NCBI GenBank assembly: GCA_965140445.1
Contig: OZ223236.1
Span: 2,562,010 to 2,626,009, forward strand
Length of the DNA: 64,000 nucleotides
Direction: 5' to 3'
Source: Candidatus Ozemobacteraceae bacterium
Lineage (GTDB): Bacteria > Muiribacteriota > Ozemobacteria > Ozemobacterales > Ozemobacteraceae
Shown here: piece after piece, positions 1 through 64,000 of the stretch
How positions within the stretch are numbered: position 1 is the stretch's first letter
Layout: every line of letters begins with the position of its first letter
Program-made: the position numbers and the translations under genes
Notes under the pieces: model-generated
Told to the model about the DNA's origin: nothing
Database searches by the model: none
What the model saw: the letters and a program-made list of their open reading frames with translations, nothing else

Positions 1-72
1 GTTGACGTAACTATGCGTTTCGGCGCTTCAGCAGCTGGACACAAAGCAATCGTTAAAAACGCAGGTTCTTAA
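1..72 (+). CDS. 3' end of a phage structural gene (partial; possibly major capsid protein)
   Basis: Open frame from window edge ending ...VDVTMRFGASAAGHKAIVKNAGS then TAA at 70-72; position immediately upstream of head/tail genes. Function is inference only. Confidence 0.4.
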   Translation, partial: VDVTMRFGASAAGHKAIVKNAGS

Positions 73-87
73 TTACTAACAATACCT

Positions 88-108
88 GGGGCTAACTAGC
101 TTAGCCCC
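88..108 (+). promoter_or_regulatory. GC-rich stem-loop (GGGGCTAA-ctagc-TTAGCCCC) downstream of capsid-module gene, no U-tract
   Basis: Perfect 8-bp inverted repeat with 5-nt loop read directly from sequence; lacks a trailing T-run so more likely an mRNA-stabilising or partial-termination hairpin than a full terminator. Confidence 0.3.
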
Positions 109-153
109 TGTAAATCAGTAAATCAGTAAATCATTTATAGGAGATTTTCAACA

Positions 154-504
154 ATGAAAAACAAAATTTTCGAAAAGGCTGACACGTTCAAACATACAGC
201 TACAGCAGATATAACAAGCGATGACGTTATAGTTTTGAACTCTACAACAGCTCGAATTGCTATTGCATCAAAAGATGCAGTAGCTGGAGAGACTCTGAAT
301 GTGGATTCAAGAGGAGTTTTTGAGCTCGCGAAAGGCACAGCATCAGACGTTTTTGCGTTTGGCGAAACATTCAAAATCAGCGGAAATACAGTTGTAAAGG
401 CAGCTGGCACTGGAATTCCTGACGTCGTTGTAGCTAACGGTTATGTAGCTTCAGACGATGATGCAGACGGCAACACAACTGTTTTAGTGAAGCTAAACTC
501 GTAA
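154..504 (+). CDS. hypothetical phage head-associated protein
   Basis: 116-aa ORF, ATG preceded by AGGAG (139-143); lies between capsid gene end and neck/tail genes. Confidence 0.6.
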   Translation: MKNKIFEKADTFKHTATADITSDDVIVLNSTTARIAIASKDAVAGETLNVDSRGVFELAKGTASDVFAFGETFKISGNTVVKAAGTGIPDVVVANGYVASDDDADGNTTVLVKLNS

Positions 505-519
505 AGGCAGGTTCAAATA

Positions 520-852
520 GTGAGTTTGATAGACATTATTGAAAGCGACTTAGATCAAATCTGGACAACCGGTAATTTTGCAAGCCCTTGTTTAGGCGGT
601 TTTGTCAACGACACAGCAGCTGTCAAACTCACTATTTCTTACGGTACTATCACGAACTACGAAGGCTACGCAGCTAAAACAGCAACTATCACTATACGCG
701 AAAAAGAATATCAAAATCTAAAAGTTACAGACACTATCACTGTAACTTCAAAAAATGAAAAATGGATCGTTCAAACTATTGCTCAAGCAGACTCTCACTT
801 AACTACAGCGATTTGTGTAAATGACATTCGATACTTGCCAAGGAATTTTTAA
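520..852 (+). CDS. hypothetical phage head-tail protein (GTG start)
   Basis: 110-aa ORF with GTG start, weak SD-like AAGGCAGG upstream; tightly packed with flanking + strand genes. Confidence 0.5.
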   Translation: MSLIDIIESDLDQIWTTGNFASPCLGGFVNDTAAVKLTISYGTITNYEGYAAKTATITIREKEYQNLKVTDTITVTSKNEKWIVQTIAQADSHLTTAICVNDIRYLPRNF

Positions 853-854
853 AA

Positions 855-1547
855 ATGTTCACAGTGAAAATTGACTCAATCTATGAAGCTGATTTCATCA
901 GCGGACTATTTGCGCAAGCGTTTAAAAATCCTGGAAAAACTAAGGATCTCGCGCAAGCGTTTGAAAATGCAAAAATCAGAGCGATCGGAAAAACAGCAGC
1001 TAGTTTAAGAAAACGAATTGTAGAAGCGTTCAAAGAAAACACTTTCGGCTGGAAACATACTGAATACAGCAATTGGCTTGGAATCGGTCAACGAGTTGAA
1101 ACAGACGATTTGCACGAATCGAACCAGCCTAAAAAAGCTTTTACAAGCTCAGGAAAGCGAAAGAAGGCGGGCTATAGTCTCAAAACAATGATTAATCCGC
1201 CGAAATCTGGAAATCCAGTGGGGGGCAAATATCCGAAACTCATGCGTTATTTGCTCAATGATGACAATTTCACCGTCGGTTTAGTTCCTGAAATCTCCGG
1301 AAAGCGCTGGGCTGCTCTGTTTCAACTATTTCAAAGCGGCGGAATTATCACGCCAACTGGAAAAAATGGAGCTCCTGGAACTCCAGCCAGAACGCGGCGC
1401 TATCTAGCGTCAATCGGTATTTACACTAAGCGAAATCACGCATTTAAAATGCCTGCTCGTCCTGTCATTGCTCTTATTCAGCAACGACACGATCCAAACG
1501 CGCTGTATAAAGCAAATTTCTGGGAAAAACTCAGGAGCGGTAAATGA
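855..1547 (+). CDS. hypothetical phage protein (head-tail joining region)
   Basis: 230-aa ORF, ATG 3 bp after previous stop, AAGGA upstream; no recognisable motif. Confidence 0.55.
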   Translation: MFTVKIDSIYEADFISGLFAQAFKNPGKTKDLAQAFENAKIRAIGKTAASLRKRIVEAFKENTFGWKHTEYSNWLGIGQRVETDDLHESNQPKKAFTSSGKRKKAGYSLKTMINPPKSGNPVGGKYPKLMRYLLNDDNFTVGLVPEISGKRWAALFQLFQSGGIITPTGKNGAPGTPARTRRYLASIGIYTKRNHAFKMPARPVIALIQQRHDPNALYKANFWEKLRSGK

Positions 1548-2029
1548 TGTCAAGTTTACAAGATTTACAGTTATTAATAGCTAAAGAAATAGTTACTGAT
1601 GAGACGTTGACAAACTATTGCCAAGAAAAATTTGGCAACGAAATCACAGTGTACATCGGTATTGATCAAGATGACTTACCGCGCGCTGGCGAAGTAAACC
1701 CCTGGGTCGGTTTAGCTGTACCACTTTATCAAACAGAATCTAATATTGAAGATTTAGTTAGTAGTTTCGTTCTCGACTCAGCAGTCTATTGCAAAGACGA
1801 ATCAGAGCCGTTTTCTGACGCTGACTATTCAAACATAAAAATAATTCAGGGCAATAAAACAATCGAAGAGCTTAGCGATTTGGTTTTTGCAGCAATTTTG
1901 AGAGCGGTTTCACGCTCAGCAACTCAGCTAGTAATGAGCTATCACTCACAGACTGAAACGAGTCTAGGCGCTCTTATTAAGCCCCATTTTGCTGCTACAA
2001 GAACTTGGACGATCGGTATAACAAACTAA
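1544..2029 (+). CDS. hypothetical phage protein (neck/tail completion candidate)
   Basis: 161-aa ORF, ATGA overlap with upstream gene, AGGAG 6 nt upstream of ATG. Confidence 0.55.
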   Translation: MMSSLQDLQLLIAKEIVTDETLTNYCQEKFGNEITVYIGIDQDDLPRAGEVNPWVGLAVPLYQTESNIEDLVSSFVLDSAVYCKDESEPFSDADYSNIKIIQGNKTIEELSDLVFAAILRAVSRSATQLVMSYHSQTETSLGALIKPHFAATRTWTIGITN

Positions 2030-2056
2030 CTAACTAACTAAGGAGAATTTATAAAA

Positions 2057-3082
2057 ATGATAGTTCCGACAACTGCGCAAACAGGGAAAAACAGCAAGGT
2101 TTTCATGTCAATAAATGATGGTATTGCTGTTTCAAATTTTCCGCTTTCTTTACAAGCAACATACGAGCTAAACGGTGAGACACTCACAAATCAAATGTAT
2201 TTGCTCGGAGAGACAAAAATGATCAACGACAGACCTGCTATAAGCACGTCTGTTACTGTGAATGGAGTGATTGACGGCATAGATATAATGCCAACTTCTA
2301 ACGCTGACGAAATAGCGACGACAGCGGGAACAATTCAAGTGAACGGGCAGCCTGTAGCTGTTGCAGCTAGTTTAGTTTCAATAACTCGTGCTGCTACAGA
2401 CGAAGCAGCATGGGTGGTGCTTTGTGTTTCAAACAGTGGCACAGTATCAGCAATTAAAGGTACTGATACAACAAGCTCAGCTGGAAAAGCTGGACTAGTA
2501 GCAAGTTTTGGCACTGGAGCCGGTGAAATTCCGTTTATTTCAGTTGATAGCGTGTTATTAGCTGTTCTCAAGCTCGACGATGTATCAGCTGTTATTTCGT
2601 ATTCTGAAATAGATCAATCTTATAGAGAATATAGCGCTATTTCATTTTATTTATATCCGTCAATCGGCGCTGTCAAAGTTTCTACAAGTCTACTGAAATG
2701 CCACACCGGCGAAGTTGCTAGAACGCCGCTGTTTAGCGGCAAATACATTGACGACAGTCTACTAGCTGAGATTGGAGACGCGAAAAGCTGGAGTTTAACG
2801 CCGAACTCTACGACTGTAGCAGTTGAAACGCTGGCAGGCGGAAAGTCTCAAACAACTATTAGCAGCTGGAGCTTTGCATTTAATCAGCTTTTCACGAACG
2901 GACTAGCGTTAGCAGCAATTATGAAGCGCCAGGGCTACGCATGCGTCAAAATGCAGCTTAGCAGCGGCGAGTATTTCAGATTTTCAGGATCGCTGGCAGG
3001 CGGAATTAAAGCAGATCCAGGCTCTTATGTTGAGCAAGATATATCTGGCAGCTGCGACACGCCATACTACAGCGGACAATAA
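2057..3082 (+). CDS. putative major tail protein
   Basis: 341-aa ORF with AGGAG SD, immediately upstream of chaperone/frameshift gene and tape measure gene (conserved siphovirus order); followed by a hairpin + T-run. Assignment by synteny only. Confidence 0.5.
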   Translation: MIVPTTAQTGKNSKVFMSINDGIAVSNFPLSLQATYELNGETLTNQMYLLGETKMINDRPAISTSVTVNGVIDGIDIMPTSNADEIATTAGTIQVNGQPVAVAASLVSITRAATDEAAWVVLCVSNSGTVSAIKGTDTTSSAGKAGLVASFGTGAGEIPFISVDSVLLAVLKLDDVSAVISYSEIDQSYREYSAISFYLYPSIGAVKVSTSLLKCHTGEVARTPLFSGKYIDDSLLAEIGDAKSWSLTPNSTTVAVETLAGGKSQTTISSWSFAFNQLFTNGLALAAIMKRQGYACVKMQLSSGEYFRFSGSLAGGIKADPGSYVEQDISGSCDTPYYSGQ

Positions 3083-3089
3083 GCAACAC

Positions 3090-3111
3090 AGGGGGCTGTT
3101 TGTCCCCTTTT
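3090..3111 (+). terminator. candidate intrinsic terminator after major tail gene
   Basis: 7-bp stem AGGGGGC/GTCCCCT (one G-U) with loop tgttt followed by TTTT. Confidence 0.4.
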
Positions 3112-3148
3112 AAACTTTTCTTAGAAATATCAGGAGGCAAAAAAAATC

Positions 3149-3529
3149 ATGGCTAGAAAAATTAAAAAAACAGCTAAAACACTTGTAGCACTATCAGCTG
3201 ACGACATTTTAAAACGCTGCAAACGAAAAACAAAAACAGTAGAAGTACCAGCACTTGGAGAAGATTTTGCAGTTAGCATTTTAGCACCGAATCCGCATGA
3301 ACTCTACGAGCTACGATCTGAAGCGCAAGAACAAAATTTAAACGACAAAGATTTTATTGAAAACTTATTTAAAAAATCTCTGAACGGCTGGACTGATGAG
3401 CAGTTAGAAGAGCTGAAAGAGCTAGACGGTTTTAAGTATGACAGAATCTTAGCGGCTTGTATTCCGCATCTAATGCCATTTGCGGCGGCTTTATCAGCTG
3501 AAAATATGGAGAAGCAAAAAAAAAGCTAG
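3149..3529 (+). CDS. tail assembly chaperone (gpG-like short form)
   Basis: 126-aa acidic ORF with AGGAGG SD directly upstream of tape measure gene; ends in the slippery run A_AAA_AAA (3517-3523) just before its TAG. Confidence 0.6.
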   Translation: MARKIKKTAKTLVALSADDILKRCKRKTKTVEVPALGEDFAVSILAPNPHELYELRSEAQEQNLNDKDFIENLFKKSLNGWTDEQLEELKELDGFKYDRILAACIPHLMPFAAALSAENMEKQKKS

Positions 3530-3666
3530 CTACAAATCCGGATCTTAGAGCAATTGTAGCTACTGCAATAAACGAGAGCATCAGTATTAACAGTGTTATT
3601 GAAAGAGGAGCTGATGATTTAGCGCTGAGAATAGCACTACGAAAACTAGAAAACGAAACATCTTAA
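3517..3666 (+). other. -1 programmed frameshift site (A_AAA_AAA at 3517-3523) and -1 frame extension to TAA 3664-3666 (gpGT-like long form)
   Basis: I translated the -1 frame from 3523 by hand: KLATNPDLRAIVATAINESISINSVIERGADDLALRIALRKLENETS, no stop until 3664-3666, ending 20 bp before the tape measure start. Confidence 0.55.
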
Positions 3667-3685
3667 AGAAAGGACTAGAGCGACA

Positions 3686-5254
3686 ATGGCAAGCAGCAAT
3701 ATAAATATAAAGCTCAAAGCTATAGATGAGTATAGCGGCGTCTTGACCGGGCTAAACCAGGGTTTAGAGCTCGTTGGCAAAGGATTTAATTTTATTAAAG
3801 CAACAGCCAGCGTTGCCTGGGACGCGATAAGCTACGGCACTAAAGCCGCTCTGGATCTAGCTAAAGTTGGTGGAGCTTTTCAAGAACAGCGTAATCAGTT
3901 TGAAAACCTGGCGAAGAGTTACAAAGTGAATGGTCAATCTATTATTGATACTGTTAAAGGTACTGCTCTAAACACTATTACAGAGTTTGATAGCATCAGC
4001 ATAGCTACAAAAGCTCTAGCAGCTGGTTTAAAAGGCAAAGATTTAGAGGACTCTCTAAGCTATGTGAAACGCTGGACAGAAGCTACAGGTCAAGATTTTC
4101 GCGCTGTTTCAGAAAGTGTTTTTACAAGCTTAGCAAGCGGACGTTTTAGCATTTTAAGGCAAATGGGTCTAGTAATTGAAAATGGAGCAAAACTAAATCA
4201 AGTTGTTGCTGCAATGAGCGCCGGTTTAAAAAAATTTGGTGATTCAGGCTTCAACGCAGGCGACAAACTCGCAAGTATGGCAGCTAGTCAAGACGATTTC
4301 TGGAGAAAAATTGGACAAGGAGTCAACTCGTCAAAAGAATTTCAGGACGTTTTAACTAGACTCTCTGACAATGCACTAGCTTTCGTGAAAAATTTTGATC
4401 CATTGCCCGTAACTTTGTTTGTAGACGAAGTTATAAGCGGAGCAAAAAACATTTATAACATTTTTAAAGAAACTTTTCCGGGTGTCTCAAAACTGCTCGA
4501 CACAATGTTTGTTAATCCGATTGAGGGCGTTAAAGATTTCGCTAAAGTCGGAGTTGACTCTTTCTATGCAATTTATAGAACAGCTGCTGATGTTACAAAC
4601 AGCATTTTAGAAACATTTAAAACACTAAACAGCGGAAATGTTCTGTCAGATTTAGCAAGCGGAACAATTCAACTATTAAGTTTCATCGGCTCTGCAATTT
4701 CACAACTAATAGAATCTGCTGTTGACTTGGCAGCTGATGCAATAGCACGAATTTTAAATAATCTCGGTGATTTCTTGAAACAGAGCCCAAAAATCAGCGA
4801 GTGGCTGGGCATTGACGCTAGTGTTTTTGATTTTTCAGGCTCAGCAAATCAGCTCAAAACATCAGTAGCAGCAATGACGGGCGCTTTTAAACTTGGTTTT
4901 GATGATTTGTCAAAACGATCTGATGCACTATTTAGCAATCTAAACGGCGGTTTTGATGACATGAAATCAGATTTGAGCGAAATAGACAAAGCGCATGTCA
5001 AAACGTTGTCTAGTCTCGACAGCATGAGCAAAAGCTATTCAAAAGCAAACAACGAAGCTGAAAAAATGGCAGAAACAATTAAAAATGTACCTAGCTATTC
5101 AAAAATAAAAGTTGAGCTAGCTGACGGCTCTGTTAAAGAGATTGAGGACGGATTGAAATATATTAAAGCGCCGCTTGTAAATCTTAAAGCTGAACTTGAT
5201 TTGAACGAACTCAAAGACATTGACAAAAAAAATCAGAAGCAAGATCACTACTGA
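3686..5254 (+). CDS. tail tape measure protein
   Basis: 522-aa ORF, Ala/Leu/Lys-rich helical composition, placed directly after the chaperone/frameshift pair; SD AAAGAAAGGA upstream. Confidence 0.6.
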   Translation: MASSNINIKLKAIDEYSGVLTGLNQGLELVGKGFNFIKATASVAWDAISYGTKAALDLAKVGGAFQEQRNQFENLAKSYKVNGQSIIDTVKGTALNTITEFDSISIATKALAAGLKGKDLEDSLSYVKRWTEATGQDFRAVSESVFTSLASGRFSILRQMGLVIENGAKLNQVVAAMSAGLKKFGDSGFNAGDKLASMAASQDDFWRKIGQGVNSSKEFQDVLTRLSDNALAFVKNFDPLPVTLFVDEVISGAKNIYNIFKETFPGVSKLLDTMFVNPIEGVKDFAKVGVDSFYAIYRTAADVTNSILETFKTLNSGNVLSDLASGTIQLLSFIGSAISQLIESAVDLAADAIARILNNLGDFLKQSPKISEWLGIDASVFDFSGSANQLKTSVAAMTGAFKLGFDDLSKRSDALFSNLNGGFDDMKSDLSEIDKAHVKTLSSLDSMSKSYSKANNEAEKMAETIKNVPSYSKIKVELADGSVKEIEDGLKYIKAPLVNLKAELDLNELKDIDKKNQKQDHY

Positions 5255-5411
5255 TGTCAAAGTCAATCTTGATTCAAACAAGCTTGACGCTAAAAAATCT
5301 GAAGAAGGCTTAACAGCTCAACAAGTTTTAGATGCACTAACTAAACTCGTAATGGACTATGCAGCCTCTATAGCTTCTAGTTCCGGCTTTCCAGCTGTTG
5401 TGAGCGCATAA
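5220..5411 (+). CDS. possible C-terminal continuation of tape measure protein in +1 frame (or separate small ORF)
   Basis: Frame opens at 5205 and overlaps the tape measure 3' end; an A8 homopolymer (5225-5232) lies in the overlap, and removing one A fuses the two frames. Confidence 0.3.
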   Translation: MTKKIRSKITTDVKVNLDSNKLDAKKSEEGLTAQQVLDALTKLVMDYAASIASSSGFPAVVSA

Positions 5412-5427
5412 AAAAGGATTTTTAATA

Positions 5428-5805
5428 ATGATTCAAATTAAACCGACGACCAGTTGCTTGTTAAATCATCAAGAGTTTAGTTTAACTCTTCCAGGTTCAT
5501 TGTCTTTCAATGTTCCCAGGGCTAGTAAATCAGTAAGAACGCTGGACGGCGGAGTTGCAATAACTCTTTGGAAGAAAAACAAAGCTGGAGCGATAACAGA
5601 AAAAAGTTTTTTGTTAAATCAAAGTCAATACAAAATCTTAGAGCAAATTATATATCACGAAACAGTTTTTGAGTGGTTGGTTTTCAGTGGTGAGAGCAGG
5701 TTTTTATGTTCATTAGATTTTACAAAAGATGAACAAATAACATTCGACAATAATCCTGATTTTAAAAATGTTTCAGTGCAATTTTTTGTTATACAGGAGC
5801 TTTAA
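5428..5805 (+). CDS. hypothetical phage tail protein
   Basis: 125-aa ORF with AAGGAT SD, first gene after tape measure. Confidence 0.5.
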   Translation: MIQIKPTTSCLLNHQEFSLTLPGSLSFNVPRASKSVRTLDGGVAITLWKKNKAGAITEKSFLLNQSQYKILEQIIYHETVFEWLVFSGESRFLCSLDFTKDEQITFDNNPDFKNVSVQFFVIQEL

Positions 5806-5807
5806 AA

Positions 5808-6935
5808 ATGATTCAAGGCGGAACAAGCGCGGCTGGTAGAGCAGCTAGAACCGGGTATACACAGTATTACATACCCTGTTTGCTTTTCGCGTCTTCTAAA
5901 TCTGTCTTAGAAAAAATGCAGAATACAAAGCGCGTATCTGTTTATAACGCGTATGTAAAGATTGAAGATTTTGACGGCGGTTTGCAGCTTTTGAACAGTT
6001 GCAGCTATTTTCAAATTCAGAAATATGCTGGAGCCGGAATTGACAACGCTACTCTAACAATTCAAAGAGCGGAAATATGGGGGATTTGGCAAGATACATA
6101 CAAAAACTTGTTAAAGCCGTCAAAGCGCTCTGTGACCATCTTTGCTGGAATTCCGGGAAAAGAAGAACAAGTTTTTTGTGGTCGAATAACCGGCTATCAA
6201 GAGAGCCAGGGCAGCGGCGGTGGGGCTATAAATCTGAATTTAAGTGATCATCGTTTGACTGTTCAGAGAACTACTACTACTCAAAAATACACTGAGCACA
6301 CTAGATTTTATGAAATTTCAAGAATTGCTGACGAAATTTTTAAAAATGCTGGTCAAGTTTTGCAAATAGCAGACACAGACACAGTATCAACGTGGACGCC
6401 AACTGGCAACGGGCTAGAGTCAGCAAATCAAGCGCTTTCAGGAGAACCGGAATGGACTGGAGGCGCTCTAGTAACTATAAATTCAGGCAATGTTTTAACA
6501 GTAACGAGTGATGATTTATTAATAATAAATGATTCTCTGATCAGTAATGCTTCAAGAAATTTTCACGATTCAAGCGCTTTTAACACTGTTAATGTGAAAG
6601 GTTTAGTCGATGATGTTCTGACTACTGATATTGTTCAAGATGAAACAGACGCAAAAGATCGCGGAATAATAACATATAGCGCAATCGTCGGATCTGAGCA
6701 CGATAATATAGAGCAAGCAAAATTACAAGCCCAGAGGCTCATAGCACGAGCATTGAGCGGCGTTTTCAGATGTAATACTGTTTATTTGCCGTATTTGGAA
6801 CCAGGGCAAATCGTAAAAATACAGAGTAATCGTTTTAACATTGCTCTATCGACTGCAAAAATAACTAGTGTTATGCAGCAATATCAAGTCGGAAATTGTA
6901 GCACGAGCATTAGCGGACTGGAGCTATTAGAATGA
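5808..6935 (+). CDS. hypothetical phage tail/baseplate protein
   Basis: 375-aa ORF, CAGGAGC SD, 2-bp gap from upstream gene. Confidence 0.55.
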   Translation: MIQGGTSAAGRAARTGYTQYYIPCLLFASSKSVLEKMQNTKRVSVYNAYVKIEDFDGGLQLLNSCSYFQIQKYAGAGIDNATLTIQRAEIWGIWQDTYKNLLKPSKRSVTIFAGIPGKEEQVFCGRITGYQESQGSGGGAINLNLSDHRLTVQRTTTTQKYTEHTRFYEISRIADEIFKNAGQVLQIADTDTVSTWTPTGNGLESANQALSGEPEWTGGALVTINSGNVLTVTSDDLLIINDSLISNASRNFHDSSAFNTVNVKGLVDDVLTTDIVQDETDAKDRGIITYSAIVGSEHDNIEQAKLQAQRLIARALSGVFRCNTVYLPYLEPGQIVKIQSNRFNIALSTAKITSVMQQYQVGNCSTSISGLELLE

Positions 6936-7900
6936 TACTGCACGCTATTATAACAGCTATAGACGTACCAGAAAAAGGCTGGTATCAAGCTCTAACGAAT
7001 TTCGGCACAACTGTCAATGCAGTTCGACTGAAAGGTACTGATAAAAAGTTTGCTAACGGGCAAATAGTTAGTGTTATTCAAAACGGCTCAGAGTTTGGTT
7101 TGACAGAGTTTGGCAAAACATCAGTGTTAAAAATTCCGGCTCTTTTGCGTAGCGGTTTAGCAGAACAATACAAAGCTGATACAGTTTTAGCATATATTGC
7201 AACGCTAGCAAACAATGTTAAAAAACTCTATCACGTCGCAAAAGTTGAAAATGTTGCTTTAGACGCTCTAACTGTTTTGAATGAATTTACAAAACAGGTG
7301 CAATTGTTGAGTTGCAGCGAAGTTAGTGCGCTAGATTTTAAAATTAATGACAGAGTTTTAATAGAAATCGGAAAACCGTCAAAAATAATAGGTTGGTGGA
7401 ACTGTGTCCCAGCAGCTGTTGACACAGGTTATGCAATAATAGCTATTGGTCGCAGAGCATACAGTCCTGATGTTTTTATACACAAAATCAGTTTTAAAGA
7501 CGGTGAATACAGCGTCAGCAATGAAATTCGATTTGAAATGAATAATAGAGCTCTGACGTATGCAAACATTTTTACTCTAAAGAGCTTAGACGCTGACGAG
7601 TATTTCTATTCAAGAGTAATAGCAACCGGAGCGCTAGACGTGCCAGCAGAGCTCCACTGGCTAAAATGGCGCAAGAATTTGACGAGCGTTGAAGAAATTA
7701 CAGAATCAGAATATCTAGCAAAAGAAGCTATACAGCCAGTCTACACTATGACAACTGATAACAAAATTTGGTGGACTTCAGACAATTGCTATATATCAGA
7801 CACAGAAACAAGCTCTAAAACTCTTGTTTTCCCGTCTGGCGAGCCTTTCCAGGAGCAGTTTTTTCCGATTCAAGGCAAAATTTACAAGGAGTTTATTTAG
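6932..7900 (+). CDS. hypothetical phage tail/baseplate protein
   Basis: 322-aa ORF, ATGA overlap with previous gene (translational coupling). Confidence 0.55.
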   Translation: MILHAIITAIDVPEKGWYQALTNFGTTVNAVRLKGTDKKFANGQIVSVIQNGSEFGLTEFGKTSVLKIPALLRSGLAEQYKADTVLAYIATLANNVKKLYHVAKVENVALDALTVLNEFTKQVQLLSCSEVSALDFKINDRVLIEIGKPSKIIGWWNCVPAAVDTGYAIIAIGRRAYSPDVFIHKISFKDGEYSVSNEIRFEMNNRALTYANIFTLKSLDADEYFYSRVIATGALDVPAELHWLKWRKNLTSVEEITESEYLAKEAIQPVYTMTTDNKIWWTSDNCYISDTETSSKTLVFPSGEPFQEQFFPIQGKIYKEFI

Positions 7901-8313
7901 TGAGCAGTTCTGTACCATTCAAAATTAGTATTAATCCTGATCCTGCTTTGATAATTTTTGCCGGGAAAAAGACAGACTCTGTTAATTTCGAAATTACTAA
8001 CGCAGATACTAGAAATATAACTAGTCTGCTCATTAGAGCTGTTAGAGCTGATTTGATGCCGCTGGGACTGATAAATAACGAAAATAGAGAAACAAAACTA
8101 GCAGCCGGGGAGTCAATTGTTTTTAATCAGCGACTCGAAGCAAGAGCAACAGATTTTGACGAGTGGACAAGCTGCAATGACTGGAGCAGCGGTTTAGACC
8201 TGGGCGAATTTTCTCCAGGTCAAAGCAAAACTTTTCAAATCAGATTAAATCTACTCGACGAGCAAGAGACAGAGCTAAAACAGGGCTTTTCGATCATGCT
8301 CGCAATAATCTAA
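7900..8313 (+). CDS. hypothetical phage protein (GTG start)
   Basis: 137-aa ORF, GTG start with AAGGAG 8 nt upstream. Confidence 0.5.
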   Translation: MSSSVPFKISINPDPALIIFAGKKTDSVNFEITNADTRNITSLLIRAVRADLMPLGLINNENRETKLAAGESIVFNQRLEARATDFDEWTSCNDWSSGLDLGEFSPGQSKTFQIRLNLLDEQETELKQGFSIMLAII

Positions 8314-8326
8314 GGAGGCGCTGAAA

Positions 8327-8674
8327 ATGGCAGATACAACAAATTTAGACGCGATTATAGACGCTGGAGTCAGCGCTATAGCAACAGTTGAGCTGTGGAC
8401 TGAAATCCGCGATTTACTGAAAGCAGTTTCAGGTGAAACAGGCTCTGTAACGCTAGCTGGCAGAAATACAGGCGTTGAAGTTAGTTTGACGACAACGTTT
8501 GATGCTACTACAGACTATGATGTTTTCTTTTATATCGAGAAAGCTGCTGCTGCAAAGACAGGCAGCATAGGTGAAGTGACTATTACAAAAAATTCAGGTA
8601 GTGCGTTTACTGTGAAAAATTCAGGATCTGACTCACTATCTACTCTGAATTACAAAGTTATGAAGAGAGCTTAA
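8327..8674 (+). CDS. hypothetical phage protein
   Basis: 115-aa ORF, AAGGAGG SD. Confidence 0.5.
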   Translation: MADTTNLDAIIDAGVSAIATVELWTEIRDLLKAVSGETGSVTLAGRNTGVEVSLTTTFDATTDYDVFFYIEKAAAAKTGSIGEVTITKNSGSAFTVKNSGSDSLSTLNYKVMKRA

Positions 8675-8676
8675 CT

Positions 8677-9471
8677 ATGAAAAAACTATTATTAATAATA
8701 CTTATAATGCTTTCTAGCAGATGTTTTGCAATAGACAACAACATTGTTTTTGTGAACCACTTTGACGGTTTAGTTAGTAATCAAGACTTTACTTGTGATT
8801 ACATGCCCTTTTATACGTTCTATGCAACTCAAAATGCAAACAATGCAGGTATACCGCGCCTTGACGGAGCTGGCAAATGGGGACAGAGCTATAATGCAGG
8901 TCAAAGCAGTAGATACTCGTATTGCTATAATTATACAGACTTTAACGTCAACACAGTGCTTGAAAATGACTTCACTATCGACTTTTGGCTATATCTTACA
9001 AGCGCTGACGCTGGAATTGACACAGGCTATGTTTTAAGAGCTGGCAGCTTTTCAACTTATGTATTGATGCAAGACTACACAGTAAAAATGAGCTTTACTG
9101 ACGGCTCAGGCAGTGGCTACGTAAACTATCAAGTTGATGATTTTATTCACTACGCGTTTGTGCGAAGCGGAAACACTTTAAAAGCGTATAGAAACGGAAT
9201 TTTGCAAGCTACTAGCGCAACAACTGCACCGGCTTTGAATATTTCAAACATCAGATTGGGGCGCGAGTTCATAAGCGGCGATGCTTTCACAAATGTAAAT
9301 TTTTTAATGGACGAACTGAGAGTTAGCAGAAAAGCAGAATGGTTAGAAAATTTCACGCCTCCAGCTGCTCCTTATTCTTACGCGCCGATTTATGCAAACA
9401 TCAGACTTGGAACAAGCGGAGAAATAAAACTAGGCTCAGATGGGCTGATAAAGCTGGATTGGAGGCAATAA
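8677..9471 (+). CDS. secreted LamG/concanavalin A-like lectin domain protein (tail fibre-associated)
   Basis: 264 aa; N-terminus MKKLLLIILIMLSSRCFA looks like a cleavable signal peptide; body resembles a LamG-type jelly-roll (FTIDFWLYL...YAFVRSGNTLKAYRNG...IRLGRE). Domain call by eye. Confidence 0.5.
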   Translation: MKKLLLIILIMLSSRCFAIDNNIVFVNHFDGLVSNQDFTCDYMPFYTFYATQNANNAGIPRLDGAGKWGQSYNAGQSSRYSYCYNYTDFNVNTVLENDFTIDFWLYLTSADAGIDTGYVLRAGSFSTYVLMQDYTVKMSFTDGSGSGYVNYQVDDFIHYAFVRSGNTLKAYRNGILQATSATTAPALNISNIRLGREFISGDAFTNVNFLMDELRVSRKAEWLENFTPPAAPYSYAPIYANIRLGTSGEIKLGSDGLIKLDWRQ

Positions 9472-9473
9472 AA

Positions 9474-10967
9474 ATGAATGAATCTCCTGAAAATATTTTT
9501 CTTACTGAAGACGATATAGAAAAAACTAGCACTAGTCTTGTTATTGCTGACAATAAAATTGTTGTAAACGGCATTGACGGCGGCTTCTATGATGATTTTT
9601 CGAGCGGAGACTTGAGCAGATATATTAGTTCTAACGCTGTGATAGAGGGCGGCAATGTTAGATTTACAGATAGCACAAGTAACATAGTTTATAACAACTA
9701 TATTGTTTCAGATATTATTCCGATCACTGGTACTCAATACTACGGAATTCAAGCGGGAGTTTACGAAGTCAAAGCAAGACGAATTGCTATTGATACTGTA
9801 AATAATAACTATTTATATTTTACAACTGATTTGATGACGCCGGTGCGCTATAACAACTCCAGCGGTTTTTATATGTATTACACAAAAGATGTTGTTTATA
9901 TATACGCTTTCGGCGGAAGCACTACAGCTAGTTTTCAGTATACTACTGCTCAAATTCCGATCGGCGCTGAAATAACATTTAGAATAGTTGACGAGTCTCC
10001 GCTCGGCAGCTCGTTACAGAATGCTACTAGAATGTATTTTAAAATTAACAACGAAGAATGGATAAACACAGGAATCGGCGGAATAAATAGAGGCTACGTC
10101 GGTTTCGGCTTGTTATATGCTTACTCTAGCGTCAACAGTTTTGAATTTTTGAACTTCGCAATTTATGGCTATCCTGAAAAAATCACTCTAACGCTCAATA
10201 AAACTAGCTCTCTAGTAGCTGATTTACCAGCTAAGCTTAAAACACTTGATTCTATTTCTTTAACAACAGAAGACAGCAAACAAGGTTCTATAGCTCTATC
10301 GTTGCAGAAAAAAGACGCAAGACTAGCAGAATGGTCGGATCTAGACGACAAAATAGCTGAGTTTTCGACTGTTGCTGACGTGAAAAATGGCGGCTCTTTT
10401 ATTGCTCCAGTTCAAGAGCCAGCTCCGGAGCGTGAATTTATCATCAAGCTTGAATATTCAAACGGCGGAGTCAGCGGCTATAACACTATTAATTTGCCGC
10501 TGCAAATAAGCTGGACAAGCGATATTGAAGCGCCGCTCAGTCCGTCAGCTAGCGAAGTTAACCAATTTGGAGAAGCTGGCGCAGTTTTAAAAGCTGCTGA
10601 TGCTTTGTTAGAAGATGTTTACGGCGCACAAATAGAAGTAGATATTAACAATAACGGCTATTTGCCGCTTTCTGAGCGCAGCATACTAGAAACTGACAAC
10701 AACCATTTAATTTTGCGTTCAACGACTGGCGAGAAACAGCGAGCAGGTGAGCACAACAGCTTAGTCTATGCGCTCACAGGGCTAAATATTGACGACACTA
10801 TACGAATTAGATCGCGTTTTGTTGACGAAGTTGGCAACGCGTCAGCATTCAAAAATTCAGGATTAATAACTATAAAAGGCACTCTCTACGCTCAAGTGCC
10901 AGTAAAAAATTTCAAAACAAGCTGGAAAACAGCAACAAAATGGGGGGCGAAATGGACAACAAGCTAA
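9474..10967 (+). CDS. tail fibre-like protein
   Basis: ORF-track ORF starts at 9339 but the in-frame ATG at 9474 has GGAGG 9 nt upstream and follows the previous stop; 497 aa, Asn/Thr/Ser/Gly-rich beta-type composition. Confidence 0.5.
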   Translation: MNESPENIFLTEDDIEKTSTSLVIADNKIVVNGIDGGFYDDFSSGDLSRYISSNAVIEGGNVRFTDSTSNIVYNNYIVSDIIPITGTQYYGIQAGVYEVKARRIAIDTVNNNYLYFTTDLMTPVRYNNSSGFYMYYTKDVVYIYAFGGSTTASFQYTTAQIPIGAEITFRIVDESPLGSSLQNATRMYFKINNEEWINTGIGGINRGYVGFGLLYAYSSVNSFEFLNFAIYGYPEKITLTLNKTSSLVADLPAKLKTLDSISLTTEDSKQGSIALSLQKKDARLAEWSDLDDKIAEFSTVADVKNGGSFIAPVQEPAPEREFIIKLEYSNGGVSGYNTINLPLQISWTSDIEAPLSPSASEVNQFGEAGAVLKAADALLEDVYGAQIEVDINNNGYLPLSERSILETDNNHLILRSTTGEKQRAGEHNSLVYALTGLNIDDTIRIRSRFVDEVGNASAFKNSGLITIKGTLYAQVPVKNFKTSWKTATKWGAKWTTS

Positions 10968-11269
10968 TAGTCGGTGAGTCACACGATCCAATTTTAGAAC
11001 TAACTGACGAAAATAACGAAATAATGGATCTAGAAGGCGCAAGCGTAAAGTATGGCATGAAAAAAAACAAAAATAGTGCGTATGCTCACGCGTCTATGCC
11101 AATTTCTGGTACTGCGAGCCTGGGTCAAGCTTCAGTAGAAGTTTCAGCAGCAGTAACAGCTGAAATAGAGCTCGGGCGCTATATAGAAGAATTTGAAATA
11201 ACATTAGCAAACGGAAAAACAAAGAAATTTCAGCGCTCAATATCTGTCGAATGGGCTGTCAATACATAA
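10940..11269 (+). CDS. hypothetical phage protein
   Basis: 109-aa ORF overlapping the 3' end of the upstream gene; alternative ATG at 10952. Confidence 0.45.
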   Translation: MGGEMDNKLIVGESHDPILELTDENNEIMDLEGASVKYGMKKNKNSAYAHASMPISGTASLGQASVEVSAAVTAEIELGRYIEEFEITLANGKTKKFQRSISVEWAVNT

Positions 11270-11281
11270 AAGGAGACAAAC

Positions 11282-13048
11282 ATGAAAAAATTTTTATTAT
11301 TAATAATGATACTGATAACTAGTATAGCTAGTGCTCAGAGCTATGATTCAGCAGAAGATATAGGGCTAAGTCCTTATGATGTTGCTGAATATATGCTCAG
11401 AAACGGCAATATAGCAAGTGGTACTACAGCTCCAACAGTTACAGCTGGTATACCTGACGGTGCGCTATATTGGCAGACACAGCCTAGCATTGTGTTGTGG
11501 GTTAAGCTCGATGGAAGCTGGGAGCCTGGAGCCGGGGCAGTTGATCCGATCGCTATTCATTTAGCTGAGCTCGGAGAGAAGAGCTACAACAGTCTCGACG
11601 ATAAACCGCTTATTCCTGAAAATTTGGCTGATTTGACAGAAAAGAGCTATAACACACTAACAGACAAGCCAACATCTGCCAGCTGGAATTTAGCAGAGCT
11701 TAACGAAAAAAGTTTTGCAAGTTTAGCAAGTAAACCAACGACTTTAAACGGCTACGGCATTATAGACGGAGTGCTAGACTCAGTTTTCAGCTCTCATGTT
11801 TCAGAGTTTAACTCTCACGTTAATACAGTTGTTGACGCGCATTCAGCCAATCAGAGAATATCACAAACTCTGACGATCGGCGCAGATAACGACTCGAATG
11901 CGTTTTTGGGCTACGCAGGAGCTGGCACAGTAGCAGTCGGTGATTATTTAATGGTACCTTATACTGCTACAGCTCCGACGACTATAAATAGCGGCTCAGC
12001 GCTGTTTTGGTGCGACTCAAACACGAATCAAGTAAAAATATACAACGGAAAAACAGGAGAGTGGCTGATTATCGGCAGCATTTATAGTGTTGACGCAGAT
12101 TTTGGTATTAAAAATGAGTCATATCTAAATTTATATTCAAACGATAATGTAGGAGAAAACATCAGAGCTAGACTAAGATGTATTGGAAGCGCGACGGGCA
12201 GCGGATATGGCGGAGATTTTGTATTAGAAACTAGAAATGGATCGAATGTTTGGAATTCTAACGCGTTTACTCTGAAAGAAAATGGAAACATTTTAATAAA
12301 TACAGCAACAGACGACAGCTACTACAAACTACAGCTCGCAGGAAATGCAAAATTTTATTCAACTTCGGGCGGTTCAATTGGTGAAGATGATCCGGCTGTT
12401 GCTAATCTTTTTACTAATACACCGAATGGCGGCGGTGGCTTATTCAATGTTTTGCAATTGCATCTTGATAGAGCAGCAAACAACGACGGAGCAGCTTTAA
12501 CGTTTGCAGCTAACGATGCAGGAGGCAGCAGGCGCACTCTAGCGCTAATTGGTGCAGCTCCCAGTGACACAACAGACGGATCGCCAGACGGTTACATGGT
12601 TTTTTACACTTGCGCAGGCACTATGCTAGAGAGAATGAGGCTGACTAAAAGCGGTAATCTTTTAATAAATACAGCAACAGACGATGGAATTAACAAACTA
12701 CAAGTTAATGGAAGCGTTAAATTTGACGCTGGTTCATCAGTTTGTCGATTCAAAGAAATAACTTTAGCTGACAATCAAACACTTGATTTAAGAAGTTTTT
12801 TCGGAAATGCAAACTATATGTTCGGAAATTTAAAAATAGTTGCTATTGAAAATTCAGGCAGTGCGGCTGATGTTTTTTTGACTGGATCATATAATACTGT
12901 AAATTTGTATTCAGTTGCTGGCTCAGTCGTGAACACTTCAACAGACGGCTATATTTGCGTATATCCAGCCGGAAGCGGTGAATACACTCTCGAAAACAAG
13001 CTCGGTACTTCGACTGTAATCTCACTATTTTATCAGGGGATACAATAA
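11282..13048 (+). CDS. tail fibre-like repeat protein with N-terminal signal peptide
   Basis: 588 aa; AAAGGAGA SD; N-terminus MKKFLLLIMILITSIASA-QS; three tandem ~20-aa repeats (LAELGEKSYNSLDDKP-like, aa 94-152) and a duplicated ~30-aa module (NILINTATDD..KLQ..G..KF). Confidence 0.55.
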   Translation: MKKFLLLIMILITSIASAQSYDSAEDIGLSPYDVAEYMLRNGNIASGTTAPTVTAGIPDGALYWQTQPSIVLWVKLDGSWEPGAGAVDPIAIHLAELGEKSYNSLDDKPLIPENLADLTEKSYNTLTDKPTSASWNLAELNEKSFASLASKPTTLNGYGIIDGVLDSVFSSHVSEFNSHVNTVVDAHSANQRISQTLTIGADNDSNAFLGYAGAGTVAVGDYLMVPYTATAPTTINSGSALFWCDSNTNQVKIYNGKTGEWLIIGSIYSVDADFGIKNESYLNLYSNDNVGENIRARLRCIGSATGSGYGGDFVLETRNGSNVWNSNAFTLKENGNILINTATDDSYYKLQLAGNAKFYSTSGGSIGEDDPAVANLFTNTPNGGGGLFNVLQLHLDRAANNDGAALTFAANDAGGSRRTLALIGAAPSDTTDGSPDGYMVFYTCAGTMLERMRLTKSGNLLINTATDDGINKLQVNGSVKFDAGSSVCRFKEITLADNQTLDLRSFFGNANYMFGNLKIVAIENSGSAADVFLTGSYNTVNLYSVAGSVVNTSTDGYICVYPAGSGEYTLENKLGTSTVISLFYQGIQ

Positions 13049-13049
13049 C

Positions 13050-13526
13050 ATGAAGAAATCATTAATATTTTTACTAATAACAATTTCTATTTTGCTTGTG
13101 ACTGTTTCTGTATCAGCTCAAAACGCTAGCTATTCAGCTAGCTATGATATTGAGACTGTTGTTAATAATAAAGTTGAGCAAATCAAAATAAACTTTCTTG
13201 ATGCAGTATTGAGCACTATTTCTGTCTTTCTGTTGTTTGTAGTAGCTCAGATTAAAGCATATTTTGCTCAAGCAACGAAAGAAAAACAGCACAAGCGCGG
13301 CTCAAGCGTCGTCGAAGATAGTTTGTTTTCTGCAATTTTTGAAGCTGATAGCACGCTTGAAAAAGTTTTAGCAAGTAAAGCTGAGCGCGTTCGTGTATCT
13401 GTAATTTGGGCTTCTATAGCTAAGACAAGACTAAAAGAATTAGCAGGATTTAAAAAAGCGGACTTAAATAATTGGATTTCAACACAACAAACAATCATTT
13501 TGAGCAAAAAAGCTCAAGGAGTCTAA
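13050..13526 (+). CDS. membrane protein with signal peptide (lysis-associated or moron; function unknown)
   Basis: 158 aa; N-terminus MKKSLIFLLITISILLVTVSVSA-QN plus one further hydrophobic helix (VLSTISVFLLFVVAQIKAYFA). Confidence 0.45.
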   Translation: MKKSLIFLLITISILLVTVSVSAQNASYSASYDIETVVNNKVEQIKINFLDAVLSTISVFLLFVVAQIKAYFAQATKEKQHKRGSSVVEDSLFSAIFEADSTLEKVLASKAERVRVSVIWASIAKTRLKELAGFKKADLNNWISTQQTIILSKKAQGV

Positions 13527-13630
13527 AAAATGAGATACCATATTTCGCCCGATTTATTATTTGTATATTTAGTTCTTGTGATTTTGTGCTTTCATGTTGC
13601 TGTTCCAGTGTTTTTCAGGAGCGTGAAATT

Positions 13631-14191
13631 ATGGCTAAGCTAGTGAGAATGAACGAAAACGACAAAAATTGTGGTTTAGTTGCTATGCAAATAGCGAGCA
13701 AGCTCGACTATGAAAAAATAAAAAATTCCTGGGCGGGCGGCTGGCTATCAGATAGCACAGACAAAGGAGCGGTTGGAGTACCTAACGACACTCCGCTAGA
13801 TCACTTTTCAACGCTCGAAAAACTCAAGTTAAAATTTAGAATTGTAACATGCAATGAAATCTTGAACGGCTCTTGTAGAGCTAGAAAAACAGTAATTTTG
13901 TTGCACTTGTCGAGCAGTTCAAAAAAAACAATTTGGGAAAAAATAAAAAACTGGTTTAGAGCAACTCTAGCGCAGCATTGGTGCGTATTAGAGTCAGTAG
14001 ATATTAAAAATCAAGTTTTGACTGTAGATTGGCTCTACTCAGATCAGAAAACAAAAACATTTTCTTTTTCAGAGTTTGAACAGCTATACAGTGCTGGCAC
14101 GCCAGCATGTGCGTATGAAATCGGCAGCGGCAATTACAAGGTTAAATGGTATCAGAGATTACTAGCAAAAATTTCTGGAAAATGGATCTAG
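13631..14191 (+). CDS. putative papain-fold cysteine peptidase (C39/CHAP-like), possible second lytic enzyme
   Basis: ATG at 13631 with AGGAG 9 nt upstream (track ORF begins at 13472); candidate catalytic Cys in NENDKNCG, His in AQHWCVL, Asp in ESVD. Motif-level inference only. Confidence 0.4.
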   Translation: MAKLVRMNENDKNCGLVAMQIASKLDYEKIKNSWAGGWLSDSTDKGAVGVPNDTPLDHFSTLEKLKLKFRIVTCNEILNGSCRARKTVILLHLSSSSKKTIWEKIKNWFRATLAQHWCVLESVDIKNQVLTVDWLYSDQKTKTFSFSEFEQLYSAGTPACAYEIGSGNYKVKWYQRLLAKISGKWI

Positions 14192-14200
14192 GAGATTATT

Positions 14201-14500
14201 ATGAGCGACTTAGCAGATCTCAACGAAAAACGAATAGATAGACTAGAAAACAGTGTTATTGAAATGAAAAAAGAGCTGAAAGTAGCTATTAAAGAAGGGT
14301 TCAAAGAATGCAGAGAAATTGCTCCGCTGACTTGTCCAAACTCGAAAAAATTAAGCTTGTCTAGTGCAATTATGCTCTGTAGCGTGCTGTGCGGGGTGTT
14401 TTTATTTCTCGCAAAAATTGGAGTTTTAGAAAACATTTCAATAAAAAAACAAACTAAAACTAGTATTAGCAGTGACAGACAAGAAGGAGCTAATAAATGA
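14201..14500 (+). CDS. putative holin (single transmembrane helix)
   Basis: 99 aa, AGGAG SD, charged coiled N-terminus then TM helix LSLSSAIMLCSVLCGVFLFLAKIGVL; overlaps the amidase start by 4 bp. Confidence 0.4.
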   Translation: MSDLADLNEKRIDRLENSVIEMKKELKVAIKEGFKECREIAPLTCPNSKKLSLSSAIMLCSVLCGVFLFLAKIGVLENISIKKQTKTSISSDRQEGANK

Positions 14501-15021
14501 AAATAGCACTAGTCGTCGGACACTCTAAAAAAGCAAAAGGGGCTCGAAACAGAGCGTCAAAAATGACTGAATTTGACTATAATGACGAGCTCGTTAAAAA
14601 AATAGCTGTTATGCTCAATAAAAGGGGCATAGACAACGTAATTGTCTATCGAGATAGCTATAGTGCTCTACCGGGAAAAATTAACGCTAAGAAGCCCACT
14701 TTTATTTTGAGCTTTCACGCGAACAGTTGCAAAAATGATGCTGTGTCTGGCTCAGAAGTTCTTTACTACAAAGATAGTAAAAAAGGAAAATTGCTTGCTC
14801 AAGTTATGCTCAATGCAATTGTAAAGACTCTTGAACTTAGAAATAGAGGCATAAAGCCGCGCTCAGAGAGCGATCGTGGCGGATATTTGCTAAAAAATAC
14901 TCATGCAGCTTGTGTCATACTAGAGCCTTTTTTTATTAATAATAATGCTGATTGCGAGACAGCTACGAATAAACTCGACGAGCTCGCTGTATCTATAGCT
15001 CTAGCTATTGAAAATATATGA
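14497..15021 (+). CDS. N-acetylmuramoyl-L-alanine amidase (Amidase_3 family) endolysin
   Basis: 174 aa with family hallmarks ALVVGHS...SFHANS...EVLYY...ILEPFF; AGGAG SD; located at the end of the phage late operon. Confidence 0.85.
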   Translation: MKIALVVGHSKKAKGARNRASKMTEFDYNDELVKKIAVMLNKRGIDNVIVYRDSYSALPGKINAKKPTFILSFHANSCKNDAVSGSEVLYYKDSKKGKLLAQVMLNAIVKTLELRNRGIKPRSESDRGGYLLKNTHAACVILEPFFINNNADCETATNKLDELAVSIALAIENI

Positions 15022-15096
15022 AAAAATTGTAGTAGATGCAAAACTAGCTAAACATTGCATGCTATCAAAATAAAGTTTTTTTGCCTCCTCCCTTTA

Positions 15097-15121
15097 CTCC
15101 CAGAGCTCTGGGAGTTTTTTT
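15097..15121 (+). terminator. intrinsic terminator after endolysin
   Basis: Perfect 18-bp palindrome CTCCCAGAGCTCTGGGAG followed by TTTTTTT. Confidence 0.6.
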
Positions 15122-15204
15122 ATTATTAATAATGATTAATTTCAAATTTCTTGAACAGCATAAACTATTTATATGACGATAAAAAATTTTTGGAGGTTTT
15201 TAAA

Positions 15205-15363
15205 ATGTTTGATACTACTAAATTGAGTGCTGAAGAGCTTATGAACTATAATCTAGCAAAAGAAATATCAAAAAGTCTATTAAAAGAGCTTGAAACAGAC
15301 GTAGAAACTGGCAGAATACAAGACTTGAGACTAGTTAGACTAGTAGACGAGCTGAAAAAATAA
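15205..15363 (+). CDS. small hypothetical protein (52 aa)
   Basis: ATG at 15205 with GGAGG 8 nt upstream; the track's 15151 start is a TTG extension. Charged helical peptide, followed by a strong terminator. Confidence 0.4.
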   Translation: MFDTTKLSAEELMNYNLAKEISKSLLKELETDVETGRIQDLRLVRLVDELKK

Positions 15364-15382
15364 AAAAGCCAGGAGAACAAGA

Positions 15383-15411
15383 AGCCCCCATTTTTGGGGG
15401 CTCTTTTTTTT
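15383..15411 (+). terminator. intrinsic terminator (end of prophage late region)
   Basis: Stem AGCCCCC / GGGGGCT with loop attttt followed by a T-run of about nine. Confidence 0.65.
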
Positions 15412-15660
15412 AACAATTTAATTTTCAAATTTTCGAGAGAAATGTTTTATTACACAGAACATTTTTTCAAACAATTCTATAGAGCAAGCTGGCGCATTGA
15501 AGTTGTTTAAGCAATGCAAATTTTTTCTCGCTATAAAATTCTTTGAGTATCTGTATTTATTATACTGTTGTTCATGAATGTTTTAGCATATTTAATAATA
15601 TTATAAAAATATGGCTGTATTGCTCTATTTAAAAGAGTTTCCCAGGTCGGTAAAAGTTGA

Positions 15661-15837
15661 CAAATTGTGGTACACAATCACCCGACAGGACAGATTTCAC
15701 CTTCAACACCTGATAAGAATATCACCCGCGCGCTTGCTTCAGCAGCCGAAATTTTGGATATAAGATTTCTCGACCATATAATTGTTGGTCGGGAAGGGAA
15801 GGGCTATTTTAGTTTCAGAGAGAATGGTTTACTCTGA
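15661..15837 (+). pseudogene. radC: radC (JAB/MPN-domain protein) 3'-terminal remnant, N-terminus missing
   Basis: Hand translation QIVVHNHPTGQISPSTPDKNITRALASAAEILDIRFLDHIIVGREGKGYFSFRENGLL-stop matches the RadC C-terminal HNHPSG...LDHI.IG motif block; in-frame TGA at 15658-15660 and no upstream homology. Confidence 0.7.
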
Positions 15838-16473
15838 TTCGTCTTCTTCTTTTTTGATTATGCCGTTTGGCTTATCTCTTCCTGAGAGGAGATCTCTGAT
15901 TTTGCCATATAAGACTTCAAGAGCGACTCTGTTTGAAGCACCTTGCGGAACGATTAGGTCAGCAAGATATCTTGAGGGTTGAACCATATTTATGGCTGCA
16001 TCTCTAACTGAATTTTCATATTGATCCACTATGCTTTTAACAGTTCTGCCTCTATCAATATGGTCTCGTTTAATTCTTCTAATGATTGCCCGATCCAATG
16101 GCACATCAATATAGATTCTTAAATCAAATAGCGGCATAAGCTCAGGAATATTAAAAATTAATAACCCTTCGATAATCAATATTGGATGCGGTTGAATATT
16201 AATTGTTTTTTCTAATCTATCGGAACATTTAAAATCGTAAATTGGTCTCTCAATAGCTCTATCATTGGTTAGATCATTAATGTGCTTAATGAGAAGATCG
16301 GTTTCCAGAGCATCAGGATGATCGTAATTTATAATGCGAGGTTTATCCTTTTTCGCATAGTAATACATGTCGTGTTCAAGAACACAGATTTTCCCGGGAA
16401 ATCTCTCGAGAACTGCTCTAGAAACACTACTCTTACCAGACCCGCTTAATCCACAAATCCCTATTATATACAT
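15829..16473 (-). CDS. udk: uridine kinase
   Basis: 214 aa; P-loop GICGLSGSGKSS and uridine/cytidine kinase-like body; ATG start. Confidence 0.9.
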   Translation of the reverse strand: MYIIGICGLSGSGKSSVSRAVLERFPGKICVLEHDMYYYAKKDKPRIINYDHPDALETDLLIKHINDLTNDRAIERPIYDFKCSDRLEKTINIQPHPILIIEGLLIFNIPELMPLFDLRIYIDVPLDRAIIRRIKRDHIDRGRTVKSIVDQYENSVRDAAINMVQPSRYLADLIVPQGASNRVALEVLYGKIRDLLSGRDKPNGIIKKEEDESE

Positions 16474-16519
16474 GGCGACAATTTACCACAGTTGCTGAAT
16501 TTAGAATACAAAAATTTGC

Positions 16520-16544
16520 AAAAAAAAAAGGAGCATTAAGCTCC
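16520..16544 (-). terminator. intrinsic terminator between tkt and udk
   Basis: Hairpin GGAGC-attaa-GCTCC; on the minus strand it is followed by a U-run of about ten (plus-strand A-run 16520-16529). Confidence 0.55.
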
Positions 16545-16561
16545 TCTTTTTAGTTTTTAAG

Positions 16562-18424
16562 TTAAATCAGCTTTTTAAGAGTTTCAGCAATTTTATCGTG
16601 AGATAAATTGAAGGAAGCAAGAAGCTCTTCTGGTGTACCAGATCTTGGCACTTCAGTTACCGCTGTATGATGGAATTCTTTAATTTTTCCAGCAAGGTTT
16701 AATGCTACTGCACTACCAGCTCCGCCTTCAGGTGCATGTTCTTCAAAAACAGCTACTCGTCCATTTGATTTTTCTACAAGTGCGGCTAATTCTTTTGTTG
16801 GGAAAGGTTTGATACAATACAAATCAACAACTTGAATTTTTTCTGCGCCTGGAAGAGTTTCGAGGGCTTTAAGAATTTCGTGTACAATAACACCGCAAGA
16901 AACTACTGTTAATTCAGGGTTATCTGATTTTTTTATAACCTTAAGTCCGCCAATTGGGAACTGCTCATCACTATTATAAAGAACAGCTGTTGAAGGTCTT
17001 GAAAGTCTTACATAACCAGGACCATCATGGCGGGCAAGGCTTATGATTGACTGGTATGCAGAAACAGCATCCGATGGGTACAAAACCGCTCCCTTTGGAA
17101 GTGTTCGGAAAGCTGCTATATCTTCAAGTGCCATTTGAGAAGGGCCATCTTCTCCGATTGAGATTCCTGCGTGAGTTCCAATGAGTTTAATCTTAAGACC
17201 GGAGAGAGCCGCCATTCTTACCTGATCAAATGCTCTGGCAAGGAAAGCACCAAATGTTACTGCAAATGGGATCAAACCTCTTGAGGCTAAACCTGCAGCT
17301 ACACCTGCCATATTCTGTTCAGCAATAAAGCATTCCACAAATCTTTCTGGATATGTTTCGCCAAATTTTTGAGAATAGGTTGAGTTTTGAGTATCGCCGT
17401 CAATAACCCATACTTTAGGCTCTACTTTTCCAAGCTCAAGAAGGGCAGTGTTAACTGCTTGTCTTGTCGCTGCCTTGTCGGTTTTGCTATATGGGGCTGG
17501 AGCAGTTTCAGCAGTAAATGGAGCATCAGAGATTTCAGTTTTTACTTCTTCTGGTTTAGCGATAACAGGCGCTGGAGGAGTTTTCATTAAATCAGCATTA
17601 ACTTCTTCCAAAACTTCTTTTAATCCATCAGCTTCTTTAATTGGTTTTCCGTGCCAGTTATCTTTGTCAGAGATAGCAGATACTCCGCCACCTTTAAAGG
17701 TTTTAGCAATAATACAAACTGGTTTTCCTTTTACATTTAATGCGGTATCAAATGCTTTGAGTAATTCTTCAAAATCGTGTCCGTTTTCAACAACGATTGC
17801 TTCCCAGCCAAAAGCTTCAACTTTTCTAGCATAGGTTCTAAGATCGTGCCCATGCATAGTTTCCCGGCTTTGTCCAAGACGATTGACGTCAATAATAGCC
17901 ATCAGATTATCAGTTTTCTTGTGAGCTGCCAGAGCGAAGGCTTCCCATACAGAGCCTTCTGCAACTTCGCCATCGCCAAGGATAACGTAAGTTCTTGCAC
18001 CATTTCTAACTACTTCTTGTTGTTGAAGGGCGATTCCGAGGCCACATGATAAACCTTGTCCAAGAGAACCAGTTGCAACATCAACAAATGGAAGACTAGG
18101 CATTGGATGGCCTTCTATTCTTGATCCCATTTGTCTAAGAGTGAGAACTTCTTCTTCTTTCAAATAGCCAGCTTCACACCAGGCAGCGTAAAGAGCTGGA
18201 GCTGCATGTCCTTTAGAAAGAACGAGGCGATCATTGGCATGAGAACCAGGATCAGCCGGGTTGTATTTCATTACTCTAAAAAAGAGTGAAGATAATATAT
18301 CTGCACATGAACAACATGAAGAAGGATGACCAGAGCCCGCTTTGGCTGTGGATTCAATTGAAAGCGCTCTAATTCTAGCTGCTCTGTGTTTAAGTTCTTT
18401 TATCAGGGATGTATCGTAGGACAT
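16562..18424 (-). CDS. tkt: transketolase
   Basis: TPP-binding motifs (GSGHPSS, GDGEVAEGSVWEA); start moved to the ATG (MSYDTS) with GGAGGG 5 nt upstream, the track's 18493 start is an extension. Confidence 0.9.
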   Translation of the reverse strand: MSYDTSLIKELKHRAARIRALSIESTAKAGSGHPSSCCSCADILSSLFFRVMKYNPADPGSHANDRLVLSKGHAAPALYAAWCEAGYLKEEEVLTLRQMGSRIEGHPMPSLPFVDVATGSLGQGLSCGLGIALQQQEVVRNGARTYVILGDGEVAEGSVWEAFALAAHKKTDNLMAIIDVNRLGQSRETMHGHDLRTYARKVEAFGWEAIVVENGHDFEELLKAFDTALNVKGKPVCIIAKTFKGGGVSAISDKDNWHGKPIKEADGLKEVLEEVNADLMKTPPAPVIAKPEEVKTEISDAPFTAETAPAPYSKTDKAATRQAVNTALLELGKVEPKVWVIDGDTQNSTYSQKFGETYPERFVECFIAEQNMAGVAAGLASRGLIPFAVTFGAFLARAFDQVRMAALSGLKIKLIGTHAGISIGEDGPSQMALEDIAAFRTLPKGAVLYPSDAVSAYQSIISLARHDGPGYVRLSRPSTAVLYNSDEQFPIGGLKVIKKSDNPELTVVSCGVIVHEILKALETLPGAEKIQVVDLYCIKPFPTKELAALVEKSNGRVAVFEEHAPEGGAGSAVALNLAGKIKEFHHTAVTEVPRSGTPEELLASFNLSHDKIAETLKKLI

Positions 18425-18507
18425 CTTACCCTCCATTTTAAATTTGTTTAAAACATATATAGGATTAAACAAAAGGAGGGGACTAGTCAACAAAATTGGG
18501 AAAAAGT

Positions 18508-19356
18508 TTATTTGTTTGGAACCTGCTCAGCATTTTTTAGAGAGTTTGCTTTTGCAAGTTCCTTTATACCTTCTTTGTAATCTTTCTTTTCAGCTAATGT
18601 TTTTTGAGTAATTGGATTTTCCATTCTTAGCAAAAATGCTTTAACTTGCTCGGGGCATGGTTGAAGCTCTGGAATTTTAGTTAAAACAACAGAAAAGATA
18701 AGTGCAGAGGAATAAAGAAGAAAATTTGAGGCATCTTTTATTGGATTAGGTGAAACTCTTTGAATAAGCTTAATAAAAGAAATTAACCAGATTGATGGGA
18801 TAAGCATTCTCAGGAATAGTGCAATAGCGGTGGGAATAAAAAGAGATAGGGTAGGTTTGTCTTCATCCAGGAGTCTTAGAGTTATCAAATCTAAAGTTCT
18901 GTTTGGATATGAAATGTAAATGCGACTCCAGAATGTAAAGCTGGTAGCAGAACAATCTGAAATTAAGAGAAGTGAGTCCAACCTTTCTGGAAGCTGCTCA
19001 GTTAAAAATTTCTTTCTGGCATAAACCATGAACGAATAAGTTGAAAAAAGCTGACACAGAAAAGCTATTAAAAAACCTGTTATGGGGCCAACAATAACTG
19101 CAAAAAAAGCAAATACAAAAATGGTTGGGATTCCAAGAAACAATAGCAGGGAAAGTCCAAAAATAATAAATGGCCATGAATAGATAGGCAAAAATTCTGC
19201 AGACACAGAAATATTAGCTAAAAAAGCTTTTAAGCCCCAGTTGTGTGCCAGTTCCGGATAGGCGAAAAATGCTTGATGGCTGATGGCACCAAGTAGTATT
19301 CCCCCCAAAAGGAAGGCGATCCAACGAATTCTAATTTGCCAGTTGTATGTCCACAT
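18508..19356 (-). CDS. integral membrane protein, function unknown
   Basis: Multiple hydrophobic helices; track start is TTG at 19392, first ATG at 19356; start uncertain. Confidence 0.5.
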   Translation of the reverse strand: MWTYNWQIRIRWIAFLLGGILLGAISHQAFFAYPELAHNWGLKAFLANISVSAEFLPIYSWPFIIFGLSLLLFLGIPTIFVFAFFAVIVGPITGFLIAFLCQLFSTYSFMVYARKKFLTEQLPERLDSLLLISDCSATSFTFWSRIYISYPNRTLDLITLRLLDEDKPTLSLFIPTAIALFLRMLIPSIWLISFIKLIQRVSPNPIKDASNFLLYSSALIFSVVLTKIPELQPCPEQVKAFLLRMENPITQKTLAEKKDYKEGIKELAKANSLKNAEQVPNK

Positions 19357-19532
19357 GGCATGAGAATCTAATCTCAATTGAAGCAAAAGCAAGGAAAATT
19401 TATAAAAATCTAAAATTTTCTCTGTTGTCTGTACAGAATAATTGTGTTACTTTGAAGGAGCAAAGAAAAAACTTCCTCTAATAGAGGATAGGAAGAATAA
19501 ATATAGTCTCTAGGGGAGATAAAATATCAGCT

Positions 19533-19883
19533 ATGTCAGAAGAATTCTCTCTAGCGCACCATGTTGATGGACCAGTATTAGTAATTAGGACCAAGGGCTA
19601 CTTGAACGATCTTGGGGCTGAACAGGTTGATGAGATCTGTTCTGAAAAATTGGAAGACGGTATTAATAAGATTGTAATTAATCTTCAGGAGTCTCCTTTG
19701 ATTAACAGTATCGGAATTTCAATTCTGATAGGTGTAATTGAAGCTATTGAAGAATCTGAAGGCGCACTTGCTTTTACCAACCTGACCCCAACTAACAGGA
19801 AAACCTTTGAAATGATGGGCTTGCTGCAGTTTGCACAGCCTTTTGATGCAGAGGAAGAAGCTGTTAAGCAGTTTAAGGGATAG
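19533..19883 (+). CDS. STAS-domain protein (anti-sigma factor antagonist-like)
   Basis: 116 aa, SpoIIAA-like size and pattern (LVIRTKGYLND...KIVINLQESPLINSIGISIL). Confidence 0.7.
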   Translation: MSEEFSLAHHVDGPVLVIRTKGYLNDLGAEQVDEICSEKLEDGINKIVINLQESPLINSIGISILIGVIEAIEESEGALAFTNLTPTNRKTFEMMGLLQFAQPFDAEEEAVKQFKG

Positions 19884-19889
19884 GGCTAT

Positions 19890-21470
19890 ATGTCAGATCA
19901 ATTGTCCATTCAAGAGCAGAAAATGCAGCAGCAGGTCCTGCGGTATGAGTATGTCTTAGAAGCTCTTAGTGATATCGGTGACGAACTTTGTCGCGTTACA
20001 AGTTTTGATGCCCAATTAAAATCTCTTTTGCATCTACTCCTGGGAACTCTTGGAGTAAGAAAGGGCGGGATTTTTCTTTTTGACGGGTACAAAAGAAAGT
20101 TATCATTGAGATGCGCATGGAAATTGGCCCTCAAAAAGGGCGAATTTGAAGTTGATCATGAAGAAATAGCATCTTTAGAGGACAATCAAGCTGAGCTAAC
20201 CTATAGGGTTAGCGAATTCCCTTTTTTAAAGGATGTTTTAGAATCGTTTAAAGAAGATACTCTTGATTGTATTTCCGTTTTAAAAGTTCGTGAAAAGCTT
20301 ATTGGATTCGTTGTTGTAGGGCATAAGCTTAAAAATGTTGCTCTGACTGACAAGGAAATGACTTTTTTGAAAACCCTTTCAAGAAATATTTCTGTTGCGA
20401 TCAACAACTTTCTACTTCTTTCTGAACTTAGAGAAACTAATGTTCAGCTCGATGAAAAAATTCAGGAAGTAAGTATACTTTACCAGGCGTCTCAGATGAT
20501 TTCATCAGAGCTTCAGCTCCAGGCGCTTCTGGATATGGCTATGAGTGCCATTTCTGAAATTACAGAGATTGAACGCGGTTCAACCTGGCTTTATGAAGAA
20601 GAACATCATGTATTTAATCTGATGAGCCATCTTGGTGATGCTAATGAACTTCCAGGAAGCCTTCAGCTGAGCGATTCTGAAATTCTTCAGCAGGCTATGG
20701 AATGTAAGGAGTCTTTTGACTTCAATCAAGAGCAGACAATTGATAGAACTCTTAAAAGATTAGACGAAAAAGTTTTTGGAAAGGCTTTTATAATTGTTCC
20801 TATTTTGCATCAGGGAGAATTTTTAGGAGTTGTTCATCTTTGTGGTACTCCGCAGGGGAACTGTTTCTCTGAGAGAGATTTAAGATTAATTAAAGTTTTT
20901 GCTGTTCAACTTGGTGCTGCAGTTAAAAATGCTCAACTTTATGAACAGGCCATTACAGATGGCATGACCAAGCTTTATCTGCATAGATATTTCAAGCAGA
21001 GATTGTATGATGAAATGAAGAGAGCAGCTAGATTTAAAAGAAGTTTAGCTTTAATAATGGTTGATATTGATCACTTCAAGCTTCTCAATGATAATTATGG
21101 GCATCAAACTGGTGATGAAGTTCTTAAACACGTTGCTGCTATTTTGCGAAGAGCGGTCAGAACTCATGATTTACCTGTAAGATACGGCGGTGAAGAATTT
21201 GCTCTGGTTTTACCTGAAACAGATATGGGTGGAGCCGTTGCAGTTGCTGAAAGAATAAGACGCTCAATTGAAAATGATTATCTTGAGGTTAGTGGCCAGG
21301 TATTGAAAATTTCTGCAAGCTTTGGCGTTTCAGTTTTCCCAGATAGTGCAGATTGTGCAGAATCAATTATTAAAGCGGCAGATGTTGCTCTTTACTGGTC
21401 TAAAGAACATGGCAGAAATCAGGTAACGGCAGCACCAACAAAGAAAGTTGAAGAAGCTGGGAGCAACTGA
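19890..21470 (+). CDS. GAF-domain diguanylate cyclase (GGDEF)
   Basis: C-terminal domain carries RYGGEEFALVLPETD (GGEEF active site); N-terminal GAF-like region. Confidence 0.85.
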   Translation: MSDQLSIQEQKMQQQVLRYEYVLEALSDIGDELCRVTSFDAQLKSLLHLLLGTLGVRKGGIFLFDGYKRKLSLRCAWKLALKKGEFEVDHEEIASLEDNQAELTYRVSEFPFLKDVLESFKEDTLDCISVLKVREKLIGFVVVGHKLKNVALTDKEMTFLKTLSRNISVAINNFLLLSELRETNVQLDEKIQEVSILYQASQMISSELQLQALLDMAMSAISEITEIERGSTWLYEEEHHVFNLMSHLGDANELPGSLQLSDSEILQQAMECKESFDFNQEQTIDRTLKRLDEKVFGKAFIIVPILHQGEFLGVVHLCGTPQGNCFSERDLRLIKVFAVQLGAAVKNAQLYEQAITDGMTKLYLHRYFKQRLYDEMKRAARFKRSLALIMVDIDHFKLLNDNYGHQTGDEVLKHVAAILRRAVRTHDLPVRYGGEEFALVLPETDMGGAVAVAERIRRSIENDYLEVSGQVLKISASFGVSVFPDSADCAESIIKAADVALYWSKEHGRNQVTAAPTKKVEEAGSN

Positions 21471-21479
21471 TTTTTTTCT

Positions 21480-22157
21480 CTAGCCCTGCTTTTCCAATAA
21501 AAGTATTTTGCTTTTCTTTGGGGTTAGTTCGTTTTTTAATATTTTCCAACCATCATTTTCAAGGGAAGATAATTCTTCATCCTTAAATGGTCTTACCAGC
21601 ATTCCTTTGCGTACGCCTTCTGTAAAAACTATTGAGCCGTCATCTTTAGAAACAGCCCCTTTTTCAGATGCGGAGCTGGCAAAATTGTCTAAAGTCATTA
21701 ATAAAGCCCCACCTGTTTTTAAAACTCGCCTGGCTTCCTGTAATGATAGTTTGAATCCATTTAAATCCAGATGATCAAATAAGTGGTGGGCTAAGATTCC
21801 ATCTACACTAGCAGAAGCTAAAGCCAGTTTCCGAGCATCACAAATAATTGGCAAACCACGTAAGTCTTCTTCAAAGAAATTATTTTTCATTACTCTGATA
21901 GCTTTTTCAGATAAATCAACTCCAATGGTTTTGTAGCCGACTTGTTGGAGGTAAAGACTATTTCTTCCTTCGCCGCAACCAAGGTCAAGAATCACACCAT
22001 TTCTGGGAACAACATTGCAGAGATGTTGAACCAGTTTTGATGAAGGAGCTATCATTCCCTGAAATTTTAAAAATTTATTCCAGGTTTTATTCCAATAATT
22101 TCTTGTTTCCCGCTCTTGTTGATGGTTATCCATTTTTTTTCTCCCCGACAAATTCAA
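21480..22157 (-). CDS. TehB-like SAM-dependent methyltransferase
   Basis: Motif VILDLGCGEGRNSLYLQQVGYKTIGVD closely matches the TehB-family SAM-binding motif; overlaps the 3' end of the upstream phosphatase gene. Confidence 0.7.
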   Translation of the reverse strand: MNLSGRKKMDNHQQERETRNYWNKTWNKFLKFQGMIAPSSKLVQHLCNVVPRNGVILDLGCGEGRNSLYLQQVGYKTIGVDLSEKAIRVMKNNFFEEDLRGLPIICDARKLALASASVDGILAHHLFDHLDLNGFKLSLQEARRVLKTGGALLMTLDNFASSASEKGAVSKDDGSIVFTEGVRKGMLVRPFKDEELSSLENDGWKILKNELTPKKSKILLLEKQG

Positions 22158-24792
22158 CGGAGACAGCTGTTATATCGTCATGCTGATCTGCATGCAATGA
22201 GAATTCATTAATCTCGTTAAGAAGATCCTTAGCTGGTTGCAAGCCTCTGGGTCTCCCGAGAAATCTTTTCAGTCTGCTTTCCCCAAATTCCTCTTCATTA
22301 GCATTTCTTGCTTCTGTAACACCGTCTGTATATAAGAATAACATATCCCCGGTGGTCATTTTAAAAGTTTCAGAATCATAAGAATAATCCTCAATGATTC
22401 CTAGCGGTACACCACGGATGTTTTTTTCATGAATTACCAGTTCATGTCCTCTACCGGAAATAACAAAAGCCGGGTTGTGCCCTGCGCTGGATAATTCTAT
22501 TGAACCTGTCTCAGCGTCAACAATTACATACATTGCTGTTATAAAACGATCGTTTGTAATATTTCTGGCAATGATTTTATTCGCTCTAGATAGAACTTCG
22601 CTTGCGGAAAGGGTGTCTAGATCCATTGTTGACAGAGTTGTTTTAAACACTGTCATGATAATAGCAGCAGGAACGTTTTTCCCTGAAGCATCGGCAATAA
22701 CAATACCCAACTTTTTATTGCCAAGTTCAAAGAAGTCATAATAATCTCCACCAACTTCTCCGGCTGACTTACTGACTTTACTGAGCCGCAAACCATTTAT
22801 TGAGGGTATAGTCTGCGGAAGAAGGTTTTCCTGGATCTCTCTTGCCATATTAAGCTGAGTATCCATCTTCTTTTTCAGGTCATGCTGCTGTAATAGGCCA
22901 TCCGTTTCAATAATAGAGGCTATCTGGCTGGCAATAATCTGGATAAAGAAGATTTCCTGCCAGGACAGTCTGGTTTCTCTATCAAGGTAGTAAACGAATA
23001 AAAGCCCCTTTTCCATTTCTGTTTGATCTGATTCCTGTCCGTTAACAATAAGGGGTTCGGTAACAACACAACCATTTAATCCTCTTTCATACTTTCTTTT
23101 AGCAAGAATCGCATTATCTGAAATGGGAGGAGGTGAGTAAATAGGCTGAAAGAAGCTTGCATCTTCGCTGCCGGTTTTTATTCCTACACTATTTTCGAAA
23201 TACCAACCTGATATTCCAAGATCGGCTGGTAAAGTTTCTTCCAATGATTGTGACTTGTCTACGGGATTCCAGGAAGTAGATTCAAAATAGGTTTGCGCTT
23301 CTTCACTTTTTAAGAACCTTTCGCTAAACTCCGGGTCACCAAGTCTGGAGAGAAAGGTTTTGTCATCACCAGGAGATTTTTGCAAAACCATTACTTTTAC
23401 AATGTCTATGTTTGGGCATTGTGATATTAGCTGTTGAAGAATTAAATTGATGGCCTTTTCAAGTCTTTCGTTTGGATTATCAAGACGCTTTTGAGTTTCG
23501 TGAAGCTCTCTGTAGATCTCATTTAGACTGTGTATTGATTCAAGGTAGTTTCTGTTGACTTCACCTTGAAAATTTAATCTTTCAGCCATAATTTGAAAAG
23601 CGTTGGCCAAGGAATCAATTTCCTGAGTGTTTGATTTGGGAAGGTTTTTTATTTCATTTCCAAGCCTGAAGCTTTCTATTTCTTTATTTAGTTCTTTAAG
23701 TGGTCCACCAAGGCGTTTTGGAATGACGAGATAAATATAAATTCCAAAGACAAGTACAATTAAAAGAAAGATAGATACAATTCGATAATTGCCTTTTGCA
23801 TGAGATTTTAGCTGATCAGAAATTTCATAAATTTTTCCCCAATAAATCTCTGCTTCTCTTGAAGATGCATTGACGCCCTTTTTCCTGAGAGCGCTAAGTT
23901 CTTCGATCATTTTTTGGATGTTGTCTTCGGCTTCAAATAATTCACTTTGAGGGGCTTCAAGAAGGTTTCTAAGTCTAAAGAAAGAGCTGGAAAAAAGCCC
24001 AACTTTACGTTGTATCTGCATTAATACTCTTTTGTGAAGAGGATTCTCACTATCTTTTAAGGAGTTCTCAAGTAAATATTCAATGGCTCTCAATCTTTTT
24101 TCTACTCTTGATGCGGCGCTTTTCGATCTTTTGGTGGTAGGTGTAATTGCTTTTTTCCCTTGATTTAGAGAAATATACAAAGCGACCTCTGTTTCAGCCA
24201 ATAACAGATCCTTTTCGACCTTTTCAATTTTTATCATCAAAGTAGATGTTTGACTTAGACTTGATCTAAATCCAGGATTTCTTAGAGTTTCTTTAAAATC
24301 CTTCATCATTTCTTTAAAACGATTAAGCAGCAGAGTAACTTCTTCCCAGAGACCCTCTGCTGCTTTGGTTCTATTAATGGATTTTTTCTGGATTATATTA
24401 TTCCGTCTTTTTAGTAAAAGTTCGAAATTTTCCAGTTGGCTTGTAAAGCTCCCACAAAGTCTTGCTATGTTTTGAAGACGTTCTTTTCTGTCCTTTTCTA
24501 TGACCAGGTTAGAAAGTTTTTCAAGATATCCATTAAGGACTTCTGTATTTTCAATACTTAGATTTAAAAGTGGGGTAGCTGGGTTTGCTGCGTGACCTTC
24601 AGCAATTTCTGAGATAGTAAACCATTTGTCAGCAAATCGCTCATAGGTTCTTGCAATGGTTATATGTCGCGGAAGCATTCTGGTCACAAAACCCTCGATA
24701 TCCCAAAATGAAATCGAGGAAAGACCAAGGATGATAAGTATTACAGCAAGAACGGCCGCAATACTTAAAGCCAGCTGCCGTTGAAAACTCAT
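22126..24792 (-). CDS. membrane sensor with HAMP domain and PP2C-type (SpoIIE/RsbU-like) serine phosphatase domain
   Basis: 888 aa; N-terminal TM, HAMP-like linker, C-terminal PPM motifs (GDYYDF...IADASGKNVPAA...LYTDGVTEA). Confidence 0.85.
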   Translation of the reverse strand: MSFQRQLALSIAAVLAVILIILGLSSISFWDIEGFVTRMLPRHITIARTYERFADKWFTISEIAEGHAANPATPLLNLSIENTEVLNGYLEKLSNLVIEKDRKERLQNIARLCGSFTSQLENFELLLKRRNNIIQKKSINRTKAAEGLWEEVTLLLNRFKEMMKDFKETLRNPGFRSSLSQTSTLMIKIEKVEKDLLLAETEVALYISLNQGKKAITPTTKRSKSAASRVEKRLRAIEYLLENSLKDSENPLHKRVLMQIQRKVGLFSSSFFRLRNLLEAPQSELFEAEDNIQKMIEELSALRKKGVNASSREAEIYWGKIYEISDQLKSHAKGNYRIVSIFLLIVLVFGIYIYLVIPKRLGGPLKELNKEIESFRLGNEIKNLPKSNTQEIDSLANAFQIMAERLNFQGEVNRNYLESIHSLNEIYRELHETQKRLDNPNERLEKAINLILQQLISQCPNIDIVKVMVLQKSPGDDKTFLSRLGDPEFSERFLKSEEAQTYFESTSWNPVDKSQSLEETLPADLGISGWYFENSVGIKTGSEDASFFQPIYSPPPISDNAILAKRKYERGLNGCVVTEPLIVNGQESDQTEMEKGLLFVYYLDRETRLSWQEIFFIQIIASQIASIIETDGLLQQHDLKKKMDTQLNMAREIQENLLPQTIPSINGLRLSKVSKSAGEVGGDYYDFFELGNKKLGIVIADASGKNVPAAIIMTVFKTTLSTMDLDTLSASEVLSRANKIIARNITNDRFITAMYVIVDAETGSIELSSAGHNPAFVISGRGHELVIHEKNIRGVPLGIIEDYSYDSETFKMTTGDMLFLYTDGVTEARNANEEEFGESRLKRFLGRPRGLQPAKDLLNEINEFSLHADQHDDITAVSVEFVGEKKNG

Positions 24793-24812
24793 TGCAGTTT
24801 TTTCTCCGCGAA

Positions 24813-25898
24813 TTAAACGTTAAATCTGAAATTAATTATATCACCATCTTTAACAGGGTATTCTTTCCCCTCAAGTCTGGCAAGGCCTGCTGCTTTTACT
24901 GCTGCCATTGTGCCTTTAGCAACAAAATCATCGTAGGCAACAACTTCGGCTCTAATAAATCCTCTCTCAATATCAGAATGAATCTTTCCGCCGGCTTTTT
25001 GCGCGATCAGGTTCCGTTGAATTGGCCAGGCGCGAACCTCATCTTCCCCAACGGTTAAAAAGCTTATGTAGTTCAATACTTTGTAAGCTTCTGAAATCAG
25101 TCGGTTTCTTCCAGATTCTTTTATTCCGTATTCTTCAAGGAAAATAGCTTCTTCATCAGGAGAAAGGGATGAAATTTCCATTTCGGTCTTAGCGGAAACC
25201 ATAAGAGGATCCCAACCGCGTTCGGAACAAGCGGCTTTAAACGCTTTTACATCAGCATCGTTTTCATCTGCAAATTGATCATCAGAGCAGTTTCCAATGA
25301 TAAGTAAGGGTTTTTGGGTCAGGAATCTGAAGCCTTTGAGGGAATGAAGTTCATCTTCTGTGAGTTCAACAGTTGATAGGAATTCGTTGTTTTCCAGAAC
25401 TGTTTTTAATCGTTCCATAAGTTCCAGTTCTTTAACAAGTTCTGGTTTTTTTACTGATTTAAGTTCTTTGTTAATTCTTTCAATTTTATTTTGAATAATT
25501 TCCAGATCACTGAAAATAAATTCGAGACAAAGTTCTTCAAGGTCAGCTACCGGATCAATTTTGTTATGAATATGGGGAACATCTTCACCCGGGAAAAGTC
25601 TCAGAACTAACATCAGTGCCTCACAGATTCTAATGTTAGAGAGAATCTTGCTTGCAGATTTGTTTTCATCGTGGCTGATGCCTGGAATATCAGTAAATTC
25701 GACAGTTGCGAATGTGGTTTTTTTGGGCTTAAAAATGGTGGTAAGAAAATCTATTCGAGCATCTGGAACCTTTACGATTCCGTTGTTGATTTCGTCGGTT
25801 TGCACCAGATAATCTCTAGTCTGAGCGTTGCCTCTTGTTGCCATGTTAAAAATGCTTGTTTTTCCAGACATTGGGAGTCCAGCAAGTCCGATTTTCAT
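24813..25898 (-). CDS. ychF: ribosome-binding ATPase YchF
   Basis: G1 motif GLAGLPMSGKTS, C-terminal TGS-like region; AGGAG 7 nt upstream of ATG. Confidence 0.9.
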   Translation of the reverse strand: MKIGLAGLPMSGKTSIFNMATRGNAQTRDYLVQTDEINNGIVKVPDARIDFLTTIFKPKKTTFATVEFTDIPGISHDENKSASKILSNIRICEALMLVLRLFPGEDVPHIHNKIDPVADLEELCLEFIFSDLEIIQNKIERINKELKSVKKPELVKELELMERLKTVLENNEFLSTVELTEDELHSLKGFRFLTQKPLLIIGNCSDDQFADENDADVKAFKAACSERGWDPLMVSAKTEMEISSLSPDEEAIFLEEYGIKESGRNRLISEAYKVLNYISFLTVGEDEVRAWPIQRNLIAQKAGGKIHSDIERGFIRAEVVAYDDFVAKGTMAAVKAAGLARLEGKEYPVKDGDIINFRFNV

Positions 25899-25992
25899 AA
25901 TAAGCTCCTGAATTCTTTTTTTTCAGGGCTTAATATAGCATAGTATGCATTAAATCGCACGTTCCCAAATAAAATGCTGAACAAAAAAAGGT

Positions 25993-26020
25993 AAAAAAAA
26001 GAGCCGAAATTAATCGGCTC
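25993..26020 (-). terminator. intrinsic terminator downstream of nupC-family gene
   Basis: Hairpin GAGCCGA-aattaa-TCGGCTC flanked by A-run (plus) and T-run; functional in both orientations. Confidence 0.55.
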
Positions 26021-26036
26021 TTTTTTCAGATCTGAT

Positions 26037-27362
26037 TTATTCTACTAAGAGTCCTGCAATGTTTGCTGTTAAGAAAGAGGCGAATGTTCCTGCCAGAAGA
26101 GCTCTTGCCCCAAGTTTTGCAAGATCATGACGTCTGTTTGGAGCAATAGCACCAATTCCACCAATCTGGATTCCAATTGAACCAAGGTTGGCGAAACCAC
26201 AAAGGGCGTAGCTCAAGATAACTTTGGTTCTCTCAGTAAGGACCGCTACTTTTCCATTTATAAGTAGGTCGCCGTTGAGGTATTTTCCAAGGTCTGCGTA
26301 TGCAACGAATTCATTCAGAATTGTCTTTTTACCAAGCAATTCGCCAGCAATCTGAAGATCTTGTGTTGGAACTCCAAGCATCCATGCAAATGGTCTTGAA
26401 ATATAGCCAAGAGCAGCTTCTAAAGTGTTGTAAGTGGTAAAGCCAAGTCCATTAGCAATCATGCTGTAGATGTGGTTGCCCATAGCGATCAGCGCCAGGA
26501 AGCCAATTAGCATTGCAGCAACATTGATAGCGAGGGACATTCCTTCTGAACAACCTCTTGCGGCGGCATCGATAACATTCTGGTCAACAGATTCAAGTTT
26601 CAACTCGCAAGACTTTGCTGTCTCTGCTACTTCTGTTTCGGGGACAAGAATTTTGGCAAAAACCAGGGCTGCAGGAGCAGACATAACCGATGCGGCAATC
26701 AGATGGCCCGCAATCGAAGGGAAATGCGCTGAAAGCATACTTACATAACCGGCCATTACTCCACCTGCGATAGTTGCCATTCCACCTGACATGATGCATG
26801 CCAGTTCGGATTGGGTCATTTTATCTACATAAGGCTTGATAACCAGTGGGGCCTCTGTCTGGCCTACAAAAATGTTTGCAGCTGCACTAAGGGATTCTGC
26901 TCCGGATGTTTTCATGGTTTTCTGCATAAGAAGTGCAACCCAATAAACCAGTTTCTGCATAATGCCTATGTGGTAAAGAATTGCCATAAAGGCAGAGAAG
27001 AAAATAATTGTTGGTAATACTTTAAAACCGAAGAAAGCTCCTGTATGAGCTACAAATGATAAGCCTGAAAGGCTTTCGGGAACAGTGCCATTAATGGTTA
27101 CTGGAACAGTGTGATTAATCAAACCACCAAAAACAAAACCAGCACCTTGGTCTGAGAAGTTCAACATCGTTGTGACAGCTGTGTTTAAGAATTTAAACAG
27201 ATCTTTGCCTGCATCTGTTTTAAGGATAAGGAATGCAAAAACAAGTTGAAGCCCTATTCCCCATGCGACAAGTCGCCAATCAATTTTTTTTCGATTTGTT
27301 GAAAATGCATAACAAATGCCGATCTGTATTGGAATCCCAATTAAACTAATAAATTTTTCCAT
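26037..27362 (-). CDS. concentrative nucleoside transporter (NupC family)
   Basis: 441-aa polytopic membrane protein with NupC/CNT-like sequence pattern; ATG with GAGGAG upstream. Confidence 0.8.
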   Translation of the reverse strand: MEKFISLIGIPIQIGICYAFSTNRKKIDWRLVAWGIGLQLVFAFLILKTDAGKDLFKFLNTAVTTMLNFSDQGAGFVFGGLINHTVPVTINGTVPESLSGLSFVAHTGAFFGFKVLPTIIFFSAFMAILYHIGIMQKLVYWVALLMQKTMKTSGAESLSAAANIFVGQTEAPLVIKPYVDKMTQSELACIMSGGMATIAGGVMAGYVSMLSAHFPSIAGHLIAASVMSAPAALVFAKILVPETEVAETAKSCELKLESVDQNVIDAAARGCSEGMSLAINVAAMLIGFLALIAMGNHIYSMIANGLGFTTYNTLEAALGYISRPFAWMLGVPTQDLQIAGELLGKKTILNEFVAYADLGKYLNGDLLINGKVAVLTERTKVILSYALCGFANLGSIGIQIGGIGAIAPNRRHDLAKLGARALLAGTFASFLTANIAGLLVE

Positions 27363-27496
27363 TCCCTGTGTACTCCTCTATAATCTATTGGACGCAATAA
27401 TACCATATTTGGGCGAAAAAATCAGAAATTCTTGCCAAACAAAAAAGTAATGCGTTAAAGATTAGTTTTAACAGGGTTAAGATTTGATATTAATGG

Positions 27497-30400
27497 TTAA
27501 GCAGATGGTTGTTCCTTAATCATATGAATATCTCTTTGCGGGAATGGAATTGAGATTCCGTTTTTACGGAAAGCCTTGGTAATAGCAAGGTTGATTTCAT
27601 TTTGAAAATCCGGAAAGTTTTCGGGGCTGGGAATATAAACTCTTAATTCAAAATTGAGTGAGCTGTCGCCAAAACTTGTTAAAATTGCTTTTGGCGCTGG
27701 AGATTTTTGCACATGAGAATTTGAGTTTGCAACTTCCAGAAGAACTTTTTGAACTTTTTCTATGTCGCTATTGTAAGCAACTCCAACGGGAAAATCTAAT
27801 CTAAACATCCTCTCAGAGAGTGTCCAGTTTATAATCTTGCCAGTAATAAATTCTTTATTTGGGATAACCAGTTCTCTTCTGTCTAAAGTTAAAATTGTTG
27901 TGGCTCTAATGCGAATTTCACTAACATAACCGGAATGATCACCTACAACGATGTAATCTCCTACTCTTAGGGGTCTTTCAAAAAGAATAATAAGGCCAGA
28001 TATAAAATTGGCGAAAATTTCCTGTAGGCCAAAACCGAGTCCCACACTGATACCAGTAACAAGCCACTGAACTTTTTCCCAGCTGATTCCAATCAGTTGG
28101 CATGCCCATACTGTACCCACAATGGTGACAAGATATTTGGATAAAGTTGTTACCGCGAATCTCACACCATTGTCTATTGGGAGTCTTTGCAGAATTGCGA
28201 ATTCAAGAAACCCTTGAAGGTTACGAGTTCCAAGGAAGGTCAATACCAATACTGTTAGCGACATAATAAGGTCGATCAAGGATATTGTGACTACTTTTTC
28301 GACAATTTGTTTGGAAATAGACCCGTCAGGGCCAGTTACAAGTTCTTCAACTCTTACATCAGTGGACCACAATGAAATTTGATCAAATATTTTTACTGCT
28401 GGAATTATGTCTTTCCAGATATTCCATAAATAAATGCTCATCCCTATTAACAAAAGACTGGTTATAATATTATTGGCCTGTTTGCTTAATGAATAAATGC
28501 TTATTCCGTCATTTGGCTGGGTCAGGAGATTAATGGGACTTTCTACCGAAGAAGGGTCTTCACTGGAGGCTAATTTTTCCTGATATTTTAACACTGCAAG
28601 ATTTCTGCGTTGGACCTGGAGTAGTCTTGAGATTAGCCCATAAATGAATACTGCTGCAGTTGCTATTACGAGCGATTTTATTCCACGAACATAAAGCTGT
28701 TGCGCTGTAAAAACGTATCCAATGCTGGCAAAGAGTCCCATGGAAAAAGGAAAGATAACTGAAAGAAAATATAAAAAATATCGTATTTTGCATATCAATT
28801 TGTCTTTAAAATACTTCTCTAGCTCGCAATAGACTTTGCCAGTTGGGGAGGTAATAGAATGAAAGATGAATGCTGTTGTCAGTACTAATGCAAGGAATAT
28901 GAATTTTCCAAGAGTTTCATTGATTGAAGTGTGCTGACTGGAAGCTGCAATTGAATTAAAGAAATACAAAGGAACCGGGATCAAAAACAATAATAATAAC
29001 TGCCTTCTTAAGAGCTCATACACATTCTCTAAATGCCAGCGAAAGTGCATGTTGGCAAGCCCTTTTTCTCTAAAACAGCCTCTTAGATAAAACAACAGCC
29101 ATGAAATTGGGAGAATATTTAGAAATGCGTCGCCCACTCGTTTGCTGGAGATCGAAACAGTGTTTTCGTCGGCTAATAAAGAGCCTAAAAGCCAAATACA
29201 AATTGGAGTAAAGGAAGTGATAAAAAAGGTAAGTAAAATTGATTGTATTGTTATCCAAAAGTTATCTTTTCCGGCCTTGTTTATAGATTCTGAAGCTTCT
29301 CTATTCAAAATAATCGCGCGTGGTCTTAGCCCAAGAATTGTTATTAAAAGAAGTATCGAGAAAATAGAATGCCATATGTTTGAGAAAAGTGATTTAATAA
29401 AATCTGCAGCAACGTTATACCAAAAAGAAAAGGCCAGGAGATTTTTCAGGCCATGAAATGCATTTGAAAAATCTTCAAACTTGATTGGTGAAGAGCTTGG
29501 AATCCAGAAAACATTTTCATTTATAAAGGTTTCAAACTGACGAATTGTGTCTAGCAGGCGGGCTTCCATCGCATCTAAATCTACTAGTTTTCCCAGTAAA
29601 ACCCTATATTCCTTTATAAGATCATCAATGGTTCCTCTTCTGGACTTTAGGATTTCTCTTACTGGAATATCAATTACTTCGGTAGCCACCTGATTTGCTT
29701 TTGCAATAAGATCAATGGTGTCCTTCTGGAATCTTTTTAAATCAACCATTTTACTGGCTTTGTCTTCAAAACTGAGTAATTTTCCCTGGGTTTTAGATAT
29801 ATAATCCTGTCTTTTGGCTATTTTTTCACGAAATAGTGCGGCATCCGGAAGTTCTCCACGCTTGATTCTAAATAGCAAACCCATTGAATCTGAAAAACCC
29901 ATGGCGCGAACTTTTTCTTTAAGTGCTCTTTGGTCTGCTAACAGCCTGTCCAGAATTTTTTTGCCGGTTTCAAAATCTTTTGCAGCCGTATCAATAGCGT
30001 TAAGGACCTCGCCTCTTTGGGCAGTAAAAGAGGCGTTTTCTTCAGCAAGCTGTTTAAGTTCTGGAAGAGAATGGGCAAGGTTTTCTACCTTTTGCTGGGC
30101 TTTTTGTGCTGCTTTTTCTGCTTCCAGTTTTTTTTGCTCACTTAAGAAGTTTTGCAGAGTCGTGAGATATTCTTCCATATCATTGGAAATTCTCAAAAAA
30201 TACTCTCTTTGCTCTTTAAGCAATGTGAGTCTGACTTCAAATGTTGAAATTTCATAATCATAGGCAGAGGATTCAATTTTTAGCAATTCATGTTGAATTG
30301 ATCTTAAGGCGTTTCTGGCTTGCGAAATTTCTACGTTTTCCTCTGGTTGCTGAGCTTGAATTTCCTGAGAAATGGTTTCCATTTTTTTCTTAACTTCGGA

Positions 30401-30961
30401 AACAAGTGATGGAATTTCTTGCCTTCGGGTTGTAATGGAATCAATTTGAATGTCCAATTCAACTGCTTTACTTTTTGTTGATTTTAACGAAGTTTCTTCT
30501 GTAAGAAATAGGTTTTCAAGTTCTGAAATTGTATATTTGGAATAGTCTACGCCTGTATAAAGGCGATCATTGGTTTCAAGCTTTTTATGAAGTTCTTCGG
30601 CTGATTGAACTGATGTTTCAGAAAGTCTTTTCAGGTTGTTAAGTTTTTGTTCCCATTCTTTGTATAAGCCAAGGTTTGTTTTTACTTTTCCCCATGTTTC
30701 TTCCAGCCTTTTTCTTTGCGGTTCACTCAATTGCGTGTTTTCTGATATCTCGGCAAGCTTTTGGGTAACAAGCTCTTCTGTTACTTGAAATGCTGGTTGG
30801 GTAATTTCCACAGACAAAGAAGAAGAGGCGATTAAGGTGGTTTCGCTGGTATTTTGCGCAAAAGCTGGAACTGTTGCAAAAAATAATAGAATAAGAAGAA
30901 GTTTAGGAAGTTGGCCTTTAATCAATTTATTTAAAGAGAATTTTGAAAGACTATTTTTCAC
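27497..30961 (-). CDS. mechanosensitive channel, MscK/KefA-like (MscS family) with large N-terminal coiled-coil domain
   Basis: 1154 aa; signal peptide, long coiled-coil periplasmic region, multiple TM helices, C-terminal MscS core (FANFISGLIILFERPLRVGDYIV); GTG start. Confidence 0.85.
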   Translation of the reverse strand: MKNSLSKFSLNKLIKGQLPKLLLILLFFATVPAFAQNTSETTLIASSSLSVEITQPAFQVTEELVTQKLAEISENTQLSEPQRKRLEETWGKVKTNLGLYKEWEQKLNNLKRLSETSVQSAEELHKKLETNDRLYTGVDYSKYTISELENLFLTEETSLKSTKSKAVELDIQIDSITTRRQEIPSLVSEVKKKMETISQEIQAQQPEENVEISQARNALRSIQHELLKIESSAYDYEISTFEVRLTLLKEQREYFLRISNDMEEYLTTLQNFLSEQKKLEAEKAAQKAQQKVENLAHSLPELKQLAEENASFTAQRGEVLNAIDTAAKDFETGKKILDRLLADQRALKEKVRAMGFSDSMGLLFRIKRGELPDAALFREKIAKRQDYISKTQGKLLSFEDKASKMVDLKRFQKDTIDLIAKANQVATEVIDIPVREILKSRRGTIDDLIKEYRVLLGKLVDLDAMEARLLDTIRQFETFINENVFWIPSSSPIKFEDFSNAFHGLKNLLAFSFWYNVAADFIKSLFSNIWHSIFSILLLITILGLRPRAIILNREASESINKAGKDNFWITIQSILLTFFITSFTPICIWLLGSLLADENTVSISSKRVGDAFLNILPISWLLFYLRGCFREKGLANMHFRWHLENVYELLRRQLLLLFLIPVPLYFFNSIAASSQHTSINETLGKFIFLALVLTTAFIFHSITSPTGKVYCELEKYFKDKLICKIRYFLYFLSVIFPFSMGLFASIGYVFTAQQLYVRGIKSLVIATAAVFIYGLISRLLQVQRRNLAVLKYQEKLASSEDPSSVESPINLLTQPNDGISIYSLSKQANNIITSLLLIGMSIYLWNIWKDIIPAVKIFDQISLWSTDVRVEELVTGPDGSISKQIVEKVVTISLIDLIMSLTVLVLTFLGTRNLQGFLEFAILQRLPIDNGVRFAVTTLSKYLVTIVGTVWACQLIGISWEKVQWLVTGISVGLGFGLQEIFANFISGLIILFERPLRVGDYIVVGDHSGYVSEIRIRATTILTLDRRELVIPNKEFITGKIINWTLSERMFRLDFPVGVAYNSDIEKVQKVLLEVANSNSHVQKSPAPKAILTSFGDSSLNFELRVYIPSPENFPDFQNEINLAITKAFRKNGISIPFPQRDIHMIKEQPSA

Positions 30962-31091
30962 TTAGAGCACCAGCTTTTTATTTATGTTATTGGGTTTGAC
31001 CACTCAAAATTATTTATTTTTCAGATGACATTTTACCACAATTTGGAAAACTGTTTTTTGAGGGAACTTTTTCAAGAACCATGGGAAGCTG

Positions 31092-31134
31092 AAAAAAACA
31101 AAAGGGTCCGCACTAAATTTATTAATGCGAACCC
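31092..31134 (-). terminator. intrinsic terminator downstream of VIT-vWA gene
   Basis: 9-bp stem GGGTCCGCA/TGCGAACCC (one wobble) followed on the minus strand by a U-rich tract. Confidence 0.5.
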
Positions 31135-31152
31135 TTTTAGTGTGTTGAGTTT

Positions 31153-33405
31153 TTAATTTGAAACTATTTTTAGAACTCTTCCGTTATGAAGCACTTTTAC
31201 GTTTTTGCCCAATGAAAGGTATTTTCCGATTTCTGGTGACTTTTGGATTAATTCAAAATATTCTTCAGAAAAAGCTTCTATCTCTGTTTCTTTGTCTTCG
31301 TTCTGAATAGCAGAATCAACCCAGCAATTGTTTATCAGGTAAAATGTTTTCCCTTCAACTTCCATTTTATCAATCTGTTTAAGAACTGAAGGAGTGCTTC
31401 TTTTATAAACTGGTGCAGAATTAGGAAATCCAGCAGATTTCATACTATTCATCTCTCTTGATGCACCTACCGCATCAACACCCTCGAAGTCTGAACTTAA
31501 CTTTTTAAGTGAATAGCGACTTTTTGTTTCTTCCAATCTTACTTGTGATGGTGAATCCTGAAGCATTGAATCTCTTAGGTTGGGGCCAAGATTCTTGTTA
31601 TCTTCAAGGACTAGAAAAGAAGTGTATGGGGTGAGGATTCCATATTTTTTTGCGAGCTTAACTATTTCATCTTTCAGTTCAGAATCTTCACCATTTTTTC
31701 TGATCTGCTCAAGCAGGAAGCCAATTTTTCTGGTAGCCCAAATCCTTGAAACAAAGGCGTTTTCTGATGAGCTTCTTGGAAATGACATTTCATAATCCAG
31801 TTTTACAGATTCATCCTTGAGTAAGCCTTTAAGAGTAATTCTTGCTTCTCCTGGAGATTTGTATCTTCCCAAGATCATAAGGTTACTATCTTTAAAGATG
31901 TCATTTATTTTTCTAGGATAAACTTGAGAAACTTCAATATTATTGAATTCAACTTCCACTTTGGTCATGACGGGGTGGGTGAGTTTTGAAAAAAGGCTGG
32001 AAACCTTGATTTCCATGTCTTCATCTTCAGCTACATAATCAGAAGTTCCACCATTCTGAACCGCAAGTTCATCTATAAGCTGGGCATTAAGATTGTCTCC
32101 AACTCCAAAAGTAAAAAGTCGTGTATGGTCGGTGTTTTTTTTGCTTACAATTTTAAGGATTTCTCCAACCTCTGTTTCACCAGCAGTTGGCTTGCCATCT
32201 GTTACAAAGACAATAAAGGAAGGGTTGCCACTGTTGCTATTCTGGGCTGCTTTTAAGGACTGTTCAAGGGCTTCTGAAATATTGGTTCCGCCCATTGCGT
32301 CAAGATTGTTTATGTAGTTTATAGCACCGTCTCTAGTATCCTGATTAATTGGGATCATTTTATCTTTATAGGATTCAGCTTCTGTTGAAAAATTGGCCAG
32401 ATAAAAATTGCTGCCTTCTTTTAGAGAATTTATGCAAAACTTTAATGCGTTTTTTGCCTGATCAATTTTTTTCCCTGCCATGCTTCCAGATGTGTCCATA
32501 ACAAGGCAAACGTCTATTTTGGGATTTTTTTCTTCCTGGGACTTAACTCTGGGTGCAATCATAAGCATAAATGAGCCATCTTCTGTTGGATCGGGGCGAT
32601 GGGTAAGTAAACTAACTGACATATCTTTTTTGGAGACCCCGTAATACAGAATAAAGTCTTTATCAGGAACAAGACTATTGCTTTCAAATCCAACTGTTGC
32701 CTCATTATCGCCATTTCTGTGAACTGAAATCTTGTGAGTTGGAGAATAGACACTGGTAATTGGAGTTTTTGATTTGATCTTAACTTCAATCGAAACGTCT
32801 TTCATGGGCTCTTTGGCGTATCTATCAATTCTTAATGGGTATACGTATCTTACCAGGTTACCCTGAAGCTTGAGGGATTCTTGATAAGCAAGTTTAACTC
32901 TTTTTTCGCTGCGGGCATTAATGGGATAAATTCTGGTTTTAAAAAGCCCTGATCCCATATATTCAAGTAGGCCGGGGTCCTTCATTTGCCTGACTATATC
33001 TTCATATATTTTTTTGGCTTTTCCCGCATCAAGAAGCTCCCCTTTGGTCATTTTGCCGTCTACGTCCATGGCAAATCCACTTATCGAAGCACTAATGGGA
33101 AGAGGAAAAATGTAAAGTCCTTCTATCGTTCTGTTTTCGTGATTGTAAAATTTTTGATCCACATTTGTAGCAGCTGCAAAGTCTGAAATTTCAACGTTAA
33201 CTTTGTGACTGGTAACAGAAAGGGGTACAGTAAAGCTTTCGGTCGGTCGTGGAGGTGGAATAAAAATTATATCATATACTGGTCTGGGTCTGATTTTGTA
33301 ATCAGGATCAGGCTCTATTGGAAGAATCATTCCATCAGCAAAAACTGATGTTGATGCAAGGATTAGTAATAGAGAAAAAATAGCGATTCGAAAATAAGAT
33401 TTCAT
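31153..33405 (-). CDS. secreted VIT + von Willebrand factor type A domain protein
   Basis: Signal peptide; vWA MIDAS motif (CLVMDTSGSM...GGTNISEAL...VFVTDGKPT); start set to ATG with GGGGGGA SD (track start 33420 is TTG). Confidence 0.8.
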   Translation of the reverse strand: MKSYFRIAIFSLLLILASTSVFADGMILPIEPDPDYKIRPRPVYDIIFIPPPRPTESFTVPLSVTSHKVNVEISDFAAATNVDQKFYNHENRTIEGLYIFPLPISASISGFAMDVDGKMTKGELLDAGKAKKIYEDIVRQMKDPGLLEYMGSGLFKTRIYPINARSEKRVKLAYQESLKLQGNLVRYVYPLRIDRYAKEPMKDVSIEVKIKSKTPITSVYSPTHKISVHRNGDNEATVGFESNSLVPDKDFILYYGVSKKDMSVSLLTHRPDPTEDGSFMLMIAPRVKSQEEKNPKIDVCLVMDTSGSMAGKKIDQAKNALKFCINSLKEGSNFYLANFSTEAESYKDKMIPINQDTRDGAINYINNLDAMGGTNISEALEQSLKAAQNSNSGNPSFIVFVTDGKPTAGETEVGEILKIVSKKNTDHTRLFTFGVGDNLNAQLIDELAVQNGGTSDYVAEDEDMEIKVSSLFSKLTHPVMTKVEVEFNNIEVSQVYPRKINDIFKDSNLMILGRYKSPGEARITLKGLLKDESVKLDYEMSFPRSSSENAFVSRIWATRKIGFLLEQIRKNGEDSELKDEIVKLAKKYGILTPYTSFLVLEDNKNLGPNLRDSMLQDSPSQVRLEETKSRYSLKKLSSDFEGVDAVGASREMNSMKSAGFPNSAPVYKRSTPSVLKQIDKMEVEGKTFYLINNCWVDSAIQNEDKETEIEAFSEEYFELIQKSPEIGKYLSLGKNVKVLHNGRVLKIVSN

Positions 33406-33503
33406 GTTTATTCCCCCCAATTTTTCGTTTTCATTTAATTTAACGCAAGATATACAAACTGGATTTAAAAAAAGCGGGAAGCATTTGCTCCCCGCTTTTT
33501 GTT

Positions 33504-33830
33504 TTAGAAAGTCATTCTCAGAATTGGTAACAAAAATGCCTGGAATTTACTGGTTAAGTATTTCAATATTCCATCAAGGTAAAGAATTTCTAAGAGTTTG
33601 TCGGCATTTGCTGGAACAATTAATTTCCCCAACAGTATAGATCCGGAAATAAATAAAACCAGCCCCAGGAAGTAAATCTGTGCCCATTGGAAATCCGAAA
33701 TTCTTTTGTTAAGTCTTTTGGCATTACTCCAAGTAAAGGACATATAGGACATACAAATTAGGGCCAAAGTAACAATTGTTAATATTTCACCCCATTCTGG
33801 ATCAGCTACAAGCCGATAAATCTCATACAC
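33504..33830 (-). CDS. small membrane protein, hypothetical
   Basis: 108-aa ORF with two hydrophobic helices between pheT and the vWA gene; no recognisable motif. Confidence 0.35.
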   Translation of the reverse strand: MYEIYRLVADPEWGEILTIVTLALICMSYMSFTWSNAKRLNKRISDFQWAQIYFLGLVLFISGSILLGKLIVPANADKLLEILYLDGILKYLTSKFQAFLLPILRMTF

Positions 33831-33834
33831 GTTT

Positions 33835-36213
33835 TCACCTCAATTTTACAGCAAGATCTTTTTCCAATCTGGAAATTATTTTATCCATTACAGGCTGTAT
33901 TAATTCGTCTGTAAGCGTGGCTTTAGGATCTCTAAATGTTAGAGAGTAGGCCATGGATCTAAAACCATCTTCGATTCCTTTACCTTGATAAATGTCAAAC
34001 AGGTGACAATCTTCAAGGAGATTTTTTCCCTCAGCTGTAATGATTTTTACAATGTCTCTATGAAGAACAGATTCAGGAGAAAGAAGCGCCAAATCTCTTT
34101 TTACAGGAGGTAAATCAGGAATCGCCGCCATTCTTGGAGTTGTTTGTTTGAAATCCGCAAGTAATCCTAAATCTAATTCTACTATGAATATCGTTTTTGG
34201 GATTTTTTTATTGTTAATGAAATTGGGGTGGATCTGCCCAAAAGTTCCAACAGTGGTTTTTCCACATACTACATCTAATTGCATTGTAGGATGGAAAAGG
34301 CTATTGCTGCTTGGAGTATATTTCAATTTTTGCTTAAACAAGCGTCCAATTCCCTGAACTATGCCTTTCAGCATGAAAAGGTCAAAAGTTTTATTACTGT
34401 TTGTCCAATCTAAACTATTTACCGATCCCGCAAAACCTATAGAAAGTCTTGTGTGTTCTTCACTTAGGTTGGCTGCGGTCGGGTGAAACACTTTTCCAAT
34501 TTCAAAGAATTTGAGATTGTATTCGTCATTAAGAATATTTCTTTTCAGTGCATCCAACATTCCCCATTTCAGACTGGTTCTCATAACTGCATTTTCTTCT
34601 GAAAGAGGATTTTGAAGGACCAGTGGGGTCTTTTCATGCATCGAACTGTCTATATTGGCAGGAATAAAGCTATAGGTCATAATTTCACTGAAACCTATTG
34701 ATGCCAGATGGTCTTTAAGCTTTTTCTCCATTTTCTGTAAAGGAGTTGGGAGTTGAAGAACCGATGTGATTGCCGGAAGGGTTTCTGGAATATTATTGTA
34801 TCCGTACATTCTTGCAACTTCTTCGATTATATCAACTTCAAGCTCAAGATCGTGTCTATATGGTGGAACGCTAACTATCAGGTCTTCTCCATCACGTTTT
34901 ACTTCCAGTTTCAATCTGAGAAGGAAGGTCTCAATCTGAGATGGGGTAAGGCTGATCCCGATAACTTTATTAACGCGGCGAGTTCGCACTCTGATCTGCT
35001 TTAGAGGTTCTCTTTTTGGATAGGCATCGCAAATTCCTTGAACCGGATCGCCTCCAGCAATTTCAGAAAGAAGTTTAACTGCTTCATTAAGAGCTATTGG
35101 GACGTTATCAACGTTTGTCCCTCTTTCAAATCTATATGATGATTCTGACATCATGCCTAGGCGTTTTGCTGTTTTTCTTACGCTTGTAGGAGAAAAGTAG
35201 GCTGCTTCAAGCAAAATGTCCTGAGTTTCTTCTGTTACAGAAGAATCGAGTCCGCCCATTACACCTGCCAGTGCCACAGGTTTTTCTGCATCAGCGATTA
35301 CAAGCATGGTTGCATCAAGATTATGTTTAGCATCATCAAGAGTAACAAGGGTTTCGTCTTTTTGAGCGTTTCTTACCACAATCCGTTTTCCGGCAAGTTT
35401 TTCCAGGTCGAAAGCATGCATTGGATGACCAATGTCGAGCATAATGTAATTTGTTACGTCCACAACATTATTTATCGCTCTAACTCCAGCGCTTTCAAGT
35501 CTAGCAACCATCCAGTCTGGACTTGGCCCAACTTTAACACCCTTAACAATTCTTGCTCCGTATCTTGGGCAAAGCTCTTCATTAAGGATTTCAACAGAAG
35601 TTTCCTCGTTAATGTTTCCAGCTCCCGAAGAATCGTTCAATGGGTCTCTATGCATTGGAAGGTTGAATATGGCAGATAGCTCTCTGGCAATGCCAAGATG
35701 GGAAAGGGCGTCTCCGCGATTGGGAGTTATGCTGACATCAAAAATGATATCGTCCATTCCCAGCTCTTTGACTATGTTTTCACCTATTTGAGCAGATTCA
35801 TCAAGAATGAATAATCCGCCGTGCTCATCAGAAATACCAAGCTCTTTCTTGCTGCACATCATGCCGAATGATTCCACACCACGAATTTTTGCTGGGCTAA
35901 TTTCAAATCCAGAAGGAAGTTTTGCTCCAACAACTGCAACAGGAACCTTATCTCCAGCCTTCATGTTAGATGCGCCACAAACTATCTGGAGAGCACTACC
36001 GGTTCCGACATCAACTTTGCACAAAGACAATTTATCTGCATCAGGATGGGAATCCTTTGAAAGGATTTTACCAACGAAAACTTTATTTAACTCTTTGCCG
36101 GGTTGAATAATTTCTTCAACTTCTAGGCCTGCCATCATAAGAGCATCGGCAATTTTTTCAGGTGTTTCTTCTATATCAATGTAGTCTTTTAACCAACTTA
36201 ATAATACTTTCAC
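33835..36213 (-). CDS. pheT: phenylalanine--tRNA ligase beta subunit
   Basis: 792 aa, typical PheT N-terminus (MKVLLSWLKDYIDIEETPEKIADAL); GTG start with GAGGAG 7 nt upstream; directly downstream of pheS. Confidence 0.95.
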   Translation of the reverse strand: MKVLLSWLKDYIDIEETPEKIADALMMAGLEVEEIIQPGKELNKVFVGKILSKDSHPDADKLSLCKVDVGTGSALQIVCGASNMKAGDKVPVAVVGAKLPSGFEISPAKIRGVESFGMMCSKKELGISDEHGGLFILDESAQIGENIVKELGMDDIIFDVSITPNRGDALSHLGIARELSAIFNLPMHRDPLNDSSGAGNINEETSVEILNEELCPRYGARIVKGVKVGPSPDWMVARLESAGVRAINNVVDVTNYIMLDIGHPMHAFDLEKLAGKRIVVRNAQKDETLVTLDDAKHNLDATMLVIADAEKPVALAGVMGGLDSSVTEETQDILLEAAYFSPTSVRKTAKRLGMMSESSYRFERGTNVDNVPIALNEAVKLLSEIAGGDPVQGICDAYPKREPLKQIRVRTRRVNKVIGISLTPSQIETFLLRLKLEVKRDGEDLIVSVPPYRHDLELEVDIIEEVARMYGYNNIPETLPAITSVLQLPTPLQKMEKKLKDHLASIGFSEIMTYSFIPANIDSSMHEKTPLVLQNPLSEENAVMRTSLKWGMLDALKRNILNDEYNLKFFEIGKVFHPTAANLSEEHTRLSIGFAGSVNSLDWTNSNKTFDLFMLKGIVQGIGRLFKQKLKYTPSSNSLFHPTMQLDVVCGKTTVGTFGQIHPNFINNKKIPKTIFIVELDLGLLADFKQTTPRMAAIPDLPPVKRDLALLSPESVLHRDIVKIITAEGKNLLEDCHLFDIYQGKGIEDGFRSMAYSLTFRDPKATLTDELIQPVMDKIISRLEKDLAVKLR

Positions 36214-36224
36214 TGTTTATCTCC

Positions 36225-37238
36225 TCAGAATTGCCTTAAGAATCTAACGTCAGATGAGAAAAGAAGTCTGATATCGTTAATTCCGTATCGTAGCATTGCA
36301 ATGCGTTCAATGCCCATTCCAAACGCAAATCCAGTATATTTTTCAGTGTCATATTTTACTGTTTCAAATACTTTGGGATTAACCATGCCGCAACCTAAAA
36401 TTTCCATCCAGCCTGTTTTTTTACAAACTTTGCAACCTTTACCATTACAAAAGATGCACTGAATGTCCATTTCTGCTGATGGTTCTGTAAATGGGAAGTA
36501 GCTAGGTCTAAACCTATAGGGTCTTTTTCCAAACATGCTTTCAGCAAACATGATCAGAGTTCCTTTGAGATCGCTCATGCTGATATTTTCTCCAACAACA
36601 AGTCCTTCCATCTGGTGAAACATTGGTGAATGGGTAATATCGCTATCTTTTCGGAAAACTTTTCCCAGGCCAATCATTTTGAGTGGTGGCTGGAGCTTTT
36701 CCATAGTTCTAATCTGAACAGGTGAGGTCTGAGTTCTCAAAACCTGACCGGATTCAAGATAAAAAGTGTCTTGCATATCTCTTGCAGGATGGTGTGCAGG
36801 AACATTCAAGGCTTCAAAGTTGTAATACTCTTCTTCTACTTCCGGACCTTCTGCCATAAAGAATCCCATTGAGAGGAAAATATCACTGATTTCCTGAGCA
36901 ACAGTGGTTATTGGATGAAAAGTGCCAGGTTCTGCAAAGGTTCCAGGTAAGGAATGATCAGGCTTTTCAGCTTGAAGCTTTTCTTCCTGCTCTTTTAATG
37001 CTATTTCTCTCATGGAAGCTTCAATTGATTGCTGAATTTCCATTTTTAGCTTATTAATTTCTGCTCCCACGGCTTTCTTTTCTTCGATAGGAAGCTTTCC
37101 CAGCCCTTTTAGCAGTTGGGTTATTTCGCCTTTTTTACCTAGATACTTTACTCTAAGTGCTTCCAGATCCTTAGTGGTTCTGGCGGCATTTTTTTCTGCA
37201 TTATACTGGTTCAGGATTTTTTCATGTGATTCTGTCAT
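36225..37238 (-). CDS. pheS: phenylalanine--tRNA ligase alpha subunit
   Basis: 337 aa, class II aaRS motifs (FRPSYFPFTEPSAE, GFAFGMGIERIAMLRYGI); AAGGAG SD. Confidence 0.95.
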   Translation of the reverse strand: MTESHEKILNQYNAEKNAARTTKDLEALRVKYLGKKGEITQLLKGLGKLPIEEKKAVGAEINKLKMEIQQSIEASMREIALKEQEEKLQAEKPDHSLPGTFAEPGTFHPITTVAQEISDIFLSMGFFMAEGPEVEEEYYNFEALNVPAHHPARDMQDTFYLESGQVLRTQTSPVQIRTMEKLQPPLKMIGLGKVFRKDSDITHSPMFHQMEGLVVGENISMSDLKGTLIMFAESMFGKRPYRFRPSYFPFTEPSAEMDIQCIFCNGKGCKVCKKTGWMEILGCGMVNPKVFETVKYDTEKYTGFAFGMGIERIAMLRYGINDIRLLFSSDVRFLRQF

Positions 37239-37279
37239 TGGAACTCCTTCCAGAACTATTTATCCGCTCTCTTCTGGCT

Positions 37280-38062
37280 TTACGCCTGATTAGATATATA
37301 CTTTTGCCATTCATACATGCAAATTGCTGCTGAGGTGGCAACGTTCAATGATTCTACTTTCCCTTGCATTGGAATGGCAAGAGAATCTGTACATTCTTTT
37401 TTTATTTCCGGAGCAATACCTCGGCCCTCTTGTCCCATTACAAGCGCTGTTTTTGCAGGAAATTCATAGCCAAATAAACTTTTTCCTTCCATATCAGCTG
37501 ACAGGATTGTAAAAGTTTTATCCTTTAAGGTGCTAAAACTTTCCATTAGAGCTAAATCAGAAAAAACAGGAACCCGGAAAATGGATCCCATAGAAGCTCT
37601 AATAGCTTTGCTGTTAAGGTAAGAGCAGGTGCCACTTAAAAGTAAAACGGCATCTATCCCCATTGCTTCTGCGGTTCGAATAATTGTGCCAAGGTTGCCT
37701 GGGTCTTGCACCTGATCCAGGACAAGAACACATCTTGATTTTTCCAATGTGTTTTCTAAACTCATTGCAGGCGCTAACTCAATTACTCCAAGGGGGACGC
37801 CAGGGGTTGTCATTTTTGAAACCTCTTTTAACAATTGGAGAGGTAATTTGTAAGCAATTGAGCAATAATCTAGCTCCAGACTTTCTGGGTCCGTAGAAAA
37901 AACGGCCTTTATGCTAATCTTGGAGCGAGCAGCTTCGTCTAATAGCTTTTGTCCTTCGATAATTGCATAGTGAACTTCTTCGGGAGTTTTCTTCCCTGTG
38001 GAGATGCGCTTGACCCATTTATATATGGGATTATTTTTTGATTCGATTTCTTTAATTTTCAT
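37280..38062 (-). CDS. TrmH/SpoU-family RNA 2'-O-methyltransferase
   Basis: 260 aa; SPOUT motifs (VLDQVQDPGNLGTIIRTAEAMG, GQEGRGI, ESLNVATSAAI). Confidence 0.8.
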   Translation of the reverse strand: MKIKEIESKNNPIYKWVKRISTGKKTPEEVHYAIIEGQKLLDEAARSKISIKAVFSTDPESLELDYCSIAYKLPLQLLKEVSKMTTPGVPLGVIELAPAMSLENTLEKSRCVLVLDQVQDPGNLGTIIRTAEAMGIDAVLLLSGTCSYLNSKAIRASMGSIFRVPVFSDLALMESFSTLKDKTFTILSADMEGKSLFGYEFPAKTALVMGQEGRGIAPEIKKECTDSLAIPMQGKVESLNVATSAAICMYEWQKYISNQA

Positions 38063-38069
38063 TGTTCAG

Positions 38070-38105
38070 AAAATAAAAACGCCCGGGGAAGGTTAACCCC
38101 GGGCG
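38070..38105 (-). terminator. intrinsic terminator after rplT, 8 nt upstream of trmH start
   Basis: Perfect 9-bp GC stem CGCCCGGGG/CCCCGGGCG, 8-nt loop, followed on the minus strand by UUUUUAUUUU. Confidence 0.6.
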
Positions 38106-38118
38106 ATTCTTAAGTTGC

Positions 38119-38475
38119 TTAAGCAAGTTGCTTTTTAGCTACTTCAACTATGTTAGCAAATGCTGCTGGTTCGTTAACCGCTAGTTCTGCAAGTGCTTTT
38201 CTGTTGAGCTCAACACCGGCTAATTTGAGGCCATTGATGAAAACACTGTAAGTGATTTCATTGATGCGACAGGCTGCGTTGATTCTAGTGATCCAGAGTC
38301 TTCTAAAGTTTCTGGCTCTAGTGCGTCTATCATGAAATGAATGATCAAGTGCATGAATAACAGTTTCTTTAGCAACCTTCTTTACATTCTTGTGTGAACC
38401 CCAAAAACCTTTAGCTCTGCGAAAAAGTTTTTGTTCTTTTCTTCTTGAATTACTACCACTTTTTGATCTTGACAT
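38119..38475 (-). CDS. rplT: 50S ribosomal protein L20
   Basis: 118 aa, canonical L20 sequence; AGGAGG SD. Confidence 0.95.
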   Translation of the reverse strand: MSRSKSGSNSRRKEQKLFRRAKGFWGSHKNVKKVAKETVIHALDHSFHDRRTRARNFRRLWITRINAACRINEITYSVFINGLKLAGVELNRKALAELAVNEPAAFANIVEVAKKQLA

Positions 38476-38521
38476 TTTTCAGTTCCTCCTGAATTTCTTG
38501 CCCAGTTACTCTCGACCCTGG

Positions 38522-38719
38522 TCAGGAGTAGGGGAGCATTACCTTGAGTGCTTTTTCATTGGTTTCATGACAGTTAAGAGACTGTCGGTAAGCTCTTTTT
38601 CTCTTACTGGATTTTTTTGTCAGGATGTGTTTGCCATAAGCTTTATAGCGGCGGAAAGCACCGGAACCAGTTCTTTTGATGCGCTTAGCAGCACCGCGGT
38701 GAGTTTTCATTTTAGGCAT
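38522..38719 (-). CDS. rpmI: 50S ribosomal protein L35
   Basis: 65 aa, [13 protein letters not shown]... canonical L35; AGGAGG SD. Confidence 0.95.
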
Positions 38720-38746
38720 AACCTTATTCCTCCTGTGGGAAGTTAT

Positions 38747-39268
38747 TTACTTCTTTTTTGTTCGATAGAGAATCATAGTAATCGTGTTACCTTCTTTTGC
38801 GGCGTCTTTTTCGATTTCTGCATCTTCTCCGAGAATTACTTTCATACGGTCAACAACTTTAAATCCTACTTCGATGTGAGCTCTTTCACGTCCTCTAAAG
38901 AAGACTGAAACTTTCACTTTGTCTCCATCGTCCAGGAACTTTCTGATGCGATTACATTTTGTCTGTAGATCGCCTTCATCAGTTTTTGGTCGAACTTTGA
39001 CTTCTTTCAGCTTAATAACTTTCTGTTTCTTCTTCGCTTCTTTAGCTTTTTTAGTAAGTTCATACTTGTATTGACCGAAATCCATTAATCTGCAGACTGG
39101 CGGCTGGGCGTTGGGCGCGACCTCTACGAGATCTAAACCTTTTTCCTCTGCCATCCGAAGGGCGTCGCTAGTAGCTGTAAGCCCTACCATTTCCCCTTCG
39201 TCATCGACCAGGCGAACCTGAGGAACCCTAATCTTTTGGTTAACACGAACGTTGCCTTTGATACTCAT
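38747..39268 (-). CDS. infC: translation initiation factor IF-3
   Basis: IF-3 N- and C-domain pattern; track start (39325) adds a hydrophobic extension, so start set to ATG at 39268; an ATC 6 nt downstream has better SD spacing. Confidence 0.9.
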   Translation of the reverse strand: MSIKGNVRVNQKIRVPQVRLVDDEGEMVGLTATSDALRMAEEKGLDLVEVAPNAQPPVCRLMDFGQYKYELTKKAKEAKKKQKVIKLKEVKVRPKTDEGDLQTKCNRIRKFLDDGDKVKVSVFFRGRERAHIEVGFKVVDRMKVILGEDAEIEKDAAKEGNTITMILYRTKKK

Positions 39269-39437
39269 ACCTCCGAAAAATAGAAAATGGAGCAGCAAGA
39301 ATGCCACTCCATGAATTATCTTCATGCCCCCATTACTTTGGGGAAACCTTTTTGCTTATTTGCTAAAGGTGAGGACAAAGTCCTGCTTGCGCTATTGGTT
39401 CAGATATCTTATCAGTACATTAACAATTGGTCAAGAA

Positions 39438-41597
39438 TTATTTTGCTTTATTTTTAGCTGGATCTTTACCAAACATTAGTAGGAATCCGAGCAGTAAAAT
39501 CGCTGAAAATGGAATAAGTAGGAATGGTGAGATTCCAAGTCCAGCTGGGATATAGCAGAACAAAATAGCTGTCAATCCTACGATGGCAGCGTAGGGCGCT
39601 TGAGTTTTGACATGATCAATATGATCCGAACCTGATGCCATTGAAGACATAATTGTTGTATCCGATATTGGGCTACAATGATCTCCAAAGATGGAGCCTT
39701 CAAGGACAGCGCCTATTGAAACAAGTATGGCTTGTTTCAGGTAAACTGCCATTGCTGGAGCAGCTCCAGATAGTGCTACGACTTCATTATAATGCTTCAT
39801 GTTAAGATGGTATGCCAATGGAATTGTTATTGGCAGGAGAATTGCCATTGTACCCCAACTTGTTCCGGTAGAAAAAGAAATCAGACAAGCCAGGATGAAA
39901 ATAATGGAAGGCAACAGCCAATATGGAATTACATCCGTAACCATTTCAACAATATAATTTGCCGTATTAAGTTCTGTACATATGCTGTTAATTGACCAGG
40001 CAAGTAGCATTAGACAAATCGCCATCATAATAGCTCTGACTCCGTCAATCCATGCTCTTACGCCTGTTTCTAATACAATCAAGCCCTGGAAGATTCCCAG
40101 AAGAAGTGCAACAATGGCTCCAATTGAGCTTACCCATATTAAAACCTGTGTGGAATCAGCATCTGCAAAAGCAGTTCTGATCTTAGCAAAAGCATCCATG
40201 GTACATTGTTCTGTTTTAACCCAAATTTTTTGTCCTTCGGCAAGATCTTTTAGCTGGTTTCCAGTTATATCTTTTGGGAAATAATATTTTGCGTAAGGCT
40301 CTACTTCTGAAGAAGCTATAGCTATATTAAGGACAGGTTTCAATGATGAAATTGAAATTTGTGTGTATCCATCAGTAACAGTCTTTGAAACTTTGCTTAC
40401 ATTGTAATGTGAGTCAAACATTCCTCCGTTGCCTAGTAATCCTAAAAATGTTCCAAAGATTACGATAGCTATAGGTATTGCAGCGTTGTACCATCTTTTA
40501 GGCATGTCTTCCGGTAATTCCTGCATTGCAGACTCGGATGAGCTAATGGGATTCGCGTCATCTGCCAGGGGTTTATTTTCGTGATAGGCCCGAGTTTCAG
40601 CATCAAGCATAGGGCCAAAATCTCTTCTGGTTAAACATACTGCCAATACAAAGAAAAGAGCCAGAATACAATAAAATCGGAATGGAATTGTCTGCAAGAA
40701 GATAGAATAGAAATTTGTTTCTGCTATTCCCAAATCCAGGAAAGCCTGTCTTATTAAGCCAATTTCAAAGCCAATCCAGGTTGATAGAACAGCAATTCCA
40801 GCAACTGGTGCGGCAGTTGAGTCTACAATATAGCTGAGTTTTTCTCTGGAAATTTTGTTTTTATCAGTTACAGGGCGCATTGAGTTGCCAACAATAAGCG
40901 TATTGGCGTAATCGTCAAAGAAAATCAAAACCCCCATAAGCCAGGTGAAAAATTGGGCACTTCTTGGGCCTTTTACTTTAGTAAAGATAAGCTCAACAAT
41001 ACCTTGCATCCCGCCAGTTCTATTGATTATTCCGACCATACCGCCAAGCATTAGGGAGAAAATAACAATTGAGGCATGCCCTGAATCTGCGAGAGAGCCG
41101 AGGATATATTTGTCTAAGGCTCTCAAAAAAGCTACAAAAGGGTTAAGGTTAAATATTAAAGTTGCCCCAAACCAGACTCCGAGGAATAAAGAACTGATTA
41201 CTTCCCGAGTTATCAGGGCTAAAATTATTGCAAAAAGAGGGGGAAGGAGGGAAGTCCAACCCGGAAGGCAGCGGACTTTGGTGTTTGCTGATTGTTGACC
41301 AATTTGAAAGTCGACTTTGTTGGTTCCTGACTCCTGAAAATGAAGAACAATCTTATTCAGATTTTCTGGGAGAGAAACGCCTGATGTCGCAACTTTTCCA
41401 TTTATCAGAACTTTAAAAATTAAAGGCTTGTCAGCAGGAAAATCAATTCCCGAAACATTAAAATCTGTTTTTATACCAGTTAAGGTTAGCTTTGGACTTG
41501 TTATTTCAAGTTCTGAACACAATCCACCAGGCGTTATAACAAAAAGAGAAAGAAACAATATCCCAAGAAAACAAAGGTTTTTGCTAAAATGACTCAT
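39438..41597 (-). CDS. Na+/H+ antiporter NhaC-family protein with N-terminal extracytoplasmic extension
   Basis: 719 aa; NhaC-like polytopic core with a ~110-aa signal-peptide-bearing N-terminal domain and a central soluble insertion. Confidence 0.75.
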   Translation of the reverse strand: MSHFSKNLCFLGILFLSLFVITPGGLCSELEITSPKLTLTGIKTDFNVSGIDFPADKPLIFKVLINGKVATSGVSLPENLNKIVLHFQESGTNKVDFQIGQQSANTKVRCLPGWTSLLPPLFAIILALITREVISSLFLGVWFGATLIFNLNPFVAFLRALDKYILGSLADSGHASIVIFSLMLGGMVGIINRTGGMQGIVELIFTKVKGPRSAQFFTWLMGVLIFFDDYANTLIVGNSMRPVTDKNKISREKLSYIVDSTAAPVAGIAVLSTWIGFEIGLIRQAFLDLGIAETNFYSIFLQTIPFRFYCILALFFVLAVCLTRRDFGPMLDAETRAYHENKPLADDANPISSSESAMQELPEDMPKRWYNAAIPIAIVIFGTFLGLLGNGGMFDSHYNVSKVSKTVTDGYTQISISSLKPVLNIAIASSEVEPYAKYYFPKDITGNQLKDLAEGQKIWVKTEQCTMDAFAKIRTAFADADSTQVLIWVSSIGAIVALLLGIFQGLIVLETGVRAWIDGVRAIMMAICLMLLAWSINSICTELNTANYIVEMVTDVIPYWLLPSIIFILACLISFSTGTSWGTMAILLPITIPLAYHLNMKHYNEVVALSGAAPAMAVYLKQAILVSIGAVLEGSIFGDHCSPISDTTIMSSMASGSDHIDHVKTQAPYAAIVGLTAILFCYIPAGLGISPFLLIPFSAILLLGFLLMFGKDPAKNKAK

Positions 41598-41824
41598 TTA
41601 TACTCCAAACAATACTACTATTCTATTATTTTAATTTCTGCATTCTTTACTATAATTTGGCAAAAATGTGCAAGTTCAAATGTTAAGTTAAAAAAAATGA
41701 AACAAAAGAGGTTATTTCTACGTATAAGAGTTGAGGAGCAAAATGGTCCTCTTATTGGACTATTGTTTTGACTTTGATTTAAAAGATTTTCCTGTTAGCA
41801 TGTGAGGGTGGAGATTCATAATAC

Positions 41825-42661
41825 ATGGATGACAACAAAAATATTATTCTTGTCGGAGTGGGGCTTATTTTCTGCGTATTTTTTCTGACCTGGCTGTTAT
41901 TCGGGGGAAAAAGCGAAAAAAGACCACAATATGCTGGCGCCAAAAAAAATGTTGAGAGTAAGTCCGGCAAAAAAAGCGATGGGCGCGTAGAAACATACTC
42001 TGGAAGCCCTTCAAAGGCTTCCAGTTACGATTTTTCATCAGGCAGTTCCAGCAACGATAGCCCAGGAAAAGCTTCACCTTTTAGTGAAGAAGAAAAACAA
42101 GCAATGGCTCTTAGGAAGAAGGAGGCTGAAACTCTAATTTCCGAGAGTGCTCAAAATTGGCTAACTACAAGGGTTAACGATGAAAACCTTCCCGAAAAAG
42201 TCAAAGAAAAATATAGATTAAAAACCATAGCTTCATATGTTGAGGGTACGAATCTAAAAAAAAGAAAGAATTACCCGGAGGCTCTTAAAGCGTTTATGAA
42301 TGCTTTAAAGGATCCAAATGCTTCCCCTGTATCCAAATATTACACTCTGCTCAATATGAAAACAATTGCTTTAAAAATGAAGGATTTGGATTTATTTATT
42401 GCGATCAGTAAATCTGAAGCTGAACTTATTTACGAAGAAGATCTGAAAACCATTGGAATTTCAAAGAGTAAAGAACCGTTAGAGTGGATTGAAAATTTTG
42501 AAAAAATGATGAAGGCTAAGCGCGACCCTTCTGTAATGGCAGATTTAGTTCAAAAAAGAATGGATTATACCAGTGGAAAATTTCCAAGAGAAGAAATCGA
42601 AGCTGATGTAAAAAATGAAATTGAACGTTATGAGAGTATCTTCAAGGAGCTGATGAGCTAA
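41825..42661 (+). CDS. membrane-anchored hypothetical protein (first gene of pseudopilin operon)
   Basis: 278 aa; N-terminal TM helix, Ser/Gly-rich linker, helical C-terminal region. Confidence 0.5.
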   Translation: MDDNKNIILVGVGLIFCVFFLTWLLFGGKSEKRPQYAGAKKNVESKSGKKSDGRVETYSGSPSKASSYDFSSGSSSNDSPGKASPFSEEEKQAMALRKKEAETLISESAQNWLTTRVNDENLPEKVKEKYRLKTIASYVEGTNLKKRKNYPEALKAFMNALKDPNASPVSKYYTLLNMKTIALKMKDLDLFIAISKSEAELIYEEDLKTIGISKSKEPLEWIENFEKMMKAKRDPSVMADLVQKRMDYTSGKFPREEIEADVKNEIERYESIFKELMS

Positions 42662-45198
42662 TGTTTAAGAAAAAAGGCTCTGCCTATTTAATGGTACTTG
42701 GGGCTATTACAGTTTTAATAATTATTGCTTTTTCACTTTTGCGCTCGAAAAACGAAAGAGCTTTTTCCACAAAATATTTAAGTAATGAAAAAAAGGCTGA
42801 GGCTTTGGCTGAGGCAGCTGTTGATCTGCTGGGTGCATATATTAGAAAGACTGCAAACAAGCATGATTTTGATGGAGATAGTTCACTATTTTATCATTTA
42901 TTTAGAACTCCATTGAAGCTTAAAGGAAGTAAACTGTCAACTTCTGATGGCTCAAATTTGACTTTTGATTTGTCTGATATGGCACCTTTGCCAGCAAAAG
43001 ATCAGGAATTTTCCCCTTTAAGCCCTCTTAAATATATGATTGATGAGCTTGGTGGGAATGAAAGGGTTAAGATTGAAGTAATATGCAGTATGCCTCAGGC
43101 TGAAGGTTTTACAGCGATTAGCAAGGTTTCTGGCAATTATGACGTTGTTGGAATTACTGAAAAAAGCATTGAGGCTAAGGGCGATTCCGCAAAGTTTCTA
43201 GATTCTATAGATAATTCACCAAAAAATGATGGAACTATTAGCGGATCAAAATGGGGACCGAGCTCATGGGAATTGGATGTAAATCTTCCGTCTTTAACTT
43301 CAAGTGATGTAAAAAAGTTTAAAGTTAAGGCACCATGGCCAATTGGTAAGGTAACTGTAACCTTAACTTTGACAAAAAAAACAAAAACAAAGATTCGTAT
43401 TCAAGCAGAGGCTGTTGGACTAGAAGTTTATGATAAGACAATTGATTGTCTTGATTATGTGGATGATTTTATTCCAGGCGTTAACCCATTAAATATGACG
43501 GGTTTGAGGCGAAAGGTTATGCCTGGATCAGACGGTGCAATTAGCAAGTCCTACAAAGCTGATAAATTTGCCAGCATCGCTAAAGATGAATTTGGTAAGG
43601 TCGATGGGCCAATACCATCTGCTAAGCTTGAGAAAAACAGCTTTGGGTCAAATCCAAGGGTTGTTGAAAAAGGTGCTTTGTTTGAGATTAAGGCTAAGGT
43701 TGAGTATTATCCTTTTGGAAAAAACAAGAAGATGGTTACCAGAGTTCTTGTTGCGCAGCTTCCATTTAAGGTCACTGACGTTCAGCCAATTGCCCCTGAA
43801 TATACTTTTTTTGCTGCTAACTCACCGCTAATAAAAGAAAATGCTCCGATTTCTGGTGCCAACGGCGGGAAGATAGATTTAAATGTAGCAGATGGAGCTT
43901 CTGGCGTTCCGGCTTCGGCTGTCGGATATTTTGTTTTGCACAACGTGCCTTCTGTTCCAGATGGAACGGGTTTTGCAGCTAATTACACAAATATTACCGG
44001 GTTTGATCTTGGAGCTGACGATAAAGCAATGATTCCTGGAATGGTAAGAATAAACGGTAAGGGATCTGGGGCAAATAGGATGAAGCTCCATACTTTTATT
44101 GGAACTTTCGAAGAGCCGGATTTAACTGAATTAAATATAATGTGTTCGCCATTTAGCGAAACAGATCCAAATGTTAATAAATTTCAAACAAAACCAGCTT
44201 TTCAGTGGTATCCAGAGCCATATGAGAGAGGCCATGAAGTGGAATTTCCAGTTTTATTTGATGATGACATTATTTATGCACCAGTTGCTGAAAAAGGCTG
44301 CACAGGGATAATGAAAATTTATGAGGAAGGCGGACTGAGCTTAATGATGGTTCCGACTCTCCTCTATGGAATGGGGCATATGGAATATCCGCTCGGCATT
44401 AGACCAGAGGGCCCAATTGACATGGTCTTTGGGAAGATTAAAGTTTCTGCGGATCCAAAAGCCAAGGCAAGTCTTACGAATGTTAAAGATTTAACTGAAA
44501 TTTACATTGATTATAAAAACCCCGATAAATATTTTGACGGTTCAACCGCAAAGTTTGGAATGCAAGGTTACCCAGCCTATGAAAGTGAGTCAGAATGGGA
44601 TCCTACAACCAATTTTAAGGTTATGCCTGCAAACTGCTACAGTCTCTTACAGTATTCAAAAAAAGCGAATCATTTCTATGCTTCAGAAAGTGAATTTAAA
44701 ACCGCAATGGGGTTAGATGTTTCTGATGGAGGCTTGAAGAACCCTGACGGGTCTATTGATATCAATGGAGTAATTTACATTAAAGGTTCTTTGACCATTA
44801 GTAGTCCGCTGGTTGTTAAGGGAAAGGGACTAATTGTGGCAAAAACCGATATTATTTTAAATGCAAATGTTACGCGTAAAGATGATGATACTGTTTTTGG
44901 TTTGATTGCAAGAGGCGGGACTATGGAATTTAGGGGCTGTAGCAAAGTTGAAGCGGCTTGTTTCTCTAATGGGGCTCCAACCACTACTACTTCATCAGAA
45001 GTTGTAATTAATGGAAATCTCGTTTGTAACGCCTTTGACCGAAGAAAAATAATTGATTTGAAAGTTTTTTATAATTCGAGAGCTTGCACAGTTAACCCAT
45101 TATCTGTTATTAGAGATGTTGGAAAATATTCCCCAGAAAGATACTGGGTATCCTTTGCAGAAAATTGGTCCAGGTTCTCTTATGAAAAAATTAAATAA
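42661..45198 (+). CDS. large pilus/pseudopilus-associated protein (GspK/PilX/PilY1-like candidate)
   Basis: 845 aa; N-terminus KKGSAYLMVLGAITVLIIIAFSLL is pseudopilin-like but lacks the conserved Glu; stop-start overlap (TAATG) with upstream gene. Confidence 0.5.
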   Translation: MFKKKGSAYLMVLGAITVLIIIAFSLLRSKNERAFSTKYLSNEKKAEALAEAAVDLLGAYIRKTANKHDFDGDSSLFYHLFRTPLKLKGSKLSTSDGSNLTFDLSDMAPLPAKDQEFSPLSPLKYMIDELGGNERVKIEVICSMPQAEGFTAISKVSGNYDVVGITEKSIEAKGDSAKFLDSIDNSPKNDGTISGSKWGPSSWELDVNLPSLTSSDVKKFKVKAPWPIGKVTVTLTLTKKTKTKIRIQAEAVGLEVYDKTIDCLDYVDDFIPGVNPLNMTGLRRKVMPGSDGAISKSYKADKFASIAKDEFGKVDGPIPSAKLEKNSFGSNPRVVEKGALFEIKAKVEYYPFGKNKKMVTRVLVAQLPFKVTDVQPIAPEYTFFAANSPLIKENAPISGANGGKIDLNVADGASGVPASAVGYFVLHNVPSVPDGTGFAANYTNITGFDLGADDKAMIPGMVRINGKGSGANRMKLHTFIGTFEEPDLTELNIMCSPFSETDPNVNKFQTKPAFQWYPEPYERGHEVEFPVLFDDDIIYAPVAEKGCTGIMKIYEEGGLSLMMVPTLLYGMGHMEYPLGIRPEGPIDMVFGKIKVSADPKAKASLTNVKDLTEIYIDYKNPDKYFDGSTAKFGMQGYPAYESESEWDPTTNFKVMPANCYSLLQYSKKANHFYASESEFKTAMGLDVSDGGLKNPDGSIDINGVIYIKGSLTISSPLVVKGKGLIVAKTDIILNANVTRKDDDTVFGLIARGGTMEFRGCSKVEAACFSNGAPTTTTSSEVVINGNLVCNAFDRRKIIDLKVFYNSRACTVNPLSVIRDVGKYSPERYWVSFAENWSRFSYEKIK

Positions 45199-45634
45199 TT
45201 TGGGTGCATCTCTTGTAGAGATCGCCATTGCTCTTATGATATTTGCTTTTGCAGCAATTCCCCTCTATTACGCAATGAGCTATGGAGCGCAGGAAGAAAC
45301 CAACCTTGAAAAAGTTGCAATTGCTACCAAAATTCTTGAGTCACTTAGAGATGAAATTAAGGATCTTGAATTTGAAAAGGTTGAGGGGTCTGTCGGTGCG
45401 ACAAGTGCATGGAAAACTATTGGGGTAGGCGAATTACCTCCCAATGCATTTAACGAATTGTTAACTGGGCAGAAAAAGTATAAGGATTTTGTTTTTTCTG
45501 CAGAAGTCAGAAAGTCTCCAGGGGCCGATATTGATGCCATTGAATTCAAGGCGGAAGTTAGCTGGACTACTGGTCGTGGGAAAAAATCTACTGAAAAAAT
45601 GTCATTTATAAAAGTAAAATCGGGGGCGTTTTGA
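45182..45634 (+). CDS. prepilin-type N-terminal cleavage/methylation domain protein (pseudopilin)
   Basis: N-terminus MKKLNNLG-ASLVEIAIALMIFAFA fits the class III signal/prepilin motif; start set to ATG at 45182. Confidence 0.65.
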   Translation: MKKLNNLGASLVEIAIALMIFAFAAIPLYYAMSYGAQEETNLEKVAIATKILESLRDEIKDLEFEKVEGSVGATSAWKTIGVGELPPNAFNELLTGQKKYKDFVFSAEVRKSPGADIDAIEFKAEVSWTTGRGKKSTEKMSFIKVKSGAF

Positions 45635-46257
45635 TTAGTAAAAAAAGAGGAATGACTCTTGTAGAAGTAATGATTGGCTGCCTTTTAACTGCCATTGTAG
45701 GTTTTGCAGTTTATAGAGTCATGTCAGGCGCGAGACATGCCTCGTCAATCGCATCAACAAAAGCAGCTTTGCGTCAGGATGCGCAAATAGTTTTAAAACA
45801 TCTTGAAAGAGATATTTCAAACTCTAGAGCTAAAATAGTAGTTAATGGCGCCAAAAAAGAAATCAAGAAAACCTTGGTTGTCGCAGGTGGTGGAAACTTT
45901 TCTATGGAAGTTCCAAAGGGAGACATTCCTGAGGATGCTACCTATTTTGATCAAAACACCGCTGATGAGGATAGCCAGTATATTAAAGTTGAATACGAAC
46001 TATCTGGTTCAAAGTATTATAGAACTGCTGATGGAAAAAAGAAGTGCCTGTCTACTTTTGTTAAAGAAATAGATGTTGAAACTAATTACGACGGGAAAAT
46101 TAAACTCATGTTAGCCCTGGAAGCAGCTCCTGCTGGTTCTTCCAAGAAAATGGAACATGTAGAGCGAACTATTATTGCAATTAGACAGGTAGAAACAAAA
46201 GAAGGCCACAAAGACTGGAAGCAGCGGATTGATGGTTCAGACTCCAGTAGTTATTAA
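45631..46257 (+). CDS. prepilin-type N-terminal cleavage/methylation domain protein (pseudopilin)
   Basis: N-terminus MISKKRG-MTLVEVMIGCLLTAIV fits the prepilin motif; ATGA overlap with upstream gene. Confidence 0.65.
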   Translation: MISKKRGMTLVEVMIGCLLTAIVGFAVYRVMSGARHASSIASTKAALRQDAQIVLKHLERDISNSRAKIVVNGAKKEIKKTLVVAGGGNFSMEVPKGDIPEDATYFDQNTADEDSQYIKVEYELSGSKYYRTADGKKKCLSTFVKEIDVETNYDGKIKLMLALEAAPAGSSKKMEHVERTIIAIRQVETKEGHKDWKQRIDGSDSSSY

Positions 46258-46884
46258 TTTTTTTAAATAACTTTATTGAGAGTTTTTAAGCTGACTATAT
46301 TTCCAAAAATCCTGAATGAAATTGGTATTTCATTTAAACAAGAGCAGATTTTAAACATATCATTGGCTTGAAAAGATAAAGTCTTTTTCTTTACTTTGTT
46401 TAGCTGATTTAATCATGGCTGGAAAGAACAAAATTTTCTTATACAGCCTCCCATGGAATTTAAAATAAACAAGGAATTTCGCTAAAGAGTCCGCCGAGAT
46501 TATCCTCTTTGAGTAAAAAAGGGGGGTAAACGCCTGGTTTTTTTGGGAGGAACTGTTTGTTAAAGGCTTTGATAAATCTAAATCATTGCTATCGATGAAC
46601 CCAACGCATAAAATTCTATGAAATTTTAACACTTTTTCTAATAGTAGAATTTGGAAACCAAAATGTTCGCAACAGAAACTTACATTTGCAGAGAACTCAA
46701 ATCAAGCGAATACTATTTTTTTTGTATTCCATTCGCTTAACCTTTAATTTAAGCTTCTTCGCCTGTCTTTATAGCCTCCTCACATATACATAAAGAATGA
46801 TAATTAAAGGCTATTTTAAACAGTATGATTTTTATGGCAACCTAGAGTGGGATACAAATCAATTTTTCATGAAGCCAAAAAGCT

Positions 46885-46922
46885 ACAAAAGAAAAGGGCT
46901 CTGGAGATAAACTCCAGAGCCC
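46885..46922 (-). terminator. intrinsic terminator downstream of repeat-protein gene
   Basis: 11-bp stem GGGCTCTGGAG/CTCCAGAGCCC, loop ataaa, U-rich tract on the minus strand. Confidence 0.55.
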
Positions 46923-46941
46923 TTGATCTTTTAACTAGATC

Positions 46942-48765
46942 TTATTTTCCAGCTTTAGCTTTCATTGATTCATAATCAGCTTTAGCTTTGTTCATTTCCT
47001 GAGCAACTTTCATTGCATCAGCCTGACGTCCCTGGCTGAGCATTTCATTATAGAGCTTATAAAGCTCTTTGTATTTTGATTCTGCAAGCTGGATTTCGTC
47101 ATCATAAACACCCATTGAAGCTGCATCGCCAGCTATGGAAATTTCAGGAGCCTGAGCACCAGAAACTGGGATTTCTGCTCCACCAGCTACAGCGCCGATA
47201 GAAACTGGTCCAGCTGTATCAGCTACAACAGCACCACCCATTGGGTTTGAGCCTACAGGCATTCCGATTGAACCGTAGCTGCCTTTGCCTTTTCCGAAGA
47301 TTCCAGCGATTTTCTGTGCAGCCCAGTTTCCGAGCATACCACCAGCGATACCGCCGATAATTGTTCCGAATGGAGGGAAGATTGCAGAACCGAGCATTGC
47401 ACCAAGAGTTGATCCAACTGCCTGACCTGTAACACCAACCCAATCAATCTGTTTGAAAGCTTGTTTGATTGAGAATCTGCCGTTTTTGAGATCGCCAGCA
47501 AGGTAAGCGCCTACTGAGTTACCTACGATAGAACCGAAGGTAGGAGCAAGTGCTGACATAACGCCGCCAACTACAGGGATAGCTGAGAGGAAAGGCACGA
47601 AGAATGAACCAGCTGCTGCGCCAGTTACAGATCCTACTACGCCACCTGCGAATTCTGCAGAAGCTACAGTTTTAACTGCTTTTTTGAGGCTAGGTTTTTC
47701 ACCGCGCATCATCTGAGTAGCAAGGTCAACACCAACAGTGATACCAGCAGTCATAAGAAGGTTCTTAGCGCTGAAACCAGATTTGAGGCTACCTTTTACA
47801 TTGTCAACACCCTGTTTAGTCATTACTTTACCAGCTTCGTAGCCAGCTTTGAATTTTGTAGCAGTAGTGTTTTTGAGTTTTGTGAAGAAACCAGGTTTGT
47901 CAGCTTTTGCTACAGAACCAGTTGTAGACTGTGAAGCTTCAGGAGCCTGCTGAGTCTGCTGAGCCTGAGTTCCTTCTGAACTTTGGCTGCTCTGAGAAGA
48001 CTGTTCTGAACTCTGGCTGCTCTGTGAACTCTGTTCTGAGCTCTGAGAAGACTGTTCTGAACTTTGGCTGCTCTGAGAACTCTGCTCTGAGCTCTGTGAA
48101 CTCTGAGAAGAATCACCTTTAGCTGGAGTAGCTGGTTTTTTCTTGAAGATGCTAGCGATTCTATCTTTAGCACTCTTAAGGAGGCTTCCGATTTTGCTGC
48201 CAGTTGCTTTAAGAGCTCCGCCAACTTTGCTTCCAGTTGTTTTAACTGCATCGCCAACTTTGCCAGCGCCGGTTTTTACGCCGTCTACAGTTTTAGTTCC
48301 GAAAGCCTGTCCATTATCTTTTCCTGCTGAAAAGCTATCTTTGATTTTCTGGCCATATGAACTAAGTTCGTTCTTAATCCAACTGCCTGATTTGGCTCCG
48401 CTAGCTGCTGAAGTATCTGCTGCGTTAACTGCAGGCGCCTGAGCTGCTGACTGTGAAGAGCTTACTGCTGTGTTAGCAGTTGTGGCTGCAGCTGTAGATC
48501 CAGCGTTTCCACCGAAAATCAACTTTGTATACTGAGCCATGTCAAGTGCTACTGGCTGGCCATTTACATAGCGAACATTGTAGCTGGTTGTTGTAGGACC
48601 GCTCTTAACAGTTACCCACTGGCCTGGTGTTACGTTCATGCTCTGACCGCCAACATTTACCTTGATGCCACTGTAGGCGGCCATCAGAGGTGCTTCAAGT
48701 GCGAAGCTGGCAATAAGAACTACGCATAACAGTTTGCTGATAAGCTTAATTGTGCTGTTCCTCAT
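46942..48765 (-). CDS. secreted/membrane-associated repeat protein (Ser/Gln-rich repeats, Gly-zipper hydrophobic domain, C-terminal coiled coil)
   Basis: 607 aa; AGGAG 8 nt upstream of ATG; signal peptide; (SSQ/SSEQ)n tract at aa 218-264; Gly/Ala-rich hydrophobic segment; Lys/Glu-rich C-terminus. Confidence 0.6.
   Translation of the reverse strand: MRNSTIKLISKLLCVVLIASFALEAPLMAAYSGIKVNVGGQSMNVTPGQWVTVKSGPTTTSYNVRYVNGQPVALDMAQYTKLIFGGNAGSTAAATTANTAVSSSQSAAQAPAVNAADTSAASGAKSGSWIKNELSSYGQKIKDSFSAGKDNGQAFGTKTVDGVKTGAGKVGDAVKTTGSKVGGALKATGSKIGSLLKSAKDRIASIFKKKPATPAKGDSSQSSQSSEQSSQSSQSSEQSSQSSEQSSQSSQSSEQSSQSSQSSEGTQAQQTQQAPEASQSTTGSVAKADKPGFFTKLKNTTATKFKAGYEAGKVMTKQGVDNVKGSLKSGFSAKNLLMTAGITVGVDLATQMMRGEKPSLKKAVKTVASAEFAGGVVGSVTGAAAGSFFVPFLSAIPVVGGVMSALAPTFGSIVGNSVGAYLAGDLKNGRFSIKQAFKQIDWVGVTGQAVGSTLGAMLGSAIFPPFGTIIGGIAGGMLGNWAAQKIAGIFGKGKGSYGSIGMPVGSNPMGGAVVADTAGPVSIGAVAGGAEIPVSGAQAPEISIAGDAASMGVYDDEIQLAESKYKELYKLYNEMLSQGRQADAMKVAQEMNKAKADYESMKAKAGK
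47974..48114 (-). repeat. in-frame tandem nucleotide repeat encoding (SSQ/SSEQ)n
   Basis: Plus strand shows reiterated CTGAGAAGACTGTTCTGAACT(T/C)TGGCTGCTCTG(A/T)GAACTCTG(T/C)TCTGAGCT units. Confidence 0.7.
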
Positions 48766-48950
48766 ACGTCATACTCCTGATTTTTGGAATACCCGAGTTT
48801 TAAGACCCGATTTACCCGACTCACAGCACAACCTACCCGAAAGTGCTATAAATCGCTTTTTTTAAGGGTGTACCCGCACCCTTGTTTTCAATTATAACAA
48901 ACGATTTGAAATCCGCAAGGGCAGCAATAAAAAAAAATAGTTTTTGTTAA

Positions 48951-48984
48951 GCAAAAACCGAGAGTTTTTGGCTCCCGGTTTTTT
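48951..48984 (-). terminator. intrinsic terminator downstream of hydG and the small ORF
   Basis: Stem CCGGGAG/CTCTCGG (one G-U in minus sense) followed by UUUUUGC; also plausible on the plus strand. Confidence 0.5.
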
Positions 48985-48998
48985 ACAAATTTCAAACA

Positions 48999-49247
48999 TT
49001 AAGATACGCAAGTCTTTGTGAGCAGGGGTTCTAGCTCCTGGATAATCTGTTCTTTACAGAAATTCTCACCTTGCACGAAAAAACCTATGTCTTTTGTTTC
49101 ATATATTAATTCTGATGGTAAAGGTAAAGTTTCTCCTGCTCCAATAAGAAAAGCCCAGCGTTTTCCAATTTTTCGGCAAATCCAGATTCTAATCTGGTAT
49201 TTTTTAGAAATAACTTCAAGATCAAATAAAGAGATCTCGTTCTCCAT
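48999..49247 (-). CDS. small hypothetical protein downstream of hydG
   Basis: About 82 aa from the internal ATG (track ORF 48999-49283 overlaps the hydG 3' end); sits between the hydG stop and the terminator. Weak evidence. Confidence 0.3.
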   Translation of the reverse strand: MENEISLFDLEVISKKYQIRIWICRKIGKRWAFLIGAGETLPLPSELIYETKDIGFFVQGENFCKEQIIQELEPLLTKTCVS

Positions 49248-50745
49248 TACATATCCTTTCGTAGTAATCCATTGTGGATTCAAACAATTTGGGTGAAAAA
49301 ACTGATGGAGTTTGCTTTTTTACCTCTTCGATTTCTGCTTTTATTACAGCTTCTCCAGCTTTTTTTGTTTCAGGAGAAGCGAAATCGTTGAGCCACTCTC
49401 TATAGGTAAGAATTGCATTCAATTTACAGAAGTGACATTCATGCCCAGATTTTAACATACTCATGATCTGATCGCCGGTTCTTCCGCATCTGTATCCAGC
49501 TGTGCAGAATGATGTGATAACGCCTTTTTTTGCAAGGTCACCGATGAGCTGATCTAATGTTCTTGTGTCCCCGAGCATAAATTGTTGTTCGTCTATATTC
49601 TGTTCTCCAGTAGCCTTTGAATAACCACCTATTCCAATAATCGTTGAGGCGTCAGTTTGTGTACAACCGACAAACAAAACGTCGTCTCTAACTTCCTGTG
49701 ATTCTCTGGCTGTTATAATGAGTCCTGTATAAGGAACTGCAAGACGGATTAAGGTAACGATTTTTTTAAAGTCTTCATCTGAAACGAAGTAGTCTTCATT
49801 CTGGTTATTTCCAAAAATTGGAGAATTACTGGCAGGGGTTATTCTGGGAAATGAGATGGTGTGTGGGCCAACTCCAAACTTTGTTTCCAACTCAATTGAG
49901 TGAGCCAGAAGCCCCATAACCTCAAATCTCCAATCGTAAAGTCCGAAAAGTGCGCCTATTGCTACATCATCTATCCCTGCTTCGTAGGCTCTATGGTGTA
50001 CATATAAGCGCCAGGGGAAGTTTCCTTTAACCGTATTTTCAGGGTGCATTTTCCTGTAGGTTTCGTGGTGATATGTTTCCTGAAAGACCTGGTAAGTACC
50101 GATTCCAACTTCGTGAAGCTTTCTTAAATCATCTACTGAAAGGGGAGCTGCATTAATATTGACTCTTCTAATCTCACCCTGTTTTTTGTCGGTTTTCACC
50201 TTGACGTCATAAATTGTCTTGATACTCTCTGCAATATAATCAGCGCCAGTTTGGGGATGCTCGCCATATACTACGATTACCCTTTTATGGCCAATATCTC
50301 CGGCAAGAACTTCGGCTTCTCGCTTAATTTCTTCCATTGATAAGCAAACCCGCTTTTCATCTTCATTGTCACATCTGAAGCCACAATACATGCAATTGTT
50401 TACGCAAAGGTTGCTGCAATATAAGGGAGCAAAGGTAACTATTCTATTGTCATAGACTTTAGTTTTTACTTTTGCAGCCATTTTATACATCTTATCCCAG
50501 GTTTCCGTTTTTTTTACTTTCATTAGAGTCGCAAGCTCTTCCGGGGAAAGGGTTTTTATTTGATAAGACTTTTCAAGGATTCTATCTACTTCTTCATCAG
50601 AAGGTTCTGATGCTTCGTTAATCTGTTTCCAGATCAAATCGTCGTCTATAAAATCTTTGCCATCTACCATGTGTTTTTCATATTCTTCAGGCTTGATGAC
50701 TTTGTTAATCCATGATTCTGGTGAAGCATTTTTATTTACTTGCAT
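49222..50745 (-). CDS. radical SAM protein of ThiH/HydG family, HydG-like ([FeFe]-hydrogenase maturase candidate)
   Basis: N-terminal block ...RIVTFAPLYCSNLCVNNCMYCGF (CX3CX2C) typical of ThiH/HydG; ~500 aa with Cys-containing C-terminal domain; start set to ATG with AGGAG 6 nt upstream. Confidence 0.7.
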   Translation of the reverse strand: MQVNKNASPESWINKVIKPEEYEKHMVDGKDFIDDDLIWKQINEASEPSDEEVDRILEKSYQIKTLSPEELATLMKVKKTETWDKMYKMAAKVKTKVYDNRIVTFAPLYCSNLCVNNCMYCGFRCDNEDEKRVCLSMEEIKREAEVLAGDIGHKRVIVVYGEHPQTGADYIAESIKTIYDVKVKTDKKQGEIRRVNINAAPLSVDDLRKLHEVGIGTYQVFQETYHHETYRKMHPENTVKGNFPWRLYVHHRAYEAGIDDVAIGALFGLYDWRFEVMGLLAHSIELETKFGVGPHTISFPRITPASNSPIFGNNQNEDYFVSDEDFKKIVTLIRLAVPYTGLIITARESQEVRDDVLFVGCTQTDASTIIGIGGYSKATGEQNIDEQQFMLGDTRTLDQLIGDLAKKGVITSFCTAGYRCGRTGDQIMSMLKSGHECHFCKLNAILTYREWLNDFASPETKKAGEAVIKAEIEEVKKQTPSVFSPKLFESTMDYYERICNGERDLFI

Positions 50746-50768
50746 AGGAAACTCCTGATTTGTGATTT

Positions 50769-51044
50769 TCAAATTTTTGTGAATACGGTTTTGACGCTGA
50801 TATCTGGTAGGAGCCCAATCTTCCCCGTTAAAGCACCAATTTCATCATTTGTTCCATCAACTATTAATGAAACAACAGAGATATTTCGCTCTTTATAGGG
50901 GATTCCCATTCGACCAACAATCAGGTGAGAAAATTCATGCAGCAGATTGTTAAAATCATTAACAGCAAGTCCGGGTGTTTTGAGAATAACTGCAACAACT
51001 CCGAGCCTTCTTTGCGCAGAATCTGCGCTATTCGTTCTGGTCAT
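50769..51044 (-). CDS. TM1266-like small protein (NikR C-terminal domain-like; putative hydrogenase-system regulator)
   Basis: 91 aa (VVAVILKTPG...HEFSHLIVGRMGIP...VVSLIVDGTNDEIGALTGKIGLL); AGGAG SD; 23 bp upstream of hydG. Family assignment from memory, not searched. Confidence 0.5.
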   Translation of the reverse strand: MTRTNSADSAQRRLGVVAVILKTPGLAVNDFNNLLHEFSHLIVGRMGIPYKERNISVVSLIVDGTNDEIGALTGKIGLLPDISVKTVFTKI

Positions 51045-51270
51045 TTTTTTGCTCCTTGATGTCAGGGAAACCCCTTCATCTTAGAAAAGTATGTTTATGA
51101 AAAGTTTCACAAACGTTAAGGTTAGTATACTAAATTTGTAGCATTTTGCAACCATAATTTTGCAAACTTAATTTTGCCAAATTACATCTGTTTGAGAAAA
51201 AAATCTCAAAGTTCTTGCCTAAGCAGGCCTTTTTATTTATCTTTGCAGTAATAAACACAGGGGCATATCA

Positions 51271-52650
51271 ATGGAACAAAAATTTCGCCTTGAACATGAC
51301 TTCATTGGAGAAAAATCAATTCCCACAGAAGCATTGTTTGGAATAAACTCCTTGCGAGCATTTGAGAACTTTTTTTTAACTGGAAAAAAAATCCCATCTG
51401 AAATGATTAGAGCGTTGGCAATGGTAAAAAAAGCTGCCGCAAAAGCTCATAAAAATTCAGGAGAAATTGCTGATGCTAAAGTAGAAGCCATTATAAGTGC
51501 TTGTGATGAAATGATTTCAGGAAAGCTCGATTCCGAAATCATTGTTGATCCTCTTCAGGGTGGAGCCGGAACAGCCGCTAATATGAACATCAACGAAGTC
51601 CTTGCTAATCGAGCAAATGTAATTCTTGGTGGGAATCCAGGAGATTATGAGCTGGTTCACCCTCTGGATCATGTCAATAAAGGACAAAGCACCAATGATG
51701 TTTTCCCTACTGCGCTTAAAATAGCAGCTATATGGGATTTGAGAGATATGGTTGAAGAGGTTGCCAGACTTCAGGAAGCTCTACAGGAAAAAGAAACTGA
51801 GTTCGCTCCAATTATAAAAATTGGGCGCACCCAACTTCAGGACGCCGTTCCCGTAACCTTGGGAGCTGAATTCAGTGCTTTTGCAGAAGCAATTTCCAGA
51901 GATAGATGGCGACTCTATCGAGTGGAAGAACGTCTTAGAGTTGTAAATCTAGGTGGAACTGCTATTGGGACAAGTATTCGGGCGAGAAGAGAATTTCAAT
52001 TTGAAATGCTTAAACATCTTAGAGATGAAACCGGAATTGGCATCGCTCGTGCTGAAAATCTTGTTGAGGCTACTCAAAATGCCGACGTTTTCTGTGAAAT
52101 TTCGGGTCTTTTAAAGCCATTGGCAGTTAACTTGTCTAAAATGGCATCTGATTTACGTTTACTTTCCTCTGGACCGCATTCTGGAATTGGAGAAATTTTT
52201 CTTCCGGCAGTTCAGGAAGGAAGTACTATCATGCCAGGGAAAGTGAATCCCGTAATGTGTGAAATGATAAATCAAGTTGCGATGAAGGTTATGGGCAACG
52301 ATTTAATTATTGCTCACGCTGCCGAGAGCGGACAGCTTGAGCTTAATGCTTTTTTACCACTTATAATGGATGTACTGTTGGAGTCGCTTACGATTCTGAG
52401 AAGAGGTATTGGTTTATTTACTGATAAATGTATAAAGGGCATAAAGGCTAACAAAGAAAGATGTGAGAAAAACTTAAAGGGGTCGCTAGGTATGCTGACT
52501 CTTCTAGCCGAAAAACTTGGGCATGATAAAACTTCCTTGATTTACAAAAAACACCTGGAAACAGGTGAGTCTGTAGAAAAACTTTTACTGGAAAACAAAT
52601 TTGTAACCTCTGAAGACATTGGAGAAGCATTAAAGGCATGTAGACCATAA
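51271..52650 (+). CDS. aspartate ammonia-lyase / class II fumarase family lyase
   Basis: 459 aa; fumarate-lyase signature GSTIMPGKVNPV and conserved N-terminal block (IPTEALFGINSLRAFENF). Confidence 0.85.
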   Translation: MEQKFRLEHDFIGEKSIPTEALFGINSLRAFENFFLTGKKIPSEMIRALAMVKKAAAKAHKNSGEIADAKVEAIISACDEMISGKLDSEIIVDPLQGGAGTAANMNINEVLANRANVILGGNPGDYELVHPLDHVNKGQSTNDVFPTALKIAAIWDLRDMVEEVARLQEALQEKETEFAPIIKIGRTQLQDAVPVTLGAEFSAFAEAISRDRWRLYRVEERLRVVNLGGTAIGTSIRARREFQFEMLKHLRDETGIGIARAENLVEATQNADVFCEISGLLKPLAVNLSKMASDLRLLSSGPHSGIGEIFLPAVQEGSTIMPGKVNPVMCEMINQVAMKVMGNDLIIAHAAESGQLELNAFLPLIMDVLLESLTILRRGIGLFTDKCIKGIKANKERCEKNLKGSLGMLTLLAEKLGHDKTSLIYKKHLETGESVEKLLLENKFVTSEDIGEALKACRP

Positions 52651-52684
52651 GGTTTTCACAATTTTTAACCAGACAGGAATCTAA

Positions 52685-52728
52685 AAAACAAAAGGCCGTC
52701 TGCAACTTATGCAGACGGCCTTTTATAA
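52685..52728. terminator. bidirectional intrinsic terminator between convergent aspA-like and sppA genes
   Basis: Perfect 11-bp stem GGCCGTCTGCA/TGCAGACGGCC, 5-nt loop, flanked by A-run upstream and T-run downstream. Confidence 0.65.
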
Positions 52729-52733
52729 TTTTA

Positions 52734-53744
52734 CTAATTTGAAAGGGGCATAGACATTTTGTACATTAAAGATGGAACTTCTGAACTCTCCATGATTTTT
52801 TTGAATTCATTAATCAAAGCTGGTGCTCCAGAATTCATGCTTGCCATTTCAGACAGTACTTCAGCAAAGCCTTTTTTGGAATAGCTTTTAACCAGAGCGG
52901 CGCTTTCAATTTTCGCAAGTTTACAGGCAACCGCCATTGAATCTTCCCTGTAACCTATTTGATCGATTAAACCAAGCTCCTTTGCTCTGGTCGCATTATA
53001 AATGCCGCCATCCGCAATTTTTTCGACATCTTTTCTGGTCATCTTTCTTCCTTTGGTAACAATTTCAACAAATCTTTCGTAGATGCTGTTAATTATTTCC
53101 AGGATCATTTCTTTTTCTTCTACCGTCATTTCACGGAAAGGTGAAAGAATGTCCTTTTTCGGAGTTTTTTCTGATTTGAGAACAACAGGTTTAATGCCGA
53201 GATTAGCAACCAGGCGCTCAAAGTTCATTCCATGCATAATAACGCCAATGCTTCCAAGGATTGAGGTAGGGTGGGCGAGGATTTTGTCAGCGGCACAGGC
53301 CACATAATATGCTCCAGAAGCGCCAAGGGTTCCAAAATGTGCAACTACTGGTTTGCCAGTTTTCTTTTTGAAATTTTCAATTTGATGATAAATAATATCA
53401 CTGGCAGTAACTTCTCCACCGGGAGAATTTATCTCTATCAAAACCGCTTTTATCGCATCCCTTTTTTCTGCGACAAGTAGATCTTTTTTGATCTGTTTGA
53501 ACATGTCTTTATTTGGTTGAAAGGGGATTGATTGTTCTTCATCTTTTTCCTGAATAACACCTTTGATTTTTATCAGGAGGATTTCTTCTTTAGCTTCTTC
53601 ATCGCCTTCAACAAATTTAACTCGGAGCTTTTTCTTGCTTTTTTCACTGGCTGAAGGCGCAAAAATACTAAAAATACCCTGGGCGAAGCTTGCGCTTGAT
53701 ACGGTAAAAATTAATGCGAAACACAAATAGTAAATTTTTTTCAT
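52734..53744 (-). CDS. sppA: signal peptide peptidase SppA (36K type)
   Basis: ClpP/crotonase-fold peptidase pattern (VVAHFGTLGASGAYYVACAADKILAHPTSILGSIGV); start set to ATG with GAAGGGG SD; N-terminal signal peptide. Confidence 0.8.
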   Translation of the reverse strand: MKKIYYLCFALIFTVSSASFAQGIFSIFAPSASEKSKKKLRVKFVEGDEEAKEEILLIKIKGVIQEKDEEQSIPFQPNKDMFKQIKKDLLVAEKRDAIKAVLIEINSPGGEVTASDIIYHQIENFKKKTGKPVVAHFGTLGASGAYYVACAADKILAHPTSILGSIGVIMHGMNFERLVANLGIKPVVLKSEKTPKKDILSPFREMTVEEKEMILEIINSIYERFVEIVTKGRKMTRKDVEKIADGGIYNATRAKELGLIDQIGYREDSMAVACKLAKIESAALVKSYSKKGFAEVLSEMASMNSGAPALINEFKKIMESSEVPSLMYKMSMPLSN

Positions 53745-53757
53745 TGACTTACCCCTT

Positions 53758-54867
53758 CTATTTTTCTTGTCCTCTTGTCCAGAAACCTTCATTCCGCTCA
53801 TCTGGACATGCGTTAAAAAGAACCTGGCAATCGTTACACCTGAGACAGAGATCAGCGTTGGTAGCTTTTCTATTCTGCATCGAAGCGTAAATAAATTCAG
53901 GACTTCTTAAAAGTGCTTTGTCAAAATTAATCATGTCAGCATAATTGTGGGAAAGTATGTTTGCCGCACTGCGCTGAGAAAAAACATTTCCTGAATAAAT
54001 TACAGGAATAGAGAGTTTCCTTAATTCGATTGCTTCATCCTTAAAAACGCAATCAGGAGAATCTTTGCCAAAAATTGAATCTGCTCCATATTGATTTGAT
54101 GGAATGCCCCCGGTTAGATGAAAGGCATCCACTTTGCAATTTGCAAGCATTTTTGCCAGTTTTAATGATTTTGCCATGGTTAATCCGCCAGGCAGGTAAT
54201 CCCGCATAGGGATTCGATAAAATAAAAGCAAATCTGGAACGGCTTCCTTGATTTTCGTAACAACTTCCATCGCAAGACGAAATGAATTGTCATACTCAAG
54301 TCCAAATTCATCAAATCTTTTATTGGTTTTTGGCGAAATAAATTGATGAAGAAGCTCTCCATCGCCCCCTTGAATCTCAATTGCTTCAAACCCGGCATCC
54401 CATGCTGAAATTGCTCCCTGAACAAAATCTGAAATGATTTTCTGGATTTCCTGAAAGGTTAACTCTTTGCCTAGAGGATCATTTTTGCCTTTAAAGTCAA
54501 TTCCAGATGGAGATAACCTGAATGCTCTTTCAGGAGTTAAAGCAAGAACACCTGGATGAGTGATTCGTATTGCGGGAATCGCACCCTTTGATCTGACTCG
54601 TTCGGCAATAGCCGCGAAACGGTTCATATTTTCATGGCTTTGTAAGTTTAGCTGTTTTGAAAATGAGCGATGATTTTTTTGAATTGATGCGCTTTCTACA
54701 ATAACCAGAGATGGACCTGTTTCAGCAATTTTTCCATAGAAATTTATGAGCTTATCCGTTGGCTTACCGTTTAAATCTGCTAATTTTGTGCAATTAAATG
54801 AAACAACTGCTCTATTTTTCAGTTGAAGTTTTTTTATTTGGATTGGCTCTGACAATAAGATCGGCAT
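53758..54867 (-). CDS. Old Yellow Enzyme-family NADH:flavin oxidoreductase
   Basis: 369 aa TIM-barrel flavoprotein-like pattern with C-terminal Cys cluster (CLRCNDCQVLFNACPDE). Confidence 0.7.
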   Translation of the reverse strand: MPILLSEPIQIKKLQLKNRAVVSFNCTKLADLNGKPTDKLINFYGKIAETGPSLVIVESASIQKNHRSFSKQLNLQSHENMNRFAAIAERVRSKGAIPAIRITHPGVLALTPERAFRLSPSGIDFKGKNDPLGKELTFQEIQKIISDFVQGAISAWDAGFEAIEIQGGDGELLHQFISPKTNKRFDEFGLEYDNSFRLAMEVVTKIKEAVPDLLLFYRIPMRDYLPGGLTMAKSLKLAKMLANCKVDAFHLTGGIPSNQYGADSIFGKDSPDCVFKDEAIELRKLSIPVIYSGNVFSQRSAANILSHNYADMINFDKALLRSPEFIYASMQNRKATNADLCLRCNDCQVLFNACPDERNEGFWTRGQEK

Positions 54868-54891
54868 TTTTTGATATTACATTGTCGCTCT

Positions 54892-55851
54892 ATGCGGGTC
54901 AAGGTTAAGAAAAGGCTGCAACAGTTTATATTTTGTGATAAGATTCCCAACATGATTAAAATTCCAAATTTTCCCGAACAAACTACAATTCAGTTATCAC
55001 ATAGAGATGCCTTAACAGAAGCAGTTACAGCACAGGGAATTAAATCTGCCGAATTTTCTATTTATTACCTATTAAGTTGGTTTTATAACCGACCTGCATA
55101 TATTTCCAAAATTGATGACAGATTGATCCTGGATGTTGAGAGTCGCGAAGGTTGCCATATCTTTCTTGGACCATTCGGAACAGGCCCAATTAAGCCAGCT
55201 GTCGAGAAGATGCTTTCCTATATGGAATCTCTGGGCTGTGAAAGAGCAATTAGATACATTCCCCAGACTTTAGTTGAAGAGATTAAGTCTGTTATGACTC
55301 CCATAAGGGAAGAAGAGCACAGAGACTACTTTGACTATATTTACAGTCGGGAAGAATTAGCTGAACTGCCAGGAAGAAAGTTTCAAAAGAGGCGCAATCA
55401 GGTAAATCGAATACAAAGGACCATCAATCCAAAGATAAAAATTATTTCCAAAGATGATGTGGAAGAAATTATGCATTGTCTTGATTTATGGTACGAAAAA
55501 TATGGCGATGGTGATCTTTTTCTTGAAATGGAAAAAGAAAGCATAAAAAGGGCTCTCCCAATGTTATGGACACTCGGTGGAGTTGGCGTAAAGCTGGAGC
55601 TGGAAGAGGGAATGTGCGGGCTTTCATGGGCTGTTCCCTTAACAAAAGAAACCTGGCTGGTTCCTGTAGAAAAAGCTTCCCGAGAGATTGGCGGAATGTA
55701 CCAGTATGTAAATTGGGCTCTTGCAAATAATTTACCAGAAGAGGTCAAATATTTAAACAGGGAAGCAGACCTTGGTATTGAAGGCCTTAGAACAGCTAAA
55801 ATTCGTTATAATCCTGTTGATTTCGAGAAGAAATTCACCCTCTGGTTTTAA
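54892..55851 (+). CDS. DUF2156-like protein (MprF C-terminal-like acyltransferase fold), hypothetical
   Basis: Track ORF starts at TTG 54871; first ATG at 54892; no clear SD; family call is a tentative recollection. Confidence 0.45.
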   Translation: MRVKVKKRLQQFIFCDKIPNMIKIPNFPEQTTIQLSHRDALTEAVTAQGIKSAEFSIYYLLSWFYNRPAYISKIDDRLILDVESREGCHIFLGPFGTGPIKPAVEKMLSYMESLGCERAIRYIPQTLVEEIKSVMTPIREEEHRDYFDYIYSREELAELPGRKFQKRRNQVNRIQRTINPKIKIISKDDVEEIMHCLDLWYEKYGDGDLFLEMEKESIKRALPMLWTLGGVGVKLELEEGMCGLSWAVPLTKETWLVPVEKASREIGGMYQYVNWALANNLPEEVKYLNREADLGIEGLRTAKIRYNPVDFEKKFTLWF

Positions 55852-55909
55852 GTTATCTAGTTAAATCTGCCGATAGTTATAGTATAGATAAAAAAAAGCT
55901 GGCAGGCAG

Positions 55910-56515
55910 ATGAACAGATTTATCAAAAGGTTAACTTTTGCATTTAAAACTGTGGTTGGTATTTGGCTCTTTATAATACTGGCAATGGTTCTGTCTGGAT
56001 GCGCGGCAGAACGCGACAATCCTCTTGCTGTTGAGACATTAAACGGTGCACCTCCCAAACAAGAATCGGTTGCCATGGAGCTGGATGCTCGTGGTTTGCT
56101 AAATGGAAAGCTGGTTCCAAGTGGTGCAACTCCCTCAGATCTCACCAATAATGTAATTACTTATACCGGAAATTGGACACCAATTAAAAGCAGCAACAGT
56201 CCGGAATGGTATACCATGACCAGCGAAACGCCAGGTGCGCAGGTAGAAATCGTTGCCACATTGAGCCGTCTGGTTTTTGACTTTTGGGACTACGAATTTT
56301 ATCCAGATCCAGGCAATGTTTCATTTTTTATTGACGGAAAGCCGCTTGGTTCATTCCAATTGGCCCGCACTAGCGCAGATGGCAGAAAAATAACCGACTA
56401 TCAGATTTCCACACAAAAAAATACCGTGGCCACCATAACCATGAAGCTTAACTCCGGGCGTGTAACTATTTCAGGCTATCTGTTGTTGTTTCTCGATAAG
56501 AACTATCCCTATTAG
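55910..56515 (+). CDS. putative lipoprotein
   Basis: 201 aa; signal peptide ending in lipobox-like LSGC (WLFIILAMVLSGCAAE). Confidence 0.55.
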   Translation: MNRFIKRLTFAFKTVVGIWLFIILAMVLSGCAAERDNPLAVETLNGAPPKQESVAMELDARGLLNGKLVPSGATPSDLTNNVITYTGNWTPIKSSNSPEWYTMTSETPGAQVEIVATLSRLVFDFWDYEFYPDPGNVSFFIDGKPLGSFQLARTSADGRKITDYQISTQKNTVATITMKLNSGRVTISGYLLLFLDKNYPY

Positions 56516-56631
56516 GGAAAACCATTATTTGCCGCCAGCTATTAGGTGGATTTGTAGCTTTTTGTTATTTAGCGGTTTTCAAGCTAATTTATTGAAGTGA
56601 AATAATGCGCGTATCCAGTTTACTTAAATAA

Positions 56632-59583
56632 TTAAATTAGTTCGATAATCTCAAAAATTGGTTGTTTCTGTTTTTTGCCTTTTATCTCAATGTCGCCTAG
56701 ATTGCTGCAATTGGCATATTCTCCAATTGCTTTTTCTGTAGCCATTGACACTAGGATATATGTTGATTTTCCCAGCTTATGAATTGATTTTAATCGTGCC
56801 GCCATGTTTACTGTGTCACCAATAACAGTAAAATCCAATTTGCCAGTATGAGAGCCTATTTTACCTGATATGAGGCGACCTGTTGAAATTCCAGAATGGC
56901 ATGAAAACCTATCAGCAGTTATCTTTTTTAAAGTTAATGAAATTTCTAAAGCACTTTTACATGCATTGATAGCGTGATTACCTTTTTTGAAAACTACCAT
57001 CAAACTACCTTCTACAATTTTGTCTATTACCCCGTGATTTGCTCCGCATATTTTTGAAACAATTGATACGAATTGATTTAACAACTCAATAACTTGATTT
57101 GCTTCTTGTTCTTCGGAGAAGCTTTCAAAATTATCAATTTCACAAAATAAAATTGTCGCTTCAATTAAGTCGCCACCAGGTTTCAAATCTTCTTTACCCA
57201 TGTTTTCCATGTCTGCAAGAACATCTTTTGATACAAATTTTTCTAACTGCTCTTTTTGTGCAATATCTTTAGCCATTTCATTAAATGAGTCTGCAAGTTC
57301 TTCAAATTCGTCACCAGTATTTAATTGGCATCTATATTCAAGATTGTTGTTGGCAATATGCTGCAACTGTTTTGATATTATCTTGACTGGTCTTACATAG
57401 AACAACTGGGCAAGCAGTAATACGAATACAAATAGAATAACAAGGTAAACAACAATTTTAGCCGTAGATTTAAAAAAATCATTAACCATCTTCTTTTGTG
57501 GTGTTGCCGTCACTATACCAATGTAATTGAAATCTAGAATAGGTTCTATGCGCTTATAAACCGCACCTTCTTCCCATTGGACAGGAGTTTTCAATTTTAA
57601 AGATAAAGCAATTTGCTGGTGTTCCAGTGGGGTTAATTTTCTACTATTTATGTCGTATTTTCCTGTTTTGGCATTTTTTATGGAATAAGTAAAATCAATT
57701 TCATAGCCACTAAACACCTCTGACATCTCGCTCTTAACTTCTTTTAATGAGAAAAAGTCAGTTGCTAGTTTTTGCAAAGAATACATAATTTGGATGTATC
57801 CGGAAGGGGTGTTATGCTGATCATAGGTAAGAATATTTGCAAATTTGGTATTTGGCGACGATTTTTTTAGTGAAACCATTTCTCCTATGTGCCCAAGTGT
57901 GATTCTTTGTGAAGACTGGGTTTTTCTATAATTTCCAATTATTTTGTTTGCTAAACTACCTGTATCGGTTTTTTTATTGTTCATTGAATCCAAAAAAAAC
58001 GAACCAAAAATTATCGCTGGCTCATCTGTCGCATTGCCACCTTTTAGCTCTGGATTTGTTGATTGAGCTATCATAGGCTTTTCTACATTCGCCATATGAA
58101 ATAAAATTGTATCTGCGCCTACACGCGTTAACCATTTTTCAAAATACTTTTGAAGGCTTTCATTTCCATTTTTTAAAATCTTTTGGACTGTTATTCCCAA
58201 CTCAAGGTTTTGAATTTCTTTTTTTCTGAGAATATTGCTAAAAGCCTTTTTGATTTCGAGTGATTTATTTTCCATCGTGTGTTTTAAAAGAGATTTTTCA
58301 ATAGATGATGAAAATTTGCCATACAAGTTTCCAGTAAAGAAAAGAATTGCAACCGGCAAAATCAATGTAAAACAAATGCCTAGCATAATTTTGCCTTTAA
58401 TCGGCATTGAGAAGTTAAAACCAAAAATACTTAGTCCAAATATCACCACAGAACCCAGAATGAATAGCAATAAAAATATAAACTTTATGGTTTTAAGATG
58501 ACTGTAGAAAGGTGGTCGCAAATCTTTTTTATTTACGCTCACCCTAAGCAGTGGAATGTTGCTTTTGAGTTTTCTCAATCCGTTTGGGGCAAGCAGCCCC
58601 CCTTGAGATAAAAAAACAATAAATGATTGGGGTACAATTGCGTCTAGATGTATTTTTTCTTCATCTTCTAAAATCTTATCTGTTCCCAAAGCCTCCATTT
58701 GTTCCACAATTTCAGTCTCTTCAATCCGAACATTAGAATTTATTACACTTCTATTTAGCAATGGACTAAATGGTTTTCTACACGCATTTTTTATTATCAA
58801 CTTTGCAGGGATATCTTTTAACCTGATAATCGCCAGATAACCACCCAGGTTTGATTTTTTTCCATCTTTTGTACAAGTTGCTTCTGAAAAATAGAATAAG
58901 GTTTTACCGATTTCGCCTATTTTAGAAGAAATGCTTTCACTTGCTTTCTTATTTTTCAGCTGTATTTGATCAATGTTTCCAAAAATCGTTTTAAGGAAAA
59001 AGGCTGAATCCAAAACGGCCTTATCTTTTTTGACTTGCTTCAAATAGCTTAACAAGCTGTCTGAAGTAGATTTATGTTTCAAGATTTTTGCAGTTGATTG
59101 ATTATTCAACAACCCAAAGAATCTTTCCAGTAATATGTTTGGCGGCTTTCTTATTTTACTATTTTTAAGATGACTTCCCTGGGTAAAACTTATTGATTTT
59201 GTATCTGGACCATAATAAAAAAGCCCAGCAACTTTAAGTTGGGTGAATTTTTCAAGTTCGGTAAGTAAAATTTTAGCATCGAGTTTTTCAAATTTCTCTA
59301 CTAACGCTTTGTCTCTTGAAAAATCCTTAAACCCGAATTGCAGATCAAATTTGTTTAACAAATTTTCAATAAAGACTTTTGGCATAACGTCTTCTTTGAA
59401 TTTTTGAATTTCAAGATTAATTTTGGGCTTAATCTCTCGCAATTCGTTTTTAAGAGAAAAATCAGCAAAAGCAATCAAAGAGTAATATGAAATTAACAGG
59501 GGAATAGAAAGCAATAGCAACCAGATACTCAAGGCTAAGGTTGTTGATATTTTGCTTTTTGAGGATAATGTACTATTTCTCAT
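56632..59583 (-). CDS. membrane sensor class III adenylate/guanylate cyclase (extracytoplasmic sensor + HAMP + cyclase domain)
   Basis: 983 aa; two TM segments flanking a large N-terminal sensor region; C-terminal cyclase domain (ILFCEIDNFESF...VIGDTVNMAARL). Confidence 0.85.
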   Translation of the reverse strand: MRNSTLSSKSKISTTLALSIWLLLLSIPLLISYYSLIAFADFSLKNELREIKPKINLEIQKFKEDVMPKVFIENLLNKFDLQFGFKDFSRDKALVEKFEKLDAKILLTELEKFTQLKVAGLFYYGPDTKSISFTQGSHLKNSKIRKPPNILLERFFGLLNNQSTAKILKHKSTSDSLLSYLKQVKKDKAVLDSAFFLKTIFGNIDQIQLKNKKASESISSKIGEIGKTLFYFSEATCTKDGKKSNLGGYLAIIRLKDIPAKLIIKNACRKPFSPLLNRSVINSNVRIEETEIVEQMEALGTDKILEDEEKIHLDAIVPQSFIVFLSQGGLLAPNGLRKLKSNIPLLRVSVNKKDLRPPFYSHLKTIKFIFLLLFILGSVVIFGLSIFGFNFSMPIKGKIMLGICFTLILPVAILFFTGNLYGKFSSSIEKSLLKHTMENKSLEIKKAFSNILRKKEIQNLELGITVQKILKNGNESLQKYFEKWLTRVGADTILFHMANVEKPMIAQSTNPELKGGNATDEPAIIFGSFFLDSMNNKKTDTGSLANKIIGNYRKTQSSQRITLGHIGEMVSLKKSSPNTKFANILTYDQHNTPSGYIQIMYSLQKLATDFFSLKEVKSEMSEVFSGYEIDFTYSIKNAKTGKYDINSRKLTPLEHQQIALSLKLKTPVQWEEGAVYKRIEPILDFNYIGIVTATPQKKMVNDFFKSTAKIVVYLVILFVFVLLLAQLFYVRPVKIISKQLQHIANNNLEYRCQLNTGDEFEELADSFNEMAKDIAQKEQLEKFVSKDVLADMENMGKEDLKPGGDLIEATILFCEIDNFESFSEEQEANQVIELLNQFVSIVSKICGANHGVIDKIVEGSLMVVFKKGNHAINACKSALEISLTLKKITADRFSCHSGISTGRLISGKIGSHTGKLDFTVIGDTVNMAARLKSIHKLGKSTYILVSMATEKAIGEYANCSNLGDIEIKGKKQKQPIFEIIELI

Positions 59584-62488
59584 TTTTTATCTCATAAACT
59601 AGCCCATGCTTGTCTAACTCAAACTCATCTAACAAATATAGATCAGAAACCTTTTTTGCTACGCATGAATCAATAATAATTTTTGTATGTTTTCCGTCTT
59701 TTGACGCAGCTTCAAGATCATTCGCCTTTTTTATTGGTCTTCCGGTGATAGTAAATTCAAGATACTCGCCACTGTCTCCAACATTTCCTGAGATGATCTC
59801 GCCATGGGAAATCCCAACGCCATTTTCTACGGTAATTAATCTATTTTTTTCTCTTTCAGAGTTAAATAAAGTTAAAGACTGCCTCATTGTCACTGCAGCT
59901 TTACAAGCGTTTAACATAGTATTTTCATTTTCTTTCGTTGGGTAAAAAACAGCAATAATCGCATCGCCTATAAATTTATCTATCACTCCACCATTACTTA
60001 TAATTGCTGCCTCCATCAACGTAAAATATTCGTTTAAAAGAGCAACAATAACTTCCGGTTCGCAGGTTTCTGTTATAGATGTAAAGCCTCTAATATCGCT
60101 ACATAATACTGTTGCATGATTGCTTTCACCTTTACAATTTTCAACATTATCATTTTCTTTCAAAGTGGAGAGAAGCTTTTCAGAAACAAATCTGGAAATA
60201 TTCTTTCTCATTTGGAGCTCTGATGTCATATTATTAAAAATTAAACCCATTTCTTCTATTTCATCTTTTGTATTTATTGAAACTTTGGTCAAAAAATCAT
60301 GCTCTTTTCTTATTTGTTCCGCTCCTCTGTACAACGTGCGAATTGGAGAATTGAACAAACTGGACATTGCTTCTGCCATCAATACAAGTATTATCAACGA
60401 CATAACACCCATAAAGGCAGGTAAAAAAAGAAATAAAGAATGCAATTTCATTTCTTTGCCTATGTCTGCCATTGCCGAAAAAACAAATTTTGAATTGCCG
60501 TAATATCTCCATTCGGTAAGCATTTTTCCGTTATTTGTAGAAACTATCTTGCGTCCAGACACCCTGTCTCTAATAGTTTCTTTGGCGAAATTAACCAACT
60601 CCACTTTGTCCAGGTTTCCAAGAAAATAGCCTAGTTTTCCTTGATCAAGAAATAAAACTGAAATCCTACTTGTTCCAACAATTCCATCTTTATGGATATC
60701 AAAAAAGCTATAATATTTTTCTACATTTTTTAACAAAGCTGATATCACCAAATCAATAGCAAACTGCAGAAAAGAAGCTGCAAATACTGACTTTCCAGGT
60801 TTATTGTCTTTATAGAGATTGAAAACACTTGTATTTTTTGTGTTAATTTCCACAGGGCTTATCTCAATTTCTGATTCAGCAGCCAGAATTCTAGGGTTAT
60901 CTATCAAGTCTAGATAATCACCAGCCAGGCCTGTTGTCATTTGAACGACTTTTATTAAATGTTTAGTCTTAGATGACTTTTTGTCTAAGACGCCTAGATT
61001 TGATAACGCCTTAATTCCAAGAGAAATATGAATTGGATTAGGCCTACTTTTAGTGGGCTTAACAATTATGTTTCCCGAGTTATCCAGAATGAAAAATTTG
61101 GGAACCAAACCATAGCCAGATGGAAATTTTTCAGAAACAGGTGGCTTATAATTATTTTCAAACAATTTCTTTGTTAATTGCTTTTTCAGCTCAAGACAAA
61201 ATATAGTTTGTCGACAATTTGCCTCATAAAAAATTCGCTCGAATTGGTCAAGCTTTCCAGAAACTATTGAGATCGCATTGTTTAGATGAAATTTATCTAT
61301 CTGCTGATAAATCAAAAATGAGAAAAGACTGGTAAATAACATCGGAAAAATAGCTACACTAAAAACAATCAACATGAACTTTCGTCTCAAACTGATTGAA
61401 ATTGTATTTTTGAATAAAATGCCTCTTATCCACAAAAAGAAAACAAACAACAAAATGCATCTGTTTGAGAAACTGAAAACAGGAATCAAAGTATTCAAAT
61501 TTGATTTCAGCAAATTTGCATCGATAGTTATGGCTATTCTTTGTTTTGGGCTTACAATAAATTTTTCGTTACTATTTAATCTACTCTGAGTATAAATAAC
61601 TCGAACAAGATCTGGTGGCAAAAATGAAGATACTGATGATCTGGAATCCTGTAAATTTGATGTTAAAATCCGTTTCGCTCCCTGAAACGGATTTTTGTTC
61701 AACACATTTTCAAGCAGTTTTGAAACGTTGATGTCAGATTCGAGAACTCCAAAAATAAAGGCCCCATGGATTCTACCCTGGGAAACTATTGGAGCAGAAT
61801 AAACAAACACTCTTTGTTGTTTAAATATAGTCGTATAGTAACTGTTGCAAGTGTTTGGGGTAGGGAGTGTGTTGGCAAATTTGCCAAATACTTTGAATGT
61901 TTTATCTACTATTTTTTCCCAATCATAATTGGAAAAAATAAAAGTGTTTTGAAGAACTTCATAAAAATCAAACTTACGAATATGCGGTAGAGAAATAAGC
62001 CATCTACAGTGTTCTGGAAAGTTATATAAAGTGGTCAAAGCCATAAGAAAATCAAATCCATTATCTAAAGAAGCCTTATTGGTAAAACGTTTCGAATAAT
62101 TTTTGTAAATATTGCTGAAGCTTCTATCTGCTGCAATTAAAAAAAATGGCTTCACACCATATTTTTCTTTTAAGGTTTTATGACAATTCTTGCCAAAATT
62201 GAATGGATCAAATTCTTCAGGATTTGTAATATACCTGGCAAAAATATCTGCCATAGCATTGTTTACATAGGCTGGTGTGGTTAAATCAGATTGAAAATCA
62301 ATAATTCCTTGAGTTAGGTTTTCTTTGACAGTTGCTTGCAAAGCACTTTCATGTTTATCAATCTCATTTTTGAGCTGTTGTTGAACCAAGAAAAGAGGTA
62401 GACAAAGAACTGCAAGCATGACTATTGCAATAGCTGAAATTAGCGAGTTATAACCAATTCCAGATTCTGTTGTCTGATGAATACCCAA
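59573..62488 (-). CDS. membrane sensor class III adenylate/guanylate cyclase (paralogue of downstream gene)
   Basis: 971 aa; same architecture, cyclase motifs VLCSDIRGFTS...FIGDAIIAVF; TTG start per track; 11-bp overlap with downstream paralogue. Confidence 0.85.
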   Translation of the reverse strand: MGIHQTTESGIGYNSLISAIAIVMLAVLCLPLFLVQQQLKNEIDKHESALQATVKENLTQGIIDFQSDLTTPAYVNNAMADIFARYITNPEEFDPFNFGKNCHKTLKEKYGVKPFFLIAADRSFSNIYKNYSKRFTNKASLDNGFDFLMALTTLYNFPEHCRWLISLPHIRKFDFYEVLQNTFIFSNYDWEKIVDKTFKVFGKFANTLPTPNTCNSYYTTIFKQQRVFVYSAPIVSQGRIHGAFIFGVLESDINVSKLLENVLNKNPFQGAKRILTSNLQDSRSSVSSFLPPDLVRVIYTQSRLNSNEKFIVSPKQRIAITIDANLLKSNLNTLIPVFSFSNRCILLFVFFLWIRGILFKNTISISLRRKFMLIVFSVAIFPMLFTSLFSFLIYQQIDKFHLNNAISIVSGKLDQFERIFYEANCRQTIFCLELKKQLTKKLFENNYKPPVSEKFPSGYGLVPKFFILDNSGNIIVKPTKSRPNPIHISLGIKALSNLGVLDKKSSKTKHLIKVVQMTTGLAGDYLDLIDNPRILAAESEIEISPVEINTKNTSVFNLYKDNKPGKSVFAASFLQFAIDLVISALLKNVEKYYSFFDIHKDGIVGTSRISVLFLDQGKLGYFLGNLDKVELVNFAKETIRDRVSGRKIVSTNNGKMLTEWRYYGNSKFVFSAMADIGKEMKLHSLFLFLPAFMGVMSLIILVLMAEAMSSLFNSPIRTLYRGAEQIRKEHDFLTKVSINTKDEIEEMGLIFNNMTSELQMRKNISRFVSEKLLSTLKENDNVENCKGESNHATVLCSDIRGFTSITETCEPEVIVALLNEYFTLMEAAIISNGGVIDKFIGDAIIAVFYPTKENENTMLNACKAAVTMRQSLTLFNSEREKNRLITVENGVGISHGEIISGNVGDSGEYLEFTITGRPIKKANDLEAASKDGKHTKIIIDSCVAKKVSDLYLLDEFELDKHGLVYEIKNEK

Positions 62489-62695
62489 CCTCTGCCCCTA
62501 TGAATGCATATATCTAATTTAACATACAAAACTGGAATTTTTTTAATTCACTTGGCTAGAAGACAGATTTAAATAAAAAATTAGGAAGATTCGATTTGTC
62601 AGAGCCAGAAAGCGTTTTCTTATGCGCGCTTTAAAGCTTAATGCAACATTTTTTCTCTAAAATTATCGTTTGAAATGACTAACGCTGGTTTCTCG

Positions 62696-63694
62696 TTACC
62701 TTTTTGCCCAATCGCAATATCTAACTTTTTCCACTTTATTCGTCCAGATGTAACCGACAAAACCCTCAGGAATTTTTGCCAAATCTTCTTGTGAATCGAA
62801 GCCCTCAGACCATTTTCCGTCTCCATTCACAAGAACAACCCGGGTATTAACAGACTTCATTCTCTGCTGGAACTTTGTAGGCCACCCCCAAAGCAACCTG
62901 GCAAATTTCAGTGGGATAAAAAACTGCGAATTTCGAATAGTCTCTGGTATGTATCCGGTCCAGCCCAAGAGAATATAAGAAATAAAACTGTTTTTTAAGG
63001 TTTTCATTGATAGTATTCCAATACTGGGGATACATCTTTTCACAGTCGTGACAGCTCTGTGATCACCGTAAACTACAAACTTCTGTATTTCATTTTTCCC
63101 TAAATTGGCAAGAACATCCGCTAGAATTTTGCCCATTTTCTCGTCGCCTTCTTTGATATGGATAAGAAAGCTCTTTCTTGGAAATGCCTCAAGCAATTCT
63201 TCAACAGAAACCAACAGGCCAACTCCTTTGCCACGGAGAGGATAGGTTTTTCCCCCGTCGGCAGTATAGCCATAACCCACGTCCAGTTTACGCAGTTCAG
63301 CCATCGTATAGCTTGCAACAAGCCCACTTGCATTTGTTCTGTAATCTAAAAGATAGTCGTGGAAAACGGCTAATTGATTATCCTTGGTTAACCGAACATC
63401 AAACTCAACCATATCAGCTCCAGCCTCAAACGCTGCATTTACAGAAGGTATTGTGTTCTCAATAAATTCATGCTCTGGTTTGTAAATCATTGCAGCAGTG
63501 TTTGAGTTCCACTTGAGTCCTTTTATAGGAAAAGTTTGTGCAACATCTCTATGGGCAAGAAGTTTGGGTTTCCCCGGGAGAGGGCTGGAAAGCATTGAAG
63601 TGTTGTTGAGGAAGATAAAGGCTAATAAAGCAATAAGGGAAATCGCAACCCGATAGATCCAGGCTCTGGCTTTATTAATTATTTTATTTTTCAT
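62696..63694 (-). CDS. glycerophosphodiester phosphodiesterase family protein
   Basis: 332 aa; N-terminal signal/TM; GDPD motifs (LLAHRD...ENTIPSVNAAFEAGADMVEFDVRLTKDNQLAVFHD). Confidence 0.8.
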   Translation of the reverse strand: MKNKIINKARAWIYRVAISLIALLAFIFLNNTSMLSSPLPGKPKLLAHRDVAQTFPIKGLKWNSNTAAMIYKPEHEFIENTIPSVNAAFEAGADMVEFDVRLTKDNQLAVFHDYLLDYRTNASGLVASYTMAELRKLDVGYGYTADGGKTYPLRGKGVGLLVSVEELLEAFPRKSFLIHIKEGDEKMGKILADVLANLGKNEIQKFVVYGDHRAVTTVKRCIPSIGILSMKTLKNSFISYILLGWTGYIPETIRNSQFFIPLKFARLLWGWPTKFQQRMKSVNTRVVLVNGDGKWSEGFDSQEDLAKIPEGFVGYIWTNKVEKVRYCDWAKR

Positions 63695-64000
63695 CTTCTT
63701 TTCTCTTAAGGTATATGCATACTCACGCTTTTCAGGACTTTTGGTTTTCTTCTTTGCGTATTATTTTAGCTGCTACTCAGCAGAAATGTTTGAGCTGTCC
63801 TAATTGCTGCTAAGGTATTTCAGTATACTTTGCTCAACCTTGTCTAAAGGTTGTGGAGATCGATTTGCAGGACTTGAGCCTGAATCGTTGAACCAGGTAA
63901 TCTGGGCTGATTTGACCGGTAAAGCTCCGAAGCTGCCGTTTAGAACTCTGAAGCTATTATTGGGTGCAGTTTTCAGAAAAAGCAGAAACTGGGTTTCTGA

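What the first reader, a model, noticed from the sequence alone, without database searches (positions are those of the whole stretch)
3149..3666. Programmed -1 frameshift in the tail assembly chaperone gene
The 126-codon ORF upstream of the tape measure gene ends with the slippery heptamer A_AAA_AAA (3517-3523) two codons before its TAG. The -1 frame stays open for 47 more codons to TAA at 3664-3666, 20 bp before the tape measure start. This is the conserved G/GT arrangement of tailed phages. It anchors the tail-module annotation and predicts two products from one gene.
Basis: partly seen in the sequence, partly recalled or inferred. Interest (0 to 1): 0.5.

Follow-up and report, generated by a model that had tools for sequence, protein, structure and literature searches.

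The report
Phage tail chaperone G/GT frameshift site
This is a real but ordinary example of the programmed -1 frameshift that long-tailed phages use to make two tail-assembly chaperones from one gene, found in a prophage whose chaperone belongs to no named protein family.

Summary
ORF 3149..3529 (126 aa) ends two codons after an in-frame A_AAA_AAA heptamer (3517-3523, inside an A9 run at 3516-3524). The -1 frame is open from 3502 to 3666, contains no ATG, GTG or TTG, and ends 19 nt before the next gene.

- The upstream 341-aa protein has a tail-tube/Hcp fold.
- The downstream 522-aa protein is a tape measure; two homologues hit Pfam TMP_3.
- In 11 related tail modules, where G is only 28-34% identical, the extension peptide (..DPVL..A..IA....S...V..RGA.DLALRIA..) is conserved in the alternative frame.
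- Ten of the 11 lineages carry it in the -1 frame behind an in-frame canonical heptamer (A_AAA_AAA, A_AAA_AAC, A_AAA_AAG or G_GGA_AAG). None has a fused ORF.

This is a new member of a known kind.

Side findings:
- The A9 run could also allow RNA-polymerase slippage.
- One relative (L003) has the same A9 run but carries T in the +1 frame.
- The window's tape measure gene is itself broken at an A8 run (5225-5232), with its conserved C-terminus in the +1 frame.

The parts
2057..3082 (+). Major tail (tube) protein gene, 341 aa, immediately upstream of G
3149..3529 (+). Gene G: tail assembly chaperone, short form, 126 aa, 14.3 kDa. AGGAGG ribosome-binding site lies upstream.
3516..3524 (+). A9 run containing the in-frame slippery heptamer A_AAA_AAA (3517-3523); the recoding site
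   Evidence: At the equivalent position, homologues carry A_AAA_AAC (5 lineages), A_AAA_AAG (2), G_GGA_AAG (1) or an A9 run (L003).
3523..3666 (+). T segment: 47 codons in the -1 frame plus TAA. It is translated only as the C-terminal extension of G, giving GT of 172 aa and 19.3 kDa.
   Evidence: The frame has no ATG, GTG or TTG. The peptide KLATNPDLRAIVATAINESISINSVIERGADDLALRIALRKLENETS aligns with the alternative-frame peptides of all relatives, with invariant P, V, A, RGA, D, R and A columns. In the close pair L004/L010, 4 of 6 differences are synonymous third-position changes in the T frame.
3686..5254 (+). Tape measure protein gene, main ORF of 522 aa, starting 19 nt after the T stop
   Evidence: The N-terminal 40 aa are nearly identical to homologues of 544-1182 aa. 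Two of those homologues pass the Pfam TMP_3 gathering score.
5205..5411 (+). +1-frame segment that encodes the conserved C-terminus of the tape measure protein. It is separated from the main ORF by a frame break at the A8 run 5225-5232.
   Evidence: An HMM of four homologue C-termini ranks this segment first of 1786 six-frame segments (E 0.0037), aligned to its very end (..GFPAVVSA*). It stops 16 nt before the next ATG at 5428.

Best explanation
Window 1-15021 is the late (head-tail-lysis) arm of a siphovirus-type prophage. Gene G (3149..3529) encodes the abundant short tail assembly chaperone. On the A-run at 3516-3524, a minority of decoding events shift to the -1 frame. The most likely mechanism is tandem slippage of two tRNA-Lys on A_AAA_AAA (3517-3523). 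Translation then continues for 47 codons to TAA at 3664-3666 and yields GT (172 aa).

By analogy with lambda gpG/gpGT, the G part would coat the tape measure protein (3686..) and the T part would recruit the tube protein (2057..3082), fixing a high G:GT ratio.

What is shown here: the sequence architecture, the synteny, and the conservation of the T peptide and of slippery heptamers in relatives.

What is inferred: that the fusion protein is made, its ratio to G, the binding partners, and that the ribosome rather than RNA polymerase does the slipping. My confidence that GT is produced by recoding at this site is about 0.85-0.9. My confidence that ribosomal -1 frameshifting is the main route is about 0.6-0.65. 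The single confidence value given (0.7) is for the statement as a whole, including the ribosomal route.
For: - Architecture: an in-frame X_XXY_YYZ heptamer sits two codons before the stop. The -1 frame is open from 3502 to 3666 without any start codon and ends 19 nt before the TMP ATG. Without T, there would be a 156-nt unexplained gap in a tightly packed operon.
- Synteny: a tube-fold protein lies upstream and the TMP downstream.
- Comparison across 11 lineages: window, L002, L003, L004=L010=L015, L005, L006, L007=L009, L008=L016, L012, L013=L014 and L017. The T peptide is conserved at least as well as G. Ten lineages have it in the -1 frame with an in-frame canonical heptamer of differing sequence, 0-5 codons before the G stop. 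None has a fused ORF.
- Stimulators in relatives: three A_AAA_AAC relatives have hairpins 7-9 nt downstream with z-scores of -3 to -5, the usual geometry of -1 PRF stimulators.
- Selection: substitutions between L004 and L010 in T are mostly synonymous in the T frame.
- Assembly quality: 20 host genes in the window are full length despite more than 60 homopolymers of 7 or more bases, so the assembly is not riddled with homopolymer errors.
- Literature: -1 G-T frameshifting is described as widely conserved among long-tailed dsDNA phages despite low sequence similarity (PMC5009743). Efficiencies of 6-7% were measured for a TAC cluster (PMC3711429).
Against: - No significant sequence match of G or GT to any curated chaperone family or solved structure.
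- In the window, the downstream hairpin (3525-3566) starts 1-2 nt after the heptamer and is no better than shuffles (z about 0). No consensus structure is shared by the eight loci aligned.
- The site is a 9-A homopolymer, which is compatible with RNA polymerase slippage or a length miscall.
- The adjacent TMP gene has a frame break at another A run.
- No expression data of any kind are available.
Confidence: 0.7

Rival explanations
1. The same two products are made, but mainly through transcriptional slippage. RNA polymerase stutters on the A9 (template T9) run and produces a fraction of A10 mRNAs, in which G and T are in one frame. The resulting protein is identical to the -1 PRF product.
For: - The run is 9 A long (3516-3524). 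By established knowledge this is the length class at which bacterial RNA polymerases slip appreciably (Thermus dnaX A9, IS elements; reviewed in PMC5009743).
- The window lacks a convincing downstream stimulatory structure, unlike its A_AAA_AAC relatives.
- L003 has the same GAAAAAAAAAGC-type A9 run with T in the +1 frame. This needs A8 or A11 mRNA, or a +1/-2 ribosomal shift, and is most simply served by a polymerase that both adds and drops an A.
Against: - Nine other lineages have only 6-A stretches or G_GGA_AAG. These are too short for efficient polymerase slippage but are canonical ribosomal heptamers, some with spaced hairpins. Ribosomal -1 PRF is therefore the family's ancestral mechanism.
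- A_AAA_AAA is itself a perfect tandem-slippage site.
- L003 is a single metagenome contig whose A-run length is unverified. With A10 it would be a canonical A_AAA_AAG -1 site.
Confidence: 0.22
2. Assembly artefact. The true run is A10 and G-T is a single contiguous 173-codon ORF with no recoding. Alternatively the run is A8, which would put T in the +1 frame.
For: - Homopolymer length is the commonest assembly error.
- About 1.7 kb downstream, the TMP gene is broken at an A8 run where A7 would restore the conserved C-terminus. At least one A run in this module therefore has a suspect length or a real indel.
Against: - The observed A9 gives exactly the canonical -1 geometry seen in 9 other independently assembled lineages. 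Any other length gives a geometry seen in none (fused) or in only one (+1).
- Host genes across 49 kb show no homopolymer-associated breaks.
Confidence: 0.05
3. T is not fused to G. Either it is translated separately (reinitiation or a non-canonical start), or the open -1 frame is untranslated and occurs by chance.
For: - In L007 and L017 the T frame begins with an ATG overlapping the G stop (TAATG). A gene caller annotated a separate 45-aa gene in L017.
- By composition alone, a 54-codon open frame has p of about 0.02.
Against: - The window's T frame has no ATG, GTG or TTG and no ribosome-binding site. Most relatives also lack a start at the head of T.
- Peptide conservation starts right at the slip site, and an in-frame heptamer is kept in every -1 lineage, including L007 and L017.
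- The chance reading is excluded by amino-acid conservation of T across lineages whose G is only about 30% identical.
Confidence: 0.03

Closest known systems
Phage lambda gpG/gpGT (and the G/GT-type tail assembly chaperones of long-tailed phages; Levin 1993, Xu 2004, reviewed in PMC5009743)
   Same: - Gene order is tube protein, then G, then T, then tape measure.
- T lies in the -1 frame without its own start codon.
- The slippery heptamer sits a few codons before the G stop; relative L002 even uses lambda's G_GGA_AAG.
- Product sizes are similar (about 14 and 19 kDa).
   Different: - No detectable sequence similarity to lambda G/T or to any curated TAC family.
- The slip site here is an A9 homopolymer.
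- Binding partners and the G:GT ratio are untested.
PBSX XkdN / skin-element YqbN tail assembly chaperone (PDB 3klu)
   Same: - Small protein of similar size encoded just upstream of the tape measure gene. XkdN is named as the PBSX chaperone in bioRxiv 10.1101/2022.04.13.488263. That YqbN is its paralogue is from my own knowledge.
   Different: - Sequence identity is 10%.
- PBSX is a contractile-tail element, whereas no sheath gene is present here.
dnaX recoding sites: E. coli (A_AAA_AAG plus hairpin, ribosomal -1) and Thermus thermophilus (A9 run, transcriptional slippage)
   Same: - Lys-codon A-run slip sites that yield a short and a long product from one gene.
- Relatives L006 and L012 carry the exact E. 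coli heptamer A_AAA_AAG.
- The window and L003 carry an A9 run, as in Thermus dnaX.
   Different: - The protein and its function are unrelated.
- Here the shifted frame extends the product rather than truncating it.
- Which of the two mechanisms acts in the window is undetermined.

Membership tests
G/GT-type tail assembly chaperone (functional class of long-tailed phages) | Gene lies between the major tail/tube protein gene and the tape measure gene | tested here: met
   The upstream 341-aa protein has an Hcp/tail-tube fold. The downstream protein is homologous to TMPs that pass Pfam TMP_3. The same order is seen in all related loci.
G/GT-type tail assembly chaperone (functional class of long-tailed phages) | A second ORF overlaps the 3' end of G in another frame (usually -1), lacks its own start, and ends just before the tape measure gene | tested here: met
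   The -1 frame is open from 3502 to 3666, contains no ATG, GTG or TTG, and ends 19 nt before ATG 3686.
G/GT-type tail assembly chaperone (functional class of long-tailed phages) | In-frame slippery sequence X_XXY_YYZ within the overlap | tested here: met
   A_AAA_AAA at 3517-3523 is in register.
G/GT-type tail assembly chaperone (functional class of long-tailed phages) | The arrangement and the T peptide are conserved in diverged relatives | tested here: met
   Ten of 11 lineages have T in the -1 frame with a canonical heptamer. The T peptide aligns throughout. The exception is L003 (+1 frame).
G/GT-type tail assembly chaperone (functional class of long-tailed phages) | Both G and the GT fusion are synthesised, at a high G:GT ratio; G binds the tape measure and T binds the tube protein; neither is in the virion | not testable with these tools
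   This requires proteomics, reporter assays and interaction assays.
Curated chaperone sequence families (Pfam Phage_TAC_*, PHROG 344 and similar) | Significant HMM match | tested here: not met
   - Pfam: no hit for GT or for any of 10 G homologues at E<=1 apart from unrelated noise.
- PHROGs: phrog_344 'tail assembly chaperone' at E=0.018 for 1 of 6 members only.
- PDB sequence profiles: nothing relevant.
- tblastn against 50,697 phage records: no match.
XkdN/YqbN-like chaperone fold | Structural superposition with a solved member | tested here: inconclusive
   [not shown]
Transcriptional-slippage recoding sites | Homopolymer A/T run of about 9 or more at the frame junction | tested here: met
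   A9 at 3516-3524.
Transcriptional-slippage recoding sites | The long homopolymer is conserved among homologues, and the mRNA population is heterogeneous in run length | tested here: not met
   Only L003 shares an A9 run. Nine lineages have A6 or shorter runs, or G_GGA_AAG. mRNA heterogeneity is not testable here.

The most novel reading that the evidence does not exclude
In the A9-run members of this chaperone family (the window and L003), the long form may be made mainly by RNA-polymerase slippage rather than ribosomal frameshifting. This would explain how the same A9 tract serves a -1 geometry in one phage and a +1 geometry in another. The same slippage on the A8 run at 5225-5232 would then rescue full-length tape measure protein from the apparently broken gene. 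On this reading, the tail module depends on polymerase infidelity at two A runs.
Probability: 0.12. Interest if true: 0.55.

Novelty: new member of a known kind. Interest (0 to 1): 0.28.

Why it matters
It fixes the annotation of an otherwise unannotatable prophage tail module: tube protein, G/GT chaperone, then tape measure. It also defines a small chaperone family, found mostly in metagenomes, that current Pfam and PHROG models miss.

The family is a clean natural series of slip sites: A_AAA_AAA, A_AAA_AAC with a hairpin, A_AAA_AAG, G_GGA_AAG, and one +1 variant, all on one conserved protein scaffold. That series could be used to benchmark frameshift predictors.

Biologically it adds nothing unexpected to the well-known G/GT paradigm.

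Tried and rejected
- Word-indexed homologue search with the fused GT found only the protein itself. tblastn of GT and of the TMP against 50,697 phage genomes found nothing. megablast of the first 12 kb against phages found nothing.
- Three of the nine hits (P0004, P0008, P0009) are long repetitive proteins matched in short Lys-rich stretches. I discarded them.
- Pfam, PHROG and PDB sequence searches for chaperone membership were negative.
- hhalign of the G family against the ORF that follows the tube-protein homologue in Marinobacter phage PS3 showed no relationship.
- Rfam has no match in 3000-5600.
- RNAalifold found no consensus downstream structure across eight loci. The window's own hairpin is not better than shuffles, so I do not list it as a part.
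- Pairwise BLASTP of the +1-frame TMP tail against the L006 TMP was not significant. Only the profile of four C-termini found it.
- The suspicion that host ORF pairs around T8 22133-22140 and elsewhere were broken genes was rejected. They are separate, full-length genes.
- The source organism could not be identified. The exact-protein look-up, cluster look-up and GTDB-representative scan did not return the source genome, and the window has no tRNA.

Full report
**Observation**

- ORF 3149..3529 has 126 codons and is preceded by AGGAGG.
- It ends ...GAG AAG CAA AAA AAA AGC TAG. The heptamer A_AAA_AAA at 3517-3523 is in the X_XXY_YYZ register, and TAG (3527-3529) follows two codons later.
- A -1 slip leads into AAG CTA GCT... 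for 47 codons, to TAA at 3664-3666.
- The next gene starts at ATG 3686.

Three details add to the description.
- The A run is 9 bases long (3516-3524).
- The -1 frame is open only from 3502, so the overlap with G is short.
- The -1 frame has no ATG, GTG or TTG.

The bare pattern is only mildly improbable. By composition, a 54-codon open frame has p of about 0.02, and 6 of 854 off-frame stop-free runs inside the phage genes are that long. In-frame slippery heptamers near ORF ends are frequent in this A-rich DNA. The case therefore has to be made by context and comparison.

**Context**

Window 1-15021 is the late arm of a prophage, and host genes follow.
- Phage genes include a head decoration/cement protein (154..504), a Laminin_G_3 tail or baseplate protein (8677..9471) and an Amidase_3 endolysin (14497..15021).
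- The host genes include uridine kinase, a DXS-like protein, YchF, PheT and MscK.

Downstream neighbour. The 522-aa protein (3686..5254) shares a nearly invariant N-terminus (..INI.LKAID.YSG.LTGLNQGLELVGK..) with homologues of 544, 637, 1114 and 1182 aa. Their length differences are coiled-coil insertions. Two of these homologues pass the Pfam TMP_3 gathering threshold (E about 2e-22). It is a tape measure protein.

**Comparative test of the frameshift**

G is an orphan by word-indexed search. An exhaustive HMMER search found five genuine homologues, and the better conserved tube protein led to more loci.

I read the G-stop region in 11 distinct lineages:

| Lineage | Slip site | T frame |
|---|---|---|
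| window | A_AAA_AAA | -1 |
| L002 | G_GGA_AAG (lambda's own heptamer) | -1 |
| L004 = L010 = L015 | A_AAA_AAC | -1 |
| L005 | A_AAA_AAC | -1 |
| L006 | A_AAA_AAG | -1 |
| L007 = L009 | A_AAA_AAC | -1 |
| L008 = L016 | A_AAA_AAC | -1 |
| L012 | A_AAA_AAG | -1 |
| L013 = L014 | A_AAA_AAC | -1 |
| L017 | A_AAA_AAC | -1 |
| L003 | A9 run | +1 |

They show the following.
- In every lineage, a peptide homologous to the window's -1-frame extension is encoded in an alternative frame between G and the tape measure gene. The consensus is ..L..DPVL.A.V.IA...G.S...V..RGA.DLALRIA.., and the invariant columns are listed.
- In ten lineages that frame is -1, and an in-frame canonical heptamer lies 0-5 codons before the G stop.
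- No lineage has G and T fused.
- T is conserved at least as well as G (identity to the window's G is 28-34%).
- In the close pair L004/L010, 4 of 6 differences in T are synonymous third-position changes in the T frame.

This is the signature of a translated, recoded extension. A9 gives the family's standard geometry, A10 would give a fusion seen nowhere, and A8 would give the +1 geometry seen only in L003.

**Mechanism**

The simplest reading is tandem -1 slippage of two tRNA-Lys on A_AAA_AAA. G is 14.3 kDa and GT is 172 aa and 19.3 kDa.

In three A_AAA_AAC relatives there are hairpins 7-9 nt downstream with z-scores of -3.1 to -5.2. That is the usual position of -1 PRF stimulators. A difference between L004 and L010 in that stem keeps pairing.

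The window lacks an equivalent.
- Its only hairpin (3525-3566) begins 1-2 nt after the heptamer and is no better than shuffles.
- There is no consensus structure across the eight loci aligned.
- There is no Rfam match.

Because the window's site is an A9 homopolymer, RNA polymerase slippage to A10 would give an identical protein. That possibility cannot be separated from ribosomal frameshifting by sequence alone. I rate ribosomal -1 PRF as the main route at about 0.6-0.65, because nine relatives have runs too short for efficient polymerase slippage.

L003 keeps this rival alive. It has the same N-AAAAAAAAA-GC tract, but T is in the +1 frame. Either its contig lacks one A (A10 would create a perfect A_AAA_AAG -1 site) or it is a true +1/-2 or slippage-dependent variant.

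In L007 and L017 the T frame opens with an ATG overlapping the G stop (TAATG), so separate initiation is conceivable there. The heptamer is retained in both, and most lineages, including the window, have no start codon for T.

**Family membership**

Functionally and architecturally this is a G/GT tail assembly chaperone, the arrangement reviewed in PMC5009743. Frameshift efficiencies of 6-7% were measured for one such cluster (PMC3711429).

It is not a member of any curated chaperone sequence family that I could test.
- Pfam: none for 10 members.
- PHROGs: only phrog_344 at E=0.018 for one member.
- PDB sequence profiles: none.

**A second frame break**

The tape measure ORF stops 22 nt after an A8 run (5225-5232). 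The +1 frame then runs to TAA at 5409-5411, which is 16 nt before the next gene. That frame encodes ..KITTDVKVNLD...VLDALTKLVMDYAASIASSSGFPAVVSA*. This aligns with the extreme C-termini of the homologous tape measures, for example ..VFNALVNIITNGLVNKAVGEDVPLAVSA*. A profile of four homologue C-termini picks this segment as the best of 1786 six-frame segments (E 0.0037).

All homologues are in frame at this position. The window's gene therefore carries a lineage-specific +1-nt state: A8 where A7 would restore the frame. There are three possible causes.
- A genuine inactivating indel in a decaying prophage.
- A local assembly error.
- Least likely, a site rescued by slippage.

Twenty host genes in the window are intact despite many homopolymers, so the assembly is not generally error-prone.

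**Verdict**

It is a new, sequence-divergent member of a very well known kind of recoding system and is useful for annotation. A specialist would not be surprised. The A9/+1 variant and the broken tape measure gene are the only points that merit follow-up.

Noticed in passing
window 5205-5411 (A8 run 5225-5232): The tape measure gene is split. Its 522-aa ORF stops just after an A8 run, and the family's conserved C-terminal ~60 aa (..GFPAVVSA*) continue in the +1 frame up to 16 nt before the next gene. A7 would restore one 574-aa ORF. Homologues are all in frame here. The cause could be a real indel, an assembly error or slippage rescue; this is undecided.
   Followed up: partly
L003 7759-7911 (JGI 3300020045 Ga0206662_1001313): This relative has the same A9 tract at the G/T junction, but the conserved T peptide lies in the +1 frame. 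It is the only one of 11 lineages that is not -1. With A10 it would be a canonical A_AAA_AAG -1 site, so it is either a contig error or a true +1/-2 or transcriptional-slippage variant.
   Followed up: partly
L004 529-561, L007 498-529, L008 3482-3529: Relatives with the weaker heptamer A_AAA_AAC have strong hairpins 7-9 nt downstream (z -3.1 to -5.2 against shuffles). The hairpins are centred on the codons for the conserved D-D-P-V-L motif. The window, with its A9 run, has none. The pairing registers differ between lineages, so no covariation model could be built.
   Followed up: partly
L007 489-493; L017 2579-2583: In two lineages the G stop overlaps an ATG in the T frame (TAATG), and a gene caller annotated a separate 45-aa gene in L017. 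A free T peptide made by translational coupling may exist in these lineages alongside, or instead of, the fusion.
   Followed up: no
window 2057-3082: The tube protein is large (341 aa) for an Hcp-fold tail tube subunit. Only about 100-115 residues align to single-domain tube proteins. Among the hits is the 348-aa P74-26 gp93, so extra or duplicated domains are likely. It is far better conserved among relatives (about 50% identity) than G (about 30%).
   Followed up: partly
window 8677-9471 and 9339-10967: Two tail-region ORFs overlap by 133 nt as listed. The first carries a Laminin_G_3 domain. The true start of the second is probably further downstream. I did not examine this.
   Followed up: no
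window 14497-15829: The prophage's right end lies after the Amidase_3 endolysin (14497..15021), and host genes begin at 15829 (uridine kinase). No tRNA occurs anywhere in the window, and no attachment-site repeat was searched for.
   Followed up: no
window 15829-64000: The host genes include HydG-like radical SAM with a TM1266-like regulator, two ~975-aa HAMP adenylate cyclases, a HAMP-SpoIIE phosphatase, a GAF-GGDEF protein and an N-methyl pilin-like protein. These suggest an anaerobe with a 5.2-Mb replicon of about 39% GC. The organism could not be named, and the genome was not returned by the GTDB-representative scan.
   Followed up: partly
L007 (MWCR01000046.1) and L009 (UPXM01011672.1): Identical G/T junction DNA occurs in a 1.9-kb contig binned as 'Parcubacteria group bacterium ADurb.Bin192' and in an activated-sludge metagenome contig. 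The short Parcubacteria-bin contig is probably phage DNA mis-binned into that genome.
   Followed up: no

What the first reader, a model, noticed from the sequence alone, without database searches (positions are those of the whole stretch)
8677..13526. Three genes in the tail-fibre module encode proteins with canonical cleavable signal peptides
The ORFs at 8677 (LamG-like), 11282 (tail fibre-like repeat protein) and 13050 all start with a basic n-region, a hydrophobic h-region and an AXA-type cleavage site. Virion structural proteins are assembled in the cytoplasm and normally lack Sec signals. These may therefore be secreted or surface-exposed proteins embedded in the tail module (morons, adhesins, depolymerase-like proteins, superinfection exclusion factors), or this phage has an unusual tail-fibre export route.
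Basis: partly seen in the sequence, partly recalled or inferred. Interest (0 to 1): 0.5.

Follow-up and report, generated by a model that had tools for sequence, protein, structure and literature searches.

The report
Signal peptides on phage tail-fibre proteins
A prophage in an uncultured Riflebacteria-type genome, and all its metagenomic relatives found here, put export signals on the fibre-like and lectin-like proteins at the far end of the tail gene cluster, so these proteins probably work outside the cytoplasm, where tail fibres are not normally made.

Summary
The ORFs at 8677, 11282 and 13050 start at Shine-Dalgarno-backed ATGs. Each encodes MKK, a hydrophobic core and a small -3/-1 site, like host exported proteins in the same window. 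None of the other 17 prophage ORFs does.

It is not chance and not a recent moron insertion. The host is a Riflebacteria-type diderm. Eleven related phage contigs (not all independent) share the tail module. In them, genes before a conserved 115-aa gene almost never carry such N-termini (1/61), while genes after it almost always do (31/33). In 11 fibre homologues the signal region varies freely but always ends before an invariant Gln that opens a conserved N-terminal domain.

The 588-aa protein is fibre-like in sequence and fold. Its closest solved structures are phage fibres and the exported Bdellovibrio MAT fibres, which have the same layout. The 158-aa protein is more likely a type-I membrane protein beside the lysis genes.

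Most likely this is a conserved, late-expressed, Sec-exported cassette acting in the cell envelope. Arming of virions after lysis is the main rival. No SignalP run or experiment was possible.

The parts
2057..8313 (+). Signal-peptide-less tail module: tail protein 2057-3082, tape-measure-like 3686-5254, 125-aa 5428-5805, tail protein 5808-6935, then 6932-7900 and 7900-8313.
   Evidence: phrog_1887 tail protein and phrog_30644. NCBIfam phage tail hit for 3686-5254. All are shared at 27-52% identity with relatives L085, L092, L093, L101 and L103. None has a signal-peptide-like N-terminus.
8327..8674 (+). Conserved 115-aa gene that marks the boundary. In this phage lineage, genes after it carry signal peptides.
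   Evidence: 44-50% identical in 12 related loci. Signal-peptide-like N-termini: 1/61 genes up to and including it versus 31/33 after it.
8677..9471 (+). LamG-like (concanavalin-type lectin fold) protein with a cleavable signal peptide.
   Evidence: PF13385 E 9e-13; phrog_3545 and virion/baseplate PHROGs. Homologues in L085, L083, L087, L092, L093, L097 and L101 are only 16-42% identical but all start with a signal peptide.
8677..8730 (+). Signal peptide of the LamG protein (aa 1-18, MKKLLLIILIMLSSRCFA, predicted cleavage before Ile19).
   Evidence: Nearly identical to the signal peptide in L085, (M)KKLLLIILICLSSSAFA, which starts at a TTG after AAAGGAG.
9474..11269 (+). Two genes without signal peptides (497 aa at 9474-10967; 109 aa at 10940-11269) inserted between the LamG and fibre genes. 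They are specific to this prophage.
   Evidence: No signal peptide. No homologue in any relative. phrog_1084 for the 109-aa protein. No similarity to the fibre.
11282..13048 (+). Tail-fibre-like protein with a cleavable signal peptide.
   Evidence: 475 HMMER hits at E<=1e-3, many of them phage fibres. AlphaFold model has pLDDT >80 for aa 280-360 and for most of 440-588. 117 BFVD phage fibre-like matches. PDB matches to Bdellovibrio MAT fibres and the T5 L-shaped fibre.
11282..11335 (+). Signal peptide of the fibre (aa 1-18, ...SIASA|Q).
   Evidence: AAGGAG 8 nt upstream. In 11 homologues the -1 residue is A/S/G/T, -3 is A/V/L and +1 is an invariant Gln.
11336..11557 (+). Conserved mature N-terminal domain of the fibre (aa 19-92, 'Q[ST]Y.LP..LS.YD[VI]A.W....G.IASGT...G.LY...P.LW...G.W'). 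Putative anchor or docking domain.
   Evidence: Shared by P0011-14, P0020, P0039, P0093, P0105, P0132 and P0152, all directly after a signal peptide. The AlphaFold model is unreliable here.
11561..11725 (+). Three 'LAELxEKS[YF]xSL..KP' fibre repeats (aa 94-148).
   Evidence: The same repeat occurs in phage fibre-like proteins P0005 and P0144 and in the signal-peptide-bearing homologues.
12647..13045 (+). C-terminal tip domain of the fibre (aa 456-588).
   Evidence: Homologous to the C-termini of P0021, P0023, P0028, P0035, P0056 and P0139, all of which carry signal peptides. In L087 and L102 this domain family belongs to a second, separate signal-peptide-bearing fibre. pLDDT is mostly 80-95.
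13050..13526 (+). 158-aa membrane protein: signal peptide or signal anchor (aa 1-23, nt 13050-13118), short external segment, transmembrane span (aa 47-68, nt 13188-13253), basic cytoplasmic C-terminal domain.
   Evidence: A homologue sits in L092 (154 aa, MKNLLLLLLLIPNALQA|TGE; 35% identity over aa 52-153) at the same place before the lysis genes. Weak phrog_301 'secreted protein' hit, E 0.009.
14201..15021 (+). Lysis genes at the end of the same gene string: a 99-aa single-TM holin-like protein (14201-14500) overlapping the Amidase_3 endolysin (14497-15021).
   Evidence: PF01520 E 4e-29 and phrog_435 endolysin. TM at aa 57-75. Both are conserved in L092. The first terminator-like hairpin lies only at 15096-15115.

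Best explanation
These are genuine Sec-type signal peptides on a conserved 'exported cassette' at the far end of the tail gene cluster. The prophage belongs to a previously undescribed siphophage-like lineage. Its host is a diderm of the candidate phylum Riflebacteria.

Proposed mechanism:
1. The cassette is transcribed late, on the same gene string as the tail and lysis genes.
2. The LamG lectin and the fibre are carried across the inner membrane by Sec.
3. Signal peptidase I cuts after CFA or ASA, in the fibre always before an invariant Gln.
4. The fibre folds and trimerises outside the cytoplasm. It is held by its conserved N-terminal domain to an envelope component or to the co-exported LamG protein. 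Its exchangeable C-terminal tip binds a strain-variable envelope glycan.
5. The 158-aa protein loses its signal peptide and stays in the inner membrane as a type-I protein, with its conserved domain in the cytoplasm, next to the holin and endolysin genes.

My committed reading is that the cassette works in the envelope of the producing cell and is not loaded onto tails in the cytoplasm. It would occupy or intercept the phage's own receptor glycans. This is the logic of T5 Llp (blocking superinfection and loss of progeny on debris), carried out with fibre proteins laid out like Bdellovibrio MAT fibres.

Shown here: the N-terminal features, their lineage-wide conservation, the fixed junction, the fibre fold, the synteny and the host phylum.
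Inferred: export itself, cleavage, late expression, trimerisation outside the cytoplasm, the binding partner and the purpose.
For: N-termini: all three fit the n/h/c rules and match host exported proteins in the window. The other 17 prophage ORFs do not. Starts are SD-backed and are the most upstream possible.

Host: PheT is 73% identical to Ca. Rifleibacterium amylolyticum. Riflebacteria are listed among diderm Terrabacteria with OmpM (10.1101/2021.05.31.446380).

Lineage-wide pattern: in 12 loci (not all independent), 1/61 genes up to the conserved 115-aa gene versus 31/33 genes after it have signal-peptide-like N-termini (Fisher p 2e-21). In the 38-kb viral contig L092, six consecutive genes carry them: LamG-like, fibre, a 192-aa protein, a 1284-aa fibre, a beta-propeller-like protein and the 154-aa homologue of 13050.

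Fixed junction: the signal regions vary in length and sequence but all end before an invariant Gln and a conserved mature domain. No conserved internal Met exists that could give a signal-less isoform.

Fibre nature: sequence and fold.

Closest exported analogue: Bdellovibrio MAT fibres, described as a signal peptide, an invariant N-terminal domain thought to bind a cell-surface element, a trimeric fibre and variable tips (PMC10769870).

Signal-less receptor-binding candidates exist in each genome, so virions need not depend on the exported set. These are the Big_2+LamG tip protein in L092 and the 497-aa insert in the window.

One transcription unit is suggested, because there is no promoter or terminator signal inside 8000-15021.
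Against: - No signal-peptide predictor, fusion assay or proteomics was run. Export and cleavage remain inferred.
- A Sec signal takes a protein only to the periplasm of a diderm. No outer-membrane sorting signal (lipobox in the window proteins, C-terminal beta-signal, PEP-CTERM, T9SS domain) was seen by eye in the C-termini.
- Position, tight coupling to tail genes, a conserved N-domain with variable tips, and mosaic exchange of tips between fibres are exactly what true virion fibres show.
- Superinfection-exclusion proteins are usually small and expressed early or from the prophage. This cassette is large (up to 1284 aa in L092) and looks late.
- The promoter scan uses a sigma-70 consensus that may not apply to this phylum.
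- Homology of the N-domain to the MAT N-domain could not be tested.
Confidence: 0.45

Rival explanations
1. Arming outside the cytoplasm. The exported proteins are the phage's real side fibres. They fold in the periplasm and dock onto finished, fibre-less tails only after the holin opens the inner membrane, inside the outer-membrane-bounded cell or in the lysate. Export would keep sticky fibres away from tails, or give them an oxidising, ion-rich folding compartment.
For: - The genes lie in the fibre position of the tail module and are tightly coupled to it.
- The fibre has the receptor-binding-protein hallmark of a conserved N-domain and a swappable tip.
- Fold matches are to phage fibres.
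- LamG PHROG hits are virion or baseplate proteins.
- In L092 every fibre-like gene after the tip genes carries a signal peptide, so no signal-less side fibre exists there.
- The conserved 115-aa protein or the LamG protein could be the docking partner.
Against: - My literature searches found no tailed phage that adds exported fibres after lysis.
- Docking after membrane rupture would be dilute and slow.
- Signal-less receptor-binding candidates exist in each genome.
- The block also holds non-fibre proteins, such as a beta-propeller and small proteins, that look periplasmic.
- Cys content does not suggest a need for periplasmic disulfide formation.
Confidence: 0.3
2. Ordinary cytoplasmic virion fibres. 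The hydrophobic N-termini would not act as export signals in vivo. They could serve as a transient membrane tether during tail-tip assembly, a trimerisation helix or a membrane-active segment used at infection.
For: - Tailed-phage virions assemble in the cytoplasm (established knowledge; PMC6199706 uses the absence of signal peptides as an argument for phage origin).
- The h-region of the 158-aa protein is 17-19 residues long, which is anchor-like.
- AlphaFold models the fibre N-terminus as a helix.
Against: - The full n/h/c pattern with -3/-1 small residues and an invariant +1 Gln is kept across 11 diverged fibres while the hydrophobic core drifts and changes length. That pattern is expected for signal peptidase substrates, not for a structural helix.
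- The h-regions of the LamG protein and the fibre are 9-13 residues, too short for a stable anchor.
- The same kind of N-terminus sits on non-homologous proteins of the block and is even shuffled between them.
- Classical fibres sharing the repeats lack it (P0002 in an SU10-like podophage).
Confidence: 0.12
3. Lysogenic-conversion or superinfection-exclusion genes expressed from the resting prophage. They would be surface adhesins or receptor blockers that benefit the lysogen, like lambda Lom/Bor, T5 Llp/Cor, or the streptococcal PblA/PblB tail proteins that double as adhesins.
For: - Exported proteins encoded next to fibre genes are known: Llp (PMC9586334).
- PblB is a prophage tail protein with a predicted signal peptide and adhesin activity (PMC4508584).
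- The space between tail and lysis genes is a usual cargo site.
- Some LamG homologues have a lipobox-like LSAC (L093, L104, L105).
Against: - No separate promoter or terminator was found.
- The genes are conserved and syntenic in all relatives found, not sporadic.
- GC composition matches the neighbours.
- There is no lipobox in the window proteins and no PADLOC hit.
- The size and number of the proteins are atypical for exclusion factors.
Confidence: 0.1
4. Artefact: wrong start codons or chance hydrophobic N-termini.
For: Gene calls here are mechanical. One relative had its LamG start miscalled by the source annotation.
Against: - SD sites sit at the right distance.
- The signal regions are conserved in many independent contigs.
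- The contrast is 1/61 versus 31/33.
Confidence: 0.03

Closest known systems
Bdellovibrio bacteriovorus MAT (mosaic adhesive trimer) fibres, e.g. Bd2133, Bd1334, Bd2439 (PMC10769870)
   Different: MAT genes are chromosomal genes of a predator and are displayed on its surface to bind prey. Here the genes sit inside a phage tail/lysis gene string in a Riflebacteria prophage and its metagenomic relatives. Homology of the N-terminal domains was not testable. The N-domain here is about 70 aa, against about 130 aa in MATs. No S74 chaperone domain was detected by Pfam.
Classical phage tail fibres (T5 L-shaped fibre pb1, cyanophage and SU10-like fibres)
   Same: Shared repeats and fold. Same position at the distal end of the tail module. 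Conserved N-terminus and variable tip.
   Different: Classical fibres have no signal peptide and are assembled in the cytoplasm. Among the 150 best sequence homologues, the long classical fibres lack the signal. The 28 that carry one are mostly the shorter proteins sharing this family's N- or C-domain.
Exported proteins encoded beside phage fibre genes: T5 Llp, Cor, lambda Lom/Bor
   Same: Phage-encoded, carry Sec-type signals, lie next to receptor-binding genes and act in the host envelope (Llp: PMC9586334; Cor, Lom and Bor from my own knowledge).
   Different: Those are small lipoproteins or outer-membrane barrels, unrelated to fibres, sporadic among related phages and expressed early or from the prophage. 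Here the proteins are large fibre and lectin proteins, conserved across the lineage and apparently late.
Streptococcal prophage tail proteins PblA/PblB acting as adhesins (PMC4508584)
   Same: Tail-fibre-like prophage proteins that end up on the bacterial surface. The pneumococcal PblB is predicted to carry a signal peptide.
   Different: The host is a monoderm. S. mitis PblB reaches the surface through phage lysis and re-binding, not through Sec (as summarised in PMC4508584). There is no detectable sequence relationship.
Sec- or SAR-exported endolysins (e.g. fOg44 Lys44; J5a-clade Wbeta-like phages, PMC8878798)
   Same: A precedent that late phage proteins can use the host Sec system and wait outside the membrane until the holin fires.
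   Different: Those are lysis enzymes, not fibre or lectin proteins. The endolysin here (14497-15021) has no signal peptide.

Membership tests
Sec-type signal peptide cleaved by signal peptidase I | Short, positively charged n-region | tested here: met
   MKK (+2, no acidic residue) in all three.
Sec-type signal peptide cleaved by signal peptidase I | Hydrophobic h-region of about 7-15 residues, shorter than a membrane span | tested here: met
   LamG about 11 residues and fibre about 13. The 158-aa protein has 17-19 residues, which is borderline, but its L092 homologue has a short Pro-containing h-region typical of cleaved signals.
Sec-type signal peptide cleaved by signal peptidase I | Small neutral residues at -3 and -1, conserved in homologues | tested here: met
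   CFA|I, ASA|Q and VSA|Q. In 11 fibre homologues -1 is A/S/G/T, -3 is A/V/L and +1 is an invariant Gln.
Sec-type signal peptide cleaved by signal peptidase I | Positive call by a trained predictor (SignalP, DeepTMHMM), or shown export and cleavage | not testable with these tools
   No predictor is installed and no experiment was possible.
Phage tail fibre (virion component) | Fibre-type repeats and fold | tested here: met
   HMMER hits to fibre-like proteins. 117 BFVD matches at E<=1e-3. T5 pb1 and tailspikes in the PDB.
Phage tail fibre (virion component) | Encoded in the tail morphogenesis module | tested here: met
   Lies downstream of the tape-measure and tip genes and upstream of the holin and endolysin. 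Syntenic in relatives.
Phage tail fibre (virion component) | Made and assembled in the cytoplasm (no export signal) | tested here: not met
   A conserved signal peptide is present.
Phage tail fibre (virion component) | Physically present in the virion | not testable with these tools
   Needs virion proteomics or cryo-EM.
Bdellovibrio MAT fibre family | Signal peptide directly followed by a conserved family-wide N-terminal domain | tested here: inconclusive
   The layout is present. However, no MAT N-domain sequence or structure was available to test homology, and the AlphaFold model has low confidence for aa 19-230.
Bdellovibrio MAT fibre family | Fibre shaft and tip structurally related to solved MAT C-terminal domains | tested here: met
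Bdellovibrio MAT fibre family | Chromosomal gene of the cell, with the product displayed on its own surface | tested here: not met
   Encoded inside a prophage tail/lysis string and in viral contigs. Surface display is untested.
Moron / lysogenic-conversion gene | Own promoter and terminator, sporadic presence among related phages, deviant composition | tested here: not met
   No promoter or terminator signal within 8000-15021 (the consensus may not fit this phylum). LamG and fibre genes are present in all relatives found. GC is like the neighbours.
Llp/Cor-type superinfection-exclusion lipoprotein | Small protein with a lipobox Cys at +1 | tested here: not met
   The window proteins have no lipobox. 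Only some LamG homologues have an LSAC-like motif.
Holin (class II), considered for 13050-13526 | Small protein with two membrane spans, a charged C-terminus and a position adjacent to the endolysin | tested here: inconclusive
   Two hydrophobic spans and a basic C-terminal region. However, the first span is a cleavable-looking signal in the L092 homologue. The protein is 158 aa long and lies two genes from the endolysin. A better holin candidate overlaps the endolysin start (14201-14500).
LamG / concanavalin-like lectin domain (PF13385) | Profile match above the Pfam gathering score | tested here: met
   49 bits against a cut-off of 27.6, aa 85-220. The single-sequence AlphaFold model failed (pLDDT 32).

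The most novel reading that the evidence does not exclude
This lineage of tailed phages completes its tails outside the cytoplasm. A whole set of fibres and lectins is exported by Sec, matures in the periplasm and is picked up by virions only when the holin breaches the membrane. That would be an extracytoplasmic step in tailed-phage morphogenesis. It would also give a plausible evolutionary bridge between phage fibres and cell-surface fibres such as the Bdellovibrio MATs.
Probability: 0.25. Interest if true: 0.9.

Novelty: new variant of a known kind. Interest (0 to 1): 0.62.

Why it matters
Tail fibres are regarded as cytoplasmic products, and the absence of signal peptides has even been used as an argument that a protein is of phage origin (PMC6199706). 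Here an uncultured phage lineage consistently does the opposite for its whole distal gene block.

If the proteins are exported and stay in the envelope, phages can use fibre-shaped proteins as envelope tools. That would also show how fibres could be domesticated into bacterial adhesins such as the MAT family.

If the proteins end up on virions, it would add a new step to tailed-phage assembly.

Either way there are practical consequences. Annotation pipelines that label any fibre-like gene in a tail module as a virion protein, or that discard signal-peptide proteins as 'cellular', would be misled. It is also a first look at phages of Riflebacteria.

Tried and rejected
- Source look-up: exact look-up of the window's own proteins found no record. 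The cluster tables only say NCBI/ENA, 5.2-Mb contig.
- Word-indexed protein searches: they found only the self hit for the LamG and 158-aa proteins and four weak hits for the fibre. The full HMMER scan was what opened the family.
- Cultured phage genomes: no DNA or protein match for the region, the fibre or the tail protein. There was one weak hit for the 341-aa tail protein. No cultured relative exists in that collection.
- Locus scans: the genome contigs and viral scans with the 375-aa tail protein found nothing. Alignment A2 was too variable to scan with. The 115-aa protein alignment worked.
- Structure: single-sequence AlphaFold of the LamG protein was useless (pLDDT 32). The afdb50 library was unavailable.
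- Pfam, NCBIfam and PADLOC gave nothing for the fibre or for the 158-, 188- and 497-aa proteins.
- Readings rejected: chance, wrong start codon, moron, Tat signal (no twin-arginine motif in the window proteins), lipoprotein (no lipobox in the window proteins), spanin (no lipoprotein/TM pair), and decoy paralogy. No similarity was found between the fibre and the 497-aa protein, or between the L092 tip protein and its exported LamG protein.
- Cys counts do not separate exported from cytoplasmic tail proteins.
- The cleavage positions printed by my script are simply the first permissible sites and should be ignored. The junctions quoted in this report come from the alignment.


Full report
**What is in the window**

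Positions 1 to about 15,400 are the right arm of a prophage on the + strand. In order it holds:
- a head decoration gene at 154-504 (PF09956)
- tail genes, including a tape-measure-like gene at 3686-5254 and a phrog_1887 tail protein at 5808-6935
- the three flagged genes
- a holin-like gene at 14201-14500, overlapping an Amidase_3 endolysin at 14497-15021

Terminator-like hairpins appear only after the endolysin, at 15096 and 15383. A RadC C-terminal fragment at 15667-15837 marks the probable junction with host DNA. From 15829 onward the genes are cellular: udk, transketolase, a diguanylate cyclase, MscK and pheST.

The host PheT is 73% identical to that of Candidatus Rifleibacterium amylolyticum, and the next-best hits are other Riflebacteria MAGs. 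Riflebacteria are counted among the diderm Terrabacteria with OmpM outer-membrane tethers (10.1101/2021.05.31.446380). A Sec signal would therefore deliver a protein to the periplasmic side of the inner membrane.

**Checking the observation**

Their N-termini are:
- 8677: MKKLLLIILIMLSSRCFA|IDNN
- 11282: MKKFLLLIMILITSIASA|QSYD
- 13050: MKKSLIFLLITISILLVTVSVSA|QNAS

Each ATG is the most upstream start of its ORF and follows an SD-like site. The clearest is AAGGAG, 8 nt before 11282.

I applied one rule set to 51 ORFs of the window. Only these three of the 20 prophage ORFs show a basic n-region plus a strongly hydrophobic core at the extreme N-terminus. Host envelope proteins show the same pattern and even the same endings...PAFA|QN in MscK...VFA|DG and ...SFA|QG.

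The 158-aa protein also has a second hydrophobic span (aa 47-68) followed by KAYFAQATKEKQHKRG. That is positive-inside, so it is a membrane protein.

No trained predictor was available. The strength of the case comes from homologues.

**Homologues**

Word-indexed searches found almost nothing, and cultured phage genomes hold no relative.

A full HMMER scan with the fibre gave 475 hits at E<=1e-3. Hits that align from residue 2-7 of the query all begin with a signal peptide, followed by the same mature N-terminal domain (P0011-14, P0020, P0042, P0070, P0132 and others). Hits to the C-terminal 130 residues also begin with signal peptides (P0021, P0023, P0028, P0035, P0056, P0139).

Of the 150 best hits, 28 are signal-peptide-like. 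The long classical fibres that share only the repeats are not. One of these, P0002, is the fibre of an SU10-like podophage.

In an alignment of 11 N-termini the signal region has indels and little identity. The residue after it is Gln in all 11, -1 is A/S/G/T and -3 is A/V/L. The mature domain 'Q[ST]Y.LP..LS.YD[VI]A.W....G.IASGT' is conserved. This is the signature of a cleaved signal peptide rather than of a structural helix. No conserved internal Met could provide a signal-less isoform.

**Genomic context of the homologues**

The contigs carrying these homologues are syntenic with the window. The shared order is: tape measure, a 125-aa gene, a 375-379-aa tail protein, a 322-506-aa protein, an Ig-like (Big_2) protein and a 113-117-aa protein. 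After that come a LamG-like protein with a signal peptide, a fibre with a signal peptide, a small signal-peptide protein and often a second signal-peptide fibre.

I used the conserved 115-aa protein as a probe and recovered further relatives from viral and metagenome collections, with GC 0.40-0.52. The loci are not all independent: L085 and L092, and L101-L103, share near-identical genes.

tblastn of all window phage proteins against these loci showed four things:
- The tail module, the LamG protein, the fibre, the 158-aa protein, the holin-like protein and the endolysin are all shared.
- The two signal-less genes at 9474-11269 are unique to this prophage.
- In the 38-kb viral contig L092, six consecutive genes after the 116-aa gene carry signal peptides: LamG-like, a 403-aa fibre, a 192-aa protein, a 1284-aa fibre, a 504-aa beta-propeller-like protein and the 154-aa homologue of 13050. 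A TM protein, the holin-like gene and the endolysin follow.
- Counting over 12 loci, 1 of 61 genes up to the 115-aa gene versus 31 of 33 genes after it are signal-peptide-like (Fisher p 2e-21).

LamG homologues are only 16-42% identical, yet all keep the signal. Signal sequences are even shuffled between unrelated genes...ILICLSSSAFA occurs on a LamG protein in L085 and on the propeller protein in L092.

Signal-bearing fibre-like proteins also occur in unrelated elements: a Mu-like prophage (L108) and a 74-kb phage-like contig (L109).

**What the proteins are**

The 264-aa protein is a LamG/concanavalin-type lectin domain (PF13385, 49 bits). Its PHROG matches are to virion and baseplate proteins.

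The 588-aa protein consists of:
- a signal peptide (aa 1-18)
- the conserved N-domain (aa 19-92)
- three 'LAELxEKSYxSL..KP' repeats (aa 94-148)
- a beta-rich shaft with two 'GNxLINTATDD..KLQ..G' motifs
- a tip domain (aa 456-588)

An AlphaFold model built with 107 sequences is confident for aa 280-360 and for most of 440-588.
- Foldseek against BFVD gives 117 matches at E<=1e-3. Nearly all are phage proteins, and the named ones are fibre, tailspike or virion proteins.
- Against the PDB the best matches are the Bdellovibrio MAT fibres Bd2133, Bd1334 and Bd2439, then the T5 L-shaped fibre.

The MAT paper describes 21 exported, surface-located, phage-fibre-like proteins. [quoted passage not shown] That is the same layout as here.

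The 158-aa protein keeps its TM span and C-terminal domain in L092. The N-terminal signal there is short and contains Pro. It is therefore most simply a type-I membrane protein with a cytoplasmic domain, placed just before the lysis genes, rather than a two-span holin.

**How it most likely works**

I consider it about 85% likely that the signals are functional, so the proteins leave the cytoplasm. What they do there is inference.

I favour an envelope function in the producing cell (0.45).
- The cassette would be made late with the tail and lysis proteins and exported by Sec.
- The fibre would be anchored by its conserved N-domain and would bind a variable envelope glycan through its tip.
- This would mask or intercept the phage's receptor. 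It is the logic of T5 Llp (PMC9586334), carried out with MAT-like fibres.

Reasons for this choice:
- Every genome keeps signal-less receptor-binding candidates. These are a Big_2+LamG tip protein in the relatives and the 497-aa insert in the window.
- The block includes non-fibre periplasm-like proteins.
- A membrane protein is part of the block.

The main rival (0.30) is that these are the real side fibres, added to tails after the holin opens the membrane. The gene position, the tight coupling, the conserved N-domain with mosaic tips, and the absence of any signal-less side fibre in L092 all fit that reading.

The other rivals, with their weights:
- Ordinary cytoplasmic fibres with a non-export hydrophobic N-terminus: 0.12
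- Prophage-expressed conversion or exclusion genes: 0.10
- Artefact: 0.03

**Comparison with what is known, and novelty**

Several things are already known:
- exported phage proteins beside fibre genes (Llp; also Cor, Lom and Bor)
- exported endolysins (PMC8878798)
- prophage tail proteins that double as adhesins (PblB; PMC4508584)
- exported fibre-like cell proteins (MAT)

In five literature searches I found no description of a conserved block of Sec-signal-bearing fibre and lectin genes inside a tail module. One paper treats the lack of signal peptides as typical of phage proteins (PMC6199706).

I therefore rate this as a new variant of a known kind. It sits in a phage lineage with no cultured member, from a candidate phylum whose phages I did not find described in the searches run here. 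Interest is moderate to high: the pattern is robust and surprising, but its meaning rests on experiments that cannot be done from sequence.

Noticed in passing
window 15667-15837 (+): A 56-aa ORF is the C-terminal third of a RadC-like JAB domain (PF04002, E 3e-19, profile positions 69-121 of 121). It lies right after the prophage lysis genes and two terminator-like hairpins (15096-15115, 15383-15402). It is probably a truncated radC at the prophage-host junction (attR). The left prophage end is outside the window.
   Followed up: partly
window 9474-11269 (+): Two genes without signal peptides (497 aa; 109 aa, phrog_1084) lie between the LamG and fibre genes. They have no homologue in any related phage contig. 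This is a prophage-specific insert and a candidate signal-less receptor-binding protein.
   Followed up: partly
window 13625-14191 (+): A 188-aa protein with an 'NDKNCGLVAMQIA' motif, reminiscent of a Cys-peptidase active site (from memory, untested). It has no significant family hit and no homologue in relatives. L092 has a 129-aa TM protein at this position.
   Followed up: no
window 14201-15021 (+): The lysis cassette is a 99-aa protein (coiled-coil N-terminus plus one TM span) overlapping an Amidase_3 endolysin. No spanin pair (lipoprotein plus TM protein) is recognisable, although the host phylum is diderm. How the outer membrane is breached is open.
   Followed up: partly
L092 17164-18678; L085 9172-9999; window 8677-8730: Almost the same signal peptide (…LLIILICLSSSAFA / …ILLAILICLSSSAFA / …LLIILIMLSSRCFA) sits on non-homologous proteins: LamG proteins and a beta-propeller-like protein. 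This suggests that signal-coding segments are exchanged within the cassette.
   Followed up: no
L093 10327-11208; L104 1024-1278; L105 670-2244: In higher-GC relatives the LamG-position protein starts MRRLLIILLMLSACACNGQ. This contains a lipobox-like LSAC, so some family members may be lipoproteins rather than soluble periplasmic proteins.
   Followed up: no
L108 10001-11815; L109 10001-14014: Signal-bearing fibre-like proteins also occur in unrelated elements. One is a 604-aa protein in the tail region of a Mu-like prophage, two genes after a probable tape-measure gene (1.9-Mb contig, GC 0.36). The other is a 1337-aa protein in a 74-kb phage-like contig (GC 0.59) that has several other signal-bearing genes. 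The phenomenon may be wider than this lineage.
   Followed up: partly
L081 8001-9062: P0004, a 353-aa protein, has an N-terminal membrane or signal segment and the same 'GNVLIGTATDDG.NKLQV.G' fibre motifs. It is a chromosomal gene between gyrB and gyrA in a metagenomic contig. This is a cellular, non-phage use of the fibre repeat.
   Followed up: no
window 45116-46257 (+): Two adjacent host ORFs have hydrophobic N-terminal segments resembling prepilin-type leaders; the second, at 45631-46257, begins MISKKRGMTLVEVMIGCLL. They are possibly pseudopilins of a type II secretion or type IV pilus system, next to large unannotated envelope proteins (42661-45198, 46942-48765).
   Followed up: no

What the first reader, a model, noticed from the sequence alone, without database searches (positions are those of the whole stretch)
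15364..15837. Prophage right boundary: radC 3' remnant abutting udk suggests integration into radC
The phage late operon ends with two strong terminators (15097-15121, 15383-15411). After ~250 bp of AT-rich non-coding DNA, a 59-codon frame begins abruptly at the RadC catalytic motif (HNHPTG) and runs to a stop overlapping the udk stop by 9 bp. There is no RadC N-terminus upstream. This is the footprint expected when a temperate phage integrates into the 3' end of radC and displaces the original 3' end to attR. The attachment core would then lie near 15650-15700.
Basis: partly seen in the sequence, partly recalled or inferred. Interest (0 to 1): 0.6.

Follow-up and report, generated by a model that had tools for sequence, protein, structure and literature searches.

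The report
Prophage end splitting the radC gene
A phage has inserted into the middle of the radC gene of a Riflebacteria-like bacterium, cutting it just before its catalytic motif; this is an ordinary, well-understood kind of prophage boundary, here in a little-studied phylum.

Summary
Window 15661-15837 (+) is a 58-codon frame matching only the last 54 positions of the Pfam RadC JAB domain (E 4.6e-20). It overlaps the udk stop by 9 bp. Upstream lie 250 bp of 27% GC non-coding DNA, two terminators and about 15 kb of phage head, tail and lysis genes.

Sixteen related Riflebacteria loci carry an intact radC of about 226-245 aa, convergent with udk-tkt in the same right-hand gene order, and no phage genes. 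The site is therefore empty in relatives.

The decisive result is protein P0145. It sits on the same 5,206,294-bp contig as the window's endolysin. It is a 177-aa RadC N-terminal piece ending ...HSTGIIVV|NKNTL*. The window piece reads *QIVV|HNHPTG.... The two halves sum to 226 aa, the length of the closest intact RadCs, and share only I-V-V (ATTGTGGTA, 15664-15672).

So radC was split cleanly by an insertion with a duplicated core of about 9 bp. This is best explained by site-specific integration of a temperate phage, making this junction attR.

The attL DNA and the integrase could not be retrieved.

This is a new member of a known kind, of low to moderate interest.

The parts
1..15021 (+). 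Phage late (structural and lysis) gene block on one strand, running off the left edge of the window. In order: head decoration protein 154-504, a tape-measure-sized ORF 3686-5254 (assigned by size and position only; no PHROG hit), tail and baseplate proteins 5808-13048, a possible holin 14201-14500 (inferred from a hydrophobic stretch).
   Evidence: PHROG hits: phrog_122 head decoration, phrog_1887 tail, baseplate-wedge-like phrog_13163/1469. No relatives in IMG/VR. None of these genes occurs in 16 related host loci.
14497..15021 (+). Endolysin (N-acetylmuramoyl-L-alanine amidase), the last large phage gene.
   Evidence: Pfam Amidase_3 E 4.1e-29. phrog_435 endolysin E 1.8e-40. Identical protein P0004 is recorded on a 5,206,294-bp contig.
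15096..15123 (+). Intrinsic terminator after the endolysin.
   Evidence: 8-pair stem ACTCCCAGAGCTCTGGGAGT followed by a T-run.
15205..15363 (+). Small phage-side ORF (52 aa from the ATG, with a GGAGG ribosome-binding site at 15192-15196) lying between the two terminators. Function unknown; possibly a moron.
   Evidence: ORF list and sequence. No Pfam or PHROG hit.
15383..15411 (+). Second intrinsic terminator. The same hairpin is also called on the minus strand (15403-15382), but only the plus strand has a clear T-run.
   Evidence: Stem AGCCCCCATTTTTGGGGGCT followed by T8.
15412..15663 (.). AT-rich non-coding phage end, inferred to be the phage-derived arm of attR.
   Evidence: 26.9% GC. No RadC similarity in any frame. 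No Rfam match above threshold. No convincing repeats. The arm role is an inference.
15664..15672 (+). ATTGTGGTA (codons I-V-V): the only RadC residues present in both halves of the split gene. It is the inferred common core, or crossover region, of attL and attR.
   Evidence: P0145 ends ...GIIVV|NKNTL* and the window frame reads *QIVV|HNHP... I170, V171 and V172 are the only columns shared by all rows of alignment A4. The DNA of attL was not seen, so the 9-10 bp length is inferred from protein.
15664..15837 (+). radC 3' remnant: 57 codons (IVVHNHPTG...FRENGLL) plus the stop. It carries the HxHPxG metal-binding motif but lacks the first 169 residues.
   Evidence: Pfam PF04002 positions 68-121/121, E 4.6e-20. 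96% protein identity to L001. 25 synonymous against 2 non-synonymous differences from L001, pN/pS 0.025.
15829..16473 (-). Host uridine kinase (udk), convergent with radC. First gene of the conserved host flank.
   Evidence: Pfam PRK E 2.5e-32. 80-84% protein identity and the same position in most of the related loci; 67-69% in L005 and L091.
16562..18493 (-). Host transketolase. It continues the conserved gene order that defines the host side of the junction.
   Evidence: tblastn shows the same gene order with L004 and L006-L009 (through window ~25500 where the contigs reach that far); L084-L086 and L091 extend at least to window ~22100.

Best explanation
This is the right junction (attR) of a temperate phage integrated inside the host radC gene of a Riflebacteria-like bacterium. 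Integration occurred by conservative site-specific recombination at a short core, about 9-10 bp (ATTGTGGTA, the I-V-V codons just before the catalytic HNHPTG motif).

The insertion split radC into two parts. The 5' part has 172 host codons plus 5 phage-derived codons and lies at the other prophage end, outside the window. The 3' part has 54 codons beyond the core and sits here, next to udk. The phage does not bring a replacement 3' end, so RadC is inactivated while the prophage is in place. Precise excision would rebuild a 226-codon gene.

The split is evolutionarily recent.

What is shown:
- the fragment, the phage genes and the empty site in relatives;
- the complementary truncated RadC protein in the same genome;
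- the exact match of the two break points.

What is inferred:
- that the 5' half flanks this same prophage;
- that an integrase did it;
- the DNA length of the core.
For: 1. The fragment is a true RadC C-terminus that begins right after a stop codon, with unrelated 27% GC DNA upstream.
2. About 15 kb of phage head, tail and lysis genes end 640 bp upstream. Lysis genes last, then terminators, then a non-coding arm is the usual layout next to attR in integrase-type temperate phages (the layout comparison is from general knowledge).
3. Sixteen related loci (L004, L006-L009, L084-L094) carry intact radC followed by udk, and by tkt wherever the contig extends that far, and none of the phage genes.
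4. P0145 (177 aa) is on the same 5,206,294-bp contig as the window's endolysin P0004. It matches L001's RadC exactly over the 21 residues they share, up to ...STGIIVV, then reads NKNTL*.
5. 172 + 54 = 226 aa, the length of the nearest intact RadCs (P0124, P0129, P0132, P0138). The halves overlap only in IVV. So nothing was lost and about 9 bp were duplicated.
6. pN/pS of the remnant against L001 is 0.025, like udk at 0.041. Almost all of its divergence therefore accrued while the gene was functional.
7. radC is a documented landing site for site-specific elements in Firmicutes: the Tn554 family at att554 (PMC7371108, PMC11769447) and a prophage within radC of E. faecalis (bioRxiv 10.64898/2026.03.26.714560).
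Against: - The DNA of the other junction was never seen.
- As a result, adjacency of P0145's gene to the prophage left end, the presence of an integrase and the true core length are all unverified.
- No arm-type repeats stand out in 15412-15663.
- No related phage with a visible attP was found.
Confidence: 0.8

Rival explanations
1. The phage integrates at the 3' end of radC and carries its own copy of the last ~170 bp. An intact radC would then persist at attL, and the piece in the window would be only the displaced, redundant original 3' end.
For: This is a common strategy for phages that target tRNA genes and some protein genes (general knowledge). The remnant sits exactly where a displaced 3' end would be.
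Against: In the listed top 120 of the profile search, the only RadC-type protein on the 5,206,294-bp contig is 177 aa and stops five foreign residues after IVV. No full-length RadC from that contig appeared. Homology between the halves is limited to three codons.
Confidence: 0.04
2. The truncation is a relic of a deletion, an inversion or a second mobile element, unrelated to integration of this phage. On this reading the phage merely happens to lie next to the break, and the radC 5' half lies elsewhere on the chromosome.
For: Adjacency of the 5' half to the prophage was not shown. The prophage is only partly inside the window.
Against: A deletion would remove sequence, yet the two halves add up to exactly 226 aa, with a 3-codon duplication. 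An inversion does not duplicate the break point. The phage side ends cleanly after its last gene, terminators and a non-coding arm. pN/pS shows a recent event. No RadC N-terminal coding sequence exists in the 48 kb to the right, where host gene order matches relatives for at least the first ~10 kb.
Confidence: 0.08
3. Insertion by a DDE transposase. The element would be a Mu-like transposable phage or a transposon carrying phage genes, and the IVV overlap would be a ~9-bp target-site duplication rather than a recombination core.
For: A short duplication at both junctions is also what transposition produces. The length can only be inferred from protein.
Against: Mu-like phages make 5-bp duplications, have TG...CA ends and place lysis genes before the head genes (general knowledge). 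Here the order is head, tail, lysis, end. The left end must begin with an Asn codon (AAY, from P0145's ...VV|N), not TG.
Confidence: 0.05

Closest known systems
Prophages that integrate inside and split a host protein gene (Listeria A118-like phage in comK, Bacillus SPbeta in spsM, S. aureus phi13 in hlb, L54a in geh)
   Same: A temperate phage sits inside a coding sequence. The two gene halves flank the prophage, the common core is only a few bp, and precise excision would restore the reading frame. Here 172 + 54 codons give a 226-codon radC.
   Different: The target gene (radC) and the host phylum (Riflebacteria-like) differ. The integrase type is unknown, and excision or any regulatory use is untested. 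The comparison examples are recalled from general knowledge and were not examined here.
Tn554-family site-specific transposons at att554 inside radC (Tn554, Tn558, Tn6260, Tn6674) in staphylococci and enterococci
   Same: The same host gene is hit in its 3' third and a 3' radC remnant is left behind. Tn6260 splits E. faecalis radC into 579 + 144 bp (bioRxiv 10.64898/2026.03.26.714560). radC is described as a frequent integration site (PMC11769447, PMC7371108).
   Different: The element here is a tailed phage of at least 15.6 kb, not a 5-13 kb transposon with tnpA, tnpB and tnpC. The break is about 171-174 bp from the radC end rather than 144 bp, so it is probably a different site a few codons away (inferred from fragment lengths, not from an alignment). 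The core here is about 9 bp, against the 6-bp Tn554 core.
Lactococcal P335-type prophages (e.g. bIL285) integrated beside radC, and an EFC-1-like prophage within E. faecalis radC
   Same: Temperate phages use the radC locus as their attachment region (PMC6127208, PMC3757294; bioRxiv 10.64898/2026.03.26.714560).
   Different: The lactococcal site is intergenic, between rex/ykhD and radC, and leaves radC intact. The phages have no detectable relationship to this one: there are no IMG/VR relatives, and the closest endolysin-bearing phage contig has no shared gene order.
Integration with 3'-end restoration (phages and islands in tRNA/tmRNA genes; phage 21 and e14 in icd)
   Same: A displaced gene 3' fragment lies at attR.
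   Different: In that mode the gene stays intact at attL, because the element carries a replacement 3' end. Here the 5' product is truncated (P0145, 177 aa).

Membership tests
RadC / UPF0758 JAB-domain protein (Pfam PF04002) | Significant match to the RadC JAB profile, including the HxHPxG motif | tested here: met
   E 4.6e-20, 72 bits against a 22.1-bit cut-off; HNHPTG is present.
RadC / UPF0758 JAB-domain protein (Pfam PF04002) | Complete protein: N-terminal HhH region plus the full JAB domain, about 220-245 aa | tested here: not met
   Only profile positions 68-121 of 121 are present. A stop codon lies directly upstream, and no N-terminal part exists in the window.
Prophage attR junction in a split host gene (site-specific integration) | Phage genes directly abut a host gene fragment | tested here: met
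   Endolysin, tail and head genes lie up to 15021, then 640 bp of small ORF, terminators and AT-rich DNA, then the radC remnant.
Prophage attR junction in a split host gene (site-specific integration) | Empty, uninterrupted site in related genomes | tested here: met
   Sixteen loci have intact radC followed by udk (and by tkt wherever the contig extends that far) and no phage genes.
Prophage attR junction in a split host gene (site-specific integration) | The complementary gene half is present in the same genome and ends at the same point | tested here: met
   P0145, on the same 5,206,294-bp contig as the endolysin, ends at ...GIIVV plus 5 foreign residues. The halves sum to 226 aa.
Prophage attR junction in a split host gene (site-specific integration) | Identical short core as a direct repeat at attL and attR | tested here: inconclusive
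   Three shared codons (IVV; ATTGTGGTA at 15664-15672) are inferred from protein. The attL DNA could not be obtained.
Prophage attR junction in a split host gene (site-specific integration) | Integrase (and excisionase) at the opposite end, next to attL | not testable with these tools
   The left end lies outside the window. Genome positions are not on record.
   The only RadC product from that contig among the listed top 120 hits is the 177-aa truncated P0145.
Tn554-family insertion at att554 | tnpA/tnpB/tnpC transposon, 6-bp core, break about 144 bp from the radC end | tested here: not met
   The inserted DNA is a phage late operon. The break is 171-174 bp from the end and the overlap is about 9 bp. 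The Tn554 values come from bioRxiv 10.64898/2026.03.26.714560.
Mu-like transposable phage | TG...CA ends, 5-bp target duplication, lysis genes ahead of the head genes | tested here: not met
   The gene order is head, tail, lysis, end. The left end starts with AAY (Asn), as read from P0145. The overlap is 9 bp. The Mu features are from general knowledge.

The most novel reading that the evidence does not exclude
Two related readings remain open.

First, the prophage could act as a reversible switch on radC ('active lysogeny'). Because the split is exact and in frame, excision would rebuild a working 226-aa RadC. Phage carriage and RadC activity would then be mutually exclusive states in this Riflebacteria lineage.

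Second, the DNA encoding RadC's conserved catalytic segment (IVVHNHPxG) could be a landing pad used independently across phyla: by the Tn554 family and enterococcal phages in Firmicutes, and by this phage here.
Probability: 0.12. Interest if true: 0.5.

Novelty: new member of a known kind. Interest (0 to 1): 0.27.

Why it matters
The finding fixes one prophage boundary to within a few bases. It shows that this genome's radC is a phage-disrupted gene, not an annotation error or an old pseudogene. It also gives a rare, well-delimited example of a temperate tailed phage in the candidate phylum Riflebacteria; the two phage proteins tested (a tail protein and the endolysin) have no relatives in IMG/VR. 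Finally, it adds a case outside Firmicutes to the list of mobile elements that target radC. Beyond that it is a textbook integration footprint.

Tried and rejected
- Exact-protein look-ups of udk, a phage protein, the endolysin, P0004 and P0145, meant to fetch the source contig and walk to attL, all returned 'not on record'.
The source genome may have been missed.
- The metagenome scan with the RadC N-terminal profile found only intact radC loci.
- IMG/VR scans with a tail protein, with the endolysin and with the exact junction 24-mer found nothing.
- The closest endolysin-bearing phage contig (L164, 56% identity) has a different gene order and no visible integrase or att site.
- tblastn of the rebuilt RadC against phage and plasmid collections gave only distant full-length or JAB-only RadC genes. 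There was no att-like partial copy.
- No convincing arm-type repeats were found in the AT-rich arm, and there was no Rfam family.
- Identity to L001 is lower in 15680-15709 (19 of 30). I considered this a mark of phage-derived DNA left of the crossover and rejected it. That stretch is also variable among relatives, and the dip is not significant after allowing for about 35 bins.
- An in-register AAAAGAG match 35 nt upstream of the junction was judged to be chance, because the intervening 30 nt match at a random level.
- A regex screen of all fetched loci for other RadC genes cut at the same point was too noisy to use.

Full report
**What is in the sequence**

The window from 1 to 15021 carries one long plus-strand block of phage late genes:
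- a head-decoration protein (154-504, phrog_122);
- a tape-measure-sized ORF (3686-5254), assigned by size and position only, with no PHROG hit;
- tail and baseplate-like proteins (phrog_1887, phrog_13163/1469);
- an Amidase_3 endolysin at 14497-15021 (Pfam E 4.1e-29, phrog_435 E 1.8e-40).

Two terminator hairpins with T-runs follow, at 15096-15115 and 15383-15402. The scan found 7 terminator-like sites in 14900-16600, against 0.9 expected from shuffles. Between the two terminators lies a 52-aa ORF with a GGAGG ribosome-binding site (15205-15363) and no family match.

From 15412 to 15660 the DNA is 26.9% GC and matches nothing in Pfam or Rfam. After a TGA at 15658-15660, the frame 15661-15837 reads QIVVHNHPTGQISPSTPDKNITRALASAAEILDIRFLDHIIVGREGKGYFSFRENGLL*. 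It matches Pfam RadC (PF04002) positions 68-121 of 121 with E 4.6e-20. udk (PF00485, E 2.5e-32) runs on the minus strand at 15829-16473 and overlaps the remnant by 9 bp.

No other RadC-like sequence exists in the 64-kb window, and there is no tRNA gene.

**What the site looks like in relatives**

A protein search with the remnant found three metagenomic contigs (L001-L003) with 96%, 77% and 75% identical RadC ends, each followed by the same convergent udk. In each, the radC frame stays open upstream to the contig end.

A scan of species-representative genomes placed the locus in Candidatus Riflebacteria MAGs (L004-L009, 69-76% identity).
- L004, L006, L007 and L009 have a full radC of about 230-245 aa followed by udk, transketolase and the same further genes as window 15829-25500. 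L008, a short contig that begins inside radC, shows the same radC 3' end, udk and tkt.
- Nothing to the left of radC in those loci matches the window.

A metagenome scan with a profile of the RadC N-terminal 171 residues gave eleven more Riflebacteria-type loci (L084-L094). All have intact radC, and all but L094 show udk, with tkt beyond it where the contig extends that far. None contains any of the window's phage genes.

So the ancestral state is an intact radC convergent with udk, and the window differs by having phage DNA in place of the first three quarters of radC.

**The other half of the gene**

Exact-sequence look-ups of window proteins returned no positions. However, the endolysin search returned a 100% identical entry, P0004, recorded on a single contig of 5,206,294 bp.

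I then searched the protein collection with a 13-sequence profile restricted to the part of RadC upstream of the break (A3). Among about 120 listed RadC proteins of 217-282 aa, one entry was 177 aa long and recorded on a contig of exactly 5,206,294 bp. This is P0145.

Its sequence ends ...EDQTAVYPKKVMKRALDLHSTGIIVVNKNTL. Up to GIIVV it matches the upstream part of L001's RadC exactly over the 21 residues they share. After that it has five unrelated residues and a stop.

In alignment A4 the only columns shared by P0145, the window remnant and five intact RadCs are I170, V171 and V172. The host-derived parts add up to 172 + 54 = 226 residues, the length of the closest intact homologues (P0124, P0129, P0132, P0138). 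The gene was therefore cut between V172 and H173 with no loss of sequence. Three codons (ATTGTGGTA, window 15664-15672) are present at both break points.

From the flanking codons the shared stretch can be at most 10 bp. In the window the codon to the left is CAA, where P0145 has an Ile codon. The codon to the right is CAC, where P0145 has an Asn codon.

**How it most likely came about**

The evidence fits insertion of one element by conservative site-specific recombination. This makes 15664-15672 the core of attR and 15412-15663 the phage-derived arm. Four observations point this way:
- a clean split with a short duplication;
- phage lysis genes, terminators and a non-coding AT-rich stretch on the inner side;
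- an unoccupied site in all relatives;
- a complementary half-gene in the same chromosome.

The order head, tail, lysis, att is the common layout of integrase-type temperate phages. In that layout the integrase lies across attP from the lysis genes, that is, at the far left end of the prophage (general knowledge; not seen here).

The split is recent. Against L001, the remnant has 25 synonymous and 2 non-synonymous differences (pN/pS 0.025). This is indistinguishable from the intact neighbour udk (0.041). The remnant has therefore spent almost all of its divergence time as part of a functional gene.

The 3' piece has no ribosome-binding site and lacks most of the JAB fold, so RadC is presumably inactive in this lysogen (inference). 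Precise excision would rebuild the 226-codon frame (inference).

That model predicts an intact radC at attL whose last 50-180 bp duplicate 15661-15837. P0145 contradicts this: the 5' product is truncated, and the overlap between the halves is three codons. The break lies in the middle of the JAB domain, directly before the catalytic HNHPTG.

The prediction that the core lies near 15650-15700 was correct.

**Rivals**

- Deletion or inversion relic. This is unlikely because no sequence is missing and the break point is duplicated. It cannot be excluded formally, because the DNA next to P0145's gene was not seen.
- Transposase-mediated insertion. This would also duplicate a few bases. However, the gene order is unlike Mu-type phages, a 9-bp overlap is not their 5 bp, and the left end must start with an Asn codon rather than TG (the Mu features are from general knowledge).

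**Comparison with what is known**

Splitting of a host gene by a prophage is well known; comK, spsM, hlb and geh are examples from general knowledge. radC specifically is a documented target:
- the Tn554 family inserts at att554 inside radC in staphylococci and enterococci and leaves 3' remnants (PMC7371108; PMC11769447; bioRxiv 10.1101/2020.09.30.320143);
- Tn6260 splits E. faecalis radC into 579 + 144 bp, and an EFC-1-like prophage lies within the 579-bp part (bioRxiv 10.64898/2026.03.26.714560);
- lactococcal P335-type prophages most often integrate beside radC (PMC3757294, PMC6127208).

The present case differs in host phylum, in the element (a tailed phage with no IMG/VR relatives for the two proteins tested) and in the exact position (about 171-174 bp from the gene end rather than 144 bp). 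It is a new member of a known kind.

**Limits**

The attL DNA, the integrase and the size of the prophage are unknown. The core length is inferred from protein.

**Verdict**

The feature is real and its boundary is now placed at 15664-15672. Interest is low to moderate.

Noticed in passing
window 15664-15678: The junction sits on a perfect 6-3-6 palindrome, ATTGTG-GTA-CACAAT, which spans the IVV|HN codons. Relatives use other codons and lack it (L001 has ATAGTTGTACACAAC). It could be a recombinase half-site pair or a post-hoc coincidence.
   Followed up: partly
window 15137-15149 and 15419-15432: The same motif, TAATTT(T)CAAATTT, follows each of the two terminators about 15-20 nt downstream (repeat D7). 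It could be a promoter or operator element of the phage end. Not tested.
   Followed up: no
window 15205-15363: A 52-aa ORF with a strong GGAGG ribosome-binding site sits alone between two terminators, next to the att arm. This is the typical position of a lysogenic-conversion 'moron' gene. No Pfam or PHROG match.
   Followed up: partly
L001 1-60, L002 1-55, L003 1-60, L008 1-25: Four independent contigs from related organisms all end inside radC, 55-80 nt upstream of the break point used here. Part of this is selection bias: the protein search favoured short fragments. L008 came from an unbiased scan. This could reflect assembly breaks at the most conserved radC segment, or strain-level variation at this site.
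   Followed up: partly
window 1-15021 (phage block): The two phage proteins tested, a tail protein (5808-6932) and the endolysin, have no relatives in IMG/VR. The nearest endolysin elsewhere is 56% identical, on a phage contig with no shared gene order. This looks like an undescribed phage lineage of Riflebacteria.
   Followed up: partly
window 8677-9471 and 9339-10967: Two tail-region ORFs overlap by about 130 bp in different frames. The second more likely starts at an internal ATG, or the pair is joined by a programmed frameshift. Not examined.
   Followed up: no
source genome (outside window): Proteins of this genome (P0004, P0145) are in the protein collection, recorded on a 5,206,294-bp contig from NCBI and ENA. 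The gene-position index has no record for any of them, so the flanks could not be fetched.
   Followed up: yes
L005 8236-9081 and downstream: In one Riflebacteria MAG (nDJH6bin19), radC is intact but is not followed directly by udk. About 5 kb of other genes lie between them. The radC-udk adjacency is therefore not universal in the phylum.
   Followed up: no
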